Assembly: GCA_046331705.1 (NCBI GenBank)
Contig: JAXLQJ010000002.1
Span: forward strand, 78,370 to 142,369
From: a bacterium
GTDB taxonomy: Bacteria > JADJOY01
Direction of reading: 5' to 3'
DNA: 64,000 nt
The translations under genes and the position numbers were made by a program. Below the pieces are notes generated by a model that was not told the origin of the DNA, did not search any database, and saw nothing but the letters and a program-made list of their open reading frames with translations. Of this stretch, positions 1-64,000 are shown piece by piece. Positions within the stretch are counted from its first letter, which is position 1, and every line of letters begins with the position of its first letter.

Positions 1-402
1 GAAGCCGGTGATGCTTCTCGCTGTCGAGCGCCATGGCTTCGAGCAACGCCCGCGTCACCGTGCCGCCCTCCTCCGGAATCCGCGAGCGCAACTCGTGGCA
101 GGCATCGATCGTCTCGCGCTCGTGCCGTCGGAGCTCGCGCGTCAGCTGCAAGAGCTTCGGCCGATCGACGCTGTGGCGCTTGGTCGGCGACGCCTCCCGC
201 GGCTCGCGCAACCAGCTCGCCATGGTGCGCAGCAGCAGATGATGCAGCTCCTCCTCGGTGAGGATGTGACTCACGAGGCTGCCCAGCGCATCCTCGCCGA
301 GGTTCTCCGCGAGCTCCCGATACGTCTCGAGAATCCGTCCCTCTTCGTTCGCGTGGCGATCGAAGCTCGCCGCGAGCGATTCGCGCATCTCGTCCCTGGC
401 CA
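1..402 (-). CDS. hypothetical protein, partial (3' end beyond window start)
   Basis: Minus-strand frame with G/C-dominated third positions; GGAGGA 7 nt upstream of GTG at 402; reads VARDEMRESLAASFDRHANEEGRILETYREL. Preferred over overlapping plus ORF 8..469, whose third positions are mixed. Confidence 0.45.
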
Positions 403-444
403 CGGTCGTATCCTCCGCTCGTCGCGCGTCCGGGATCCGGATCG

Positions 445-2130
445 TCACGCGAGATACGTCTTCATGTAGCGGTCCATCTCGGACGTGGGCTTCCACCACT
501 TCCTGACGCCGAGATCCTCGGCGACGCTGTTGGCGCCCAGATATCCGGGCCCGCCCAGCACGAGCCCGCCGGGATAGGTCGACACGCCGCACACGTAGAG
601 ACCTTCGATCGGGGTGCGCGTGCTCGAGCAGTGCTCGTTCGGGCGGTAATAGCCCATCTGCAGCGGTCGATAGTCGCCGTGCTTGATCGAGCCGCGCCGC
701 ATGTGCGGAAAGCGGATCTCGATGTCCTCGGGGTCCTCCATCGAGCGGCTGACGATGTTCTCGGGCGTGAGGTTCGGCGCGGCCTTGCACCACTTGGCGA
801 GGATCGCTCGCTGGATCTCGTCGCGACGTGCGAGCCATCCGCCCTCGAGATCGTATGGGGCGTGGAGCTGGAACATCGAAACGTATTTCCCGGGCCGGTC
901 GCTCAGCGTCGGATCGAATTGGCTCTCGCAGGTCGAATGTCCGCCGAAGGCATTCAGATCCAGCTTGCCCTGGGCCACGTTCCCCCAATGCGCCAGCAGC
1001 GAATCGACGCCTTCGATCCCCACCACGGTGGCGAAGGCCTGATCGATCCAGGGGTCGTCCGAGCGGTACTTCGGGCGCTCGTTGGCGGCGATGTGAAGCG
1101 TGTTGAAACTCCACTTGTCCCATGCCCAGCCCTTCACCGAGTCCTTGAGCGCGGGCGTGAGGTGAGCCTCGCCGACCAGGTCGAGGAAGGTGGTGTGCGG
1201 ATCGAGCGTCGACATCACCACCTTGGCGCGCAGCTCGCGGTCCTCGTGGAAGAGATGGACGCCGACGGCGCGGCCGTTCTCCACGAGGATCTTGTCGACG
1301 GTGGCGGCTTCCAGGATCAGCCCGCCCCCCTTGAGCACCTGCCGTCCCAGGGCGCTCGCGAACTTGTGCGAGCCGCCGTAGCAGTAGCATTTGTTCATGG
1401 CGCGATCGATCATCAACGGCACCATGAAACCGAGGCCCGTCTCGCGAGGATCGAGCCCCCACATGCAGCTCGCGTAGAGCAAGAGCGCGCGCACCTTGTC
1501 GTGCTCGAAGGTCTCGGTGATGAGCTCGAGCGCGCTCTTCTCGCCCAGCTCCAGCATCTCTTGGCCGACCTTGGTGCGCTGCATCGCCATGGTGATCTCG
1601 ATGGGCGCCATGGGAGGGATGTAGGTCGCGGGCGCGATGATCTCGTCGACGATCTTGCGCCACTGGCGAATGACCTTGCCGAACCTCACCGAGTCCTTGA
1701 ACGAATACTTCGCGAAGGAATCCTTGGTGTCGTTCGCCATCTTGGCGAGCAGGATCGAGCGGCCGTCGTCGAACACCATCCCGGTCTGGCAATTCGGCCG
1801 GATCCAGGTCAGCGCCGGCCCGTCGAGGCCGAAGTCCCGGATGGCGGGCATGTAGTCCACCATCATGTGGTAGAGCACGTGCGGGTTCGACGAATAGCAG
1901 GGATAGAGATTCTCCTCGGTCGCGAGCCCACCCCCGGCCTCGAAGCGGCGCTCCACCACCGCGACGCTCAAGCCCGCCTGCGCGAGGTAGGCGCCGGCGA
2001 TGAGCCCGTTCGGTCCAGCGCCGATGATGACCACGTCGAACTCGCTTCGCTTCGGAAACTCCTCTTGCATGTGTCCGAAGGGATCGGACGGGTCGAACTC
2101 GAACTCGGACGTGTAGTTGAACTTGGGCAT
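445..2130 (-). CDS. FAD-dependent oxidoreductase, phytoene desaturase (CrtI) family, paralog 1
   Basis: N-terminal DVVIIGAGPNGL dinucleotide-binding motif and C-terminal RTPIEGLY motif; AGGACGAGG RBS before ATG (MPKFNYTSEF). Track ORF 445..2238 trimmed to this start. Confidence 0.8.
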   Translation of the reverse strand: MPKFNYTSEFEFDPSDPFGHMQEEFPKRSEFDVVIIGAGPNGLIAGAYLAQAGLSVAVVERRFEAGGGLATEENLYPCYSSNPHVLYHMMVDYMPAIRDFGLDGPALTWIRPNCQTGMVFDDGRSILLAKMANDTKDSFAKYSFKDSVRFGKVIRQWRKIVDEIIAPATYIPPMAPIEITMAMQRTKVGQEMLELGEKSALELITETFEHDKVRALLLYASCMWGLDPRETGLGFMVPLMIDRAMNKCYCYGGSHKFASALGRQVLKGGGLILEAATVDKILVENGRAVGVHLFHEDRELRAKVVMSTLDPHTTFLDLVGEAHLTPALKDSVKGWAWDKWSFNTLHIAANERPKYRSDDPWIDQAFATVVGIEGVDSLLAHWGNVAQGKLDLNAFGGHSTCESQFDPTLSDRPGKYVSMFQLHAPYDLEGGWLARRDEIQRAILAKWCKAAPNLTPENIVSRSMEDPEDIEIRFPHMRRGSIKHGDYRPLQMGYYRPNEHCSSTRTPIEGLYVCGVSTYPGGLVLGGPGYLGANSVAEDLGVRKWWKPTSEMDRYMKTYLA

Positions 2131-2152
2131 GGCCGAGCCTCGTCCTTTCGCC

Positions 2153-3877
2153 TCAACCGCGCTTCGCGGAGATCTTGCCTTGCTGCGGGATGTACCAAGG
2201 CGACGCGTACCACCAGTCGCCCGGCTCGGCGATGCCATCCTCGATGAGGATGTGCATGAGGTTGTAAGGGATCGCCATGAGGCAGAGCCCGCCTGGGTGC
2301 CCCGAGGTCTGATGCGCGTGGTAGAGGCCCTCGATCGGCGTGCGATAGCGCGCCAGCTCCTTGATCGGGCGGTTGGTCCAGAGCTGATCCTCGTCGTGGC
2401 GGCTGCCGCACCAGGTGCCGCCGATGAGCCCGGTGTTGCGGAACTCGACGTCGCGACCGGTGGCGCTCCAGTGGTGGATCAGGTTCGCGTCGTCCAGGCC
2501 GTCCACCATCTGGCCATACGCGGCGCGCATGTACGCATCCATCTCGGCCTTGTAGCGATCGAGGGCGTCCTCGCCTTCCTTGTGGAGGTCCGGCGACGTC
2601 ACCGCGACCTCGAAGGCGTTCGAGACGTAGCCGCGCCGATAGCTCGCCTGGCAGTCGGTGGGATCGAACGTCTGCGGCGGCGCGTGGAACCACATCACGC
2701 GCTCCGCCGGCACCACGGGTTGCCCTTTGTGCCCGTCCACGTCGGCGACGTTCTCGTAATAGATCTCGCGCGAGTCGCACGGATAGACGCCGAGCTGCGG
2801 GGTGCGCGCCGGACCCGCGCCGATACCTTTCGAGTCCGCGTGGGAGGCGAACTTCGCGTTGAGCCGGAGCGGCGTCTTGGTGTGAAAGACCGACACGTAG
2901 AGCGTCTGGTTCTTGAGGCTCACGTCCTTGATCTTCTGGATCACGCCCGGATCCAGGTGCTTCGGGCCGACCATCTTCAGGAACGCCTGGTGCACGTCGA
3001 CGGCGGCGATGACCGCCTTGTTCGCGCGGATGGTGCGACCGCCCATCGCCGCGGTCTCGCGGAGCCGCACGCCGATGGCACGACCATCCTCGATCAGGAT
3101 CTCTTCCACCGGACAGCAGGTGCGGACCATCGCGCCGTGGCTCACCGCAGCGCGATGGATCGCGTGGAAATAGCCGTGCAGACCGCCGCGCGGGATGCTG
3201 CGGTTCCCGGTGTTCGGAAGGGTGAGAAGCTGCACCGACGTCACCGCCGGGATCGCGACTCCCTCCCAGTGGCCCGCCGCCCCCGACGCCCAGGCCGCGA
3301 ACGCCATCGCGGTCTTGAAGTGCTCGGTCTCGCAGTGCTCGTCGAGCAGATCCAGCATCGTCATCTCGCGCAGCTCGTGCGTCCAGATGTCGGGCTGGTG
3401 CTGCTTGTAGACCTGCATGTACGGGACGTTGTCGTCCGTGACTTCCACCTCCGGCGGGTGCGGCGGGCACCAGAACGTCGCGCGCATCAGGTCGCGGGTG
3501 AAGGGCGGCGACCCCAACAACCCGCCGAGCTTCGCCCAGCCGAGCTTGTCGGTGTCGGAGATGGGCCGCCAGCCGTCCGTGCAGGCGAAGTCGGTGTTTT
3601 CCGTGAGCACGTCGTGGGGAGACCAATTCATGCGGAAACCGTGCTTGTGGAGCTCGAGCTGCTGGAAGCCCGGCGCCGGCGACGCGTACATGAGCATCGC
3701 GTGCGGAAAGATCCGCACGCCCGGGATCGGCTCCTGCGTCTCGCAGGCGCCGCCGCACTCGGTGCGCTCCTCGAGCACGCACACACTCAGGCCGCACTTC
3801 GCGAGGTACGCCGCCGTGGTCATGCCATTCGGCCCAGCGCCGACGATCACGATGTCGAACCGTTCGTCCTTGGCCAT
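2153..3877 (-). CDS. FAD-dependent oxidoreductase, phytoene desaturase (CrtI) family, paralog 2
   Basis: MAKDERFDIVIVGAGPNGM N-terminus with GGGAGG RBS; C-terminal RTPIEGLY motif. Track ORF 2153..4117 trimmed. Confidence 0.8.
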   Translation of the reverse strand: MAKDERFDIVIVGAGPNGMTTAAYLAKCGLSVCVLEERTECGGACETQEPIPGVRIFPHAMLMYASPAPGFQQLELHKHGFRMNWSPHDVLTENTDFACTDGWRPISDTDKLGWAKLGGLLGSPPFTRDLMRATFWCPPHPPEVEVTDDNVPYMQVYKQHQPDIWTHELREMTMLDLLDEHCETEHFKTAMAFAAWASGAAGHWEGVAIPAVTSVQLLTLPNTGNRSIPRGGLHGYFHAIHRAAVSHGAMVRTCCPVEEILIEDGRAIGVRLRETAAMGGRTIRANKAVIAAVDVHQAFLKMVGPKHLDPGVIQKIKDVSLKNQTLYVSVFHTKTPLRLNAKFASHADSKGIGAGPARTPQLGVYPCDSREIYYENVADVDGHKGQPVVPAERVMWFHAPPQTFDPTDCQASYRRGYVSNAFEVAVTSPDLHKEGEDALDRYKAEMDAYMRAAYGQMVDGLDDANLIHHWSATGRDVEFRNTGLIGGTWCGSRHDEDQLWTNRPIKELARYRTPIEGLYHAHQTSGHPGGLCLMAIPYNLMHILIEDGIAEPGDWWYASPWYIPQQGKISAKRG

Positions 3878-3930
3878 GAAGCCTCCCAGACTCGTCCCGT
3901 CACCCCACCGATCGACCGCCCCGGCGCCCG

Positions 3931-5559
3931 TCAGACGTAGCCCGCTTCTCGAGCCGCCGTGACGTACGTGGGCTCCGTCCACCACTTCGCGATCGCGAAG
4001 TCCTCGGCGATCGCGTTCGCGCAGTTGTAGCCAGGCCCGAAGATCACCATCCCCCCGGGCGCCGCGCTCGCGCCGCCGAGGTAGAGCCCCTTGACCGGCG
4101 TTCGATATTGCGAGCACTCCTGGTTCGGACGCAGGTAGCCCATCTGCAGCGGGTGGTACGCACCCTGCTTGTAGCTACCCCGCACCATGTTCGCGAACTT
4201 GTTCTGGAGGTCGGCAGGAGTCGTGAGATACGTCCACAACACGGCATCCTTGGTGAGGTTCGGAGCGTACCGACGAAGCACGGCGAGCTGCCGCTCGGCG
4301 GCCTCCTCTCGATACGCTCGATTCAGCCAACGTTCGGATCCCCCGTTCGCCAGCTCGAATGGCGCCATCTGGGAGATCAGTCCCGAGGCTCTCCCCGCGG
4401 GGGCTTGAAACGGATCGTGCCGGCTCGGAAAGCAGCAGTTGAAACCCGCGGCGTCCGGCATCTCGCCCCGCCCCATCGCATCCCAGTGGCTTTTCAGATC
4501 CGCCAGCGACTCGTAACCGAGGACGTAGATGAACGCGTCGTCGATCTCCGGCTCCTTCTCCGCGGCGGTGAAATGCGGCTGCTCGGCGAGGGCCAAGTGC
4601 TGGACGGCCAGGCTCCACTTCTCCCACTGCCACACACGCAGCATCTCGACGAACTCCTCGTCGAGCTTCTCCTCGCCCACGTACTTCAAGAAGGTCTGAT
4701 GGGTGTCGATGGTGCTCACGACGGCCTTGCTCGCCGCGTAGCGCGTCCCGTCCACGAGCTCGACGCCCTTGGCGACGTTGTTCTCGACCACGATCCGAGC
4801 GATCTGCGCGTTGGTTCGGATCTGACCCTTCTGCTCGAAGATCGATTTCAGCAGCGCTCCCGACACGCGGTGCGAACCGCCCACCGTGAGGCGATAATTC
4901 GCCATGCGATTCAAGTAGATCGGCACCATGTAGCTGACGCCCGACTGCGAATAGTCGAGCCCCCAATGACACGCCATGTAGAGCATCAGCGTTCGCACGT
5001 GCTCGTTCTCGAAGAGCTCGCAGACGATCTCTTCCGGCGTCTTCTCCGTGTACTCCGAGAGTGCTCGGCCGAGCTCCGTCATCTCCGCCCGCGCCGCCAT
5101 GAGCGGCGCCGCGTCCATCGGCACGTACGTCTGCGGCCCCAGGATGTGAGTCATCAGCTCGCCGAAGCGACGCTGCATGTCGCGGTAAGTATCCGCGTCT
5201 CGTCTCGAGAACCGAGCGATGGAAGCGCACGATCGCTCGACGTCGTGGTGAATGCAGAGCGCTCGCCCGTCCGCGAGCGGCATCGCGACCTGAAGCTCGG
5301 GGCGGATGTGTCGAACGCCGTATCGCTGCTCGAACTCGAAGTCCGAGTAGACCGGCGCGTAGTCGACCATCATCATGTAGACGGCGTGGGTGTTGTGATA
5401 GAAGTCCGGCAGCGTCACTTGCTCGGTGCAAAGGCCTCCTCCTGCTTCGAAACGTTTTTCGAGCAGCAACACCTTCTGCCCGGCCTTGCTCAGATACGCC
5501 GCGATGGCGAGCCCGTTCGGACCGCTTCCGATGACGATCACGTCGTAGACTTGCGTCAT
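3931..5559 (-). CDS. FAD-dependent oxidoreductase, phytoene desaturase (CrtI) family, paralog 3
   Basis: MTQVYDVIVIGSGPNGL N-terminus; C-terminal RTPVKGLY motif; 542 aa ORF. Confidence 0.8.
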   Translation of the reverse strand: MTQVYDVIVIGSGPNGLAIAAYLSKAGQKVLLLEKRFEAGGGLCTEQVTLPDFYHNTHAVYMMMVDYAPVYSDFEFEQRYGVRHIRPELQVAMPLADGRALCIHHDVERSCASIARFSRRDADTYRDMQRRFGELMTHILGPQTYVPMDAAPLMAARAEMTELGRALSEYTEKTPEEIVCELFENEHVRTLMLYMACHWGLDYSQSGVSYMVPIYLNRMANYRLTVGGSHRVSGALLKSIFEQKGQIRTNAQIARIVVENNVAKGVELVDGTRYAASKAVVSTIDTHQTFLKYVGEEKLDEEFVEMLRVWQWEKWSLAVQHLALAEQPHFTAAEKEPEIDDAFIYVLGYESLADLKSHWDAMGRGEMPDAAGFNCCFPSRHDPFQAPAGRASGLISQMAPFELANGGSERWLNRAYREEAAERQLAVLRRYAPNLTKDAVLWTYLTTPADLQNKFANMVRGSYKQGAYHPLQMGYLRPNQECSQYRTPVKGLYLGGASAAPGGMVIFGPGYNCANAIAEDFAIAKWWTEPTYVTAAREAGYV

Positions 5560-5656
5560 GAGATCCCTCGCGCCTCACTCGCGCCTCACGCGCGCCTCTC
5601 GCGCGCGGCGCGCAGCGCCCTCGCGGGGCTTCGCGCTTGCCATCGATGCGAAACGC

Positions 5657-7384
5657 TCACGCGACCCGCGGTCGGGCGTTCGCCTGCACCCGACGTTTCA
5701 CGATCTTGATCTGCTCGACCAGCGAGTCCGGCTCTTCCTTGCCTGGCTCGAGCCAAGGTTTCGCGAGCCCCAGATCCGCCGCGATGATCCGATAGCAGTT
5801 GTAGGCCTCCGTCGCTCCCGCGTTCGAGCCGACGTGCCACGCGCCGCCCGTGGCATAGAGGTTGGCGATCGGCGTGCGATGGTTCGCGAGCTCGGGCGTC
5901 GGACGGTTCTCGTCGGTCTGGAACGGCGAGCGATCGACGCCCGCCATGGTGCCGTTGGGACCGAGGTTCTTCATGCGGCGGTGATCGAACGAGCAGTTCG
6001 TATCGACGCCGATCACGTTGTCCCAGGTCATGTTGGGCGCGTAGTCCTGCCAGATCGTGATCAGCTCGTCGGCGTAGCGTTTCTTGATCTCGAGCCATTG
6101 CCGCTCGCTGAACGCCGTGGCGGGCGGTCCGAGCTGCTCGTTCTGGACGACGTGCTTTCCCGGAGGCGCGAAGCTCGGATCGACGAGGCTGTGACAGCCC
6201 ACCGTCGGCGCGTAGTCCTCGAGCGGCGGGAACTTCTGAAGCTTCTGGTACCAGCACTCGCGCGCCAGGTGCATCGGGTCGGGATCGGGCTGGAGCCCGA
6301 GCCACTGGCACTCGTGAATGTCCGGGTTGAACGCCTCGGCCTTGTACTTGGGCGCCGCGTGGACCGCGAAGCTGTACCACATGAGGCAGCCGAAGGTGTC
6401 TTGCAACAGCTCGACGCGCCGGCGCAGCAAGCCGTCCACGTGCTCCGCGCCGATCAGATCGAAGATCAATTGGTGCGGCGAGAGCGTGCTGACGACGATC
6501 TTGCGCGCCGCGATCTCGCTGCCGTCCGCGAGACGGATCCCGGTGGCGCGACCATTCTCGATGATGGCCTTGCTGACCGGTGAGCTGGTGAAGAACCGGC
6601 AGCCCCTCTGGATGAGGATCTGATGAGCCGCGTGCGCGATCTGGTGAGTGCCGCCGCGGTTGAAACCGATCGTCGGGAGCGTGGCCGCCATGCCCATCGT
6701 GGTCATGCCGGTGCCCGCTTCGTTGATGTCGACCACCGACGAGATGGCGAAACGCAGGATGCAGGATTGAAGCTCGGGAGACTCGAACCACTCCTGCGCG
6801 GCTCGTAGCCCGCTCGCCTTCATGGTCAACGTGTCCGGCGTGAAACCGTTCTCGAGCAGCGTCGGATAGAGCATCGCCTGGCGCTCCATGACGTCGCCCG
6901 AGATTCGTTCGTCGGCGGGCTTGAACAACGCGTCCACGAGCACCCGCAGGTATTCGTCGGTCTCGGTGAGCTTGGCGAGCCGACGCCAGGTATCGGCGTC
7001 GCGCTCCGAGAAGCGGGCGATCTCGTTGGCGGTCCGCTCTTGGGTGGGATCGTGCTTGACGCTGTAGATCGCGAGACAGCTCTCGGTGTCCCGGAACACG
7101 AAGCCGTCCGCGCACGTGTGCTGATCCCACTGCGCGCCGTAGTCCCAGAACTCGGGGAAGTCGCGCCACACGGGCGCGTAGTACCAGGGCAGGATGATGT
7201 TCGCGTGCGTGTTGCCGCGAAAGCCGGGGGCCGACGTCTCCTCGGTCGCGAGACAACCGCCGACCTCGTGACGGCGCTCGAAGATCCCGACGCTCATGCC
7301 GGCGTACTTCGTCAGGTACATCGCGAGCAACAGCGCCTTGTTGCCGCCCCCCACGATCACCGCGTCGAACGCCGCGTCGGCCAT
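5657..7384 (-). CDS. FAD-dependent oxidoreductase, phytoene desaturase (CrtI) family, paralog 4 (divergent GGGNKA nucleotide-binding loop)
   Basis: MADAAFDAVIVGGGNKAL N-terminus; C-terminal RTPIANLY motif; GAAGGGAG RBS before ATG. Confidence 0.75.
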   Translation of the reverse strand: MADAAFDAVIVGGGNKALLLAMYLTKYAGMSVGIFERRHEVGGCLATEETSAPGFRGNTHANIILPWYYAPVWRDFPEFWDYGAQWDQHTCADGFVFRDTESCLAIYSVKHDPTQERTANEIARFSERDADTWRRLAKLTETDEYLRVLVDALFKPADERISGDVMERQAMLYPTLLENGFTPDTLTMKASGLRAAQEWFESPELQSCILRFAISSVVDINEAGTGMTTMGMAATLPTIGFNRGGTHQIAHAAHQILIQRGCRFFTSSPVSKAIIENGRATGIRLADGSEIAARKIVVSTLSPHQLIFDLIGAEHVDGLLRRRVELLQDTFGCLMWYSFAVHAAPKYKAEAFNPDIHECQWLGLQPDPDPMHLARECWYQKLQKFPPLEDYAPTVGCHSLVDPSFAPPGKHVVQNEQLGPPATAFSERQWLEIKKRYADELITIWQDYAPNMTWDNVIGVDTNCSFDHRRMKNLGPNGTMAGVDRSPFQTDENRPTPELANHRTPIANLYATGGAWHVGSNAGATEAYNCYRIIAADLGLAKPWLEPGKEEPDSLVEQIKIVKRRVQANARPRVA

Positions 7385-7455
7385 CCGGACTCCCTTCTCT
7401 CGTCATCCGCCTGTCGATCGATACGGTGACTCCCCTGCGTCTTGTGCCACGCAGC

Positions 7456-7704
7456 TCAGAAATCGCCGGGATGGATCGGCGGCTTGAACCACGCGCGGAT
7501 GCGCAGCACGAAGGACACCACCGACATCGTGAGCATCGCCTTGAGAATGACGAGGATGTCCTGACGACTCACGGCACCGCGGATCTTCCAGCGCACCGGC
7601 TGAGTCGTTTGCATCTCCATGATGAGGTAATCGCCTTGAGCCTTCAGCGAGACCATCTCCGCCACCAGCTCCGCCTTGCCGAGTCCCGTCGATCGCATCA
7701 GCAT
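7456..7704 (-). CDS. small hypothetical protein with hydrophobic C-terminal segment (82 aa)
   Basis: High-GC3 minus frame; GAGGTGG RBS before ATG; putative TM stretch ILVILKAMLTMSVVSFVL; sits between the operator region and the oxidoreductase quartet. Confidence 0.45.
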   Translation of the reverse strand: MLMRSTGLGKAELVAEMVSLKAQGDYLIMEMQTTQPVRWKIRGAVSRQDILVILKAMLTMSVVSFVLRIRAWFKPPIHPGDF

Positions 7705-7759
7705 CGTTCGTCCACCTCGCTCGTGTCTCGAAAACCCGACCGGCCTCGATCGGCGCGCC

Positions 7760-8101
7760 TCAACTCATCGCCTCGAGATACTTTTCGAGGATGTGGCTCA
7801 TGATCTGCGCCGTCTGCGCCCGCGCTTTTCTGAGCGCGGGATTCGAATGGAGGAAGATGAGGTCGTCGAGCTCTTCGTCGGTGAAGGTCTCCGAGTAGAC
7901 GTACTCCGTGATCGCGATCGCTTGCTGGAAATCGTGGTGGTACTCGTCCTTTGCTTGCTGGAGCTCGGCCGCGAATCGTTCGTTTCCGTCGTTCTTGGCC
8001 TTCGCGATGAAGTACGTGAGCGCGAACTCGACGATGCTCGAATAGTGCGCGTGCGACTCCGATTCGCGCAGGTACTCGCGGGTCTTCTCTATCGATGCCA
8101 T
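7760..8101 (-). CDS. hypothetical protein (113 aa)
   Basis: ORF 7760..8347 trimmed to ATG at 8101 (MASIEKTREYLRESESHAHY); composition distinct from shadow ORFs; first gene downstream of the palindromic operator region on the minus strand. Confidence 0.55.
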   Translation of the reverse strand: MASIEKTREYLRESESHAHYSSIVEFALTYFIAKAKNDGNERFAAELQQAKDEYHHDFQQAIAITEYVYSETFTDEELDDLIFLHSNPALRKARAQTAQIMSHILEKYLEAMS

Positions 8102-8285
8102 GCGTGGCTCCGGGCAGTGGGCGAAGCGCGACGAGGCGCGCCCGGGCGCGTCGGCGCGAGCGCCGACGAGCTCGCAGAGGTTGCTTTCGCGTGAACCGAG
8201 CGCGTCGCGGAGAGTCGCGCGGAAGGTCTCGGTTGGGTGCGGATTCGAGTCACGACGTTCGCGTTTCGATTCCACCGCATGCGAA

Positions 8286-8301
8286 GTAGAACATGTTCTA
8301 C
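8286..8301. promoter_or_regulatory. perfect 16-bp palindrome GTAGAACATGTTCTAC, KstR-type (TnnAACnnGTTnnA) operator-like site
   Basis: Read directly; core TAGAACATGTTCTA fits the TetR/KstR-type consensus; lies in an AT-richer divergent intergenic region. Confidence 0.55.
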
Positions 8302-8475
8302 TCGACGGTATTTCAGGTGCGCAAGCAACTTGCGTGACCTGCAGCACGCAACGATGAAATATTTTTCGAATGGCTCACGGCGCGACGAGACGGTGCGCGG
8401 CGAGAATTTCGAGCGATCGAAGCGCTGGGTGACGGGCGTCACATTTTCAGCCGGCGGCGCTGTTCCATGATGCAA

Positions 8476-8491
8476 GTAGAACGTGTTCTAA
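8476..8491. promoter_or_regulatory. second operator-like palindrome GTAGAACGTGTTCTAA
   Basis: Core TAGAACGTGTTCTA is a perfect 14-bp palindrome fitting TnnAACnnGTTnnA; about 75 bp upstream of the acyl-CoA dehydrogenase start. Confidence 0.55.
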
Positions 8492-8562
8492 TCGAACCGA
8501 CGCGCCGCGGACGGACGGCGGCGGCACAGGCGATCCGCGGCGGATCGTGGAGCGAGCACGGC

Positions 8563-9744
8563 GTGGACTTCGAGCTCAGCCCGGAACAGCACGCGCTGCG
8601 GCGAGAGCTTCGGCGTTATTACCGCGAGCTCTTCACGCCCGAGCTGCGGGCGGCCCTCGACGCCGAATGGCACGAGGTGGGCGGTCCGGTGTTCCGCGAG
8701 GTGGTCGGACGCATGGGGGCGGACGGCTGGCTCGGCATCGGCTGGCCGCGCGAATACGGCGGCCAGGGCCGGACCGCGATCGAGCAGCTCATCTTCTGGG
8801 ACGAGACCTACCGGGCGCGCGCGCCGCTTCCCGTCATCTCGGTGAACACCGTCGGTCCCACGCTGATGCGCTACGGCACCGAGGACCAGAAGGCACGGCT
8901 GCTCCCGGGAATCCTGCGAGGCCAGCTCTTCTTCGCGATCGGCTACACCGAGCCCGGCGCGGGGACCGATCTCGCCTCACTCAAGACGCAAGCCCGCCGC
9001 GACGGTGACGAGTACGTCATCCAGGGACAGAAGGTCTTCACCACCCACGCGCACGACGCCGACTACGTGTGGCTGGCCGCCCGCACCGATCCCGAGGCGC
9101 CGAAGCACAAGGGCATCAGCATCATCCTGGTGCCCACCAGCACGCCCGGCTTCTCGGTGACTCCGACCTACACGCTCGGCGGCGAACGCACCAACACCAC
9201 GTACTTCGACGAGGTGCGCGTGCCGATCGCGAACCGGGTCGGCCCCGAGCACGGCGGCTGGCAGCTCATCACCGCGCAGCTCAATCACGAGCGCATCACG
9301 CTCGCAGCACCCGGCCTCGCCGATCGGTTGCTCGAAGAGGTCTGGCAATGGGCTCGGCGCACGCGCGGCCCCGACGGCGCGCCGATCGCCTCGGCGCCGT
9401 GGGTGGAGCTGTCGCTGGCGCGCGTCTACGCGAAGCTCGAGGCGCTCAAGCTCCTCAACTGGCGCTCCGCGTGGTCGATGTCGGAGGGCGTGCCGCGGAT
9501 GGCCGAGGCCTCCGCGCTCAAGGTGATGGGCACCGAGTTCTTCGGCGAGTGCTACCGGCTGCTGCTCGAGATCACCGGCGCCGCCGGCCTGGTTCCCCAA
9601 GGGGAGACCGGAGCGCTCTTCGGTGGCTTGCTGGAGCAGGCGTACCGGGGCGCCACCACGCTCACCTTCGGCGGTGGCGTGAACGAGGTGCAGCGCGATC
9701 TCATCGCGTGGTCGGGACTCGACCTGCCGAGGTCGCGAGGCTGA
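8563..9744 (+). CDS. acyl-CoA dehydrogenase
   Basis: VDFELSPEQHALRREL N-terminus typical of ACADs; C-terminal GGGVNEVQRDLIA; start moved from 8467 to in-frame GTG at 8563, because the 8467 start overlaps the operator palindrome. Confidence 0.8.
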   Translation: MDFELSPEQHALRRELRRYYRELFTPELRAALDAEWHEVGGPVFREVVGRMGADGWLGIGWPREYGGQGRTAIEQLIFWDETYRARAPLPVISVNTVGPTLMRYGTEDQKARLLPGILRGQLFFAIGYTEPGAGTDLASLKTQARRDGDEYVIQGQKVFTTHAHDADYVWLAARTDPEAPKHKGISIILVPTSTPGFSVTPTYTLGGERTNTTYFDEVRVPIANRVGPEHGGWQLITAQLNHERITLAAPGLADRLLEEVWQWARRTRGPDGAPIASAPWVELSLARVYAKLEALKLLNWRSAWSMSEGVPRMAEASALKVMGTEFFGECYRLLLEITGAAGLVPQGETGALFGGLLEQAYRGATTLTFGGGVNEVQRDLIAWSGLDLPRSRG

Positions 9745-9754
9745 CGAGGCAAAC

Positions 9755-10744
9755 ATGGCCGCCACCCCATCCGATCGCGAGCAGCTCGAGACGAGACTCA
9801 AGGGGTTCGCGGGCATCGCCGCGGGGCCGCCGGAGATCGCCCGCGACGTGGTGGAAGCCGCGACGATCCGCCAATGGTGCGATGCCCTCGACGATCGCAA
9901 CCCGATCTACACCGACCCCGCGGCCGCCGCCGCGTCGGTCCACGGCCGTGTGGTCGCTCCGCCCACCATGCTGCAGGCGTGGGTGCTGCCGGGCATCGAG
10001 ATGGCCAGCGGGGTCGCGCGCCCCGGCGACAAGCAGCGCGAGCTGCACGCGCTCCTCGACCGCCACGGCTACACCGGCGTCGTGGCCACCAATTGCCAGC
10101 AGGGCTACGACCGCTATCTGCACCTGGGCGAGCGCGTGACCGGCACCACCGTCATCGAGTCGATCTCGGGCGAGAAGGCGACCGCGCTCGGTATCGGCTA
10201 CTTCATCGACACGCGCACCACCTTCCGCGACGACGACGGCGAGCGCGTGGGATGGATGACGTTCCGCGTGCTCAAGTTCAAGCCCGCAGCGCCCCCTGCC
10301 GCGAGCGAGCGCGACGCCGCGGGCGCGCCCGTCAAGCCCCGGCGGCTGCGGCCCGCGCTGGGTCACGACAACGCGTGGTGGTGGGAAGGGATCCGCCGCG
10401 GCGAGCTGCTCATCCAGCGCTGCAAGAGCTGCGGCCACCTGCGCCATCCGCCGCGACCGATGTGCGGCGAGTGCCGTTCGCTCGAATGGGACGCGCTCTC
10501 CTCGAAGGGCCACGGCAGCGTCTACAGCTTCGTGGTGATGCACCACCCGCAGGTGCCCGGCTACGAGTACCCGCTCATCGTGGCCCTCGTCGAGCTCGAC
10601 GAAGGCACCCGGCTGATCGCGAACCTCACGGGCATCGAGCCCCGCGCCGTGCGCATCGGGCTGCGGGTCGCGCTCGCCATCGAAGCCGTCGATCCCGAGC
10701 TCAGCTTGCCGTTCTTCCACCCCGACACCACCGCACCGGGCTGA
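9755..10744 (+). CDS. MaoC-like hydratase fused to C-terminal DUF35 OB-fold/Zn-ribbon domain (ChsH2-like architecture)
   Basis: N-terminal hot-dog-like region; C-terminal CKSCGH...CGECRS zinc ribbon followed by an OB-fold-like segment; the same two-domain layout as mycobacterial ChsH2. Confidence 0.8.
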   Translation: MAATPSDREQLETRLKGFAGIAAGPPEIARDVVEAATIRQWCDALDDRNPIYTDPAAAAASVHGRVVAPPTMLQAWVLPGIEMASGVARPGDKQRELHALLDRHGYTGVVATNCQQGYDRYLHLGERVTGTTVIESISGEKATALGIGYFIDTRTTFRDDDGERVGWMTFRVLKFKPAAPPAASERDAAGAPVKPRRLRPALGHDNAWWWEGIRRGELLIQRCKSCGHLRHPPRPMCGECRSLEWDALSSKGHGSVYSFVVMHHPQVPGYEYPLIVALVELDEGTRLIANLTGIEPRAVRIGLRVALAIEAVDPELSLPFFHPDTTAPG

Positions 10745-10746
10745 CC

Positions 10747-11883
10747 ATGGATTTCGCGCTCGACGAGGATCAGCAGTCGCTCCAGGCGCTGGCCCGCCAG
10801 ATCTTGGAACGGGAGGTCACGCCAGCGCGGATTCGCGCGGCGCTGGCGAGCGCGGACGGCATGGATCACGCGCTCTGGTCGACGCTCGCCGACGCGGGCC
10901 TCCTGGGGATCGGCGTTCCCGAGACGCACGGCGGCCTCGGCGGCGGTCTCGAGGCGCTGAGCTTGCTGCTGGTCGAGGTGGGGCGCGCCGTGGCGCCCGT
11001 GCCGGCGCTCGCGTCGCTCGCGCTGGCGGGCCTCGCGATCGCGCGTTTTGGAACCGAGCGGCAACGCGCCGAGCTGCTCGCGCCGCTCGCCGCGGGCCGG
11101 ACCGTTCTCACCGCGGCGCTCGTCGACGGCGAATCGTCCGATCCCCTCCGCCCCGCATGCAGCGCGCGACGCGACGGCGCGAGCTGGGTGATCGACGGCT
11201 CGAAGCGCCAGGTGCCCGCGATCGCCGCCGCCAGCGCGATCGTCGTGCCCGCGCGCACCGAAGGCGGCGTCGGTCTCTTCGTGGTGCCGCCGAGCGCCGC
11301 CGGCGTCGAGCCGAGCCGCCGGCGCTGCTCGAGCGGCGAGCCGATCGCCGATCTGGCCCTCACGGGCGTGCGCGTGGACGCCGACGCGCTGCTCGGCACG
11401 GCGGCGCCCGTCGGCGACGACGCGAGCCGCTGGCTCCACGAGCACGCGCTCGCCGCGACTTGCGCCGTGCACCTGGGTGTCTGCGAGCGCGCGCTCGAGC
11501 TGACCCGCGACTACGTTCGCGAGCGGCGTCAGTTCGGCGTGCCGATCGGCTCGTTCCAGGCGGTGAGCCATCGCGCCGCCGATGGCTTCATCGACGTCGA
11601 GTGCATCCGCTGGACCACCTGGCAGGCGGTGACGCGGGTGGCGCGCGGCCTCGACGCGACCCGCGCGCTCGCCGTCGCGAAGTTCTGGGCCGCCGAGGGC
11701 GGAGCGCGCGTCACCAGCTCCGCGCAGCACCTCCACGGCGGCATCGGCGCCGACCTCGACTACCCGATCCACCGCTATTTCCTGTGGTCGAAGGCGCTCG
11801 AGCTGAGCCTCGGCGGTGCCACCGAGCAGCTCGCGAGGCTCGGTCGCGATCTGGTGACCCGCGGCCCGGAGGTGCTCGCATGA
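10747..11883 (+). CDS. acyl-CoA dehydrogenase (second subunit-like)
   Basis: MDFALDEDQQSLQALARQILEREV start 3 nt after the upstream stop. The track ORF 9874..11883 is an artefactual 5' extension in this frame. Confidence 0.8.
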   Translation: MDFALDEDQQSLQALARQILEREVTPARIRAALASADGMDHALWSTLADAGLLGIGVPETHGGLGGGLEALSLLLVEVGRAVAPVPALASLALAGLAIARFGTERQRAELLAPLAAGRTVLTAALVDGESSDPLRPACSARRDGASWVIDGSKRQVPAIAAASAIVVPARTEGGVGLFVVPPSAAGVEPSRRRCSSGEPIADLALTGVRVDADALLGTAAPVGDDASRWLHEHALAATCAVHLGVCERALELTRDYVRERRQFGVPIGSFQAVSHRAADGFIDVECIRWTTWQAVTRVARGLDATRALAVAKFWAAEGGARVTSSAQHLHGGIGADLDYPIHRYFLWSKALELSLGGATEQLARLGRDLVTRGPEVLA

Positions 11884-12308
11884 ACGACTGCGCGCTTCGC
11901 CTTCGCGACGTGAACGTGGGCGACGTGCTGCCCGAGCTGGCGATCGACGTCACCACCACCCTGATCGTCGCAGGCGCCCTCGCCTCGCACGACTTCACGC
12001 CCGTTCACCACGACAAGGCCGCTGCCCGAGCGCAGGGCTTGAACGACGTGTTCATGAACATCCTCACGACCAACGGCCTGGTGGGGCGCTACGTCACCGA
12101 TTGGGCCGGGCCGAACGCGCGGCTCACCGGCGTCGCGATCAAGCTCGGAGCGCCCAACCTGCCCGGCGACACGATGCGCATGTCGGGCGTCGTCAAGAGC
12201 AAGGACGACGCGCGCGGCTCCGTCGAGGTCGAGGTCACCGGCAAGAACTCGTGGGGAAACCACGTGACCGCGACGGTCGCGTTGCTGCTGCCCGAGGACG
12301 CCGCGTGA
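11880..12308 (+). CDS. MaoC family dehydratase, small hot-dog subunit (ChsH1-like)
   Basis: ATGA start/stop overlap with the upstream gene; GGAGG RBS; 142 aa MNDCALRLRDVNVGDV...; tail of track ORF 11157..12308. Confidence 0.75.
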   Translation: MNDCALRLRDVNVGDVLPELAIDVTTTLIVAGALASHDFTPVHHDKAAARAQGLNDVFMNILTTNGLVGRYVTDWAGPNARLTGVAIKLGAPNLPGDTMRMSGVVKSKDDARGSVEVEVTGKNSWGNHVTATVALLLPEDAA

Positions 12309-12357
12309 CGGCGCAGCTCCCGTCCGGACGCGCACCGAGCAGCGAGCGGAGCCACGC

Positions 12358-13530
12358 ATGCCCACGACGTTGAGGGATCAGGCCGCGATCGTCGGCATCG
12401 GCGAGACCGACTACTCGAAGAACTCGGGGCGCTCCGAGGTTCAGCTCGCCAGCGAAGCGGTCGCCGCCGCCCTCGACGACGCCGGGCTGCGCCCCTCCGA
12501 CGTCGACGGCATGACCACGTTCACCCTCGACTCGAGCGACGAGATCGAGGTGGCGCGTGCCGTGGGCATCCGCGACCTCACGTTCTTCAGCCGCGTGCCC
12601 CACGGCGGCGGCGCCGCGGTCGGCGTGGTCCATCAAGCGGCGATGGCGGTCGCCACCGGCGCGGCGCGCACGGTGGTGTGCTACCGCGCGCTCAACGGCC
12701 GCTCGGGTCAGCGCTACAGCTCCGGCGTCGCCGACGGGCCGACCACCTCCGATCTCATCCATTGGAGCTGGTACATGCCCTTCGGCCTCATGACGCCCGC
12801 GAGCTGGGTGGCGATGTTCGCCCAGCGCTACATGCACGAGTACGGCGTCACCAGCCTCGACTTCGGGCGGGTCGCGGTGTCGACGCGCAAGCACGCGGTG
12901 CGCAATCCGCGAGCGTTCTTCCACGGCAAGCCGCTCTCGATCGCCGAGCACCAGGCGTCGCGGCTGATCGTCGAGCCGTTGCGTCTCTACGATTGCTGCC
13001 AGGAGACCGACGGCGGCTGCGCCTGCATCGTGACCACGCCCGACCGCGCGCGCGATTGCCGCCAGCCCGCCGCGACGATTCGCGGCGTCGCGCAAGGCTC
13101 GTGCGCCGATCAGGAAGTGATGACCAGCTTCTATCGGCCGAGCATCTCCGGGCTGCCCGAGATGGACCTGGTGGCGCGCCAGGTCTACGACGTCTCGGGC
13201 TTGCGCCCAGACGACGTGGACGCGGCGGTGATCTACGACGCCTTCTCGCCCATCGTGCTGTGGCAGCTCGAGAGCTTCGGCTTCTGCAAGGTCGGCGAAG
13301 CGCGCGATTTCGTGAACGGCGGCAATCTCGAGATCGGCGGGCGCCTGCCGAGCAACACCCACGGCGGGCAGCTCAGCGAGGCCTACGTCCACGGCATGAA
13401 CGGCGTGAACGAGGGCGTGCGGCTGATCCGCGGCACCTCGTGCAATCAACCGCGGCGCAACGATCACGTGCTGGTCACCGCCGGCGTGGGCGTTCCGACC
13501 AGCGCCATGATCCTCGGCAAGACCGCGTGA
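12358..13530 (+). CDS. thiolase-like lipid-transfer protein (SCP-x type, Ltp2-like)
   Basis: IVGIGETDYSKNSGRSE thiolase-like N-terminus; CCQETDGGCACIV; GGAG RBS. Confidence 0.8.
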   Translation: MPTTLRDQAAIVGIGETDYSKNSGRSEVQLASEAVAAALDDAGLRPSDVDGMTTFTLDSSDEIEVARAVGIRDLTFFSRVPHGGGAAVGVVHQAAMAVATGAARTVVCYRALNGRSGQRYSSGVADGPTTSDLIHWSWYMPFGLMTPASWVAMFAQRYMHEYGVTSLDFGRVAVSTRKHAVRNPRAFFHGKPLSIAEHQASRLIVEPLRLYDCCQETDGGCACIVTTPDRARDCRQPAATIRGVAQGSCADQEVMTSFYRPSISGLPEMDLVARQVYDVSGLRPDDVDAAVIYDAFSPIVLWQLESFGFCKVGEARDFVNGGNLEIGGRLPSNTHGGQLSEAYVHGMNGVNEGVRLIRGTSCNQPRRNDHVLVTAGVGVPTSAMILGKTA

Positions 13531-14799
<1,269 letters not shown>

Positions 14800-14874
14800 G
14801 CTTCCGCGCCGACCAGCGGACCGCGTCGAACCACGCGAGGACCTCGACAACCCGAGCATGCGGAGGAGCTGGCG

Positions 14875-15810
14875 ATGACGACGAACGCGAGGCCGCTCGA
14901 AGGGAAGGTCGCGATCGTGACGGGCGCGGGACGTGGGCTGGGACGCGCCGAAGCGCTGGCGCTCGCCGCGCACGGCGCGCGCGTGGTGATCAACGACCTC
15001 GGCGTGGCGGGGGACGGCTCGGGCGCGGACGAGGGCCCCGCACGCGAGGTGGTGGCCGAGATCGAGCGCGCCGGTGGCGAGGCGATCGCCCATTTCGGCG
15101 ACGTCGCGCGCTGGGACGACGCGGCGGCGCTGGTGGCGCGGGCGGTCGACGTGTTCGGCGATCTGCACGTCCTCGTGAACAACGCCGGCTTCAGCCGCGA
15201 TCGCATGATCTTCAACATGTCGGAGCAGGATTGGGACTCGGTGATCCGCGTCCATCTCAAGGGCCATTTCTGCACCTCGCGATTCGCCACCGCGCATTGG
15301 AGGGAGCAGGCGAAGGTCGCGGGTGGCCCGGTCTACGGGCGCATCGTCAACACCGCGTCCGAGGCGTTCCTGTTCGGACCGGCCGGGCTGGCCAACTACG
15401 CCGCCGCGAAGTCGGGAATCGTCGGCCTCACCGTCGCCACCGCGCACGCGTGCGAGAAATACGGCGTGACGGCCAACGTGGTGTGCCCGCGGGCACGCAC
15501 CCGCATGAACAGCGAAGGGAGCCTCGGCGCGCTGTTCGCCAAGCCCGAGCAGGGATTCGACACCTACGACCCCGCCAACGTGGCGCCGCTGGTGGCGTAC
15601 CTCGCGTCGCCTGCCGCCGGGCGCATCAACGCCCACGTGTTCCTGGCGTGGGGAACGCAGGTCTGCTTGATCGGCGCGCCGCGCGTCCTCGAGACCTTCA
15701 CGAGCGACGCGCGCTGGACGGTCGACCGGCTCGACGAGCGCGTCGGCCGCTACCTGGAGACCCGCGATCCCGCCTCCACGGCGTTCGCCGCCGAGCTTCC
15801 CGGGATCTGA
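14875..15810 (+). CDS. SDR family oxidoreductase, MFE-2/Hsd4A-like hydroxyacyl-CoA dehydrogenase
   Basis: [13 protein letters not shown] cofactor motif, [14 protein letters not shown] segment, YAAAK catalytic motif; GGAGGAG RBS. Confidence 0.8.
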
Positions 15811-15832
15811 GCCGCGCGCGCGAGCCGTGCCG

Positions 15833-16615
15833 TCAGGACGCCTCGGCCTTCTCGATCAGCTTCCAGAGCAGCTTGGGCGCGAAGCGCCGGAGCCCGAGCA
15901 AGAACTTCGCCTCGCCGGTGGGGAAGACGATCTCGTCGCCGCGCTCGAGCGCTTCCTCGACCAGCTCCACGATGCGCTCCGGCTTCGCCAGCCGGCCCTG
16001 CTCGATGCCGATCTGGATCGAACGCGGATTGGATCCCTCGATCGCCTGCTCGAGCAGCGGCGTGTCCACCATCGGCGGACAGACGAGCAGGATGCGCACG
16101 CCGCTACCGCGATTCTCGTGGATCAACACCTCGGCGAAGATGTTCACCGCCGCCTTGCTGGCGTTGTAGGCGCCGAGGTGCGGAGTGGGCACCAGGCCCG
16201 CGAGCGAACCGTAGAAGATCCAGTCGCCCGCGCGGCGCGCGACCATCGCGGGCAAGGTGGCGGTGGCGAGATGGAGGGTGCCTTCGTAGTTGATGCGCAT
16301 GACGCGGCGGATGGTCTCGACCGGCATGGTCAGCAGCGGCGCCGTGGGCATGATCGCCGCCGCGTGAGTCACGCGGTCGACGGCGCCGAGCTCCGCGCCG
16401 ACGCGCTCCACGGTGGCGCGCACCTCGTCGAGATTCGCGAGGTCGCAGCGATAGGTGCGCACGCTGGCGCGCCCGGCGGCGGTGCGCGCGAGCCCCTCTT
16501 CGTTCACGTCGAGCGCCGCGACCGTGGCCCCCGCGTCGGCCAACCGCCACGCGGAGAGTTGCCCCATGCCACTGGCGGCGCCGGTGACCAAGGCGAGCTT
16601 CCCGTGAAAGGCCAT
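15833..16615 (-). CDS. SDR family oxidoreductase
   Basis: MAFHGKLALVTGAASGMG start (ORF 15833..16705 trimmed to ATG at 16615); YNASKAAV catalytic motif. Confidence 0.75.
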   Translation of the reverse strand: MAFHGKLALVTGAASGMGQLSAWRLADAGATVAALDVNEEGLARTAAGRASVRTYRCDLANLDEVRATVERVGAELGAVDRVTHAAAIMPTAPLLTMPVETIRRVMRINYEGTLHLATATLPAMVARRAGDWIFYGSLAGLVPTPHLGAYNASKAAVNIFAEVLIHENRGSGVRILLVCPPMVDTPLLEQAIEGSNPRSIQIGIEQGRLAKPERIVELVEEALERGDEIVFPTGEAKFLLGLRRFAPKLLWKLIEKAEAS

Positions 16616-16732
16616 CTGCGTTCCCCCCGCCCGCGGTCGCGCGCCTCGCGCGCGCGAGCGCCGAGCATACGTTTCACCCGCGCGACCACCCGTGACCTCG
16701 ATCACCCTGCTCGCACGTGCCCGACTGCGCCC

Positions 16733-16761
16733 TTGACCCTGGATCGGCGGGCCGGTAATAG
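16733..16761 (+). promoter_or_regulatory. sigma70-like promoter candidate TTGACC-N17-TAATAG
   Basis: Read in an AT-richer intergenic stretch about 45 bp upstream of the sterol desaturase-family gene; GGAGG RBS follows. Confidence 0.3.
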
Positions 16762-16806
16762 TGATTCTGAATTTAGGAATGCTGGTTTTTGAGCGGGAGG
16801 CTCTGC

Positions 16807-17484
16807 ATGTCGGTCGCCGTCGCCGTCGCGATCACGATTGGAATGGTGATGTCCGCCTTCACGATGGGGGCGGTGGTGTGGGGCTTCTACTCGCCGATCA
16901 GCGCCAACATCCGCATCCGGGAAGAGAAGGCGCGCAAGCTCAAGGGCTGGCCGGTGGCGCTGCGGATCGGGCTCAACGGGCTGTTCTCGTCGGGACTCGT
17001 GTACCTGCTCGCGCTGGCCTTGCAGCACCAGCTCTTCTACGCGGCGCGCCCGTCGCTGGCGCGGCTCGCGTTCGAGTCGGTCGCGGTGCTCGTCGTCTAC
17101 GACTTCCTCTACTACTTGCTGCACCGCTATCCGTTTCACGCGTGGCCGGGCTTGCGCGAGGTGCACGCGGTCCATCACCGCGCCAAGTACCCGATCGCGT
17201 TCGACAGCCTCTACCTGAATCCCATCGAGACCCTCGCCGGTCTCGCCTTGCTCACCTTCTGCACCTGGCTGGTCGGGCCGGTGAGCGTGCACGCGTTCGG
17301 GCTGATCTTCTTGGTGTACTCGCAGATGAACATCCTGGTTCACTGCGGGCTCGATCTGCCCGGCGCGCTCCGGCCGTTTGGCTTCATGGCGCGCAAGCAC
17401 GACGCGCATCACCGGCACATGAAGGCCGGCAACTTCGCGTCGCTGACTCCGATCTGGGATCGGCTCTTCCGCACCGCGGAGTGA
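16807..17484 (+). CDS. sterol desaturase / fatty acid hydroxylase superfamily membrane protein
   Basis: Histidine boxes HRYPFH, HAVHHR and HDAHHRH in a hydrophobic protein; start set at ATG 16807 behind GGAGG. Confidence 0.8.
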   Translation: MSVAVAVAITIGMVMSAFTMGAVVWGFYSPISANIRIREEKARKLKGWPVALRIGLNGLFSSGLVYLLALALQHQLFYAARPSLARLAFESVAVLVVYDFLYYLLHRYPFHAWPGLREVHAVHHRAKYPIAFDSLYLNPIETLAGLALLTFCTWLVGPVSVHAFGLIFLVYSQMNILVHCGLDLPGALRPFGFMARKHDAHHRHMKAGNFASLTPIWDRLFRTAE

Positions 17485-17543
17485 CGCCGAGCGGCGCCGG
17501 CGCTCGCTCCCGCTGCCTGCCGGACGGCGACCGCCGCTTCCCG

Positions 17544-19445
17544 TCAGGGGACCGTCCAGCGCGGCGGCAGCGGCGGCAAGCGGTGGGCGCGCGCCCACTC
17601 GCTCCACCACGTGTCGAAATCCTCGGGGAACACGTCGTCGCCGACTCCCTGGCGCGTCCAGAGCTCGAGCGCCAGCGCTCCGCCCACCGTGTCCGCGAGG
17701 GCGACCCCGAAATACTCCTCGATCGGCACGGGCTGCCCTTCGAACGGCGGCGGCGTTCCCGCCGAATAGCCCGAGAACGATCCGCGCTGGATGGCGAAGC
17801 GGATGCGCCGCGCATCGCCGAGCGCGGGACCGGCGGCGCACACGAACTGCGACGGCGTGACGAGCACGCCGGCGCCGAAATGATCCCACGCGACCCAGGC
17901 ATCGTTGCGATCGAGCCCCGCGATCCGCTCGATGATCGGCTTCACGATCGGGTGCGGCTCGTACCAACCGAGGACCCCGAGATTGGCGTCGAGGCTGCGG
18001 CCGAGCCGCGCGGCGGCCCAGCGATTCGCGGACACGATGGCCGTGTCGAGGTCGCCTTCCGCGGCGAACGGCTCGCCGCCGAGCTTACCGAGCGCCGTGA
18101 GCGCCGCCACCACGACCGGCCGCTCGACGGCGGGGTCCAGGCAATTCGCGAGACGCAGCAGCACGAGCACGTTCTCGTCCGAGCGGTCGCGGGACATCAG
18201 CGCGAGCCCGAGGTTGCGCAACGCGGGCATGCCGGTGAGCGGATCGACCACCGCCCTGCCGACACGTCCCCCGATCGACGGCACCAGGGCCACGCCAGCG
18301 ACCGCGGCGCAGAGCAGCAGCACCGGCGCGGCGCGCGCCAGCTTCCAGATCGCGAGCTGCTCGGGCGCGGGCGGCAAGCGCGCGAGCGAATGGACGTCGA
18401 GGGCGGGCTCGCGGCGGTCACCCGAACCGTCGCCGGCCGCGTCGTCGGGGTCGGGGTCGAGCGTGCCCGGGAACATCTCGTCCGCCCCGACCGCCGGGCT
18501 TTCCTCGAGCGCCACTGCGAGGAACGCCGCCAGATCGCGGGCGCGATCGCGCGCAACCTCGACCGTCCGTCCCGCGCCGAGCTGCTCGTCGCTCTCCCCG
18601 CCACGAAGCTCGACGAGCCACTCGCCGCGATCGGACGGCGACGCCAGCGCGCGCTTCGCCCAGCCCACGCGCAAGCCGGCGGGCAGCGCCTCGGTGCGTC
18701 GCGCGAATGCCAGGGGTCCGAGCGCCCGGAAGCGCGAGCGCGTGCGAGCCGCGCGATCGATCTCGATCACCTGCCACGACGCGAGCAACGCTCCCGCCGC
18801 CGCGAGCAGCCCGCCGAACACCACGCCGCCCCAGGCCACCGACTGCCCCTGGAGCCACAGGAACGCGAGCCCCACCGCCATCATCGGCACGCCGGCGGCC
18901 ACCTGCCGGCTCATCGTCACGATGCGAAAGGTCTGGGCGGCGCCGGCCACGGCACCGAACCGCTCGGCGCGCCGCACGAGGACGTTGAGCAGGATCGTGA
19001 AGATCGCCGGCAACACCAGGATCCAGGCGAGCGTGCGGACGGCGCGCCGCTCGAACGCGCCGACGTCGTCGACGTCGCCCCAGCGCACCCGCAAGCTGTC
19101 GTGGTTGATCCCGGTGGCGGGCAGCTCCGGGTTGAACCACACCGAGATCCGCGAGCCCACCGGGTGCGCGGCGATCGAGGCCGCGTCGCTCGCGAGCTCC
19201 TGCTCGGTGCCGTCGATGGTGCCGCGGAGCGTGCAGTGGACCGGCGAGGTGCCGGTGCGATGTCCCTGGGCGTCGTATTCGGGCTGACCACCCGTGCACG
19301 CGGAGCCCGTCACGACGAGCTCCGCGCGCCGGAATCCGGCGGCGTGACGAAGCACCAGCGAACGATTCCAGATCCCCGGGCCCACGATGAAGCCCAGCAG
19401 CACCACCAGCACGAGCACGGCGCGAACGAGCGTCCGGCCGTTCAC
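17544..19445 (-). CDS. hypothetical multi-pass membrane protein (633 aa)
   Basis: Several hydrophobic segments (VLVLVVLLGFIVGPGIW, WILVLPAIFTILLNVLV, VVFGGLLAAAGALLASW). Overlapping plus ORF 16761..19592 is Arg/Ala/Gly-rich shadow. Confidence 0.5.
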   Translation of the reverse strand: MNGRTLVRAVLVLVVLLGFIVGPGIWNRSLVLRHAAGFRRAELVVTGSACTGGQPEYDAQGHRTGTSPVHCTLRGTIDGTEQELASDAASIAAHPVGSRISVWFNPELPATGINHDSLRVRWGDVDDVGAFERRAVRTLAWILVLPAIFTILLNVLVRRAERFGAVAGAAQTFRIVTMSRQVAAGVPMMAVGLAFLWLQGQSVAWGGVVFGGLLAAAGALLASWQVIEIDRAARTRSRFRALGPLAFARRTEALPAGLRVGWAKRALASPSDRGEWLVELRGGESDEQLGAGRTVEVARDRARDLAAFLAVALEESPAVGADEMFPGTLDPDPDDAAGDGSGDRREPALDVHSLARLPPAPEQLAIWKLARAAPVLLLCAAVAGVALVPSIGGRVGRAVVDPLTGMPALRNLGLALMSRDRSDENVLVLLRLANCLDPAVERPVVVAALTALGKLGGEPFAAEGDLDTAIVSANRWAAARLGRSLDANLGVLGWYEPHPIVKPIIERIAGLDRNDAWVAWDHFGAGVLVTPSQFVCAAGPALGDARRIRFAIQRGSFSGYSAGTPPPFEGQPVPIEEYFGVALADTVGGALALELWTRQGVGDDVFPEDFDTWWSEWARAHRLPPLPPRWTVP

Positions 19446-19467
19446 GAGCGCCCCCGCACCGCGGGCC

Positions 19468-20643
19468 TCACAGCCGCACGCAGCGCACGCCGTCCTTCTC
19501 CATCTCGACGACGCACAGGTTGCACGGCACGCAGCGCGATTCGGTGGCGAGCCCAGCCTGGAAGCGCTTGGGCAGATCGGGCTCGGCGATGAGCGCCCGG
19601 CCCATCGACACCAGCTCGAAGCCCGCGCTCATCGCACGGCCGATCCCGGCGACGGTCTTGACGCCGCCCAGCAACGCCACCGGGATGCGCACCGCGTCGG
19701 CGACGCGCTTGGCGCCCTCGAAGAAGAAATTCTCGTGGAACGGATACTCCTTCACCACGATGCGCCCGAAGAGCTTGAGCCCCACGCGCCTGAGCGCGCC
19801 AGACTGCACGGCGACCATCTCGTTCACCGGCACCGTGCCACGCAGCATGTAGAACGGCGTACGGCTCACGAAGCCGCCGCTCGGCACCAGCGCATCGGCG
19901 CCGGCGGCTTCCAGCGCACGCGCCACCACGACGGCGTCGTCGTGGGTGACCCCGCCGCGAAAGCCGTCGTCGAGGTTCATCTTCACGAGCACCGCGGCGC
20001 GACCGCCGACCGCGGCCCGCACGCGCTTCACGATCTCCGCCGGCAATCGCACGCGCTTCTCGAGCGTGCCTCCCCAGTCATCGCGACGGCGGTTGGTGAA
20101 GGCGCTCACGAACTGGCTCAAGAGATAACCGTGGCCCACGTGGATCTCGACGGCGTCGAAGCCGGCCTCGACGGCGCGGCGCGCGGCCGTCACGAAATCC
20201 TCGACGATGCGCGCGATGTCGCCCTCGGTCATCGCGCGGCACACGCTCATCCCGTAGAGGTTGAGGGCCCGCGACGCGCCCATCGGACGCCCGCCGATCA
20301 CGTGCTTGTCGGCGAAGTAACCGGCGTGGCCGAGCTGGATGGCCGCCAGCCCACCTTCGCCGTGGACCGCGTCGGTCAGCCGCCGCAGCGGAGCCACGAT
20401 CTCGGGACGCATCCACAGCTGGTGCTCGAAGGTGAGACCGTCGTGCGCCACCGCGCAATACGCCACCGTGGTCATCGCGGTGCCGCCCGCGGCGATGCCG
20501 CGGTGGTGCTCGACGAGCTTCTCGGATGGAACGCCGTTCGGGGACATGCCCTCGAAGGTCGCCGTCTTGATGAAGCGGTTGCGAAGCCGAAGCGGCCCCA
20601 GCGAGGTCGGGGTGAAGGCCTTTTCCACGTCTCCGAGCGTCAT
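19468..20643 (-). CDS. NADH:flavin oxidoreductase, Old Yellow Enzyme family
   Basis: FIKTATFEGM, AAIQLGHAGY and EIHVGHGYLLSQF motifs typical of OYE-type TIM-barrel flavoenzymes. Confidence 0.85.
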   Translation of the reverse strand: MTLGDVEKAFTPTSLGPLRLRNRFIKTATFEGMSPNGVPSEKLVEHHRGIAAGGTAMTTVAYCAVAHDGLTFEHQLWMRPEIVAPLRRLTDAVHGEGGLAAIQLGHAGYFADKHVIGGRPMGASRALNLYGMSVCRAMTEGDIARIVEDFVTAARRAVEAGFDAVEIHVGHGYLLSQFVSAFTNRRRDDWGGTLEKRVRLPAEIVKRVRAAVGGRAAVLVKMNLDDGFRGGVTHDDAVVVARALEAAGADALVPSGGFVSRTPFYMLRGTVPVNEMVAVQSGALRRVGLKLFGRIVVKEYPFHENFFFEGAKRVADAVRIPVALLGGVKTVAGIGRAMSAGFELVSMGRALIAEPDLPKRFQAGLATESRCVPCNLCVVEMEKDGVRCVRL

Positions 20644-20868
20644 GCACCGCAGCGTGCCACGCGATCCGAGTGCGCGGCGAGGCGGCTGGCGGACGCGGGC
20701 GGCCGCCGCGCGCGCGCCGTCGCGCCTCGGTCCGGGCGGGCGCGGTGCGGGCGGGGTGCGCAGGCTACCCGCGCAACCCGGTGCCGCGCGGGGCGGCGAG
20801 TGCTATAGATTCGCGCTTCCCCGGGCGGTGCAAGGGCCCCCCGGGCGAGCCCCGACCAGGACCGAGCC

Positions 20869-21654
20869 ATGAACTATCGGACGATTCGCTACGAGACCGC
20901 CGACCAGGTGGCGACCATCACGCTCAACCGCCCGGAGTCGCGCAACGCCATCAGCCCGCTGATGATCAACGAGATCATCCACGCGCTCGAGTGCGCGCGG
21001 GCGGACGACGAAGTGCGCGTCATCGTCATCACCGGGGCCGGCAAGGGATTCAGCGCCGGCGGTGACCTCGGGATGATGGGCGGCGGCGGCAACGACGGCG
21101 ACGGCGAGACGGTCGAGATCAAGCACGGCTTCCCGGCGCTCAATCTCGCGTTCGCGCGGAACTCGAAGCCCACGATCGCCAAGGTGAACGGCCACGCCAT
21201 GGCCGGCGGTCTCGGGCTCATGGTGGCGTGCGATTTCGCGATCGCCTCCGACAAGGCCGAGTTCGCGACCCCCGAGATCAACGTCGGCCTCTTTCCGATG
21301 ATGATCATGGCCAACATCTTCCGCAACGTGCCGCGCAAGCGCGGCCTCGAGCTGGTGCTGCTCGGCGAGCGCATCGACGCGCGCGAGGCGGAGCGGATCG
21401 GTCTCATCACCCGCGCGGTGCCCGCCGCCGAGCTGGACACCGCGGTCGACGCGCTGGCCGCGAAGCTCAAGGCCAAGAGCCCGGCGATCCTGCGCCTCGG
21501 CCTCGAGGCCTTCTACGCGCAACAAGACATGGCGCTCGAGGAAGCGCTGCCCTACCTCGAGCAGATGCTGGGGCGTTGCTTCGAGACCGAGGATTTTCGC
21601 GAGGGCGTCGCCGCATTCCTGGAGAAGCGCCCACCGCGATGGAAGGGGAAGTGA
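20869..21654 (+). CDS. enoyl-CoA hydratase/isomerase (crotonase) family protein
   Basis: ITLNRPESRNAI, GAGKGFSAGGDL and KPTIAKVNGHAMAGG crotonase signatures. Confidence 0.85.
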   Translation: MNYRTIRYETADQVATITLNRPESRNAISPLMINEIIHALECARADDEVRVIVITGAGKGFSAGGDLGMMGGGGNDGDGETVEIKHGFPALNLAFARNSKPTIAKVNGHAMAGGLGLMVACDFAIASDKAEFATPEINVGLFPMMIMANIFRNVPRKRGLELVLLGERIDAREAERIGLITRAVPAAELDTAVDALAAKLKAKSPAILRLGLEAFYAQQDMALEEALPYLEQMLGRCFETEDFREGVAAFLEKRPPRWKGK

Positions 21655-21658
21655 CCGC

Positions 21659-22642
21659 ATGCGCTACGACGTCTTCGGTGTCGGCAACGCGATCGTCGAC
21701 TTGCAGCTCAAGATCGACGATCAGTTCCTCGATCACATCCGCGTCGCCAAGGGATTGATGACCCTGGTCGACGCCGATCGTCAGGTGGAGATCCTGGGCA
21801 CGCTCGCCGACCGCTCGGTCTCGCGTTGCTCGGGCGGCTCGGCGTGCAACACGGTCGTGGGTGTCGCGCACATGGGCGGGACCGGCGCCTACGCGTGCAA
21901 GACCGGCAACGACGATCTCGGCGAGTTCTACGTGAGCGACCTGAGGCACCTCGGGATCGCGGTGCCCGTGCCCGCCGCCGAGGGCATCACCGGAACCTCC
22001 GTCATCCTCATCACTCCCGATGCACAGCGCACCATGCTCACGCATCTGGGCATCTCGTCGAAGCTGGACCCCGCGGACCTGCCCGCGGACGAGATCGCGC
22101 AGGCCGAGTACCTCTACGTCGAGGGCTATCTCTTCCCCGGCGAGGAGACCCGCGCCGCGGCGCTCAAGGCCATCGAGATCGCCAAGGCGCGCGGCGTGAA
22201 GGTGGCGCTCACGCTCTCGGACGCGTGGGTGATCGGCACCTGCCGCACGCTCTTCTGGGAGCTGATCCGCGGCCCGGTGGACCTCCTCTTCGCGAACAAG
22301 GAAGAAGCGCACGCCTTGGTGGGCACGGACGATCCCATCGAGTGCGCGCGCACCATCCATCGCCACGCCACCAACGTGGCGCTCACGCTGGGCGTCGATG
22401 GCTCGCTGCTCATGCACGGCAACGAGGTCTTCCCGATCGAGGGCGTCCACACCCAGGCCGTCGACACCACCGGCGCCGGCGACATGTACGCTGCGGGTGT
22501 CCTCTACGGGCTCACCCACGGCTTGAGCTGGCAGCAGGCGGGGCGGCTCGGCTCCCATGCCGCCGCCAAGGTCGTCGGCCAGATGGGCGCGCGGCTGCCG
22601 CGCGCCTTCACCGCCGACGAGATCCGCGCGATGGCGGGCTGA
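21659..22642 (+). CDS. PfkB-family carbohydrate/adenosine kinase
   Basis: N-terminal GVGNAIVD and C-terminal DTTGAGDMYAAG anion-hole motif. Confidence 0.8.
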   Translation: MRYDVFGVGNAIVDLQLKIDDQFLDHIRVAKGLMTLVDADRQVEILGTLADRSVSRCSGGSACNTVVGVAHMGGTGAYACKTGNDDLGEFYVSDLRHLGIAVPVPAAEGITGTSVILITPDAQRTMLTHLGISSKLDPADLPADEIAQAEYLYVEGYLFPGEETRAAALKAIEIAKARGVKVALTLSDAWVIGTCRTLFWELIRGPVDLLFANKEEAHALVGTDDPIECARTIHRHATNVALTLGVDGSLLMHGNEVFPIEGVHTQAVDTTGAGDMYAAGVLYGLTHGLSWQQAGRLGSHAAAKVVGQMGARLPRAFTADEIRAMAG

Positions 22643-22685
22643 GCGCGTCACTCGCGATCGGCCAGAAAAGGAAAGGAAGACCCTC

Positions 22686-23276
22686 ATGACGACCCTGAAG
22701 GAGCTGCTCGCCAACCCGGGCGTGCGGCTCGCCGAAGTCACGAAGCACCTCGACGGTCTGAGCCGTTCGGAGCGCATCCTCGAGTGCATGACCCTCGACC
22801 GCCGCGCCCAGGAGCGTCTCTGGCAGATCGCCGAGCACAGCCAGCCGCTGGACCTCGACTACCTCCTGCCGTCCAGCGCCGAGCCGCTCGATCCCTACCC
22901 GTTCGAGGGCAAGAACTCGCTGCCGGTGTTCACCCGCTTCCAGAAGGTCTTCTACAAGACGCAGGAAGGAACGATCGGCGGCTACAACAACTCGAGCGTC
23001 GGGCCGGTGGTCGGCCCCGGGTACTACGTGACCCATCTGTGGGACGCTCGCCCCGGCGAGCTGGCGGTCGATTACCTGCAGGTGCCGAAGTCCAAGCCCG
23101 CGGCGTGGCCGCCCATCAAGCCGAACGACGTGGGCGTGAGCCAGTTCGTCTATGGTGGCATGGTCGATTTCCTGCGCTGGGTCAGCGACGACGTCGTGAT
23201 CGGACGCGCCTACAAGAAGGGCCAAGACCCCATGCCCAACTGGTTCGTGTTGTGCCGAACCCGGCCACGCGCCTGA
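22686..23276 (+). CDS. hypothetical protein (196 aa), paralogous to the next gene
   Basis: Tail of ORF 22557..23276 from ATG 22686 (MTTLKELLANPG); shares FxKxFYK and aromatic/Gly-rich segments with the downstream protein. Confidence 0.55.
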   Translation: MTTLKELLANPGVRLAEVTKHLDGLSRSERILECMTLDRRAQERLWQIAEHSQPLDLDYLLPSSAEPLDPYPFEGKNSLPVFTRFQKVFYKTQEGTIGGYNNSSVGPVVGPGYYVTHLWDARPGELAVDYLQVPKSKPAAWPPIKPNDVGVSQFVYGGMVDFLRWVSDDVVIGRAYKKGQDPMPNWFVLCRTRPRA

Positions 23277-23286
23277 GGAACTCACC

Positions 23287-23847
23287 GTGCGGATCGCCGC
23301 GCAACAGCTCGTACGTCTGCCCGAGGTAGAGCTCGATCTGCGCATGCGCGGGGGACGCGCGCCGCGCATCGAGGCGCTCGTGGGCTGGGAGTTCCGGGGC
23401 TTCAACGTCCCCGCCGTGACCGGGCTCTTGGGCTTCCAGAAGTTCAAGAAGGGCTTCTACCTGCGCCCCGACGAGAGCGCCGGCGCGGGGTGCTGCCACG
23501 GCTACAACGTGCTGGTGGCGCAAAACGAGCTCCACGAGCCCTGGCTCGCGAAGCCGTCGGAAGGGATGCCCAAGCGACACGGCTTCTACGACGTGGCGCC
23601 GGTGTCCGCGAGCGCTCGGCACCGGCTCTACCCCAACGCGCTCTTGATCGACTACGGGGTGCGCGAGAACAGCCGGGTCAACCCCGAGCGGCTGATCCGC
23701 GACTACCTGGTCCAGCCCGATCCCAGCGATCCCGACGTGCTGCTCGGCTTCGCCACCATCGCGCTGGGCTTCACCACCGTCCGGTTCGGCTTCTTCGTCC
23801 TCGATCGCGACCAGCCACCCGTCGGATTCACGCCGCCGAGTCGCTAG
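23287..23847 (+). CDS. hypothetical protein (186 aa), paralog of the upstream gene
   Basis: GTG start; FQKFKKGFYLRPDE, HEPWLAKP and IDYGVRE segments align by eye with the upstream protein. Confidence 0.5.
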   Translation: MRIAAQQLVRLPEVELDLRMRGGRAPRIEALVGWEFRGFNVPAVTGLLGFQKFKKGFYLRPDESAGAGCCHGYNVLVAQNELHEPWLAKPSEGMPKRHGFYDVAPVSASARHRLYPNALLIDYGVRENSRVNPERLIRDYLVQPDPSDPDVLLGFATIALGFTTVRFGFFVLDRDQPPVGFTPPSR

Positions 23848-23942
23848 AAGCCGGTTGCGCGTCGTGCTTCGCGCCGCGCCAGGCTCCTCACACCACGTCC
23901 TCTCGGGGCTCTCGACAGACCCCCGACCCGCGCGGCGCTGCC

Positions 23943-24545
23943 TCACCGGATCGGCGGCCTGGAACCGCTGGAACCGTCCTCCGCGCAAACCCAGCGCTCG
24001 TTGGTGAGCGACGTGAGCACGTGGTCGCGCCACGCGCCGCCGATCCTCAGATAGTCCCGCGCGTAGCCCTCGACCACGAAGCCGAGCCGTCGCAACAGCC
24101 GACCGCTGCGCTCGTTGGTCGGCTGGTGGTTCGCCATGACGCGGTGGAGCCTCATCTCCTCGAAGACGTAGGCGATCGCGGCGGTGAGCGCCTCCGCCAT
24201 CAAGCCCTGCCCCTCGCAAGCTCCATCGAGCTTGTAGCCGAGATGGCACGCCTGGAACGCTCCCCGCACCACGTTCGAGAACTGGATCTCGGCGAGCACC
24301 GGCCCGCGCGGATCCTCCCGCGCCACCGCCACCAGCACCAGACCGCGGTCCTCGTGGTGGTCGCGCTCGGCGCTCGTGACCCGGCGCGCCACCGCCTCCG
24401 CCAGCGAGCCCTGGTGCGGCGGCGGGCTGAAGCGCGCGAAGTGCTCCGCGTTGCGCTCGTTGAACGCCAGCACGCGCTCGAGGTCGGCGGGCTTGGGCAC
24501 GAACAGCACGAGCCGCGCGGTGGTGAGGGTCGGCGGTCGGTTCAC
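23943..24545 (-). CDS. GNAT family N-acetyltransferase
   Basis: ARLVLFVP...RGLVLVAV...RRLGFVVEGY acetyltransferase fold pattern; ORF 23943..24833 trimmed to GTG at 24545. Confidence 0.7.
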   Translation of the reverse strand: MNRPPTLTTARLVLFVPKPADLERVLAFNERNAEHFARFSPPPHQGSLAEAVARRVTSAERDHHEDRGLVLVAVAREDPRGPVLAEIQFSNVVRGAFQACHLGYKLDGACEGQGLMAEALTAAIAYVFEEMRLHRVMANHQPTNERSGRLLRRLGFVVEGYARDYLRIGGAWRDHVLTSLTNERWVCAEDGSSGSRPPIR

Positions 24546-24931
24546 GCCGCGGCGCCCTTTCGAAGGTGCTCGCTCACGAGCATCGAGAGCGCGCCGAAAC
24601 CGAGCAGATTCAGCCCCGGGACGAAGAGGACGATCGCCCACAGCAGCGTGGCGCGCGAGCCGAGCGCGCGGGCCACCCGAACCCCGGCACCCAGACCGGC
24701 GAGCGCGAACATCATCGAGACCGCCGCCAGCGCCCCCGCAGCGAGGCGCGGCTCGACGGCGTCGAACAGGGGCGCCGGGCTGCGAAAGGCGAGCACGGCC
24801 GCGATCGCGAAGAGCCACTGGAGCGCGAACCACGCGGCGAGCTTGCGGTGCTCGGAGCGCACGTTCGCGACGGCGTCGGCGCGCTGCGACGCGCGGCGGC
24901 GCTCGAGCTTGCGGGTCAGCTCCTCGTTCAC
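24542..24931 (-). CDS. small hypothetical membrane protein
   Basis: Three hydrophobic stretches; 4-nt overlaps with both neighbouring minus-strand genes suggest coupling; start uncertain. Confidence 0.35.
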
Positions 24932-25434
24932 CGTCGCCGCGCCTTCTTGAGCGGCTTCGCCAGGTGCCGGAACTCGTCGACGACGCGCTGGTAGACGGCG
25001 CGCTTGAACGGCACGATCAAGGCCGGCACGTCGTCGATCGGCACCCATTTCCAGGCGGCGAACTCGGGATGATCGGTCTCGAGATCGATGTCCGAATCAC
25101 CGCCGGTGAAGCGCATCGCGAACCACTTCTGACGCTGACCGCGATAGCGACCGCTCCACACCTTGCCGAGGAGCTTGTCGGGCAGGTCGTAGTCGTACCA
25201 GCTCGCCGACTCGCCGAGGAACTCGGCGGCGTCGGTGCCGATCTCCTCGACCAGCTCGCGCAACGCCGCGGCGCAAGGCTCTTCGCCCTCGTCGATGCCA
25301 CCCTGGGGGAATTGCCAAGCGGGCGTGTTCTGGTCGATGCGCCGGCCGACGAAGACCCGTCCCGCGCGGTTGATCAGCACCACGCCGACACACAGTCGGT
25401 AGGGGAGGCTCTCTCGTTCGATCGACCTTCGCAT
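24928..25434 (-). CDS. NUDIX hydrolase (RppH/Ap4A hydrolase-like)
   Basis: Nudix box [22 protein letters not shown]. Confidence 0.75.
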
Positions 25435-25533
25435 CGCTCGCCCTCCGCATCGGCGGCGCACCTCGAACCGCGCCCGGGCCTCGCATGTATCCTACTCGCG
25501 CGCGACCCGTCGATCGTCGCCGCGAGCAACCCC

Positions 25534-26403
25534 ATGGACATGACCCTGAGCCTGCCCCGGCGCTTCGAGCGCGCCTACCCGCCCACCCTCCCCGCCGCTG
25601 GCGCGGCTCGTTGGCTGGTGTTTCGCGGCGAGGAGCTGGTGGTGAGCGAGTGCGGCACCACCGTCGAGCTGCTCACGGGCGACGCGCTCGGCTGCGGTCT
25701 CGGCGCCGAGGTCCGCGAGATCGTCCACCTGGGGCGCCTCGACGGCGTGAGCTGCCTCGCGGGCAGCGTCCCCGGCGATGCGCACCTCGACGAGGGCCTG
25801 CGGACGATGGACCTGCGCACCCTCTTCGAGCATCTGCCCGCGGACCTCTACGCGGTCGCCGGCTACGCCTACCAGCTGGTGCGCTGGCAGCGAGCGAGCC
25901 GCTTCTGCGCCTTCTGCGGCGCCGCGACCGGCCCGGTGGAGGGCGAGTGGGGGCGGCGCTGCGGCGGCTGCAACCACGTGACCTACCCGCACGTCAGCCC
26001 GTGCGTGATCGTGCTGATCCACGACGGGGGCGATCGGTTGCTGCTCGCGCATCGGCGCGGCCGCGGCGCGATGCGCAGCTTGATCGCGGGCTTTCTGGAG
26101 CCGAGCGAGAGCCTGGAAGAGGCGCTCCGGCGCGAGGTGCGCGAGGAAGTCGGGCTCGAGATCGACGACATCCGCTACTTCGCGAGCCAGCCGTGGCCGT
26201 TCCCGCACCAGCTGATGGTGGGGTTCTTCGCGCGGCACGCGGGCGGCGAGGTGCGGCCGGACGGCGACGAGCTCGACGAGGCGCGCTGGTACGACGTCGA
26301 CGATCTGCCGACGCTTCCCGGTCCGATCAGCATCGCGCGCCGGCTCATCGACGCGTTCGTGACCGACCGGATCGCGCTCCGCTCGGCTGGACGGAACGAC
26401 TAG
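25534..26403 (+). CDS. nudC: NAD+ diphosphatase (NudC-type NUDIX hydrolase with zinc ribbon)
   Basis: CAFCGAATGP...CGGCNHVTYP zinc ribbon followed by Nudix box GFLEPSESLEEALRREVREEVG; tail of track ORF 24376..26403 from ATG 25534. Confidence 0.8.
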   Translation: MDMTLSLPRRFERAYPPTLPAAGAARWLVFRGEELVVSECGTTVELLTGDALGCGLGAEVREIVHLGRLDGVSCLAGSVPGDAHLDEGLRTMDLRTLFEHLPADLYAVAGYAYQLVRWQRASRFCAFCGAATGPVEGEWGRRCGGCNHVTYPHVSPCVIVLIHDGGDRLLLAHRRGRGAMRSLIAGFLEPSESLEEALRREVREEVGLEIDDIRYFASQPWPFPHQLMVGFFARHAGGEVRPDGDELDEARWYDVDDLPTLPGPISIARRLIDAFVTDRIALRSAGRND

Positions 26404-26489
26404 AACGCGTTTCAATCCGCCGCCGTCACCGCGCCGGAGCCGGGCTCGCCGCCGGGCGCCCCGAGGCGCGTGCCCCCCGAGGTCCACTC

Positions 26490-27479
26490 ATGAAGGTCGC
26501 CGTCACCGGCGCCGCCGGACACGTCGGCGGCAACCTGGTCCGGGCGCTCCTCGAGCGTCGCCACCAGGTGCGCGCGATCGTGTACCAGGACACCCGCGCC
26601 GTCGACGGCCTCGCCGTCGAGCGCGTGCCCGCGGACGTGCTCGACGCCGACCAGGTGCAGCGCGCCTTCGAGGGAGTCGACTGGGTCTTCCACCTCGCCG
26701 CCAAGGTCTCGATCGAGGGCGACCCCGACGGCTCGGTGCACCGCACCAACGTGCTCGGCACACGCCACGTGGTCGAGGCCTGCCTGGCGCGCGGCGTGAA
26801 GCGCCTGGTCCACTTCAGCTCGGTCCACGCGCTGCGCAACGATCCGTACGACGTGCCGATGGACGAAGGGCGCCCGCTCGCCGACGAAGGACATGCCTTC
26901 GCCTACGATCTCTCGAAGGCCGGTTCGGAACGCGAGGTCCAGGCGGGCATCAAGCGCGGCCTCGACGCCGTGATCGTGAATCCCACCGCCATCCTCGGCC
27001 CCAGCGACTTCAAGCCGTCGCGCATGGGTCAGGTGCTCGTCGATCTCCACTTCCGGCGCTTACCGGCGCTGGTGGCCGGCGGCTTCGACTTCGTGGACGT
27101 GCGCGACGTCGCCGAGGGCGCCATCGCCGCCGCCGAGAGAGGCCGCACCGGCGAGCGCTACCTGCTCGGCAACGAGTACCGGCCGGTGCGCGAGCTCGCC
27201 GGGCTCTGCCGCGACGTCGCCGGCATCCGACCGCCGCGCTTCACGTCGCCGCTTTGGCTCGCCAGGGCCGGAGCGCCGTTCGCCGTCGCGTGGGCCAAGG
27301 TCTCCGGCACGCGCCCGCTCTTCACCGAGGAGTCCCTGCACGCGCTCGCGGGCAATCCCAACGTGAGTCACGAGAAGGCCACCCGCGAGCTCGGCTATCG
27401 ACCGCGCCCGCTCGCCACGAGCGTCGCCGACACCTACGGCTGGCTGCGCGAAGCCGGCCTGCTCGAAACCAAGACGTGA
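26490..27479 (+). CDS. NAD-dependent epimerase/dehydratase family protein (extended SDR, 3beta-HSD-like)
   Basis: MKVAVTGAAGHVGGNLV Rossmann start; YDLSK catalytic motif; tail of track ORF 25485..27479. Confidence 0.8.
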   Translation: MKVAVTGAAGHVGGNLVRALLERRHQVRAIVYQDTRAVDGLAVERVPADVLDADQVQRAFEGVDWVFHLAAKVSIEGDPDGSVHRTNVLGTRHVVEACLARGVKRLVHFSSVHALRNDPYDVPMDEGRPLADEGHAFAYDLSKAGSEREVQAGIKRGLDAVIVNPTAILGPSDFKPSRMGQVLVDLHFRRLPALVAGGFDFVDVRDVAEGAIAAAERGRTGERYLLGNEYRPVRELAGLCRDVAGIRPPRFTSPLWLARAGAPFAVAWAKVSGTRPLFTEESLHALAGNPNVSHEKATRELGYRPRPLATSVADTYGWLREAGLLETKT

Positions 27480-27486
27480 GGCATCG

Positions 27487-28248
27487 ATGACCGAGCATCA
27501 GCTCTACATGTGGGTGGTCTGGATCTGGCTCGGCCTCGCGGCGTTCACCTTCGTCTCGCTGTTCTTCTTCACCGCTCCCTACGGGCGCCATGCGCGCGCC
27601 GGCTGGGGGCCGATGATCGAGCGCACGGCCGCGTGGATGATCATGGAATCGCCGGTGGTCTTCCTGCCGCTGATCCTGTTCTTGGTGAGCGACCGGCGCG
27701 CGCTGGTGCCGTACGGGATCTTCCTGCTGATCTGGGAGTTTCACTACGTCCACCGCACCTTCGTGTTCCCGTTCCGGCTGCGCGGCGGCCAACCCCAGAT
27801 GCCGCTCTCGATCGTGGCGAGCGCGATCGTGTTCAACGTCGGCAACGCCTATCTGCAAGCGCGCTGGCTCTTCCACCTGCGCGAGCCCTATCCCGCCACT
27901 TGGCTGAGCGATCCGCGCTTCGCCATCGGCCTGGTGCTCTTCGCCGTCGGCTTCGCCATCAACTACCACTCCGACGGGATCACGCGGAATCTGCGCAAGC
28001 CCGGCGAGACCGGCTACAAGATCCCCTACGGTGGGTTCTTCCGCTGGGTGTCGGCGCCCAACTACCTGGGCGAGCTGATCGAGTGGACCGGCTGGGCGAT
28101 CCTCACGTGGTCGCGCGGCGGTGTGGTGTTCGTGATCTGGAGCGCCGCGAACCTGGTGCCGCGCGCGATCGCCAACCACCGCTGGTACCGCGAGAAGTTC
28201 CCGGACTACCCGCCCGAGCGTCGCGCCATCGTTCCCGGGCTGCTCTGA
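27487..28248 (+). CDS. 3-oxo-5-alpha-steroid 4-dehydrogenase (steroid 5-alpha-reductase / DUF1295) family membrane protein
   Basis: C-terminal GGFFRWVSAPNYLGELIEWTGWAI matches the SRD5A-family signature; multi-pass hydrophobic protein; starts 7 nt after the upstream stop. Confidence 0.8.
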   Translation: MTEHQLYMWVVWIWLGLAAFTFVSLFFFTAPYGRHARAGWGPMIERTAAWMIMESPVVFLPLILFLVSDRRALVPYGIFLLIWEFHYVHRTFVFPFRLRGGQPQMPLSIVASAIVFNVGNAYLQARWLFHLREPYPATWLSDPRFAIGLVLFAVGFAINYHSDGITRNLRKPGETGYKIPYGGFFRWVSAPNYLGELIEWTGWAILTWSRGGVVFVIWSAANLVPRAIANHRWYREKFPDYPPERRAIVPGLL

Positions 28249-28270
28249 ACGCTGCGCGCGCCGCGCGCGC

Positions 28271-29449
28271 TCATGCGCCGAAGATCGGCAGCGGGCCGGG
28301 GTCCTCGGCGAGCCGGCGCGTCAGGTAGTCGGCGGGCGGGATCTCCTCGAGCGCGAAGGTGATGCGGCGCGAGGTGACGTCCTCGGCGAGCGTGAGGTAG
28401 CCCTCGTCCGCGAGCGCGCACAGCATCCCGAAGACGTGGCTCGGGGTCGACACCGTGTGGCTGTGCGCCTGCGGCACGAGCGGGCTCAGATCCGCCGCCG
28501 TGAACGGCTCGCGGCGCGGCGCCGGGCCGTCGGCGTGCAGGAACTCGTTGCGCAAGATGCGGTAGAGCCCCTCGAAGTAGCGCTCGGCGAAGCGCACCCA
28601 GGCCATCGGCTCGACCACCGCGAAGCGGCCGTGCGGCGGCAGCACCACGCGCACGGCGAAGCGCTCGAAGAAGCGGCGGATTCGACGCAACGTGAGCAGA
28701 TAGCTCTCGAAGCCGCGCGAGTAGCCCTGCCCCATCACGGTGAAGATGGGCACCACGAAGTCGCGGCTCGCGGGCTCCTCGACGCGCCCGACGCAGATGA
28801 TGGTGTCGCCGGGGATCACCACGCCGCGCGCGGTGTCGAGGTAGAGCACGCAGTCGTTGGAATGCCCGGGGCTCGCGAGCGCGACGAACCCCGGCGGCAA
28901 CCGTCCCTCGTCGACGAAGCGCAGCGCCGCCTTGGGGGTGCGGGCGAAATACTGGGCATACGGCGCGCGGCGCGGATGCTCGAGCATCGCGGTGCCGGTG
29001 AAGGTCGAGAGGTCGATCAAGCCGAACTGGGCGCGGGCCTGGAAGATCAGGAAGGTCTCGTCGAAGTACGAGGCGGCCGGTTGGGTCAAGAAGCGGTAGC
29101 CCGCCGAGTGGACGTGGATGGGCGCGCGCTCGCCGGGCGCGCGGCCGAGGCCCGCGACGACACCCGCCATGCCGGCGTGATCGCCGTGGCAATGGGTCAC
29201 GAGCACGGCGTCGAGCTCGGCCACGTCGGCCTGCACCAGCGCGTTGGTCAGCTCCGCGACGATGTCGGGCCGCGCCGCGGGCGCCTCGAAGAGCAGCGCG
29301 CGAGCGCCATCGCGGATCAGCACGGGATTGATGCGGCGCGGCGACGGATAACCGCTCGCGACCGGGTGCACCGAGACCTCGGCGGCGAGGCCGAGGTCGG
29401 CGAGTGCCACGTCGAAGGGCACGAGGGCGCGGCGGGTCTCTTCGGACAC
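28271..29449 (-). CDS. MBL-fold metallo-hydrolase
   Basis: VLVTHCHGDHAG metal-binding motif (HxHxDH). Confidence 0.75.
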   Translation of the reverse strand: MSEETRRALVPFDVALADLGLAAEVSVHPVASGYPSPRRINPVLIRDGARALLFEAPAARPDIVAELTNALVQADVAELDAVLVTHCHGDHAGMAGVVAGLGRAPGERAPIHVHSAGYRFLTQPAASYFDETFLIFQARAQFGLIDLSTFTGTAMLEHPRRAPYAQYFARTPKAALRFVDEGRLPPGFVALASPGHSNDCVLYLDTARGVVIPGDTIICVGRVEEPASRDFVVPIFTVMGQGYSRGFESYLLTLRRIRRFFERFAVRVVLPPHGRFAVVEPMAWVRFAERYFEGLYRILRNEFLHADGPAPRREPFTAADLSPLVPQAHSHTVSTPSHVFGMLCALADEGYLTLAEDVTSRRITFALEEIPPADYLTRRLAEDPGPLPIFGA

Positions 29450-29624
29450 GAAGGCTCGCGATCAGCCCCGTCGACGGCCTCGGGGGCGCGGCGGTGCAGT
29501 GGCGCTGAAGCTATGCGATGGCCTGCGCCTCGGCGAGAGCGCCGCGAGCGCCGCACCCGAGCTCGCGACCCGCGTCGAGGAGCACGCGCATCGCACCCAG
29601 CGCGCCGAGCGGATCCAAACGGGC

Positions 29625-32621
29625 ATGGATTCTGCTAACTCCACCTCGGTGCGATCGATCGAGCCTCGGGTCAAGCGAGCTGGAAGCCGGCGCCAGCGGC
29701 GCGCCGCGCGACTCGTCGGCCCGACGCTGGCGTGCGGCTGTGCCTTCGCGCTGCTGCTCGCGCGCGCCTCGGCGAGCGCGGCGGCGCCCGCCCCGGGCAA
29801 CCCCTACGTCGCGCGCTTCGGCGCCGCCGATCTGCCGGGCGACGCATACAACTACGGTGTGGCCGTCGACGCGGCCGGGGAGGTGCTGGTCGCGAACACG
29901 GCCGGGCTGATGCGCTTCGCCGGCGGCCAGTGGGAGCTCGTCGAGCTCCCGGGCCATCTCGAGGTGCGCTCGATCGCGACCACCGCCGACGGCCAGATCT
30001 TCCTAGGTTCGTTCGATCAGTTCGGTCGCTTGCACGAGGACCGCTTCGGCACGCCGCGCTTCGCCCCGCTCCAAGACGAGTTCCGGCGCGATCGCGAAGC
30101 GGGCTCGATCAGCGAGGTCTTCCGCACCGCGAGCACACGCGACGGCGTCTATTTCATCGCCTATTCCGAGGCCTTCTTGCTGGGCGCGGACGGGGCGCGA
30201 CGGCGCTTCTCGGCGGGGCAACGCATCGTCGCCGCGGCGCACGCTGGCGATACGGTGCTGGTTCAGCACGAGCGCGGCCCGCTCACGCGGCTCACCCCGG
30301 CGGGCTACGTCGACGTCCGCGGCCCCGCGGATCTCGGCCCCGACGGCCCGGTCTTCTCGGCAGCGGTTCCCGCACCCGACGGCAGGATTTACCTGCTCAG
30401 CCGTGACCGCGGCTGGTACCGCTTCGACGGCGAGTCCGTCGAGCGCTTCGAGGCCCCCAGCAGCCAGCGGCTCGGCGAGGCGCGCTGCTTCCGCGCGGTG
30501 AGCCTGCCGGAGGGCGGCTACGCGGTGGGGTGCGACTCGGGTGAGGTCTTCCAGCTCACTCCCACGCTGGACGTGAGCCACGTACACCGCGTGAGCGAGC
30601 TGCCGATCTCGGGCCTGGCGATCGACCGCGAAGGCTTCCTGTGGGTGGCCACCGAGGGCGAGATGCTGCGCATCGCGCTCGGCTCGGCGTGGAGTCTCTA
30701 CGACTCGTCCCTCGGTCTGCGCGGCACGATCCAGGGGAGCGCCGATCTCGGCGATACCACCTGGGTCGCCACCACCACCGGTGCCTATCGTTCGCATACC
30801 GACGGCGAGGGGCGGCTCTCGTTCGAGCACGTCGACACCGGGCTCGCGGAGGTGACCGATATCCAGGGGACTCCCTTCGGCATCCTGATCGCGGGCGGCG
30901 ACGGGCTCGTGGCCTGGGACGAGGGACGCTTCGAGCGGGTGCTGGAGAACGTCGGCGTGTGGAGCGTGGAACCGGCGTCCGCGGAAGGCGACCTGTTCTA
31001 CGCGATCGAGGACGAGCGGCTCGCGATCGTGCGCCACGAGCGCGCGGGCTGGCGGGTCACGGACACCAGCGGTGGCCCGCCGGTCGGCCTGAGCTCGCTG
31101 GCGCGCGGGCGCGACGGAGAGCTCTGGGCGGGGCAGATGCGCGGCGGCTTGATCCGCTTCCAGCTCGCGGCCGACGGCGCGCGGATCGCAAGCTGGGAGC
31201 CGCGTCCGCTGGCGGGCGCCTCGCCGGCGACGCCCTCCACCTGGGTGTTCCAGATCGGCGAGCGCGTGTTCGCCCGCGACGCCGACCGCTACTTCGTGCT
31301 CGACGACGGCGAGTTCCGGCGAGTGCGCGCCGGCGACGGCCTGCCGCAGACCATGCTCGACGAGCTCTCCGGCGAGGCGCTCACGTGTCCCGACGGACGA
31401 AGCTTCGCGCTCACCTCGACCAAGCTCTTCACGCGCGCTCCGAACGCTCGCGACTGGAGCGAGGTGCGGCCCTTCGACGGCGCCGCGCGGCGCATTCTGG
31501 GGGCGGATTGCGGCGCCGAGCACACGCTGCTGATCCAATCCGAGCGCGGCCTGCTGCGGTTCGATCCCGCCCGTCCGCGCGCGGCGGTGGGACGGCTCGT
31601 CACGCGGCTGCGGCGGGCCGTCGTCGTGCGCGCACGCAGCATCGACGAGCCGCTGGCGCTGGATTCGACGGAGCCGCTCGCGATTCAGCCGTTCCGGCGG
31701 ATGCGCTTCGAGTATGCGGTCCCCACCGGCGAGCTCGAGGTTCGCTATCGCACGCGCCTGGTCGGCCTCGACGACGACTGGACTCCCGCGACCCACGAAC
31801 CCGACCGCGAGCTCGGCGCGCTGCCCCCCGGGGACTACCGGTTCGAGGCGATCGCCATGGTGGCCGGCGCCCAGGAGGTGCAGCCCGCGACGCTGGCGTT
31901 TCGCGTGCTACCGCGCTGGTATCAGCGGCCCGCCGTGGCCGCGCTGGCGCTGGTTCCGCTCGGACTGCTCGTGGCCGGCGTGGTTCGATGGCGATCCGCG
32001 GCCTTGCTGCGGGCGAACGCGGCGCTCGACGCGCTGGTGCGACAGCGAACCCGCGAGCTCGAGGAAGCCAACGCGCGGCTCGAGCAACAAGCACGGCACG
32101 ACGACCTGACCGGGCTCGCCAACCGGCGGCGGCTCGAGCATTTCGGCGCGACCGCCTTCGCCGACTCCATTCACCTCGATCGACCGCTGTCGCTGCTGAT
32201 GGTCGACGCCGACCACTTCAAGGTGCTCAACGATCGGCTCGGGCACGCCGCGGGCGACCGGCGGCTGCGCGAGATCGCCGCCGTCCTGCGCGGCCACATC
32301 GAAGGCGCTCACGAGCTGGCGGCGCGCTACGGCGGGGAGGAATTCGCGCTCGTCCTACCCGAGGTGCCGCTCGAGGCCGCACACGCTCGCGCCGAAATCA
32401 TCCGCAGGGCGGCAGCCAAGCTCACGGACGGCGTCCTCTCGACGGTGTCGATCGGCGTGGCCGAGCGAGGGGCCCACGGCGCGACCTCGCTCGAGCACCT
32501 GTTGCGTCTGGCGGATGCGGCGCTCTACCGCGCGAAGCAGCGAGGTCGCGACCGCGTGGCCGTCGCCGAGGCGGGCCTCGTGGACGAACCGCACACCCGC
32601 GAGACGACCGCGACCGCGTGA
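29625..32621 (+). CDS. sensor diguanylate cyclase (signal peptide, periplasmic propeller-like region, TM helix, GGDEF domain)
   Basis: C-terminal RYGGEEFALVL GGDEF motif after coiled coil; TM WYQRPAVAALALVPLGLLVAGVV; ORF 29499..32621 trimmed to ATG at 29625 before a signal-peptide-like stretch. Confidence 0.8.
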   Translation: MDSANSTSVRSIEPRVKRAGSRRQRRAARLVGPTLACGCAFALLLARASASAAAPAPGNPYVARFGAADLPGDAYNYGVAVDAAGEVLVANTAGLMRFAGGQWELVELPGHLEVRSIATTADGQIFLGSFDQFGRLHEDRFGTPRFAPLQDEFRRDREAGSISEVFRTASTRDGVYFIAYSEAFLLGADGARRRFSAGQRIVAAAHAGDTVLVQHERGPLTRLTPAGYVDVRGPADLGPDGPVFSAAVPAPDGRIYLLSRDRGWYRFDGESVERFEAPSSQRLGEARCFRAVSLPEGGYAVGCDSGEVFQLTPTLDVSHVHRVSELPISGLAIDREGFLWVATEGEMLRIALGSAWSLYDSSLGLRGTIQGSADLGDTTWVATTTGAYRSHTDGEGRLSFEHVDTGLAEVTDIQGTPFGILIAGGDGLVAWDEGRFERVLENVGVWSVEPASAEGDLFYAIEDERLAIVRHERAGWRVTDTSGGPPVGLSSLARGRDGELWAGQMRGGLIRFQLAADGARIASWEPRPLAGASPATPSTWVFQIGERVFARDADRYFVLDDGEFRRVRAGDGLPQTMLDELSGEALTCPDGRSFALTSTKLFTRAPNARDWSEVRPFDGAARRILGADCGAEHTLLIQSERGLLRFDPARPRAAVGRLVTRLRRAVVVRARSIDEPLALDSTEPLAIQPFRRMRFEYAVPTGELEVRYRTRLVGLDDDWTPATHEPDRELGALPPGDYRFEAIAMVAGAQEVQPATLAFRVLPRWYQRPAVAALALVPLGLLVAGVVRWRSAALLRANAALDALVRQRTRELEEANARLEQQARHDDLTGLANRRRLEHFGATAFADSIHLDRPLSLLMVDADHFKVLNDRLGHAAGDRRLREIAAVLRGHIEGAHELAARYGGEEFALVLPEVPLEAAHARAEIIRRAAAKLTDGVLSTVSIGVAERGAHGATSLEHLLRLADAALYRAKQRGRDRVAVAEAGLVDEPHTRETTATA

Positions 32622-32680
32622 CGCGCCGTGCTGGCGCGGACCGGCGGCGCCGTGCTGGCGCGGATGAGCGCGGCGAGTCG

Positions 32681-33496
32681 TCAGCCGCCACCGCCGCGCC
32701 GGCGATGAACGGTGCGCTCGCGACCGCCGCTCACGCTGCCACCGTCGCGCTGTCGCCAGCCGCTGCGATCCGTGCTGAAGCCACCGCCTTGATTGCCCTG
32801 ACCGTCGGTGTGGCTCTTCCAGTCCCAGCGGCCCTCGCCGTCGCGAGTGGCCGAGCCACTCGTCTCGGATCCCCACTCGCGACCAGCGCGTCCCTGCCCC
32901 TCGCGATCGCGCTGCCACTCGACGCCGTCCTCGGTGGCCTGGGCGCCGCCCGTCTCGCTACGCGACCAGCTCCGGCCTTGCGCGTCCTCGCCCTGACGCT
33001 CGCGACTCCAGGTGGTCCCGTCCTCGCCGCGTTGCACGTTGCCCGAGAGCTCGGCGCCTTGGGTCTGGCCGTTGGGGCCGGTGCGCTCGACGTCGCCCGA
33101 CCACGAGCGGCTGCCGTCCTCGCCCTTGGTGACGGTCACGTCCTTGTCGACGTTGACCGTCTTGCCGTCCTGATTCGTGTAGGTCTTGTCGCGCGAGTAC
33201 GTGGTGGTGCCGTCCTCGTTGTGGGTGACGGTGCCCTCGCGCTCGATGGTGCCGGAGCGACCCGCCGCGGTCGTGCCCGAGGTCGAGCTGCTCGTGGTGC
33301 GGCCGTCCTCGGTGCGTTGCGCCGAGCCCGAGGTGGTCGAGGACCAGGAATTCCCGGCCGAGCCGGTGACCGTGTTCTCGCGCGACCACTCGGCACCGGA
33401 TCCCTCCTCGGCCCGGCTCGATGTGGCCGCGCCGTGAAACACGGCGCAGCACGCTCCCGCCACCACGACCCGCCGCCAGCTCCTCGTCATCGTCAT
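32681..33496 (-). CDS. secreted low-complexity protein (Gly/Ser/Thr/Arg/Asp/Glu-rich, Trp-punctuated)
   Basis: GGAGGAG RBS before ATG at 33496; signal-peptide-like MTMTRSWRRVVVAGACCAVFHGAATSSRA; ORF 32681..34435 trimmed. Confidence 0.5.
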   Translation of the reverse strand: MTMTRSWRRVVVAGACCAVFHGAATSSRAEEGSGAEWSRENTVTGSAGNSWSSTTSGSAQRTEDGRTTSSSTSGTTAAGRSGTIEREGTVTHNEDGTTTYSRDKTYTNQDGKTVNVDKDVTVTKGEDGSRSWSGDVERTGPNGQTQGAELSGNVQRGEDGTTWSRERQGEDAQGRSWSRSETGGAQATEDGVEWQRDREGQGRAGREWGSETSGSATRDGEGRWDWKSHTDGQGNQGGGFSTDRSGWRQRDGGSVSGGRERTVHRRRGGGG

Positions 33497-33540
33497 CGAA
33501 TGCTCCTCCGTGTCGCGAGGCCAGCGCCGCCGCGATCGAT

Positions 33541-34926
33541 TCACCACGCCCCGGTGCCGCGCACGATCGCCGGCACGGTCTTGAGCAGGATCTCGAGATC
33601 CTTGAGCAGGCTCCAATTGTCCACGTATTCCATGTCCATGTGCATCCAGCGCTCGAAATCGACCTGGTTGCGCCCGCTCACCTGCCACGGCCCCGTGATC
33701 CCCGGCTTCATGCTGAGCCGGCGGCGCTGCCAAGGCTGGTAGGCGTCGACCTCGCTGGGAATGGGCGGGCGCGGTCCCACCAGGCTCATGTGGCCGAGCA
33801 ACACGTTGACGAGCTGCGGCAGCTCGTCCACCGAGGTCGCCCGCAGCACGCGACCCACCTTCGTGACGCGCGGATCGTTGCGGATCTTGAACACCGGCCC
33901 GTCCATCTCGTTCAGCGCCTCGAGCTCGCCGCGGCGATGCTCGGCGTCGACCACCATGGTGCGGAACTTGAGCAGCGTGAAGCGTCGCTTGTTGAGCCCG
34001 TACCGTACCTGGCGGAAGAACACTGGGCCGGGGCTCGTGAGCCGGATCGCGGCAGCGGCGAGCAAGGCGAGTGGCGACGTCACCACCAGCGCGACGCTGG
34101 CCACCACCACGTCGATGGCGCGCTTGACGAGGAGCTGCCAGTAGCGCGACGGCGGAATGCCGAACGAGATCGACGGGATGCCGTTCAGCGTCTCGAGGTA
34201 GTTGTCCATCGAGTCGAGCGGTGGCGGCAGGAAGAAGAGACGTGCCTTCACTCCTTCGCGCGCGCACATCGGCAGCCATTCCGTCAGGCGGGCCGTGCCC
34301 AGGTCGTTGAGCAGGAAGGCCACCTCGTCCACGGGCCGCGACTTGAGGACCGCCTCCAGGTCGTCCAACGAGCCCAGCGTCTCGAGGCCGCGCTCCGCCG
34401 CGTCCGCGACGTCGGGCGCGAGGCAGCCGACGCATTGATAGCCCCGCCCCGGGTTCCCTTCGATCGACGCAACCAGCTCCTGCGCTTGCGCGCCGGCCCC
34501 AACCACCAAGACGTAGCGCTGGTTGTAGTGCCGGCTGCGGATCAGCTCGAGCAGCCGCTTGACGACCACCCGCTCCACGCTGAGCGCCACGACTCCGACC
34601 CCGACGAAGGTCAGGATCAGGCTACGGCTGATGGTCGGATCCTTGAGCGCGAAGAGCGTGAACCCGAGGATCCCCAGCACGGCCATGCCGGTGCGCAGCT
34701 GCATGCCGACCAGCGAGCCGAAGGACGCGGATCGATAGGAGTAATAGCCACCGGTGACGTGCAGCACGATCACCCAGGTGACGGTGGCGGTCAGCATCAC
34801 CCAGCGGTACGCCTCGAACGCCAGCAGCGCCGGCACGTCGGGCGCGAGGAGCTCGACGCGCACCAAGTTCTGGGCGGCGTAGACCCAGCCGAACACCAGG
34901 CCCAGCAGCACGGCGTCGAGCACCAT
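33541..34926 (-). CDS. exopolysaccharide polyprenyl glycosylphosphotransferase (bacterial sugar transferase)
   Basis: C-terminal VLLGHMSLVGPRPPIPSEV and ITGPWQVSGRN motifs; N-terminal TM segments; start set at ATG 34926. Confidence 0.75.
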   Translation of the reverse strand: MVLDAVLLGLVFGWVYAAQNLVRVELLAPDVPALLAFEAYRWVMLTATVTWVIVLHVTGGYYSYRSASFGSLVGMQLRTGMAVLGILGFTLFALKDPTISRSLILTFVGVGVVALSVERVVVKRLLELIRSRHYNQRYVLVVGAGAQAQELVASIEGNPGRGYQCVGCLAPDVADAAERGLETLGSLDDLEAVLKSRPVDEVAFLLNDLGTARLTEWLPMCAREGVKARLFFLPPPLDSMDNYLETLNGIPSISFGIPPSRYWQLLVKRAIDVVVASVALVVTSPLALLAAAAIRLTSPGPVFFRQVRYGLNKRRFTLLKFRTMVVDAEHRRGELEALNEMDGPVFKIRNDPRVTKVGRVLRATSVDELPQLVNVLLGHMSLVGPRPPIPSEVDAYQPWQRRRLSMKPGITGPWQVSGRNQVDFERWMHMDMEYVDNWSLLKDLEILLKTVPAIVRGTGAW

Positions 34927-35291
34927 GTGCGCGCCGCGCAGCAGGGATTCGTGCTCTTTGATCACGACGGTGCGTTCGCGAGGTGCGCGGTGGAAGCTCG
35001 ACGATGAGCGGGGCTCGTTCGCTTCTTCCGCGAAATGCAGGAAATCACGCGAAATCCCGCCCCTTATAGCACGTCCGTCCGCAGCGAGCCGACCCCACCA
35101 CCGGCCGCCGAGTGCCGCCACGCGCGATCCGCGGGGCCGCCGAGGATCGTCTTTGACGTGAGGAGTCCGCGTTGGTAACTTGCGCGCGACTCGTGCTTCC
35201 ACGGGTCGCTCGCGCGATGCCTTCGGTGGCCCTCCTCTCTCGCCTCGCCGCGCCCACGCCGCAGCCGATCGCAAGGTTGCGCGCCACCAGC

Positions 35292-37307
35292 ATGCTCACC
35301 CGGCTCACCGGGGTTACCCGCAGTCGGGGCGGCAAGGCGGCGCGCCGGATCGCCGTCGTGCTCGCGATCCTGATCGGCCTCGCCGGCGGGACGGCGAGCG
35401 CGTCGCGACCGCTCGATCCGGCGCTCTTCCCGGCGCCGCCGCAGCTCGAAGCGAACGTCCTGTTCTGGACGGACGTCTACAGCCGTTACGACAGCCATCG
35501 CGTGGTCATCCACGACAACGTGTATCTGGACATCGTCTACACCGTGCTCGATTTCAGCGAGCTCGATCGCCAGGACATCTCGGATGCCGCCAAGGCCTCG
35601 AGCCGCGCGGACAGGGTCGAGCGCGCGCTCGCGAGCTACGCCGACATCCTGCGGGATCTGGCCGGATCACCGAGCCCCGGCGCCACCATCAGCGCCTCCG
35701 AGCGCCGCGACGTGGAGACGATGTTCCGGCGAGTGAGCGGCGGCGACGGCAAATACCTCGCCGCCGTCGACCGCCTTCGCGCGCAAACCGGGCTCGCCGA
35801 CAAGTTCGAAGGCGCCATCCGCCGCTCGGGCCGGTACATGCCCGAGATCGAGCGCATCTTCCGCACCCGCGGGCTGCCGATCGAGCTCTCGCGGCTGCCT
35901 TTCGTCGAGTCCATGTTCCAGGACCGCGCGCGCTCGAAGGTGGGCGCCGGCGGCATCTGGCAGTTCATGCCTTCCACCGGCCGCCTCTACCTGCGCATTC
36001 GCCGTGAGCTGGACGAGCGCTGGGATCCCTTCGCCGCGAGCGACGGCGCCGCGCGGCTGCTGGCGGACAACTACGAACGGTTGGGGAGCTGGCCGCTCGC
36101 CCTGACGGCGTACAACCACGGCGCGGCGGGAATGGCGCGCGCGGCGAGCCAGCTCGGCACCACCGACCTCGGCGTGATCGCCTGGAACTACGACTCTCGT
36201 TCGTTCGGGTTCGCCTCGCGGAACTTCTACGCCGAGTTCCTCGCCGCGGTCTCGGTCTACGAGAACCGCGCCATCCATTTCCCGGGTGTCGTCCCGGATG
36301 CCGCGCTGGCGTTCGACGAGCTGGTGGTGTCGAAGCCGATCTCGATTCGCACCCTCGCCGATCGGACCGGCACCAGCGTCGACTCGATCGAAGACTTGAA
36401 CCTCGGCCTGACCTCGGGCGTCCTCGCCGGCAAGTACCCGCTGCCGGCGGGCTACCGGCTGCGCGTTCCCGAGGGCTCGCGAGGCGTTTTCCTGGCCGCG
36501 CTCGAGTCCGCCGCTCCTGCCGTGCGGACCGCCAGCGCCCCAGCCACTTCCACCCGAACGCACGTGGTCGCGCGCGGCGAGACCGTCTCGCAGATCGCGG
36601 CGCGTTACGACGTCCCCACGAACGACCTGCTGCGCGCCAACGGCCTGCGACCGTCGTCGCGCATTCGGCAGGGTCAGCGGCTGCGCGTGCCGACGGCCGG
36701 CTCCGGCGAGGACACGCCGGAAACGACACTCTCGGTCGTGGCGCTCGCCGAGCCGGAATCGACCCCGTCGGCGAGCCAGCCGAGCCAACCGGCGGACGCG
36801 GCTCCTCGGCTCGTGGCCAAGCGCAGCTCGACACCGTCCACGGCCCGCGCCGCCGCGTCGGCGAAGCCGATCGACACGGCCTCGGCCGCGCCTGCGGCGT
36901 CTCGCACCGAGACTCACCTGGTGGCGCGGGGCGAGACGCTCTCGAGCATCGCCGCACGTTACGGTACGACCGCGCAAGCGATCCAAGCCGCGAACGGGCT
37001 ACGCAAGAACGGTCAGATCAAGGCGGGTCAGACGCTTCGGATCGACGACGCCGCCGAAGCGGCGCCGACCCTACCCGCCGCGCCGCCCCCAGCGGTGGCC
37101 AAGGCCGAGCGCGACACGCGCGTCAGTCGCGCCGAGGGCGCTCGTGCCGAGCCCCGCAAACCCGTGACGCACAAGGTGAAACGCGGCGAGACCCTGGTCG
37201 AGATCGCATCTCGGTACGGCACTTCGGTCACCGATCTCAAGAAAGAGAACCGGCTGCGCGGACCGACCATCCAACCCAACCAGCTGCTCCGTATTCCCCG
37301 CGATTGA
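35292..37307 (+). CDS. membrane-bound lytic murein transglycosylase D-like (SLT domain plus three LysM repeats)
   Basis: SLT-like FVESMFQDRARSKVGAGGIWQFMPSTG; three LysM repeats (HVVARGETVSQIAARY, HLVARGETLSSIAARY, HKVKRGETLVEIASRY); signal-peptide-like N-terminus from ATG 35292. Confidence 0.8.
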   Translation: MLTRLTGVTRSRGGKAARRIAVVLAILIGLAGGTASASRPLDPALFPAPPQLEANVLFWTDVYSRYDSHRVVIHDNVYLDIVYTVLDFSELDRQDISDAAKASSRADRVERALASYADILRDLAGSPSPGATISASERRDVETMFRRVSGGDGKYLAAVDRLRAQTGLADKFEGAIRRSGRYMPEIERIFRTRGLPIELSRLPFVESMFQDRARSKVGAGGIWQFMPSTGRLYLRIRRELDERWDPFAASDGAARLLADNYERLGSWPLALTAYNHGAAGMARAASQLGTTDLGVIAWNYDSRSFGFASRNFYAEFLAAVSVYENRAIHFPGVVPDAALAFDELVVSKPISIRTLADRTGTSVDSIEDLNLGLTSGVLAGKYPLPAGYRLRVPEGSRGVFLAALESAAPAVRTASAPATSTRTHVVARGETVSQIAARYDVPTNDLLRANGLRPSSRIRQGQRLRVPTAGSGEDTPETTLSVVALAEPESTPSASQPSQPADAAPRLVAKRSSTPSTARAAASAKPIDTASAAPAASRTETHLVARGETLSSIAARYGTTAQAIQAANGLRKNGQIKAGQTLRIDDAAEAAPTLPAAPPPAVAKAERDTRVSRAEGARAEPRKPVTHKVKRGETLVEIASRYGTSVTDLKKENRLRGPTIQPNQLLRIPRD

Positions 37308-37379
37308 GCGACGCGTGACGCCCTCGGCAACGTGTGCCGCGAAACGCAACACCGACTTGCACTTTCCCACGGCGATCTC

Positions 37380-37409
37380 TTGACACGGGTCAAAACGCGT
37401 CGGTAGCAT
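37380..37409 (+). promoter_or_regulatory. sigma70-like promoter candidate TTGACA-N18-TAGCAT
   Basis: Read in the intergenic region about 140 bp upstream of the ferredoxin gene. Confidence 0.3.
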
Positions 37410-37547
37410 CGAAAATGATTGTCAGTCGCAACGCGTGCAACTACCCCGTCGGCCGGCCGCTGCGTCGCGCTTCGATGCTACGGGTACTTCACTCGCCACG
37501 GACGCGCGGGCTGACGCGCGGTCCCGGGAGGCTGAAAAGAGGTTCTC

Positions 37548-37787
37548 GTGTTCCACCAAATCACGGATGACTGCATCCGCTGCGACGCCTGCCCACGGGA
37601 ATGCCCGGTCGGTGCGATCGCGCCAGGACCACGCAAGTACCTGATCCGAAAGGATGCATGTCTCGACTGCGGCGCCTGCGTCGCGGTCTGCCCAACCGAC
37701 GCCATCGTCTGCAACGCGCGCAGCCACGACGAGATCACGGATGCCTGGGGTCAAAGCGAATCCGAGTCGCTCCAAGCCAGTGGATGA
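37548..37787 (+). CDS. 4Fe-4S dicluster ferredoxin
   Basis: CIRCDACPRECP and CLDCGACVAVCP cluster motifs; AAGAGG RBS before GTG. Confidence 0.8.
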   Translation: MFHQITDDCIRCDACPRECPVGAIAPGPRKYLIRKDACLDCGACVAVCPTDAIVCNARSHDEITDAWGQSESESLQASG

Positions 37788-38967
37788 CCGCATCGTCGTC
37801 ATCGACGAGCGCTTGCGCAAAGTCTTCCACTTCTACATCTCGCTCTTTCCCAACTACCGCGAGGCTGGTCGCGCGGTGGGCGTCGGCAAAGACACGATCG
37901 CGAAGTACGCCACCGAGAGCAACAACATGGCGTACCCGATCTACTTGGCGATGACGAGCGAGATCCAGCGGCGGGTGCCGCGCAAGCAGGTCGTCGAGGT
38001 CTTCGGCAGAACCGGCCTGGATCGCTGGCCCGTGGAGGTGCGATCCAAGAACGGCAGCCAGATCGACAACGTGATGTTCGAGATCACGCCGGGCATCCGG
38101 CGCTTGATCCAGCACTTCACGGCGGCGTTTCCGAACCGGAGCCAAGCCGCGCGCGCGCTCGACCTGAACCCGCGCACGCTCAAGGCGTACGCCAACGGCC
38201 AGATCCAATGCTTTCCGCGCAGTCGCTTCAAGCGCATGGTGGACATCCTGCGCGAGCACGGCGAGGACGAGAGCGTGTTGCTCGAGATGGTCGGCTCGAA
38301 CGAGTGGGAAGCCGTCATTCGCGAGCGCACGCGCTCGGAAACGCTCTACATGGATCGCGAGCAGCTGCTCGAGCGGCTGGTCGATTTCCTGGCCGCGGGC
38401 GACGCGGACCTGAAGGACGTGAGCCGGCCGATCTACAACGCCTGCCGGCGCTATTTCGGCGCGCTCGGTCCGGCGTGCGACGCGGCCATGGACTTCCTCG
38501 TCGACCGCACCGAGAAGCGCGGCAGAGCCTTGGTGCAAGCCGGAAAGATCGTCGAGGCGCAGGAACTGGTGCTGCGCTTCGAGCGCGCGCTACGCACCTA
38601 CACGGCGAAGATCAAGGCGCGGGTCCACGCCGCGCGCCGAGAATCCAAGCTCGACTGGCAGGAGCGCGTGGTCCAGATGGTGAAGCGCAAGGACCGCATC
38701 AAGGATCTGATCCAGAAGGAAAGCCAGTTCCATCCCGACGTCAACGCGCGCGCCGAGCACGAGAAGATTCGTTTCGCGCACCCGTACCTGCGTGGCTTCC
38801 GGATCTACTCGCGCGACTTCACCTATCGCCCGGGCGAGCTGCTCTTCCATCCGCTCTTCGGGATGGGTCGCGTCGTGGACGTCGTCGATCGCGGCCACAT
38901 GCGCGTCTCGTTCGGCTCGAAGCACGGCGCCAAGCTGCTGGCCTTCCAGCCCGAACGCCACGCCTGA
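37780..38967 (+). CDS. hypothetical protein with HTH-like motifs and C-terminal Tudor/CarD-like segment
   Basis: GTG start overlapping the ferredoxin stop (GTGGATGA); HTH-like AGRAVGVGKDTIAKY and SQAARALDLNPRTLKAY; C-terminal GELLFHPLFGMGRVVDV; ORF 37654..38967 trimmed. Confidence 0.5.
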   Translation: MDDRIVVIDERLRKVFHFYISLFPNYREAGRAVGVGKDTIAKYATESNNMAYPIYLAMTSEIQRRVPRKQVVEVFGRTGLDRWPVEVRSKNGSQIDNVMFEITPGIRRLIQHFTAAFPNRSQAARALDLNPRTLKAYANGQIQCFPRSRFKRMVDILREHGEDESVLLEMVGSNEWEAVIRERTRSETLYMDREQLLERLVDFLAAGDADLKDVSRPIYNACRRYFGALGPACDAAMDFLVDRTEKRGRALVQAGKIVEAQELVLRFERALRTYTAKIKARVHAARRESKLDWQERVVQMVKRKDRIKDLIQKESQFHPDVNARAEHEKIRFAHPYLRGFRIYSRDFTYRPGELLFHPLFGMGRVVDVVDRGHMRVSFGSKHGAKLLAFQPERHA

Positions 38968-39067
38968 ACGGCCCGCGAACGGCGGGCGCGCGTCTCGACG
39001 CACGCCGTCGATCGCGCGGCTTCGCCGTGACGGGAAGCGGCGACGCAGGCCCCGCGATGGGGCGAGC

Positions 39068-39925
39068 TCACCCGGCAGCAGGCGCGGCGAGCTTGTCGAC
39101 GATCTCGCGCATCTGGGCGAAGGCCCGGCGCATGCGCGAGCCGGCGGAAAGCATCTGCGATCCATCGACCAGCACCACGTGGCCGTCGCGACAGGCGGGC
39201 ACGTCGCTCAGCTCGAGCATCTCCTCGCGGTGCTTGGGGCGGAATCGGAACGGATCGCTGGCCAGCAGCACGAGCGCCGGGCTGGCGCTGACCAGGTCGG
39301 CCAGCTCGATCGCCTGCACGGGCTCGCCCTTCGCGGGAAACACGTTGTCGAGGCCGTGCAGCGCGAGGAAATCACTCGCGTACGTCTGGGCCGAGAGCGC
39401 GGCGAACGGGTCCTTGGAGACCAAGCACGCCGTCCGGATCCGGGGCCGACCGCGCGCCCACAGCTTGCTCACGTTCTGCTCGGCACGGATCTCTTGAACC
39501 AGCGCTGCCGCCTGTTCCTCGCGATCGACGAGAATCCCCAGCGTCTCGAGGTTGGCCACCGCCTCCTCGACGGTCTTCACGTGCACGACGAACAGCGGCA
39601 CCTTGCTGCCGAGCTTCTCGAGATCCTCGGCGCGGTTGTGCTCGAGATCGGCGAGCACCAGGTCCGGCATGAGGTCGGCCACCCGCTGCAGATCCAGGTC
39701 CTTCGAGACCTGCGGTCGCTCCAAGCCTCGCACGCGCTCGCCCCGCGGCTGGCCACCACCCTTGCCATTGCCGACCAGCTCGTCGTCGAGGCCCAGATCG
39801 CTGAGCGTCTGGGTGATGGTGGGCGAGAGCGAGACCACGCGGCGGGGATAGCGCAGCAGCTCGCGCCGGGCTCCCGTGCCGTCGGTGATCGAGATGAATT
39901 CGAGCGCAGCGGCCCGTACACCCAT
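39068..39925 (-). CDS. periplasmic-binding-protein-fold protein (BtuF/TroA-like), no obvious signal peptide
   Basis: RRVVSLSPTITQTLSDLGLDDELVG pattern typical of class III solute-binding proteins. Confidence 0.5.
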   Translation of the reverse strand: MGVRAAALEFISITDGTGARRELLRYPRRVVSLSPTITQTLSDLGLDDELVGNGKGGGQPRGERVRGLERPQVSKDLDLQRVADLMPDLVLADLEHNRAEDLEKLGSKVPLFVVHVKTVEEAVANLETLGILVDREEQAAALVQEIRAEQNVSKLWARGRPRIRTACLVSKDPFAALSAQTYASDFLALHGLDNVFPAKGEPVQAIELADLVSASPALVLLASDPFRFRPKHREEMLELSDVPACRDGHVVLVDGSQMLSAGSRMRRAFAQMREIVDKLAAPAAG

Positions 39926-40230
39926 CAGAAACCTCGTCGGGGCGAGCGTCGCGTTTCGAACGGCCCCTGCGTCGTCGATGCCGATCGTGGTCGGTCGCCC
40001 AGGAAGGCTGCGCTCGACCTCGAGTCCATCGCGAGTTTCGCTGATCGCGGACCGGAGTGTTCGCGGATGACGATGGACGCCGCGCGCGCGTCCTGGGCCC
40101 TCGGCGCTTTCCGCTCTCGGCGCTCCAATCGCGTTTCGAAGATACGCGCGCCCCGGGGCAGAAGCAACCGAACGTCGACGCCGCCGACGGGGGGCCGCGG
40201 CCGCGCCGATCGACGTACACTGGCATCACC

Positions 40231-40713
40231 ATGGCCGACGATCTGACGCGAGCCGACGTCCCAACCCTCCTCGCCACGCTGCGCCTCGACGACCCCACGG
40301 CGCGGGATCGCGCCACCGCCGAGCTCTGGGAGCGCTGGTTCGACGAGAAGGGGCCGGATGCGCGGCGGCGGCTCGAGTACGGCACGACCCTGCTCAGCGT
40401 CGAGCGCTTCGCCGAGGCGCTCGCCGTCTTCGAGCACCTGCTGGGCTCGCATCCCGACTTCGCCGAGGCGCACAACAAGCGCGCGACCGTGCTGTTCTTG
40501 ATGCGTCGCTACGAGGACGCCCGCGCGGAGTGCCTCGAGACCTTGCGCCTCAACGACACGCATTTCGGGGCCTGGCAGGGCCTCGGCTTGTGCGAGATGG
40601 AGCTGGGTCATTTCCTGGCCGCGGCGAGGGCCTTCGAGCGCGCGCTCGCGATCCAACCGCACACGCCGCGGAATCGCGAGTTCCTGGACCGCTGCCGCCA
40701 GCAGATCAACTGA
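40231..40713 (+). CDS. tetratricopeptide repeat protein
   Basis: TPR-like helical repeats (AEAHNKRATVLFLMRRYEDA..., GAWQGLGLCEMELGHFLAAARAFERALAI); ORF 40057..40713 trimmed to ATG 40231. Confidence 0.6.
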   Translation: MADDLTRADVPTLLATLRLDDPTARDRATAELWERWFDEKGPDARRRLEYGTTLLSVERFAEALAVFEHLLGSHPDFAEAHNKRATVLFLMRRYEDARAECLETLRLNDTHFGAWQGLGLCEMELGHFLAAARAFERALAIQPHTPRNREFLDRCRQQIN

Positions 40714-40733
40714 GCCTGGAAGGGCTGCGCCCG

Positions 40734-41249
40734 CTATTCGGATCCCGGCGCGCCACCCGCGCCCGGCGCATCGACCAGGAAGTGGGCGTTCGCCGAGGCG
40801 ATGGGTTGCTCGGGATCGCGCTGCCACGCACGCACGAACACGTTGACCACGCGGCGACCCTGCTTGGTGACGTAGCCCTGCGCGCGGACGTCCTCGGGAC
40901 GCGCGGAACGCAGGTAGTCGATGGTCAGATTGATGATCTTCGGCACGCCGATCCCCTCGACGCGCCAGGCCACGGTCACCAACGCGGTCATCTCGAGCAG
41001 CGCGCCCACCGTTCCCCCGTGCAATGCCGGAAGCACGGGGTTGCCGATGAGCCGCTCGCTGAACGCGAGTCGTCCGATCAGGTCCTCGTCCTCGAGCTCC
41101 GCGGACACACCCAGAAATCGCGCGTACGGGATGCCCGCGACCAGCAGCATCGGCGCGCGCGTGCGGCGCGCCTCGGCCACGCGCTCGATCCAGCGTCGCG
41201 TGGTAGCGAGCGCGTCGCGATCGGTGGGGCGCGGCGTGGCGTCGCTCAT
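40734..41249 (-). CDS. PaaI-family hot-dog thioesterase
   Basis: LPALHGGTVGALLEMT motif; start set at ATG 41249 (MSDATPRPT). Confidence 0.6.
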   Translation of the reverse strand: MSDATPRPTDRDALATTRRWIERVAEARRTRAPMLLVAGIPYARFLGVSAELEDEDLIGRLAFSERLIGNPVLPALHGGTVGALLEMTALVTVAWRVEGIGVPKIINLTIDYLRSARPEDVRAQGYVTKQGRRVVNVFVRAWQRDPEQPIASANAHFLVDAPGAGGAPGSE

Positions 41250-41722
41250 GCCGGCCTCCGCGGGCGCCGCGTGAGCATGAAGGCGCCTGTCGCCGAGGCG
41301 ATCGGATCGTCCGGATCGTCGTGATACGCGACGGCGCGTGCGAACGCGACGTGACGGGTGAGTCGATAGCAATCCGCGCGTGCCAGCACGGCTTGGCGCG
41401 CCGTGGCGGGGCGCAGGTAGTCGATCCGAAGGTCGAGCGTCGCCACCGCCGCTGGCTTCACGAGCGCTGCCATCACGGCCATGCCGCACGTGGAATCGAG
41501 CAAGGCGGTGATGACGCCGCCAGCCAACACCCCCGTGATCGGATTGCCCACCAAGTCCTCGCGATACGCCAATCGCATGCGCCCGCCGCCGGGCCACACG
41601 TCGAGAAGCTCGAGCCCGAGCTCGCGGTTGTGAGGAATGCCCTCCATGCAGATCTGCCGCAGGATGTCGAGCTGCGGCAGCGCATCCTGAGGGCGAGCGC
41701 GACGATCGTCTTGCGGGTCCAT
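41246..41722 (-). CDS. PaaI-family hot-dog thioesterase (paralog)
   Basis: ITGVLAGGVITALLDSTCGMA motif; 4-nt overlap with the downstream paralog. Confidence 0.6.
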   Translation of the reverse strand: MDPQDDRRARPQDALPQLDILRQICMEGIPHNRELGLELLDVWPGGGRMRLAYREDLVGNPITGVLAGGVITALLDSTCGMAVMAALVKPAAVATLDLRIDYLRPATARQAVLARADCYRLTRHVAFARAVAYHDDPDDPIASATGAFMLTRRPRRPA

Positions 41723-41757
41723 GGCGCCGCAAATCTAGCGTATGGTGGCGCGGGCGC

Positions 41758-43212
41758 ATGCGCGTCCTACTCGTCCACCCCCACCTCTTCCATCACCCGA
41801 CGGCGACCGTTCCGAGCGGGCTCGCGTGGCTGGCGGCGGCGCTGCGGGCGCGTGGCGCCCAAGTGGCTCTGCTCGATCTCGCCTTCGTCTGGAACCGCAG
41901 CCGCGTCATCCCCGCGGCGATCGGCGAGCTCGAGCCCGACGTCATCGGCATCGGCGTCGCGCACCTCGACAACGAGTGCGCGTTCCACTCGATCACGTTC
42001 CTTCCGCAAATCCGCTGGGTGATCGATCGCATCCGCGCCGCCAGCCGCGCCCCGATCGTGGCAGGCGGCTTCGGCATCACGCAGTGCGCCCGCGACGTGC
42101 TCACGTACCTGGGCCTGGCGCACGGCTTCCAGGGCGGCGACGTGGCGGAGGCGGCGCGCTGGATCGAAGCCGTCGGCGGACGCGACGATCGCGCCGAGGT
42201 GGCCGGCGCCATCCGCTGGACCGGTGCCGCGTACGAGAGCTTCACCGCGGCCGCGCGACCGACCCACGGGCTGCCCATCCCGTGCTCGGCAGCGCACGAC
42301 CTCGTCGACTACTCGCCGTACCGGCGGACGTCGGCTGCGGCCGTGGTGCCGATCGTGCTGGATCGGGGCGGCGTTCCGGCGCGGCGACCCGCGGCCGAGA
42401 TCGCGGACGAGCTCGGCGCGCTCGCCGCAACGCGTTCGGTTTCCCGCGCCTTGCTCGCGGGCCTGACGGTGGGGCTCGATCCCGCCCACGACGACGAGCT
42501 GCTCGAGACCTTGGCGAGCCGTGGCGCGCCGCTCGCCACGGAGATCCAGCTCGCGGCGCGCGCCGCGACTCGCGAGCGGGTCGCGCTGCTGCGCGCCAGC
42601 GGCGCCCGCGCGATTCGGCTGCGGCTCGCGGCGCCGGCCAGCGGCGAGGTGTCGCGCCCATCTCGGCTCGCCGCCGAGCGCGATGCGCTTCCGCGCGCGC
42701 TCGAGCGCATCGGCGGCGCCATCCCCATCCGGCTCGAGGTTGCGATCGGCGGGCTCGACGAGTCGGCAGACTCACTCGCACGAACGCTCGCCCTCGTCGA
42801 TGCGTTGCACCCGCGGCCGGCTGCGATCGAGCTCGTCCCCGGCGTCCGGCTCTGGGACGAGCCCGGCGAGGGCGCCGTCATCCGGCGCGGCGGCTTCGCC
42901 GGTGACTCGCCGATCTGGCCGCGCTTCGGCTTCGCCGCCGAGATCGAGTCGGGCTTGGCGGAGCGCCTCCGGCAGTTCGCCTCGACGCGCCCGGGCGTGA
43001 GCGTGGACTCGACGCCTACGCGCCGTGGCAACGCGTTGCCCACGCGATCGGGCGCCGCTGCGGGGTCTGGCCCGCGTGGCTCGCGGGCTCGGCGCTGGCC
43101 GATCTCCCGAAACGCCTGCGACGCGCGTGTATCGAAAGAGTACCGTTCCGCATGCAGCCGATGTAACATCCGTCGACGCCACGATCGAAACCGAGACGAA
43201 CGTCGAGCATCC
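41758..43212 (+). CDS. B12-binding-domain radical-SAM-like protein lacking the CxxxCxxC motif; 3' boundary unresolved
   Basis: N-terminus MRVLLVHPHLF...GLAWLAAALRARGAQVALLDL resembles the B12-binding domain of class B radical SAM enzymes, but no Cys triad follows; codon bias decays near 43000 yet the frame has no stop before 44298. Confidence 0.4.
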
Positions 43213-44298
43213 ATGGCCTCGCCGACCACGACCACGGTCCTCACGCAGGAAGAGATCAAGGTTCCCTGGAAGCTGTTCCGCGGGAACCATCAGCGCAGCG
43301 GCCAAGTCGCCGCGATGAATCCGGTTCGTCTCACCGGCGTGCGCTGGGAGCTGCGCGTCGGTCGCGTGACGTGGTCATCGCCCGCGATCGACGACGACAC
43401 CGTCTACATCGGCCTCGAGGACGGCGCGCTGCTGGCGGTCGACGCACGTTCCGGCAAGCGCGTGTGGCGATATCGCACGGGCGGCGCCGTGCTGAGCTCG
43501 CCCGCCATCGATGGGGAATTGGTGCTGGTCGGATCCGAGGACCAGAACCTGCACGCCGTCGACCGCAAGGTCGGCGTGGCGCGCTGGACCGCGCCGCTCG
43601 GAAGCGCGGTGACCAGCTCGCCGCTGGTGAAGGGCGGGCGCATCTTCGTGGGTTCGTGGGACGAGAACCTCTACTGCCTCTCGGAGAAGGACGGCGCGGT
43701 GCTGTGGAGCCATCCCACCGGCGGGCGCGTGTGGAGCTCGCCTGCGCTAGCCGACGACACCGTGGTGGTGGCATCGGCGTCCGGCTACATCCTGGCGCTC
43801 GATCCCCGTGACGGCTCACGGAAGTGGCGCTTCAAGGCCCGCAACCGCATCTACTCGACGCCCGCCATCGCCCACGGAATGGTCTTCGTGGGCTGTCACG
43901 ACGGCAACCTCTACGCCATCGACATGAAGACGGGCAAGCGGCGCTACGCGGTGGAGACCAAGGACAAGATCCGGTCGTCGCCGGCGGTCGTGGAAGGCAA
44001 GGTCCTGTTCGGGTCCGAGGACGGGAAGTTCCATTGCATCGACGCGCTGAGCGGCGAGCAGCGCTGGGTCTTCGATGCCAAGGGCGGCATCGACTCGTCG
44101 CCCGCCGTGAGCGGCGACACCGTCCTCTTCGGCACGCTCGCCAACCGCGTGCACGCGCTCGACGTGAACAACGGCCGCGAACGCTGGGGCTTCTCCACCG
44201 ACGACTGGGTCGATTCCAGCCCGGCGCTGTGGGGTCGATTGATCGTGTTCGGGTCGTACGACGGCCACCTCTACGGGCTCGAGTTCGACACCGAGTGA
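43213..44298 (+). CDS. PQQ-like beta-propeller repeat protein (BamB-like fold)
   Basis: Repeated SSPA(I/V)..G.(V/I)(Y/F).G..DG.L.A(V/L)D propeller blades; ATG at 43213 follows an AT-richer stretch; in frame with the upstream ORF. Confidence 0.6.
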   Translation: MASPTTTTVLTQEEIKVPWKLFRGNHQRSGQVAAMNPVRLTGVRWELRVGRVTWSSPAIDDDTVYIGLEDGALLAVDARSGKRVWRYRTGGAVLSSPAIDGELVLVGSEDQNLHAVDRKVGVARWTAPLGSAVTSSPLVKGGRIFVGSWDENLYCLSEKDGAVLWSHPTGGRVWSSPALADDTVVVASASGYILALDPRDGSRKWRFKARNRIYSTPAIAHGMVFVGCHDGNLYAIDMKTGKRRYAVETKDKIRSSPAVVEGKVLFGSEDGKFHCIDALSGEQRWVFDAKGGIDSSPAVSGDTVLFGTLANRVHALDVNNGRERWGFSTDDWVDSSPALWGRLIVFGSYDGHLYGLEFDTE

Positions 44299-44326
44299 GG
44301 CGCCGCTCGCAGCCGCGCCAACCCGA

Positions 44327-44638
44327 TCAGTCCTCGCCTTCGCCTTCGTCCTCGTCCAGGAAGAATCGACGCTTGCGGGCGTAGAACTCCTCCAGCTCGC
44401 GTCGCGCCATCCAGAAATCGCCACCATCGAGGCCGACCGCCAGCGCCAGCTCCTTGGCGCGGTTGACGATCGTGACTTGCTGCCACTCCTCCTCGAAGAT
44501 GTCAATCTCGAGTCCGTCCAGCAGCCCGCGCAACGTGCGGCCGAACTCGGCCGACTCCATGTGCGACGCGCGCTGCCGCTGGGTCCCGAGCCAGCTCGGA
44601 TGGGCTCGATCCACGTCCTTGGGGTCGTTCGTGCTCAT
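44327..44638 (-). CDS. small acidic hypothetical protein (103 aa)
   Basis: ORF 44327..44779 trimmed to ATG 44638 (MSTNDPKDVDRAH); acidic C-terminal tail DEDEGEGED. Confidence 0.45.
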   Translation of the reverse strand: MSTNDPKDVDRAHPSWLGTQRQRASHMESAEFGRTLRGLLDGLEIDIFEEEWQQVTIVNRAKELALAVGLDGGDFWMARRELEEFYARKRRFFLDEDEGEGED

Positions 44639-44879
44639 GTTCGATCTCGATTCGCGCGTTCCAGGGTACGAGCGCCGTCGCGGTCGAGCAAGCGACGACG
44701 CCCGTGCCACGGCTCGAGCGCCAGAGGCAGTCGGCGCGGTCTCGCGCGCCGGGCCGCAAGCGCCTTCGGGCCTTCTCACGACCAGGGGCCCATGCTAGGT
44801 TTGCGTGCTTTGCCGAGGCTTCGGCGTCCGATCCGATCGGGTCGTGGGCGCCACTGGATCGCCCGGCTCGGAGGCTTCC

Positions 44880-44969
44880 TTGGGTAGCGTGGTCAAGAAG
44901 CGGCGCAAGAAGATGCGGAAGCACAAGTACAAGAAGCTGCTTGCCCGCATGCGCCACCGCAAGAAGTGA
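44880..44969 (+). CDS. bS22-like small basic ribosomal protein (AURKAIP1/COX24-type), 29 aa
   Basis: TTG start behind GGAGG; encodes MGSVVKKRRKKMRKHKYKKLLARMRHRKK, closely resembling actinobacterial bS22 ([25 protein letters not shown], recalled); below the ORF-track size cutoff. Confidence 0.6.
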   Translation: MGSVVKKRRKKMRKHKYKKLLARMRHRKK

Positions 44970-45011
44970 ACGCCGCGCTTCGCTCTTCCTCGAGGCGCTC
45001 ACCCACGTCAG

Positions 45012-45043
45012 GCCGCACCGCGCGCGAACGCGCCGGGTGCGGC
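45012..45043 (+). terminator. GC-rich imperfect hairpin downstream of the bS22-like ORF
   Basis: GCCGCACC ... GGTGCGGC arms around a GC-rich loop; no U-tract. Confidence 0.25.
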
Positions 45044-45184
45044 AGCGATCGTCCCTCGGCTTAGCCCCGGCGCCGTTGGCGATCGGTTGCGGATCGCGAG
45101 CGATCCCACGCCACGCGTCGGTTGTGCGGTGACGATCGTGAGCGCTACCATCGACCGTCCACCCAGGCCCTGAGGACGCGAACG

Positions 45185-46234
45185 ATGGAGCCCACGCGCA
45201 TTCGACGTTGCCACGGACACGATGGAACCGAGCTCCACGTCGAGGAGTACGGCAGCGGCGCCCCCATCGTGCTCTGCAATGGCGTCGTCTGCACCATCGG
45301 CCCCTACTGGCAATTCTTGATTCGGCACCTGGCCACGCTGGGCCGGGTGATCGCCTGGGACTATCGCGGACACGGACGATCCGGGGTACCGCGAGACCTC
45401 GAGGCCTGCGCGATCGGGGACCACGTCCGCGACCTCGGCTGCGTCCTCGACGCCACGGGCGTCGAGGACGCCGTGCTCATCGGCCACAGCATGGGTTGCC
45501 AGGTGATCCTGGAGGCCTATCGGCAATTTCCCGAGCGTATCCGCGGGCTAGTTCCGATCTGCGGCACGTACGGCCGGCCTTACCGGACCTTCTACGGGAA
45601 GGACTTCCTGGAGCCGTTCTACGACCCGATGCTGCGGGAGGTGCGACGGCATCACGAGCTCGTTCGGCAGATCGCCGACGTCGTGAAGCGCACGCCGATC
45701 CCGCAGCTGGTGGCACGCGCCGGCGCTGTCCACTGGTACCTCGCCCCGTGGAGCTCGATGGACGCGTACTTCGAGCACGTGTTCTCGATGAACACGGAGT
45801 TTCTGCTCACCGTGGTGCGACGCATGGGCGAGCACAGCGCAGAGGACCTGTTGCCGCACGTGGACGTTCCCACGCTGATCGTCGCCGGCGCCAAGGATCC
45901 GTTCACGCCCCCTTCCGTGGCGTGGGAGATGCACCGCCAGATCCCCGGCGCGGAGATCCTGGTGATCCCGAACGGCACCCACGTGGCACAGCTCGAGCAC
46001 CCGGACCTGGTGGGGCTGCGAATCGAGAAGTTCGTCTCCGACCACGGCTTGCTCTCGAGGCGCGGGCGAAGCAGCGGCGCGTCCGCCCGGGAGCGGGCCA
46101 ACGGCCGCGAACGCGCCGCGCCTCGTCGCCGGTCGCGTGCCACGCGGCCCGCCGGTGAGGATGGACGCGAGCGCGCTCCGGCACGACGGCGACGAGCGGC
46201 GCGCGGCGCGCGCGTGTCCTCACGTCTCGCTTGA
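45185..46234 (+). CDS. alpha/beta hydrolase with Arg-rich C-terminal tail
   Basis: Nucleophile elbow GHSMGC; HGRSG oxyanion region; ORF 45122..46234 trimmed to ATG 45185. Confidence 0.75.
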   Translation: MEPTRIRRCHGHDGTELHVEEYGSGAPIVLCNGVVCTIGPYWQFLIRHLATLGRVIAWDYRGHGRSGVPRDLEACAIGDHVRDLGCVLDATGVEDAVLIGHSMGCQVILEAYRQFPERIRGLVPICGTYGRPYRTFYGKDFLEPFYDPMLREVRRHHELVRQIADVVKRTPIPQLVARAGAVHWYLAPWSSMDAYFEHVFSMNTEFLLTVVRRMGEHSAEDLLPHVDVPTLIVAGAKDPFTPPSVAWEMHRQIPGAEILVIPNGTHVAQLEHPDLVGLRIEKFVSDHGLLSRRGRSSGASARERANGRERAAPRRRSRATRPAGEDGRERAPARRRRAARGARVSSRLA

Positions 46235-46379
46235 GATGCGCAGCCTGCGCGGCGTCGACACCGACGCCGCACCCATCCCCCCGCGCCCTTCAGCCGAGCG
46301 GCATCGCATGCAGCTTCGAAGCGTACGCGCGCACCGATCGACCGCTCGCGCCCCGCGCTCTCGGCGACCGAGGAAATGA

Positions 46380-47198
46380 ATGGAACCCAAGCTCGCGGTA
46401 TTCGTGGACTTCGAGAACATCGAGCGCGGCATCGAAGAGGCCGGGCTCGGCAAGTTCCAGGTGGACTTGGTGCTGAATCGCCTGCGCGAGAAAGGCAAGG
46501 TGATCGTGTCGCGGGCCTACGCCGACTGGGGTCGGTACACGGCCTACAAGTTCGATTTCCAGGACCACGGCATCGATCTGATCGAGCTACCGTCGCGCCG
46601 CAAGGGCCAGAAGAACATGGCCGACATCAAGATGGTGGTGGACGCGCTCGACTACGCGTGGAAGTGGTCCTACATCGACTCGTTCGTGATCGTCTCGGGC
46701 GACAGCGACTTCACGCCGCTGATCTCGAAGCTGCGCGAGTACAACCGCTTCGTGATGGGCATGGGCGTACGCAAGTCCACCTCGACGCTGATCGCCGACA
46801 CCTGCGACGAGTTCGTCTACTACGACGATCTGGTGCGCATCAAAGAGAAGCAACGCGAGCGGCGCCGCATCGACGACGACCCGAGCCAGGTCTTCACGCT
46901 GCTCGTCGAGACGGTGGACGCGATGAAGGCGAGCCACGAGGTCATCCTGAGCTCCATGGTCAAGCAGACCATGCTGCGCAAGAAGCCGGATTTCGACGAG
47001 CGCGCGCTCGGCTTCCGCACCTTCAAGCGGCTGCTCGAGAACGCGCGCGACAAGGGCCTGATCGGCTTGGTGCGCGACGAGCGCAGCGGCACCTATCGGA
47101 TCGTCGAGCCCGAAGAGGGTGCCGCGGCGCAACCCGTCAAGAGCGTTCGATCCGAACGACCAGCGGCGGGTGCGCCCCCGGATGGCGGCGTAACGTGA
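46380..47198 (+). CDS. NYN domain (LabA-like) protein
   Basis: LAVFVDFENI...VSRAYADW...VIVSGDSDFTPL pattern of NYN/LabA nucleases; GAGGAAATGA RBS context. Confidence 0.8.
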   Translation: MEPKLAVFVDFENIERGIEEAGLGKFQVDLVLNRLREKGKVIVSRAYADWGRYTAYKFDFQDHGIDLIELPSRRKGQKNMADIKMVVDALDYAWKWSYIDSFVIVSGDSDFTPLISKLREYNRFVMGMGVRKSTSTLIADTCDEFVYYDDLVRIKEKQRERRRIDDDPSQVFTLLVETVDAMKASHEVILSSMVKQTMLRKKPDFDERALGFRTFKRLLENARDKGLIGLVRDERSGTYRIVEPEEGAAAQPVKSVRSERPAAGAPPDGGVT

Positions 47199-47808
47199 GC
47201 GTGCCGGTCTCGTCCGTCGCGAGCCCGCGGACCACGACCACGCGATTGAGCGGGATGACGCGCTCGATGAACTTGAAGCCGAGCGTCTGGACGTCCATGC
47301 GACGATCGAGATCGGCCGTCAGCACGTAAGGGAACTCCTTGACCTTGAGCTTGGCCTCGGTCTGGCTCGCGAGCCCGATGCGCTCGAAGCGCTCGACGAT
47401 GGTCTCCGACTCGAATTGCGCGCCTTCGGGATCGACGGTCACCTCGTCGTCCCGATCGCCGAGCCAGAAGATGCCGCACGAGCGGCGCTTCGCCATCAGC
47501 ACGTCCTGACCGCTCGAGGAATCCTGGTCGCCGAGCAGCGGCAGCGCGCCGTCGCGGGCCTTGCGCTTCCAGAGGCGTTCGACGACGTACTCGTAGTAGA
47601 TGCACGGGCTCGAATCGATGCCGGAGCGCAAGGCCGCGGGCGTGCGCGCCATGCCGCTCACCTCGACCGGTAGACGGAAGGTTCCTTTCGGGTGCCGCGA
47701 ACGGTGTTCCTGATACGACCGCACGAGCTCGCGCACCGACACCACGCGCCCGGGCGCGAGCGCACCGGGGCTTGGCGTGGGAACGTCGGGACGCTGCATG
47801 AGTCGCAA
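47137..47808 (-). CDS. hypothetical protein
   Basis: ORF with non-shadow composition (Lys, Phe, Tyr, Ile present); convergent 62-bp overlap with the NYN gene; start uncertain. Confidence 0.35.
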   Translation of the reverse strand: MRLMQRPDVPTPSPGALAPGRVVSVRELVRSYQEHRSRHPKGTFRLPVEVSGMARTPAALRSGIDSSPCIYYEYVVERLWKRKARDGALPLLGDQDSSSGQDVLMAKRRSCGIFWLGDRDDEVTVDPEGAQFESETIVERFERIGLASQTEAKLKVKEFPYVLTADLDRRMDVQTLGFKFIERVIPLNRVVVVRGLATDETGTLTLRRHPGAHPPLVVRIERS

Positions 47809-47853
47809 GACCGGATCCTCGGGCGCGCCAGGCTCGCCGGCACGGTCGCTCCG

Positions 47854-48969
47854 TTACTCGAAGATGTCTCGAACGCGATCGAAGAACCCACGATCCTCCG
47901 GCGGCGAGGCCCCATCCTCGCGCGCGAGCGCCTCGTAGAGCTCGCGCTGCCGGGCGTTCAGCTCGTCGGGAACGTGGACGCGAATGCGTACTTTCTGATC
48001 GCCGCGGCCGGCGGCGCTGCCCGACGGCATCCCCTTGTTCCGCAAGCGATAGATGCGCCCGGGCTGGGTCCCGGGCTGCGTCTTCATGCGGATCGGACCA
48101 TCGAGCGTGGGAATCTGCACCTCGGTACCGAGCGCCGCCTGCGCGACGGTCAACGTCAGGTCGTAGATGAGGTCCGCACCCTCGCGCTTGAACTGGGGAT
48201 GCTCCTGGATCTGCACCACCACGTAGAGATCGCCGGCGCCGCCCCCGGCGATCCCCATCTCGCCCTCGCCCTGCAGCCGGAGCCGGCTCTCGTGCTCGAC
48301 GCCCGCAGGCACGCGCACCTTGAGCTCGTGGCGCGCCTTCACCGAGCCCGCGCCCTGACACCGCGAGCACGGATCTCGCACGATTCGTCCTCGCCCCTCG
48401 CATTGCGTGCAGGGCTTCGAGACGCTGAAGAAGCCTTGCTGCAGGCGAACCTGCCCCGAACCGCGACAGCTCGGGCACGTCGTCGAGCCGGTGGCGCTCG
48501 CGGCGCCGGTGCCATTGCAGTGGGCGCATGGCCGGCGGCGCGGCACACGGACGCGCTTCTCCGTGCCGAACGCGGCTTCTTCCAGCGTGATCTCGAGGTT
48601 GTAGCGCAGGTCGGTGCCACGCTCGCCGCGTGACTGCGAGCCCGGGCCGCGGCCACCGAAGATGTCGTTGAAGAGATCGCCGAAGAGATCCTGGAAGTTG
48701 CCCGGTCCTTGCGGGCCGGCCCCCGGACGGGCACCACCGAAGGGGCCACCCGCCGAGCCAAAGCGATCGTAGTTCGCCCGCTTCGGCGGATCGCTGAGCA
48801 CCGAGTACGCCTCGGAGAGCTCCTTGAAGCGCTCCTCTGCCGCTGGATTCCCGGGATTCTTGTCCGGATGACACTCGTGGGCGAGGCGGCGATACGCCTT
48901 CTTGAGGTCATCGGGCGTCGCGTTCCGGGACACCCCCAGCACTTGGTAGTAATCGCGGGCCGCGCTCAC
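47854..48969 (-). CDS. dnaJ: molecular chaperone DnaJ
   Basis: J-domain DYYQVLGV...HPDKNP; four CxxCxGxG zinc-finger repeats; start set at GTG 48969 behind GGAGG, giving a GTGA overlap with the upstream Hsp70-like stop. Confidence 0.85.
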
Positions 48970-50756
48970 GACGACAGCACCTCCGGCGTCGCCGACGAAC
49001 GAAGCCACGGCGCGAGCGCCCTGGCGGCGTGCTGGATTCGCTCGAGATCGGCGCTCGCGAGCGCGCTGCGAGCGCGCTCCATCGCCACGCCGAGATCACG
49101 CTCCGACGCCGCGTTTCCGCGCAGCCGTCCCTCGCCCAGGATGCGCGCGGTGGTGAGCAGCTGCCCGTCCAGCATCCAACGGGCGCGCAACAACCCCTCG
49201 TGGCCGCGTTGCGATTCGAGCAATCGATCCAGCTCGTGCGTGATGTCCGCCAGCGCGGGAACGGCGCCCTCCAGCCGCTCCAGCGCAGCGGTCTCGAGCG
49301 AGCCCGGCGCGCGCACGCCCACCGCGAGCCGCCCGTCGGTACTGGCCTCGACGACCAGCTCGACCCGACGGAAGTCGTTCCGCGGGCCGGAATCGGACGC
49401 CATCCGGAACGAGGCCAGCGAGGCTCCGAGCTCCGCCCGGTCGACCTCGCCCTCGATGAGCTCGACCGGCTGCCGTCCGAGGGCCGAGACCGGATACGGC
49501 CCGCTCACCGTCGCCGGCAGCGGCGCGAAGCGATCGACGAACCGCAGCACCCCGCCGTCGGGATTGCGGACGCCGATGGCGTGAGGCGCGACCTGCAAGA
49601 GGAAGACGTCCGGGACGTCGCCCTCGCGGCGGGCTCCGTGAAGACACGCACCCACCGCACCCCACGGCGTGCGGTCCGGGTCGATCCGCACCTCGCGCGC
49701 CGCGCGAGCGCGCAGCGCTTGCGCGACGAACGTGATCGACGGCGCGCCGCCCACGACCTGCCAGCGCGACACCCGATCCGGCGCCGTGCCCTTGAGCACC
49801 GACGCCAGCTCCTCCTCGAACGCGCCGAGCAACGGCCGCGCGAGCTCGCGAAGCCGATCCCCGTCGACCTCGACGTCGAGGTGGCGCGGGCCGGCGGCGG
49901 TGAGCGCCAGGTACGGCACCGTCACCCGCGTCGGCACCTTGGGTTGCGACCGCAGACGCGCCAGCCCGTCCTCGCACGCGGCGCGCAGCCGTGCCACCGA
50001 TCGCGGCCGCATGCCGGCATCCAGGATCAGCTCGCCCTCGAAGGGCGCGGCGAGGAACCGCATCATGCGGACGAGAAGATCGTCGCCCAGCCCAGCCACC
50101 CTGCCGCCCATGCGCTCGAGCTCGATCGCCTCGTCGGAAAGATCGATCAGCGCCGCGCCGACGCTCGCGCTCTCGTGCTCCACCAAGCCCACGGTTCCCC
50201 GCGCTCCCGAGTCGTGGAGCGCGGTGGCGATCGCGGCGGCGGCCGGCAACGTGTGCACCTGCTCGAACCCCGCGGCGCGCGCCGCCAACGCGACGCGCTC
50301 GCGCGCCGTCGCGCCGTACCACGTCGGATAAGCGATCGACGCGACGCCGATCGAGCGTCCGATCCAATCGCTGGCTCCCTGACGAAGCCGCGCGAGCAAG
50401 CAGGCGACCAACGCCGTGACGCTCCACTCCGCGCCCCGGATGCCGAGCTGCGGCCCGGTCGCGTCGAGGCGCGGCTGCGGCAGCGAGAGCAACGCCGCGT
50501 CGTCGGACGGGACGGTGCGCGCGAGCCCCAGCGCATGCACGAGACGAGCCGCCGCCCCGTCCGGATCGGAGACCGACCGCGCGCGCGCATCGTGGCCGAC
50601 GCGAACCAAGCCGGCGGCGTCCACGTGGACGATCGCCGGCCCCTCCAACGCCGTGGCGGCCAGACGCTGCATGCGCTCGCCCTTGCCGCGCATGACCACG
50701 CCGGCGAGCTGGCGATCGGAGAGATCGATGCCGAGTATCGGCTCGTGCAACCCCAC
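48966..50756 (-). CDS. Hsp70-family (actin-like ATPase fold) protein, highly divergent
   Basis: [17 protein letters not shown]-terminus (compare DnaK GIDLGTT); [15 protein letters not shown]...[16 protein letters not shown] matches the Hsp70 adenosine motif, but phosphate-2 DLGGGTFD is not recognisable. Confidence 0.6.
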
Positions 50757-50933
50757 CTCGATCCCTCCGGAAGACGGCGTCTTCCGATCCTACGATGGTC
50801 CCCGCCAGCGAGCCACCGCGACGCGTGGAACGCGACTCGGCCGCCCCGGCGCGTGCTTCAGCTCGGACGTCCCCGCAACGCGCGCGAGGCCACGACCGAC
50901 GAGCCCGGGCGGCGGCCTCGGCACCTGCCTCCG

Positions 50934-51884
50934 TCAGTCATCGTCCGAGGAATCCTCGCCATTTCGGGTCGAAACCTTGGGCGCCGGCCCACCGAGCGCG
51001 ACGCGATCGGGAGCCGGCTTGGGTGCCGCCTTGGCGACGGCCACCATCGCGGGCCTGAGCAAACGGTCCTTGTAACGATAGCCCTTCACGTACTCGCTGG
51101 CGACGTGTCCCGGTGGCACGTCACCGCTCTCGACCTGGGTCATCGCGTCGTGCAACTGGGGATCGAACACGGTGCCCACCGAAGAGAAGGGCTCCACCCC
51201 GAACTTCGCGAGCGTGTGCAGGATCTGGTTGTGGGTGATCTTGACGCCCTCGGCGATCGAGGCGACGTCGTTGGCTTGCGAGGCGGCGCCGAGCGCGCGC
51301 TCCAGGTTGTCGATCGCCGGCAGCATCTCCCGGAGCAGCTCCTCTTGCGCGTACTGAACCGCATCGGCCTTGTCCTTCGCCGAGCGGCGTCGATAGTTCT
51401 CGAAATCCGCTTGAAGCCTCAGCCGCGCCTCGTAGCTCTTCTCACCCTCGGCCTTGGCCTCGGCGAGCTGCTTCTCGACCTCGGCCAAGTGGCGCTCGAG
51501 CTGCTGAAGGAGCTTGGCCGGGACCTTCTTGCCCTTCTTCTTGCCGAGCTCGGCATCCTCCGACTGTCCCTTGTCCGGCGTGGGCTCCGAACCCGAGCCC
51601 GCTTCCTCGCCGATGCCGGCGTCGCCACGTCGCAGCTGCTCGAGGAACGCCTCCGCGAGCGCGGCCGCTTCGGCCACGGCCTTGGACTTGTGGGCACCAT
51701 CCTCGCCAGCGCCGCCGGCGGGCGCGGGCTCGGCGCCGGGCTCCTGCGTGATGCCCGGTGCGTCGTCGTTGTTGGACGGCGGGTTGCGACTGGCATCTCG
51801 TTCCGACAAGGACAGCCTCTCTTCCCTGGCAAGGGTTGCGAATGGTGCTCGTACGCGTCCTGGCGGCGGCCCGTCCGCTCGCAA
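50934..51884 (-). CDS. grpE: nucleotide exchange factor GrpE
   Basis: RLQADFENYRRRSAKDK signature; start uncertain (long Ala/Pro-rich N-terminus). Confidence 0.8.
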   Translation of the reverse strand: MRADGPPPGRVRAPFATLAREERLSLSERDASRNPPSNNDDAPGITQEPGAEPAPAGGAGEDGAHKSKAVAEAAALAEAFLEQLRRGDAGIGEEAGSGSEPTPDKGQSEDAELGKKKGKKVPAKLLQQLERHLAEVEKQLAEAKAEGEKSYEARLRLQADFENYRRRSAKDKADAVQYAQEELLREMLPAIDNLERALGAASQANDVASIAEGVKITHNQILHTLAKFGVEPFSSVGTVFDPQLHDAMTQVESGDVPPGHVASEYVKGYRYKDRLLRPAMVAVAKAAPKPAPDRVALGGPAPKVSTRNGEDSSDDD

Positions 51885-51908
51885 CGGACGGCGAACGGTG
51901 CACCGCGA

Positions 51909-52970
51909 CTAGCGCGGTTCCAGGAATCGGCTGATGAGCTGCGCCGTGTATTCGACCATGGGGATGATTCGCGAATAGTCCAGCCGCGTGGGGCCGAGGA
52001 TTCCGATCGAGCCAATCACTTGAGGCCCGCGTCGATACGGCGACGACACCACGACCAGATCGTCGACTCCGTCGATCCCGGCCTCCGAGCCGATCGAGAC
52101 GCACACACCGCCGGCGACGCGCGCGCGATCGAGGATGTTCACGATCCGCTCCCGATCCTCCAGCGCCTCGATCAGCGCCCGGACTCGCTCGGGCTCGCTG
52201 AACTCGCGGTGCGCGAGCAGGCTCGAGGTGCCTTCGACGAACACCTCGCCTTGACCCTCGTTCTCGAACACGCAGCGACTGACCGCGAGAATGCGGCGCG
52301 AGAGATCATCGATCAGCTCGCGGTCGCGGGCCAGCTCGTCCAGCAGACGGTCGCGCACCTGGTCGAGCGGTGCTCCCGTGAGGCGTTCGCAGAGCAGCTC
52401 CGTGAGCCGATTCAAGCGGGTCTGGGCGACGTCCTCGTCGAGGCGCACGATGCGATTCACGATCACGCCCGTCGACGACACGAAGATGACCAGGATCTCC
52501 GCGGGCCGCAGCCGCACGAAGTCGACGTGCTGGAACACCGCGTCGCCCAGCATCGGCGCCACCGCCATCCCCGGGCAACGCGAGAGCCGCGACAACGCCC
52601 GCGACGCGTCCCGCAAGCACGCCGCGAGCCCACCCTCCGAGCTCGCCGTCACCTGGTTGAGCGACTGGCGATCCGCGCGGCTCAGGGTGTAATCCGCCAT
52701 GCGCGTCTCGACGAACCAGCGAAACGCGTGCTCGGTGGGCACCCGGCCGGCCGACGTGTACGGATGCGACAGCAACCCGGCGTCCTCCAGGTCCATCATC
52801 TCGTTTCGGACCGTGGCCGGGCTCACGTCGAGCCCGTGCGCGCGAGTCAGGGTTCGCGAGCCCACCGGCTCACCCGAGGCGATGTAGGTCTCGATCACCA
52901 GCTCGAGGACCCGGCGGCTGCGCTGTGGCAGCTCGTCGATGGATCGCGGCGTGCGGCTGGTCGTGGTCAT
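51909..52970 (-). CDS. hrcA: heat-inducible transcription repressor HrcA
   Basis: N-terminal winged helix RSRRVLELVIETYIASGEPVGSRTL; overall HrcA-like length and organisation; directly upstream of grpE. Confidence 0.85.
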   Translation of the reverse strand: MTTTSRTPRSIDELPQRSRRVLELVIETYIASGEPVGSRTLTRAHGLDVSPATVRNEMMDLEDAGLLSHPYTSAGRVPTEHAFRWFVETRMADYTLSRADRQSLNQVTASSEGGLAACLRDASRALSRLSRCPGMAVAPMLGDAVFQHVDFVRLRPAEILVIFVSSTGVIVNRIVRLDEDVAQTRLNRLTELLCERLTGAPLDQVRDRLLDELARDRELIDDLSRRILAVSRCVFENEGQGEVFVEGTSSLLAHREFSEPERVRALIEALEDRERIVNILDRARVAGGVCVSIGSEAGIDGVDDLVVVSSPYRRGPQVIGSIGILGPTRLDYSRIIPMVEYTAQLISRFLEPR

Positions 52971-53277
52971 GACTGAGCGGTGCGGGAGCGAGAGCGCAAC
53001 TTTGAGACGCGGTTAGCGTCAAGCTATCAGTCGCCATTTCGGCATGTCAAGCAAGACTTCCGCCATCGCGTCCGGCAAAACTCGATTGATTTCGACACCT
53101 TATGGCTTGACGTCGGGGCGCGATCCGGGTCATGCCCGACGCACCACCGAGCCGATGTTGCACATGCGGCGCCAACTCCTCGCCGCCACGCCACGATCCC
53201 GCGGGGTCATGCGCCGAGATGAAACGCAGGTTTGGGAATTGCCAGTCGCGGTCCGGCGCGGGTATGGTCGGCGCAGC

Positions 53278-53583
53278 ATGGCTCGCCCAACCAAGCGGAT
53301 CTCGGAGCGTGAAAGCGCCGAGATCCAGCTCCTCGATACGCTCGAAGAAGTGGCACGCCAGGTCGGCGTGGAGGTGGTTCACGACCACATCCGCGCCGAG
53401 GGCTTCATGTCGCGTGGCGGCTCGTGTCGCTTGCGGGATCGCTGGATGATCCTGCTCGACCGCAAGATGCCCACGTCGGACAAGGTGGATCTGCTCGCCA
53501 CCGAGCTCCGCCAGTGGCCGATCGACGGGGTCTTCGTCCCCCCCGCGATCCGCCACTTGCTCGAGCCGCGCTCCGCTTCCTGA
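53278..53583 (+). CDS. hypothetical protein (101 aa)
   Basis: Tail of ORF 53044..53583 from ATG 53278 (MARPTKRISERESAEIQLLDTLEE); followed by a short GGGTGC/GCACCC hairpin. Confidence 0.35.
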   Translation: MARPTKRISERESAEIQLLDTLEEVARQVGVEVVHDHIRAEGFMSRGGSCRLRDRWMILLDRKMPTSDKVDLLATELRQWPIDGVFVPPAIRHLLEPRSAS

Positions 53584-53718
53584 CCGGGTGCTGGGACGTG
53601 CTGACCGGCACCCCGACGCACCACCGATCCCCACCAATCGTTTCATCCGTCGCGGCGTACGCGCCCCAGGGGCGCGTCCAGCCGACGCGACGCGATAGCC
53701 ATGCGAAGAGGAGCCACG

Positions 53719-55353
53719 ATGGGTGACCTCATCCTTGCGATCGACCAGGGAACCACCGGCACGCGAGTCATTGCGTACGACCGACGAGCACGCCAGGTCG
53801 CGCAATCGTACCGCGAGTTCACCCAGTACTATCCGCGCCCCGGCTGGGTCGAGCACGACGCCGACGAGATCTGGGAGAGCACGCTCACCACGCTTCGCGA
53901 GTGCCTCAAGCGCGCCGACGCGGATCTCTCGCGCGTGCACGCCATCGGCATCACCAATCAGCGCGAGACCGTGGTGCTCTGGGATCGCGCCACGTCGCGG
54001 CCCGTGCATCGCGCGATCGTGTGGCAATGCCGGCGCACCGCCGAGCTCTGCAACCAGCTGAAGGCCGAGGGACGCGAGCGCCTATTCCGTCGCAAGACGG
54101 GCCTCGTGCTCGATGCCTACTTCTCCGGAACGAAGCTGCGCTGGATGCTCGAACAAAACCCCGTTCTGGAAGCGCGCGCCAAGGCTGGCGAGCTGGCTGC
54201 CGGCACCATCGACTCGTGGCTGATCTGGAAGCTGACCGACGGCGAGAGCCACGTCACCGATCCGACCAACGCCTCGCGCACGCTCCTCTACGACATCCAC
54301 GAGCGCGACTGGAGCGATCCGCTCCTCGGCGTGCTGCGCGTGCCGCGCGCGGTGCTGCCCCAGGTGCGCCGGTCGAGCGGCGAGTTCGGGCGCGTCAGCG
54401 CCAAGCTCGGGCTGGGCGGCACGCCACCGATCAGCGGCGTCGCCGGCGATCAGCAAGCGGCGCTCTACGGTCAGGGTGCGTGGTCGCCAGGCATGGGCAA
54501 GAACACGTATGGAACCGGATGCTTCCTGCTCATGAACACGGGCACCGAGCTGGTGCACTCGAAGCGCGGCTTGCTGACCACGCTCGCGTGTGACGCCGAC
54601 GGGCGCCCCGCCTATGCCCTCGAGGGGTCGGTCTTCATCGCCGGCGCGGCGCTGCAATGGTTACGCGACGAGCTCGGCCTGATCTCGAGCGCGGCCGAGT
54701 CGGAGGAACTGGCACGCGCGGTGGACGACACCGCGGGCGTCTACATGGTTCCCGCATTCGTCGGGCTGGGGGCGCCGTACTGGGACATGGGCGCCCGCGG
54801 CGCGCTGGTGGGGCTCACGCGTGGCGCGAACCGCAAGCACGTGGTCCGCGCCACCCTCGAGTCACTCGCCTATCAGACCAAGGACGTGTGCGATGCGATG
54901 ATCGCCGACGCCGGGCTCGACCTGAGGGAGCTACGCGTCGACGGCGGCGCCTGCCGCAACGACTTCCTGATGCAGTTCCAGGCCGACGTGCTCGGTGTGG
55001 CCGTGGACCGCCCCACCGTGATCGAGACCACGGCGCTCGGCGCCGCGTTCCTGGCGGGGCTCGGAAGTGGATTCTGGAAATCGCCGAGCGAGGTAGCCGG
55101 AGTGCGCGAGACCCATCGTCGCTTCGAGCCGGCGATGGCGCGAGCGCGCGCCGCCGAGCTCTACGAGGGGTGGAAGCAGGCGGTGGCGCGGGTGCGCAGC
55201 GCCACGCCAGCGGCTGCGCCGGCGAAACCCGCGCGGCGCGCTGGGCCGGCGAGTGCGGCCAAGCGGGCGAGCGCGCCCAAGCCGCGCGTCACACGGGCCG
55301 CTTCCAAGGCAGCCAAGCCGGCGCGCACCGCCAAGCGAGGCCGCAAACGCTGA
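53719..55353 (+). CDS. glpK: glycerol kinase with Lys/Ala/Pro-rich C-terminal tail
   Basis: LILAIDQGTTGTR N-terminus; FGGY-kinase motifs throughout; GAAGAGGAG RBS; about 45 extra basic C-terminal residues. Confidence 0.85.
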   Translation: MGDLILAIDQGTTGTRVIAYDRRARQVAQSYREFTQYYPRPGWVEHDADEIWESTLTTLRECLKRADADLSRVHAIGITNQRETVVLWDRATSRPVHRAIVWQCRRTAELCNQLKAEGRERLFRRKTGLVLDAYFSGTKLRWMLEQNPVLEARAKAGELAAGTIDSWLIWKLTDGESHVTDPTNASRTLLYDIHERDWSDPLLGVLRVPRAVLPQVRRSSGEFGRVSAKLGLGGTPPISGVAGDQQAALYGQGAWSPGMGKNTYGTGCFLLMNTGTELVHSKRGLLTTLACDADGRPAYALEGSVFIAGAALQWLRDELGLISSAAESEELARAVDDTAGVYMVPAFVGLGAPYWDMGARGALVGLTRGANRKHVVRATLESLAYQTKDVCDAMIADAGLDLRELRVDGGACRNDFLMQFQADVLGVAVDRPTVIETTALGAAFLAGLGSGFWKSPSEVAGVRETHRRFEPAMARARAAELYEGWKQAVARVRSATPAAAPAKPARRAGPASAAKRASAPKPRVTRAASKAAKPARTAKRGRKR

Positions 55354-55407
55354 ACCGAACGAGCGACGTGGCTTCGGCGCGCGGCCGCCACGGCGCCGCG
55401 GCTGGAC

Positions 55408-57930
55408 TCAGAAGATCCCCTTGATCCAGTCCCAGGCGCTGTCGTCGCGCTCCTTGGGGCTCGTGGACCGGCTGCCGTTTGGCGGGGCCGCATCACGCGA
55501 TCCGCGACCCGCACCCGCGGCGCTCTCGTCGTCGCCGCGAACCTTGTCGAGCAGCGTCGGATGCAGCGGACACGTACGGCTCGGCTGGGTGCCTTCGAGA
55601 AAGGGCAGGCGCTCCGTCCGCGGGCACGCTGCGGTCGCCAGCAAGCCCGTCTCCGGATCGATCTCCGCGAAGGAGATCCCGCGCGGCGCCTCCAACTCGT
55701 CCGCCGGCCACCACGACGTGTGCGTGACGTAATCGACCCAGATGGGTAGCGCCGCCTTCGCCCCGACCATCCCGACCGGCTGGTTGTTGTCGCGGCCCAC
55801 CCAGACGACGACCACGCGGCCCGGCAGGTAGCCCGCGAACCAGGCGTCGCGGAAGTCGTCGGTGGTGCCCGTCTTGCCGGCAGCGGGACGATCGAGCCCG
55901 AGCGTCCGCGCCGACGCTCCCGTCCCCGTCTGCAGCACCTCCTCGAGCGTCCAGGTGACGAGATACGCGATCTCGGGATCCATCACGCGCGTCGCCCGCG
56001 GCCGCGTGCGGGTCAGCACGCGGCCATTGGCGTCCACCACCGAGCGCACGGTGGTGGGAGAGGTGCGCAGGCCACCGGAGGCCAGCACGCCGTACGCGCG
56101 CGCGACGTCGAGCGGAGTCACCTCCGCCGCACCCAGCGCCAGCGACGGCACGTTGGGCAGCTTGCCGCCGAAGCCGACCGCTTCGAGCTGCTTGCGCAAG
56201 GCGGCCGTCCCGACCTGCTGCCAGATCCGGACCGCCGGCGTGTTGAGCGAGAGCGCCAGCGCCTCGTGAAGCGGCACGACGCCGCGATACTCGCCGTCGT
56301 AGTTGGTGGGGCGCCACGTCTGCCGATCGTAGCGGATCGTGATCTCGCGGTCCTCGACCTCGCTGGCGAGCGTGGGATGGAAGTCGCGCTGTCCCGCGAG
56401 CGCACACGCGTAGAGAAACGGCTTGAAGAGCGAGCCGGGCTGGCGGCGACTCTTGACCGCGCGGTTGTACGGCGCGCTCCGGTAATCGCGACCGCCGACC
56501 AGCGAGCGGATGGAGCCCGTGTCGGGGTCGAGCTCGATCAACGCCGCCTGCAGTCGCGCGGGGTCGCCCTCGGGATGGTGCTCGTCGCGACGCTTCTCGA
56601 GCGCCGCCAACCCCTCGGCTACCGCGCGCTCCGCCTCGTGCTGGAGGATCGGATCGAGCGTGCTCATCACGCGCAAGCCGCCCGCGTTGAGCGTGTTGGT
56701 GCTGTAGGTGGATTCGAGCTCGTCGCGCAGCAGATCGACGAAATAGGGGGCGCCCTCGGGGGGACCGGGAGCGTAGGACTGGCTGAGCGGCTCGCGCGCG
56801 GCGCGCTCCGCTTCCTCGGGGCTCAGCCGATGGGTCTTCACCATGCGGTCGAGCACCACCGCGCGGCGCTCGCGCGCCGCGTCCGGGTGCCGGAAAGGAT
56901 CGTAGCGGCCCGGCGACCGGATGAGCCCGCCCAACATCGCGCACTCGCCGAGGCTCAGGTCCTCGACGGGCTTGCCGAAGTAGTAGCGCGCGGCCTCGCC
57001 CACCCCGTAGACGCCCATGGCGCCGCGCTGCCCGAGGTAGATGGCGTTCAGGTACACGCCCAGGATCTCGTCCTTGTCGTAGAGCGCGTCCAGCACCAGC
57101 GCCATCGCCGCCTCGCGGACCTTGCGCGACAGCGTGCGTTCGGGAGTCAGGAACAGGTTCTTCACCAGCTGCTGCGTGATCGTGCTGCCGCCCTCTTGCA
57201 CCGAACCGGAGCGCAGGTTGGCGACCAGCGCGCGCGCGATCCCGATCGGGTCGACGCCCGCGTGATCGAGGAAGCGAGTGTCCTCGGTGGCGACGATCGC
57301 GTTGACGAGCGCGCGCGGGACCTTGCCGACCTCCACCAGCTCGCGCTCCTCCCAAACCCGTTCGAACAAGCCGCTCACGACCTCCGGTTCGAGCACGTAG
57401 GGCGGCGTGGCCTTGCGATCGGGAGCGACGACCTGCGTCACGCGTCCGTCGTCGAGCGTGAGCACGACGCGGTACGCGGGCAGCTTGCGATCGCCGTACG
57501 CGAGCGCACGCACCCCGATCTCGACCCGATCCGGCTGGACGTGGAACTGGCCCGAGCGAACGGGCGTGGTATCGACGCGCCGATACCCGGCGTTCACCAG
57601 CCGGTCGAGGATCTTGAAGCGCGTCACCTCGAGGCCGCGCGCGAGGACTGGCGGCTCGGCGTAGACGCGCGACGGCAGACGGAAGCGCTGTCCCTCGAAT
57701 CGCGCGATGATGTCCTGCGAGATCGAGAATCCCCACACGAGCGCGAGCGCCGTCCCGTAGAGGACCACGTACGGCAGCACGCGCCGGATCAGACCGCGAC
57801 GCTTGGAGCGCCGCCAGAGATCCGTCTGCTCCGTCGCCGGGCGCCGGCCGCGTCCGCGCCCTGCTTCCCGCGTCGTCTTCGCTCTACGCGATCGGGCCGC
57901 CACCAGCTCGCCTGGAACCGCCGCGCGCAC
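55408..57930 (-). CDS. penicillin-binding protein 1A family (bifunctional glycosyltransferase/transpeptidase)
   Basis: GT51 motifs EDTRFLDHAGVD and GGSTITQQLVKN; transpeptidase SLFKPF and KTGTT motifs. Confidence 0.85.
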   Translation of the reverse strand: MRAAVPGELVAARSRRAKTTREAGRGRGRRPATEQTDLWRRSKRRGLIRRVLPYVVLYGTALALVWGFSISQDIIARFEGQRFRLPSRVYAEPPVLARGLEVTRFKILDRLVNAGYRRVDTTPVRSGQFHVQPDRVEIGVRALAYGDRKLPAYRVVLTLDDGRVTQVVAPDRKATPPYVLEPEVVSGLFERVWEERELVEVGKVPRALVNAIVATEDTRFLDHAGVDPIGIARALVANLRSGSVQEGGSTITQQLVKNLFLTPERTLSRKVREAAMALVLDALYDKDEILGVYLNAIYLGQRGAMGVYGVGEAARYYFGKPVEDLSLGECAMLGGLIRSPGRYDPFRHPDAARERRAVVLDRMVKTHRLSPEEAERAAREPLSQSYAPGPPEGAPYFVDLLRDELESTYSTNTLNAGGLRVMSTLDPILQHEAERAVAEGLAALEKRRDEHHPEGDPARLQAALIELDPDTGSIRSLVGGRDYRSAPYNRAVKSRRQPGSLFKPFLYACALAGQRDFHPTLASEVEDREITIRYDRQTWRPTNYDGEYRGVVPLHEALALSLNTPAVRIWQQVGTAALRKQLEAVGFGGKLPNVPSLALGAAEVTPLDVARAYGVLASGGLRTSPTTVRSVVDANGRVLTRTRPRATRVMDPEIAYLVTWTLEEVLQTGTGASARTLGLDRPAAGKTGTTDDFRDAWFAGYLPGRVVVVWVGRDNNQPVGMVGAKAALPIWVDYVTHTSWWPADELEAPRGISFAEIDPETGLLATAACPRTERLPFLEGTQPSRTCPLHPTLLDKVRGDDESAAGAGRGSRDAAPPNGSRSTSPKERDDSAWDWIKGIF

Positions 57931-57948
57931 CCGCGGACGGGTGTGCGC

Positions 57949-58893
57949 TCAGCGCGAGCCGCGGGGGCTGGCCGAGCCGCCCAGCTCCTTGAGCTTCTCG
58001 CGCGCCATGCGGGCCTCTTCCGTCGACGGATAGGAATCGACGAGCTTGAGCAGCACCACCCGCGCATCACCGGTGTAGTTGAGGCTCGCGAAGCAAAGAC
58101 CCTGCTTGAGCAGCGCCGCCGGAACCTTGTCGCTCCGGGGATAGTTCTTGATGAGCTTGTCGTAGGCGGGCAAGGCCCACTCGAACTGACGCTCGTTGTA
58201 GAACGTCTCGCCGACGTAGAACTGCGCGTCATCCGCCAGATCTTCGTCCGGGCGGCCGGCCAAGTAGGCGAGAAACGCGTTCCGCGCATCCTTGTAGCGA
58301 CCCGCTTGGAGCGCGCTGTAGCCGGTCTGGAACTGCTGGGATGGCGGAAGCGCCGCTGGCGACACCGGCGCCGCGGGTGCGGTCGCGGCTGGCGCAGGGA
58401 CCGCGGGCGCCACGGGTGTGGGCGCCGTCGCGGTGGGGGACGGCGGCATCGGGGTCACCCCGACCGGCGCCAACGTGCCCGCATCGGGTGGCTTCACACC
58501 GAGGCGCGTCTCGAGCTCGATGACGCGGTTACGCACCTCGAGAAGCTGCGCCATGACCTGCTCGTTGAACGCGTCGCTGAGCTGGTCGTCGAGGCGCCCC
58601 TTCGGCGTCCGACGCTCGTCCACTTGGCCGCGCAACGCGCGCAGGTCCGAGTTGAGGCGCTCGGAGTCCGCGGAGAGATCGGCGTTGCGAGTGCGGATCT
58701 CCTGGAGCTCCTTCGACTGGGCCGCGCGCTCGGCCTCCAGCCGATCGACGCGCATCAGCAGCGAGGTGTACTCGGCCTTGCTCACGCAGCCCGCGAGCGC
58801 TCCGACCAGCAGGAACGTCCCACACACGCGGGGCGCGCGCGCCCCACGGGCAATCGCGCGAATCGACGTGTCGAACCGTATGCGCTCGTTCAT
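57949..58893 (-). CDS. cpoB: Tol-Pal system protein YbgF/CpoB
   Basis: Lipoprotein-like N-terminus; coiled coil; C-terminal TPR region (FYVGETFYNERQFEWALPAYDKLIKNYP); position immediately downstream of pal. Confidence 0.7.
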   Translation of the reverse strand: MNERIRFDTSIRAIARGARAPRVCGTFLLVGALAGCVSKAEYTSLLMRVDRLEAERAAQSKELQEIRTRNADLSADSERLNSDLRALRGQVDERRTPKGRLDDQLSDAFNEQVMAQLLEVRNRVIELETRLGVKPPDAGTLAPVGVTPMPPSPTATAPTPVAPAVPAPAATAPAAPVSPAALPPSQQFQTGYSALQAGRYKDARNAFLAYLAGRPDEDLADDAQFYVGETFYNERQFEWALPAYDKLIKNYPRSDKVPAALLKQGLCFASLNYTGDARVVLLKLVDSYPSTEEARMAREKLKELGGSASPRGSR

Positions 58894-58970
58894 GACGCGG
58901 CGAGGATAGATGCTGTGGATGGTCCTGTCAGCCCACGGCCATCACCGAGGACGCCGTGAGCTGCGCGCGC

Positions 58971-59519
58971 TCACTGACCCAGCACGCGGAACTGCGCCCG
59001 TCGATTCTTCGAGAACGCCGCCTCGTCGTGCCCCACCACCGCCGGCAGCTCTTCGCCGTAGCTGATCGTCTCGATCCGCGACGCGGAGATGCCGAGCTGC
59101 ACCAGGTAGTTCTTCACCGCGCCCGCGCGCTTCTGGCCGAGCGCCATGTTGTACTCGTTGGTGCCGCGCTCGTCGGTGTGGCCCTCGATCTCCACGCGCA
59201 GCGACGGCGTGCTGCGCAACGTCTGGTAGTCCTCCTGCAACGTGGCGCGCGCATCCGCGGAAAGAGTCGACGAGTCGTAGTCGAAATAGATCCGCGCGAG
59301 CCCCGGCGGATCGATCGTGCCGCGACCGGCGCCCTCGGTGTCGAACGGTGTCGAGGAGACCATCGGCGACGCCTTGTACGGCGTGGTGGGCGTGGTCGAC
59401 GAGATGGGCGGCGACATGTCGGGGGGCTGAGCCGGCTGCTCCTTGGAGCACCCACCCGCCACCGCCAGCACCAGCGAACCAACGCAGCACAGACGCTTCA
59501 CTTCGTCCCGCAAGCTCAT
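58971..59519 (-). CDS. pal: peptidoglycan-associated lipoprotein Pal
   Basis: Lipobox LAVAGGCS; OmpA-like C-terminal domain (IEGHTDERGTNEYNMALGQKRA...NRRAQFRVL); start set at ATG 59519. Confidence 0.85.
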   Translation of the reverse strand: MSLRDEVKRLCCVGSLVLAVAGGCSKEQPAQPPDMSPPISSTTPTTPYKASPMVSSTPFDTEGAGRGTIDPPGLARIYFDYDSSTLSADARATLQEDYQTLRSTPSLRVEIEGHTDERGTNEYNMALGQKRAGAVKNYLVQLGISASRIETISYGEELPAVVGHDEAAFSKNRRAQFRVLGQ

Positions 59520-59798
59520 TCCGACATCTCCTCGACGACCGTCGTGGGCCGTCACCAGCGCCGCGCGATGCTTTCCACCTCGGAAGCCAGCGCGGTCACC
59601 CTTTTCATCGTGCGGATCTTCGTTGCCACCGAGAGCCGAGCCGCTTGCCGCCGTCCGTGCGCGGTGCTCGTCGAGCTCGATGCATGGGTTACCGGAGAAG
59701 CCGCGACCACGTCAATGCAACCAAGCGCCTCCTGACCATTCCTTGACCGAAAAACCAACACGCGTGCAGTGAGCCTCGCGTCGCGAGCACCGAGCGCC

Positions 59799-61154
59799 TC
59801 ACGGCGCGTGCTGCATCGGTCCCCAATCGGGCTGCAGGTCCATGGCGCGGCCATCGGTGAGCCTCACGGGTTTCCCACCGAGAGCCGACACCAAGAACAG
59901 GCTCGACGAGCCGCCACCACCCGAGCTGTAAACGAGCGTGCGGCCGTCCGGCGACCAGCTTGGATGCTCGTCGGATCCTGGCCCGTCGCTGACCCTGCGG
60001 ACTCCGGAGCCGTCGGCATTCATCACGTAGATCCGCCACGGGCCCGGGTTCGCCTCGAACGCGATCATCTGACCGTCCGGCGAGAACCTCGGCGAACCGT
60101 GGTCCATCCCCATCGTCGAGATCTTGCGCTGGCCGGATCCGTCCGAGTTCATCAAGTAGAGCTGGGGACGCCCCGCGCGATCGGAGACGAAGACGATCTG
60201 GCTACCGTCGGGCGACCACGATGGCGAAACGTCGAGCGCGTCGCCCGAGGTGAGCTTGGTGAACCCGGACCCATCCACACCGATGATGCAAATGTTTCCG
60301 TCCTTGCTGAACGCGACGCGACGGCCGTCGGGCGAGAAGGCACCGCCCGTGTTCAGCCCTCCGCTCGCGATCAGGCTCGGGCGCCCCGTGGCCGCGTCTT
60401 GGATCCAGAGGTCCGGCTTGTAGCTTCGATACGACGTGTAAAGAATCGAGCTTCCGCTCGGCGACCAATCCGGCATCATCGCGATCTTGTCGTCGAACGT
60501 GAGGCGCGTGAGGTTGCTGCCGTCGGTGTCGATGACGAAGATGTCCTTGCGACCTGCGTGGCCGCGCGTCGATGAAAAGACGATGCGCGTTCCGAACGCG
60601 CCCATCTTGCCCGTGGTCGCCTCCAGCACACGGTTCGCGAAATCGTGGACCGCCGCTGCCAGCTGGCTGGGCGGCACTTGGTATTTCCTACCGAGGATCT
60701 GCCGCGCGTCGGGCACCTTGTGGAGCCTGAGCTCGAGCGCGTAGGCGCCGCCGCTCTGCTCGGCGGTCGCCTTGATGAGGAAATCCGCGCCGAGCGTCCG
60801 CCAAGGCGCGAAGTCGATCTCGCCGTCGACGACCGGTGCCGCCTGCGCGTCCTCCGCGTACGAGCCTTCGGGTATCCAGTGAAAGAACCCGGAAAGCTCG
60901 AGATCGCGAACCAGGAGGTCGTGCATCTTCTTGAGCTGCGGGTCGCCGGGCGAAAGCCCAGGCCCGACCTTCCATGCCGCGTGCGCAAAATGCCACGCAG
61001 CGCCGCCCTCGACGGAGACTCGCCACGGTGTCACCGCTGCATCGTCGTTCGTCGCTTGGCCAAACGCCGCGCCGGCACGGAGCGTCGCCAAGACGGCGAG
61101 CAGACCCACGACGATGCCACGCGCTCTCGCGACTCGAGGCCCAGGTCGTTTCAT
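59799..61154 (-). CDS. tolB: Tol-Pal system beta-propeller protein TolB
   Basis: Signal peptide; repeated DWSPDG/FSPDG propeller blades. Confidence 0.85.
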   Translation of the reverse strand: MKRPGPRVARARGIVVGLLAVLATLRAGAAFGQATNDDAAVTPWRVSVEGGAAWHFAHAAWKVGPGLSPGDPQLKKMHDLLVRDLELSGFFHWIPEGSYAEDAQAAPVVDGEIDFAPWRTLGADFLIKATAEQSGGAYALELRLHKVPDARQILGRKYQVPPSQLAAAVHDFANRVLEATTGKMGAFGTRIVFSSTRGHAGRKDIFVIDTDGSNLTRLTFDDKIAMMPDWSPSGSSILYTSYRSYKPDLWIQDAATGRPSLIASGGLNTGGAFSPDGRRVAFSKDGNICIIGVDGSGFTKLTSGDALDVSPSWSPDGSQIVFVSDRAGRPQLYLMNSDGSGQRKISTMGMDHGSPRFSPDGQMIAFEANPGPWRIYVMNADGSGVRRVSDGPGSDEHPSWSPDGRTLVYSSGGGGSSSLFLVSALGGKPVRLTDGRAMDLQPDWGPMQHAP

Positions 61155-62164
61155 CCTGCAGATCCCCCTTCAGCGACGAACTCGATGGCGCCCGCGAACG
61201 ACGACCGTTGCCAGCAAGCGGGCAGCGGCTCGAACGGTGCCGCCTTCTTGAGGCCCGCGATCACCGACTCGTCGAACAATCGATCTCCGCTCGACGTACC
61301 CACCGATTGGCTCACGAGCGATCCATCCTTCGCGATCTCGAGCTTGATGAGCGCGGTGAGACCGCGGCGCTGATCGGGATAGTTGACGCTGGCGCGGAGC
61401 TTCTTGATCACCTCGCTGCCGTATTGGGCCAACGCCGCCTGGCATGCATCCGCCGGCACCTTGCCGGTGCCCCCCTCGACGCCCCACGTGACGCCGGTCT
61501 CCACGCCGGCTTTCGCCGCGCGCTCCGCCATTTCCTGGATGCGCTTTTCCATCGACGCAACGTCCGATTCGCTGGGGCGTGTCGTCGTCACGTCGGCGGG
61601 CTTGCTCGGTTTGGCGGCGGAGCTCGTCTTGGCCGGCGACTCCTTCGCCGAGTCGGGCTTCTTCGACTTGTCCGCGTCCACCAGCTTCTCGGGCTTCTCC
61701 GGCTTCTTGGGCTCGGGCGGCTTCGTCTCTTTCGGCTTCTCGGCCTTGGCGTCGCGGAGTGGCTTTTCGGGCGCCTTTGGCTTCTCGGGCTCTTTGGGCT
61801 TCTCCGGCGGCTTGACCGGTTTCTCCTCGCGAATGGGGATGGCGTTCGGCGGCGGCTCGGGTGGCTTGACGGGCTTGGGTGGATCGGGGGGCGGTGTCTC
61901 CGCGGTTTTCGGCTCGGGCGGCCGTGGCGCAACGGGCGCAGAAGGCGCAGACGGCTTGCTGCCGCCGCCCTCGATCGCCGCCAGCTCCTCCGGCGAGACG
62001 AGGCTCGCGCCGATGACCGGCGGGGGCGAGAAGAAGGACGCCTCGTTACTGCGAGTGATCGCCAGCGCTGCGATGGCGGCCGCGTGCAGCACGAGCGAGA
62101 TCGCGAACGCCAGGCGAAGCCCGCGCGGGACTCGATCCTTGAGCGCGCTCGTCCGCGGGATCAC
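61151..62164 (-). CDS. tolA: TolA/TonB-family energy-transducer protein
   Basis: N-terminal TM helix, long Pro/Lys/Glu-rich spacer, C-terminal globular domain; position between tolR and tolB. Confidence 0.7.
   Translation of the reverse strand: MIPRTSALKDRVPRGLRLAFAISLVLHAAAIAALAITRSNEASFFSPPPVIGASLVSPEELAAIEGGGSKPSAPSAPVAPRPPEPKTAETPPPDPPKPVKPPEPPPNAIPIREEKPVKPPEKPKEPEKPKAPEKPLRDAKAEKPKETKPPEPKKPEKPEKLVDADKSKKPDSAKESPAKTSSAAKPSKPADVTTTRPSESDVASMEKRIQEMAERAAKAGVETGVTWGVEGGTGKVPADACQAALAQYGSEVIKKLRASVNYPDQRRGLTALIKLEIAKDGSLVSQSVGTSSGDRLFDESVIAGLKKAAPFEPLPACWQRSSFAGAIEFVAEGGSAG
61560..61930. repeat. imperfect coding repeats (PEKPK-type Pro/Lys/Glu-rich) inside the tolA-like gene
   Basis: Recurring GGCTTCTC/GGGCTT-type units on the plus strand, matching the KPPEKPKEPEKPK protein repeats. 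Confidence 0.4.
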
Positions 62165-62640
62165 TTCCGCTTCTCGCTCTTCCCCGTCGTCGCTGCCGCC
62201 GAGGCGGTCGTGGGCATGGTGACGAGCCCGACACCCGTCACGCCGGCGTCCTTGAGCGCCGACATCAGCGCGACCACCTTGCCGTAGTCGACTTTCTCGT
62301 CGCCCCGCAGAAAAACGTCCTTCTTGGGGTCGTTCTGACGAGCGGTCTGGACGAACTGCACCAGGCCATCCAGGTCTTGCGGCTTGCTGTCACGCAGCAG
62401 GAAATACGTGCCCTTGGGATCGATCGTGATCACGATCGGATCGCGCGTGTCCGTCGTCATCGGTTCCGCGGGCTTGGTCTGCGGCAGGTCGACCTTCACT
62501 CCTTGATTGATGTCCAGCATCGGCGCCGAGACCATGAAGATGATGAGCAAGACCAGCATCACGTCGACCAACGGCGTCACGTTGATCTCGGCCATCTGCG
62601 CGCGGCCTCGCGCAGGGCTACGACTGAGCTGGATCGACAT
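62161..62640 (-). CDS. tolR: biopolymer transport protein TolR/ExbD
   Basis: INVTPLVDVMLVLLIIFMV TM motif typical of ExbD/TolR; 4-nt overlap with tolA start. Confidence 0.8.
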   Translation of the reverse strand: MSIQLSRSPARGRAQMAEINVTPLVDVMLVLLIIFMVSAPMLDINQGVKVDLPQTKPAEPMTTDTRDPIVITIDPKGTYFLLRDSKPQDLDGLVQFVQTARQNDPKKDVFLRGDEKVDYGKVVALMSALKDAGVTGVGLVTMPTTASAAATTGKSEKRK

Positions 62641-62710
62641 GGTCGGTCACGCGTGACGGGCGCGCGGCGAGCGCTCGTTCGCTAGGAAGCGGGGATCCGG
62701 CGCAGAAGGT

Positions 62711-63454
62711 TCATTCGCTCGTGAGCGCGTCGCGCAACACCTGCCGCTGAGCCAGATTCAGAAACTCCGTCCGAAACCCTTCCAGCTCGCCGGCAAGGTA
62801 TCCGATCTGATTGTGAAACAGATTGTAAAAAAGCACCGCCGGGATCGCCGCTGCCAAGCCCGCCGCCGTCGCGATCAGCGCCTCGGCGATGCCCGGTGCG
62901 ACCGCCTGAACGGTGGATGCGGCACCCGCGCTGATTCCCTGGAATGCGCGGATGATGCCGAGCACCGTGCCGAAGAGACCGATGAACGGGGTGGCGCTGG
63001 CGGTGGTCGCGAGCAGCCCCAGGCCGCGCTCGAGCTTGCGCACTTGCAGGCTGATCGATGCGTCGAGCGCGCGCTCCACCGTGGTGAGACCCACCACGCG
63101 CACGGCTTCCACCAGCGATTGCTTGGCCGAAGGCCCACCGAGACTGCCGAGCGCCTTGAGCTCGCGGTAGCCCGCGCGAAACACCTCGGCCTCGAGCGCG
63201 TGCGTGAAGCGCGGCGCCTGATCGTAGATCGAGCTCAGGCTGCGCGCTTCCCAGAAGACCTTCACGAACTCGACACCCTGCGTCCGGCTCGCGCGAATCT
63301 CGCGCCACTTCCAGAGGATCACCGCCCAGCTCGCCACCGAGAACACGCACAGCATCAACATCACGAGCTTGGCGTCGAGCCCCGCGTGACGCAGCAAGCT
63401 CACGATGCTCTGGCCGGCGGCTCCGGTCGCGATCACGAAAGTCGGTGGGTGCAT
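62711..63454 (-). CDS. tolQ: proton-channel protein TolQ/ExbB (MotA/TolQ/ExbB family)
   Basis: Three TM segments with conserved C-terminal region ATPFIGLFGTVLGIIRAF. Confidence 0.85.
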   Translation of the reverse strand: MHPPTFVIATGAAGQSIVSLLRHAGLDAKLVMLMLCVFSVASWAVILWKWREIRASRTQGVEFVKVFWEARSLSSIYDQAPRFTHALEAEVFRAGYRELKALGSLGGPSAKQSLVEAVRVVGLTTVERALDASISLQVRKLERGLGLLATTASATPFIGLFGTVLGIIRAFQGISAGAASTVQAVAPGIAEALIATAAGLAAAIPAVLFYNLFHNQIGYLAGELEGFRTEFLNLAQRQVLRDALTSE

Positions 63455-63875
63455 GGAGGTTCGCTCGCCCCGCTCCGTGGCAGCACCGGATACGCGGGCG
63501 ATGAGTTCGCTGAGCGTTGGGGGATCTGCGGACCTTCTATGAATCGGCCGGGTGACGGGCCGATGGAGCCAGGGGTTCGCGCACTGGGCTGGCGAGACGG
63601 AAGACGCGACCCTCGCGGCCAGCGCCGCCCCTCGATGCGCGCAGGATGATCGAAAGGCCGGGCCGCGTCAATGCGATCCCGGCTCCACGGCGCGCCGCCG
63701 AGGCCGCGGATCGCGGGCCGGTTCCGTCGCGATCCCGCGAGCTTGCCGGGTCGCGGGGGTTGCGCCGATCCGCCGGGAACGTTCCACGGGGCCACCCTTC
63801 CGCGGCTCGACGCGCTCGGGCCACCGATCCCTCGCCGGCGGGAAATCGCAGGCACGGTTCATGACGTCGAGACGG

Positions 63876-63904
63876 TTGACGGGCACGAATCCGTGGATAA
63901 GATT
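63876..63904 (+). promoter_or_regulatory. sigma70-like promoter candidate TTGACG-N16-TAAGAT
   Basis: Read directly; immediately upstream of the CIRCE-like inverted repeat, as at groE-type promoters. Confidence 0.3.
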
Positions 63905-63905
63905 C

Positions 63906-63932
63906 CTGGCACTCACCGATTCGGAGTGCTAA
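63906..63932 (+). promoter_or_regulatory. CIRCE-like inverted repeat CTGGCACTC-N9-GAGTGCTAA (HrcA operator-like)
   Basis: Perfect GCACTC/GAGTGC arms with 9-nt spacer; right arm identical to the CIRCE consensus half GAGTGCTAA; left arm differs at two flanking positions. Confidence 0.5.
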
Positions 63933-64000
63933 CAGGGGTTCGTTTGCGACCCGGCGGGTGCGCCGGCGCGTGGGCGTCCATCCGTTCCGCGCCAGCTCGC

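Follow-up and report, generated by a model that had tools for sequence, protein, structure and literature searches.

A CIRCE operator at a stand-alone groEL promoter and a CIRCE-free hrcA operon in a 64-kb stretch of bacterial DNA

At the right-hand edge of the 64-kb stretch of DNA analyzed here (hereafter the window), an inverted repeat of the CIRCE class follows a sigma-70-like promoter, and the gene that lies beyond the edge is groEL. Based on sequence, conservation and gene context, we propose that this repeat functions as a CIRCE operator at a stand-alone groEL gene and that its repressor is the HrcA whose gene lies 11 kb away in the window. The hrcA operon itself would be read from a sigma-70-like promoter that is free of CIRCE, and HrcA would not repress its own synthesis. 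We assign this reading a probability of about 85%. The features on which it is built are collected in Table 1.

Table 1. Features of the groEL and hrcA regions, with their positions in the window
Feature	Position	Strand	Evidence or description
Sigma-70-like groEL promoter	63876..63903	+	-35 TTGACG 63876-63881, 16-nt spacer, -10 TAAGAT 63898-63903
CIRCE operator CTGGCACTC-N9-GAGTGCTAA	63906..63932	+	Begins 2 nt past the -10 hexamer
groEL 5' leader, first part	63933..64000	+	Continues outside the window, up to a GGAGG ribosome-binding site and ATG
tolQ, head of tolQ-tolR-tolA-tolB-pal-cpoB; divergent neighbor of groEL, not part of the regulon	62711..63454	-	Pfam MotA_ExbB, downstream genes, synteny
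Intergenic region separating hrcA from the divergent small gene on the plus strand	52971..53277	.	307 bp; without CIRCE, sigma-32 consensus or HAIR
Sigma-70-like hrcA promoter	53021..53050	-	-35 TTGACA 53050-53045, 18-nt spacer, TG 53029-53028, -10 TAGCTT 53026-53021
hrcA, repressor recognizing CIRCE	51909..52970	-	Pfam PF01628 E=5e-56; TIGR00331 292.6 bits (cut-off 197.2)
grpE, second gene of the hrcA operon	50934..51884	-	Pfam GrpE E=1.4e-49; synteny kept in related loci
Divergent Hsp70-family gene in the usual dnaK slot	48966..50756	-	Pfam HSP70 100 bits; DnaK equivalog 127 bits (cut-off 648)
dnaJ, last chaperone gene of the operon	47854..49008	-	Pfam DnaJ, DnaJ_C, DnaJ_CXXCXGXG

The CIRCE repeat and its promoter

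The repeat reads CTGGCACTCACCGATTCGGAGTGCTAA, which divides into a left arm CTGGCACTC, a spacer ACCGATTCG and a right arm GAGTGCTAA. It agrees with the CIRCE consensus TTAGCACTC-N9-GAGTGCTAA at 16 of 18 positions, and both mismatches fall on outer positions of the left arm, where CTGG replaces the TTAG of the consensus. The GCACTC-N9-GAGTGC core is intact and is the only perfect core in the window; versions of this pattern with two mismatches occur nine times elsewhere in the window against 7.1 expected, which is chance level. When up to three mismatches to the full consensus were allowed, the repeat was the sole CIRCE match in the 64 kb, and none appeared in 100 dinucleotide-preserving shuffles. 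Relaxing the limit to four mismatches revealed no second CIRCE in the window, and an Rfam scan of its whole length returned no match.

The original prediction had described a CIRCE-like repeat behind a TTGACG-N16-TAAGAT promoter, and this description stands: the repeat is close to the consensus and unique in the window, and the same promoter was picked up independently by a promoter scan, with 9/12 matches (three sites in 11 kb versus 0.5 expected). Four characters of the CIRCE class are present here, namely inverted-repeat arms of 9 bp around a spacer of the same length, a chaperone promoter, a cognate HrcA and conserved arms. By these characters the repeat is a genuine, conserved CIRCE in front of groEL, and an ordinary one, in an arrangement that is already known. 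Because it begins so close behind the -10 hexamer, the expected transcription start of groEL would be covered by the operator.

Identity of the downstream gene

The promoter had further been interpreted as that of a groES/groEL pair facing rightward out of the window, with inspection of the downstream sequence as the proposed check. This sequence is available on L003 (GCA_009613035.1, WBZU01035258.1), one of five short public contigs that encode the exact TolQ protein. L003 is identical to window positions 63455-64000 and continues for 525 nt more, in which we read a GGAGG ribosome-binding site, an ATG at the window-equivalent position 64065 and 153 codons that clearly encode the N-terminus of GroEL; the contig covers only part of groEL. 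The groEL half of the interpretation is thereby confirmed. The distance from the end of CIRCE to the ATG is 133 nt, which exceeds the range of 45-99 nt given for other delta-proteobacteria (PMC545781).

The groES half did not hold. There is no open reading frame in the 133 nt between the operator and the groEL start codon, and a tblastn search with GroES probes gave no credible match in the window, in L003 or in the related loci L006-L008 and L023-L025; only short segments were returned, and the best of these (E=0.007) lies inside tolR. Since no groES adjoins groEL, the target of CIRCE would be a stand-alone groEL and not a groES-groEL operon, and for annotation purposes the gene past the window edge may be labeled as a CIRCE-controlled stand-alone groEL. 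Such genes account for 14.7% of the groEL genes surveyed by others (PMC5406781). According to the same survey, bacteria with a single groEL always carry groES in front of it (PMC5406781), so this genome would be expected to contain, at another place, either a groES on its own or a further groESL locus.

A full-length GroEL orthologue is encoded in the related species L008, with 571 aa and a score of 843 bits on TIGR02348, the GroEL equivalog model. A typical GroEL has about 545 aa and is therefore shorter. In L008 (5372-7087, minus strand) the C-terminus of the protein consists of a His-rich stretch, GGGHAGHGHNHGG, and then a GGM-repeat tail with about nine MGG repeats.

Conservation of the groEL operator in related species

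A species-representative genome collection was queried with TolB, which led to three related uncultured species, L006, L007 and L008 (TolB identity 77-86%). All three share the order groEL, divergent tolQRAB-pal-cpoB-PBP1; in L006 and L008 the order goes on through an FGGY kinase and a small gene to hrcA-grpE, and L007 stops within the FGGY kinase. The promoter and CIRCE are found at the equivalent place in each of them. In the four-species alignment, the block formed by promoter and CIRCE is 80% invariant, compared with 22-34% for the intergenic DNA on both sides. Within this block, each CIRCE arm is invariant at 9/9 positions, including the CTGG deviation, the spacer at 5/9, the -35 hexamer at 6/6 and the -10 hexamer at 5/6. 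Invariant arms around a variable spacer form the pattern expected of an operator that is recognized by a protein, and an RNA stem would more likely covary.

The hrcA operon and its upstream region

The hrcA gene named in the original prediction was verified on the minus strand by both of the protein family models listed in Table 1. Exact matches at NCBI identify the HrcA protein record as MFN7950492.1 and that of TolQ as MFN7950501.1. The closest named relative of this HrcA comes from a "Deltaproteobacteria bacterium" genome (77% identity), and the next ones, at approximately 40% identity, belong to Syntrophobacteraceae, Desulfosoma and Thermodesulfobacteriota. The divergent Hsp70 that occupies the dnaK slot of the operon is kept across the clade, although its gene seems to be split in L023; a normal DnaK of 641-642 aa fills this slot in both outgroups, L027 and L028. 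Following dnaJ is a gene for a GIDE-domain protein (47137-47853, minus strand), adjoined by one for an NYN-domain protein (46380-47198, plus strand), and this order is kept in L023 and L025.

The first upstream neighbor of hrcA is the plus-strand gene at 53278, so hrcA transcription must start within the 307 bp that separate the two genes. The best conserved block of this intergenic region is the hrcA promoter, which has a perfect -35 and an extended -10, TGaTAGCTT (53029-53021), and is kept in L006, L008, L023, L024/L025 and L026. As the original prediction had stated, no CIRCE lies upstream of hrcA: the best match in the 307 bp has 7/18 mismatches, which is about chance level. The same is true of the related genes, for no CIRCE was found upstream of hrcA with up to five mismatches in L023, L024, L025 and L026, or with up to four in L006 and L008. 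These six loci comprise five distinct sequences, with an HrcA identity of 90-91% for L006/L008, 77% for L023, 74% for L024/L025 and 54% for L026. Because the element is missing from all six, its absence in the window is not an assembly accident. An autoregulated operon of the Bacillus/Geobacter type carries CIRCE between the promoter and hrcA, and here this interval contains none.

Searches for other regulatory elements in the same region gave little. The only inverted repeats upstream of hrcA are two short GC-rich pairs, nothing CIRCE-like. The sigma-32 consensus CTTGAAA-N11-17-CCCCAT, with up to three mismatches, was found upstream of neither hrcA nor groEL; it is the consensus of E. coli and delta-proteobacteria and may not be the lineage's own. 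For the HspR operator HAIR (CTTGAGT-N7-ACTCAAG), the best matches upstream of hrcA have 5-7/14 mismatches and lie at non-homologous positions in six genomes. A sequence past the hrcA -10, CTTGACG-N9-TCTCAAA, weakly resembles a HAIR with the wrong spacing and was rejected because L023 and L026 lack it. Two CGAAAT(C) boxes on the minus strand, at 53092-53086 and 53042-53036, stand about 50 nt apart and are kept in all clade members. One is inside the hrcA promoter spacer and the other is upstream of the -35; they could represent the site of an unknown regulator or a UP-like element.

The small gene divergent from hrcA (53278-53583, plus strand) encodes a protein of 101 aa with a zincin/ImmA-IrrE-like fold and no HEXXH motif, and a conserved promoter-like TTGCCA-N18-TATGGT directly precedes it. 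The protein is clade-specific in its position beside hrcA, its conservation exceeds that of HrcA, and it belongs to a broad uncharacterized family with 741 representative clusters.

Frequency of CIRCE at hrcA and possible loss of the site

An HrcA alignment against JGI metagenome contigs provided 80 diverse loci (L029-L108), 67 of them with at least 300 nt of upstream sequence. A CIRCE with up to four mismatches within 450 nt of hrcA was present in 12 of these 67 environmental loci (18%), most of which have a lower GC content. It follows that an hrcA without its own CIRCE is the common condition in this environmental sample and not an exception. The original prediction had treated this absence as unusual; given the 12/67 count and the precedent of Desulfovibrio (PMC545781), it was overrated.

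Autoregulated promoters were found in two outgroup loci with an HrcA identity of about 40%, L027 (Syntrophobacteraceae) and L028 (a "Deltaproteobacteria" metagenome-assembled genome). In both, a perfect CIRCE precedes hrcA-grpE-dnaK, located 3 nt past the -10 of TTGACA-N17-TAGGTT in L027 and 8 nt past the -10 of TTGACA-N17-TATTTT in L028; in contrast, the window and its clade have no CIRCE behind the promoter and carry the divergent Hsp70 in the dnaK slot. The sigma-70-like promoters themselves are alike, with TTGACA-N17-TAGGTT-GAC in L027 against TTGACA-N18-TAGCTT-GAC in the window. Written out, L027 has GCTTGACA...TAGGTTGAC followed by CIRCE, and the window has GCTTGACA...TAGCTTGAC without it. 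This likeness would fit the loss of an operator from an ancestral autoregulated promoter, as far as such short motifs can indicate.

A speculative extension, which we regard as improbable when all of its parts are taken together, is that this uncultured high-GC lineage, a relative of the delta-proteobacteria, may have lost the ancestral CIRCE from a retained hrcA promoter, leaving HrcA as a repressor dedicated to groEL and without control over its own gene, and that the very highly conserved 101-aa protein might act as a modulator of HrcA or of the operon, comparable to the HrcA accessory factors MXAN_4468 in Myxococcus and HagF in Chlamydia. With outgroups that have a perfect CIRCE behind a similar promoter, the locus could serve as a small, clean example of regulon shrinkage through operator loss.

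Proposed regulatory circuit

The mechanism we propose follows the GroE-titration model as established for Bacillus subtilis and Caulobacter. GroEL would keep HrcA folded, and the folded HrcA dimer would bind CIRCE and block RNA polymerase at the groEL promoter. When unfolded proteins occupy GroEL, as presumed upon heat shock, HrcA would become inactive and groEL would be derepressed. HrcA would exert no repression on its own hrcA-grpE-hsp70-dnaJ operon, which would be expressed from the conserved sigma-70-like promoter; with HrcA not repressing its own transcription, the feedback would close only via GroEL. Feedback through GroE titration has been described for Caulobacter (PMC8119881) and, in references cited in PMC9040617, for Bacillus. 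As far as the 64 kb shows, the HrcA regulon would be limited to the chaperonin gene, with hrcA-grpE-hsp70-dnaJ outside of it.

Two alternatives concern the hrcA promoter. The operon could still be autoregulated through a degenerate CIRCE-like site, TTGACATGC-N9-GACTGATAG at about 53050-53024 (minus strand), which overlaps its promoter. This site is the best CIRCE-like match upstream of hrcA in four genomes and occupies the same conserved place in them, with 7/18 mismatches in the window, L006 and L023 and 5/18 in L008. However, its halves, read by eye, are complementary at just 4-5/9 positions, and seven mismatches in 300 bp are close to chance (a binomial estimate gives about 0.35 expected), with a second 7-mismatch match in the same region. 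The conserved letters, moreover, coincide exactly with the -35 and extended -10 of the promoter. For the lack of complementarity and the coincidence with the promoter hexamers, a cryptic operator at this place was dropped, and autoregulation of this kind appears very unlikely. A better candidate, although one we hold only as a tentative possibility, is that hrcA-grpE-hsp70-dnaJ is stress-regulated by a factor other than HrcA, either an alternative sigma factor or a regulator acting at the CGAAAT(C) boxes. In most proteobacteria, sigma-32 drives dnaK and grpE genes (PMC545781). Every clade member keeps both boxes, one within the hrcA promoter and one upstream of it, and the conserved upstream block reaches past the two promoter hexamers. 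Against this, the region upstream of hrcA has neither a sigma-32 consensus nor a HAIR within the limits given above, and the conserved hexamers, with their perfect -35, fit a vegetative sigma-70 promoter.

The other two alternatives concern the repeat itself. Its main role might be that of an RNA hairpin setting the stability of the mRNA from within the groEL leader, and not that of a DNA operator; a hairpin with a folding energy of -13.5 kcal/mol (z = -2.2 versus shuffles) is predicted for the repeat region. Transcription, however, probably starts inside the left arm, given the onset of the repeat 2 nt past the -10, and the full hairpin would then not be transcribed. In addition, the arms are invariant without compensatory changes, which fits recognition of DNA by a protein, and a matching HrcA is encoded nearby, so that we consider a predominant role in RNA quite improbable. 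Control of the divergent tolQRAB-pal operon by the palindromic CIRCE, in addition to groEL or instead of it, is the least probable of the alternatives. The repeat does sit between tolQ (start 63454) and groEL, an arrangement kept in four species, but the tolQ start codon is 452 nt away, a separate conserved block with its own candidate promoter, TTGACG-N17-CATCCT, lies about 240 nt nearer to tolQ, and the DNA between that block and CIRCE is only 22% invariant. Tol-Pal genes are not known as members of any HrcA regulon. A groEL-specific CIRCE with a CIRCE-free hrcA promoter is thus retained as the preferred reading.

Comparison with known systems

Among delta-proteobacteria, groE is the only constant target of HrcA, and Desulfovibrio has CIRCE at groESL only (Rodionov et al. 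2004, PMC545781). CIRCE at hrcA-grpE-dnaKJ was found only in Geobacter and Desulfuromonas (Rodionov et al., PMC545781). The hrcA-grpE-dnaK-dnaJ order of Bacillus subtilis, Geobacter, Desulfuromonas, L027 and L028 is shared with the window, where hrcA-grpE likewise comes first. In the presence of CIRCE before the chaperonin gene and its absence before hrcA, the window resembles Desulfovibrio vulgaris and D. desulfuricans. The likeness extends to sequence: the D. vulgaris groESL site is listed as cTgGCACTC-N9-GAGTGCcAA (Table 8 of PMC545781), and its left arm, cTgGCACTC, is the identical variant to that of the window. The two differ in that Desulfovibrio has a groES-groEL operon with the site approximately 70 nt before the start codon, whereas a lone groEL follows at the greater distance here. 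As the same pattern occurs in Desulfovibrio and many other proteobacteria, the locus raises no new question.

An experimental counterpart is groEL2 of Myxococcus xanthus, likewise a stand-alone gene, whose core promoter contains a CIRCE that was bound by HrcA in EMSA and ITC assays (PMC9040617). Like the gene described here, groEL2 (MXAN_4467) is a lone groEL without adjoining groES, with CIRCE at the promoter and hrcA elsewhere (PMC9040617, PMC5406781). In M. xanthus, CIRCE overlaps the -35 and HrcA binding is assisted by the upstream response regulator MXAN_4468, whereas in the window CIRCE is located past the -10 and the neighbor is the divergent tolQ operon.

Caulobacter crescentus also has CIRCE and HrcA at the chaperonin (groESL) promoter, and GroESL keeps HrcA folded there (PMC8119881), as proposed for the present lineage. 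The Caulobacter groESL promoter is, in addition, sigma-32 responsive, whereas no sigma-32 consensus was recovered at hrcA or groEL in the window. The Caulobacter hrcA-grpE operon is likewise said, from work of Roberts and colleagues in 1996, to be sigma-32 driven.

Other genes of the window

The last complete gene of the window is tolQ. Its candidate promoter (63643-63671, minus strand) lies in the four-species conserved block mentioned above, about 190 nt upstream of the annotated ATG. The CCTCC directly in front of this ATG is no Shine-Dalgarno sequence, and the reading frame stays open up to 63667, so the true tolQ start is uncertain.

At the opposite end of the window, positions 445-7402 (minus strand) hold four consecutive genes for FAD-dependent amine-oxidase or desaturase-like proteins (Pfam Amino_oxidase, DAO, NAD_binding_8). 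A gene cluster for lipid or steroid-type metabolism occupies 8338-17484 and 27367-28248. Its members include an acyl-CoA dehydrogenase, a ChsH2-like hydratase with an OB fold and zinc ribbon, two thiolase-like proteins, two short-chain dehydrogenases and a fatty-acid hydroxylase of the sterol-desaturase family, and further on there is a gene of the 3-oxo-5-alpha-steroid 4-dehydrogenase family.
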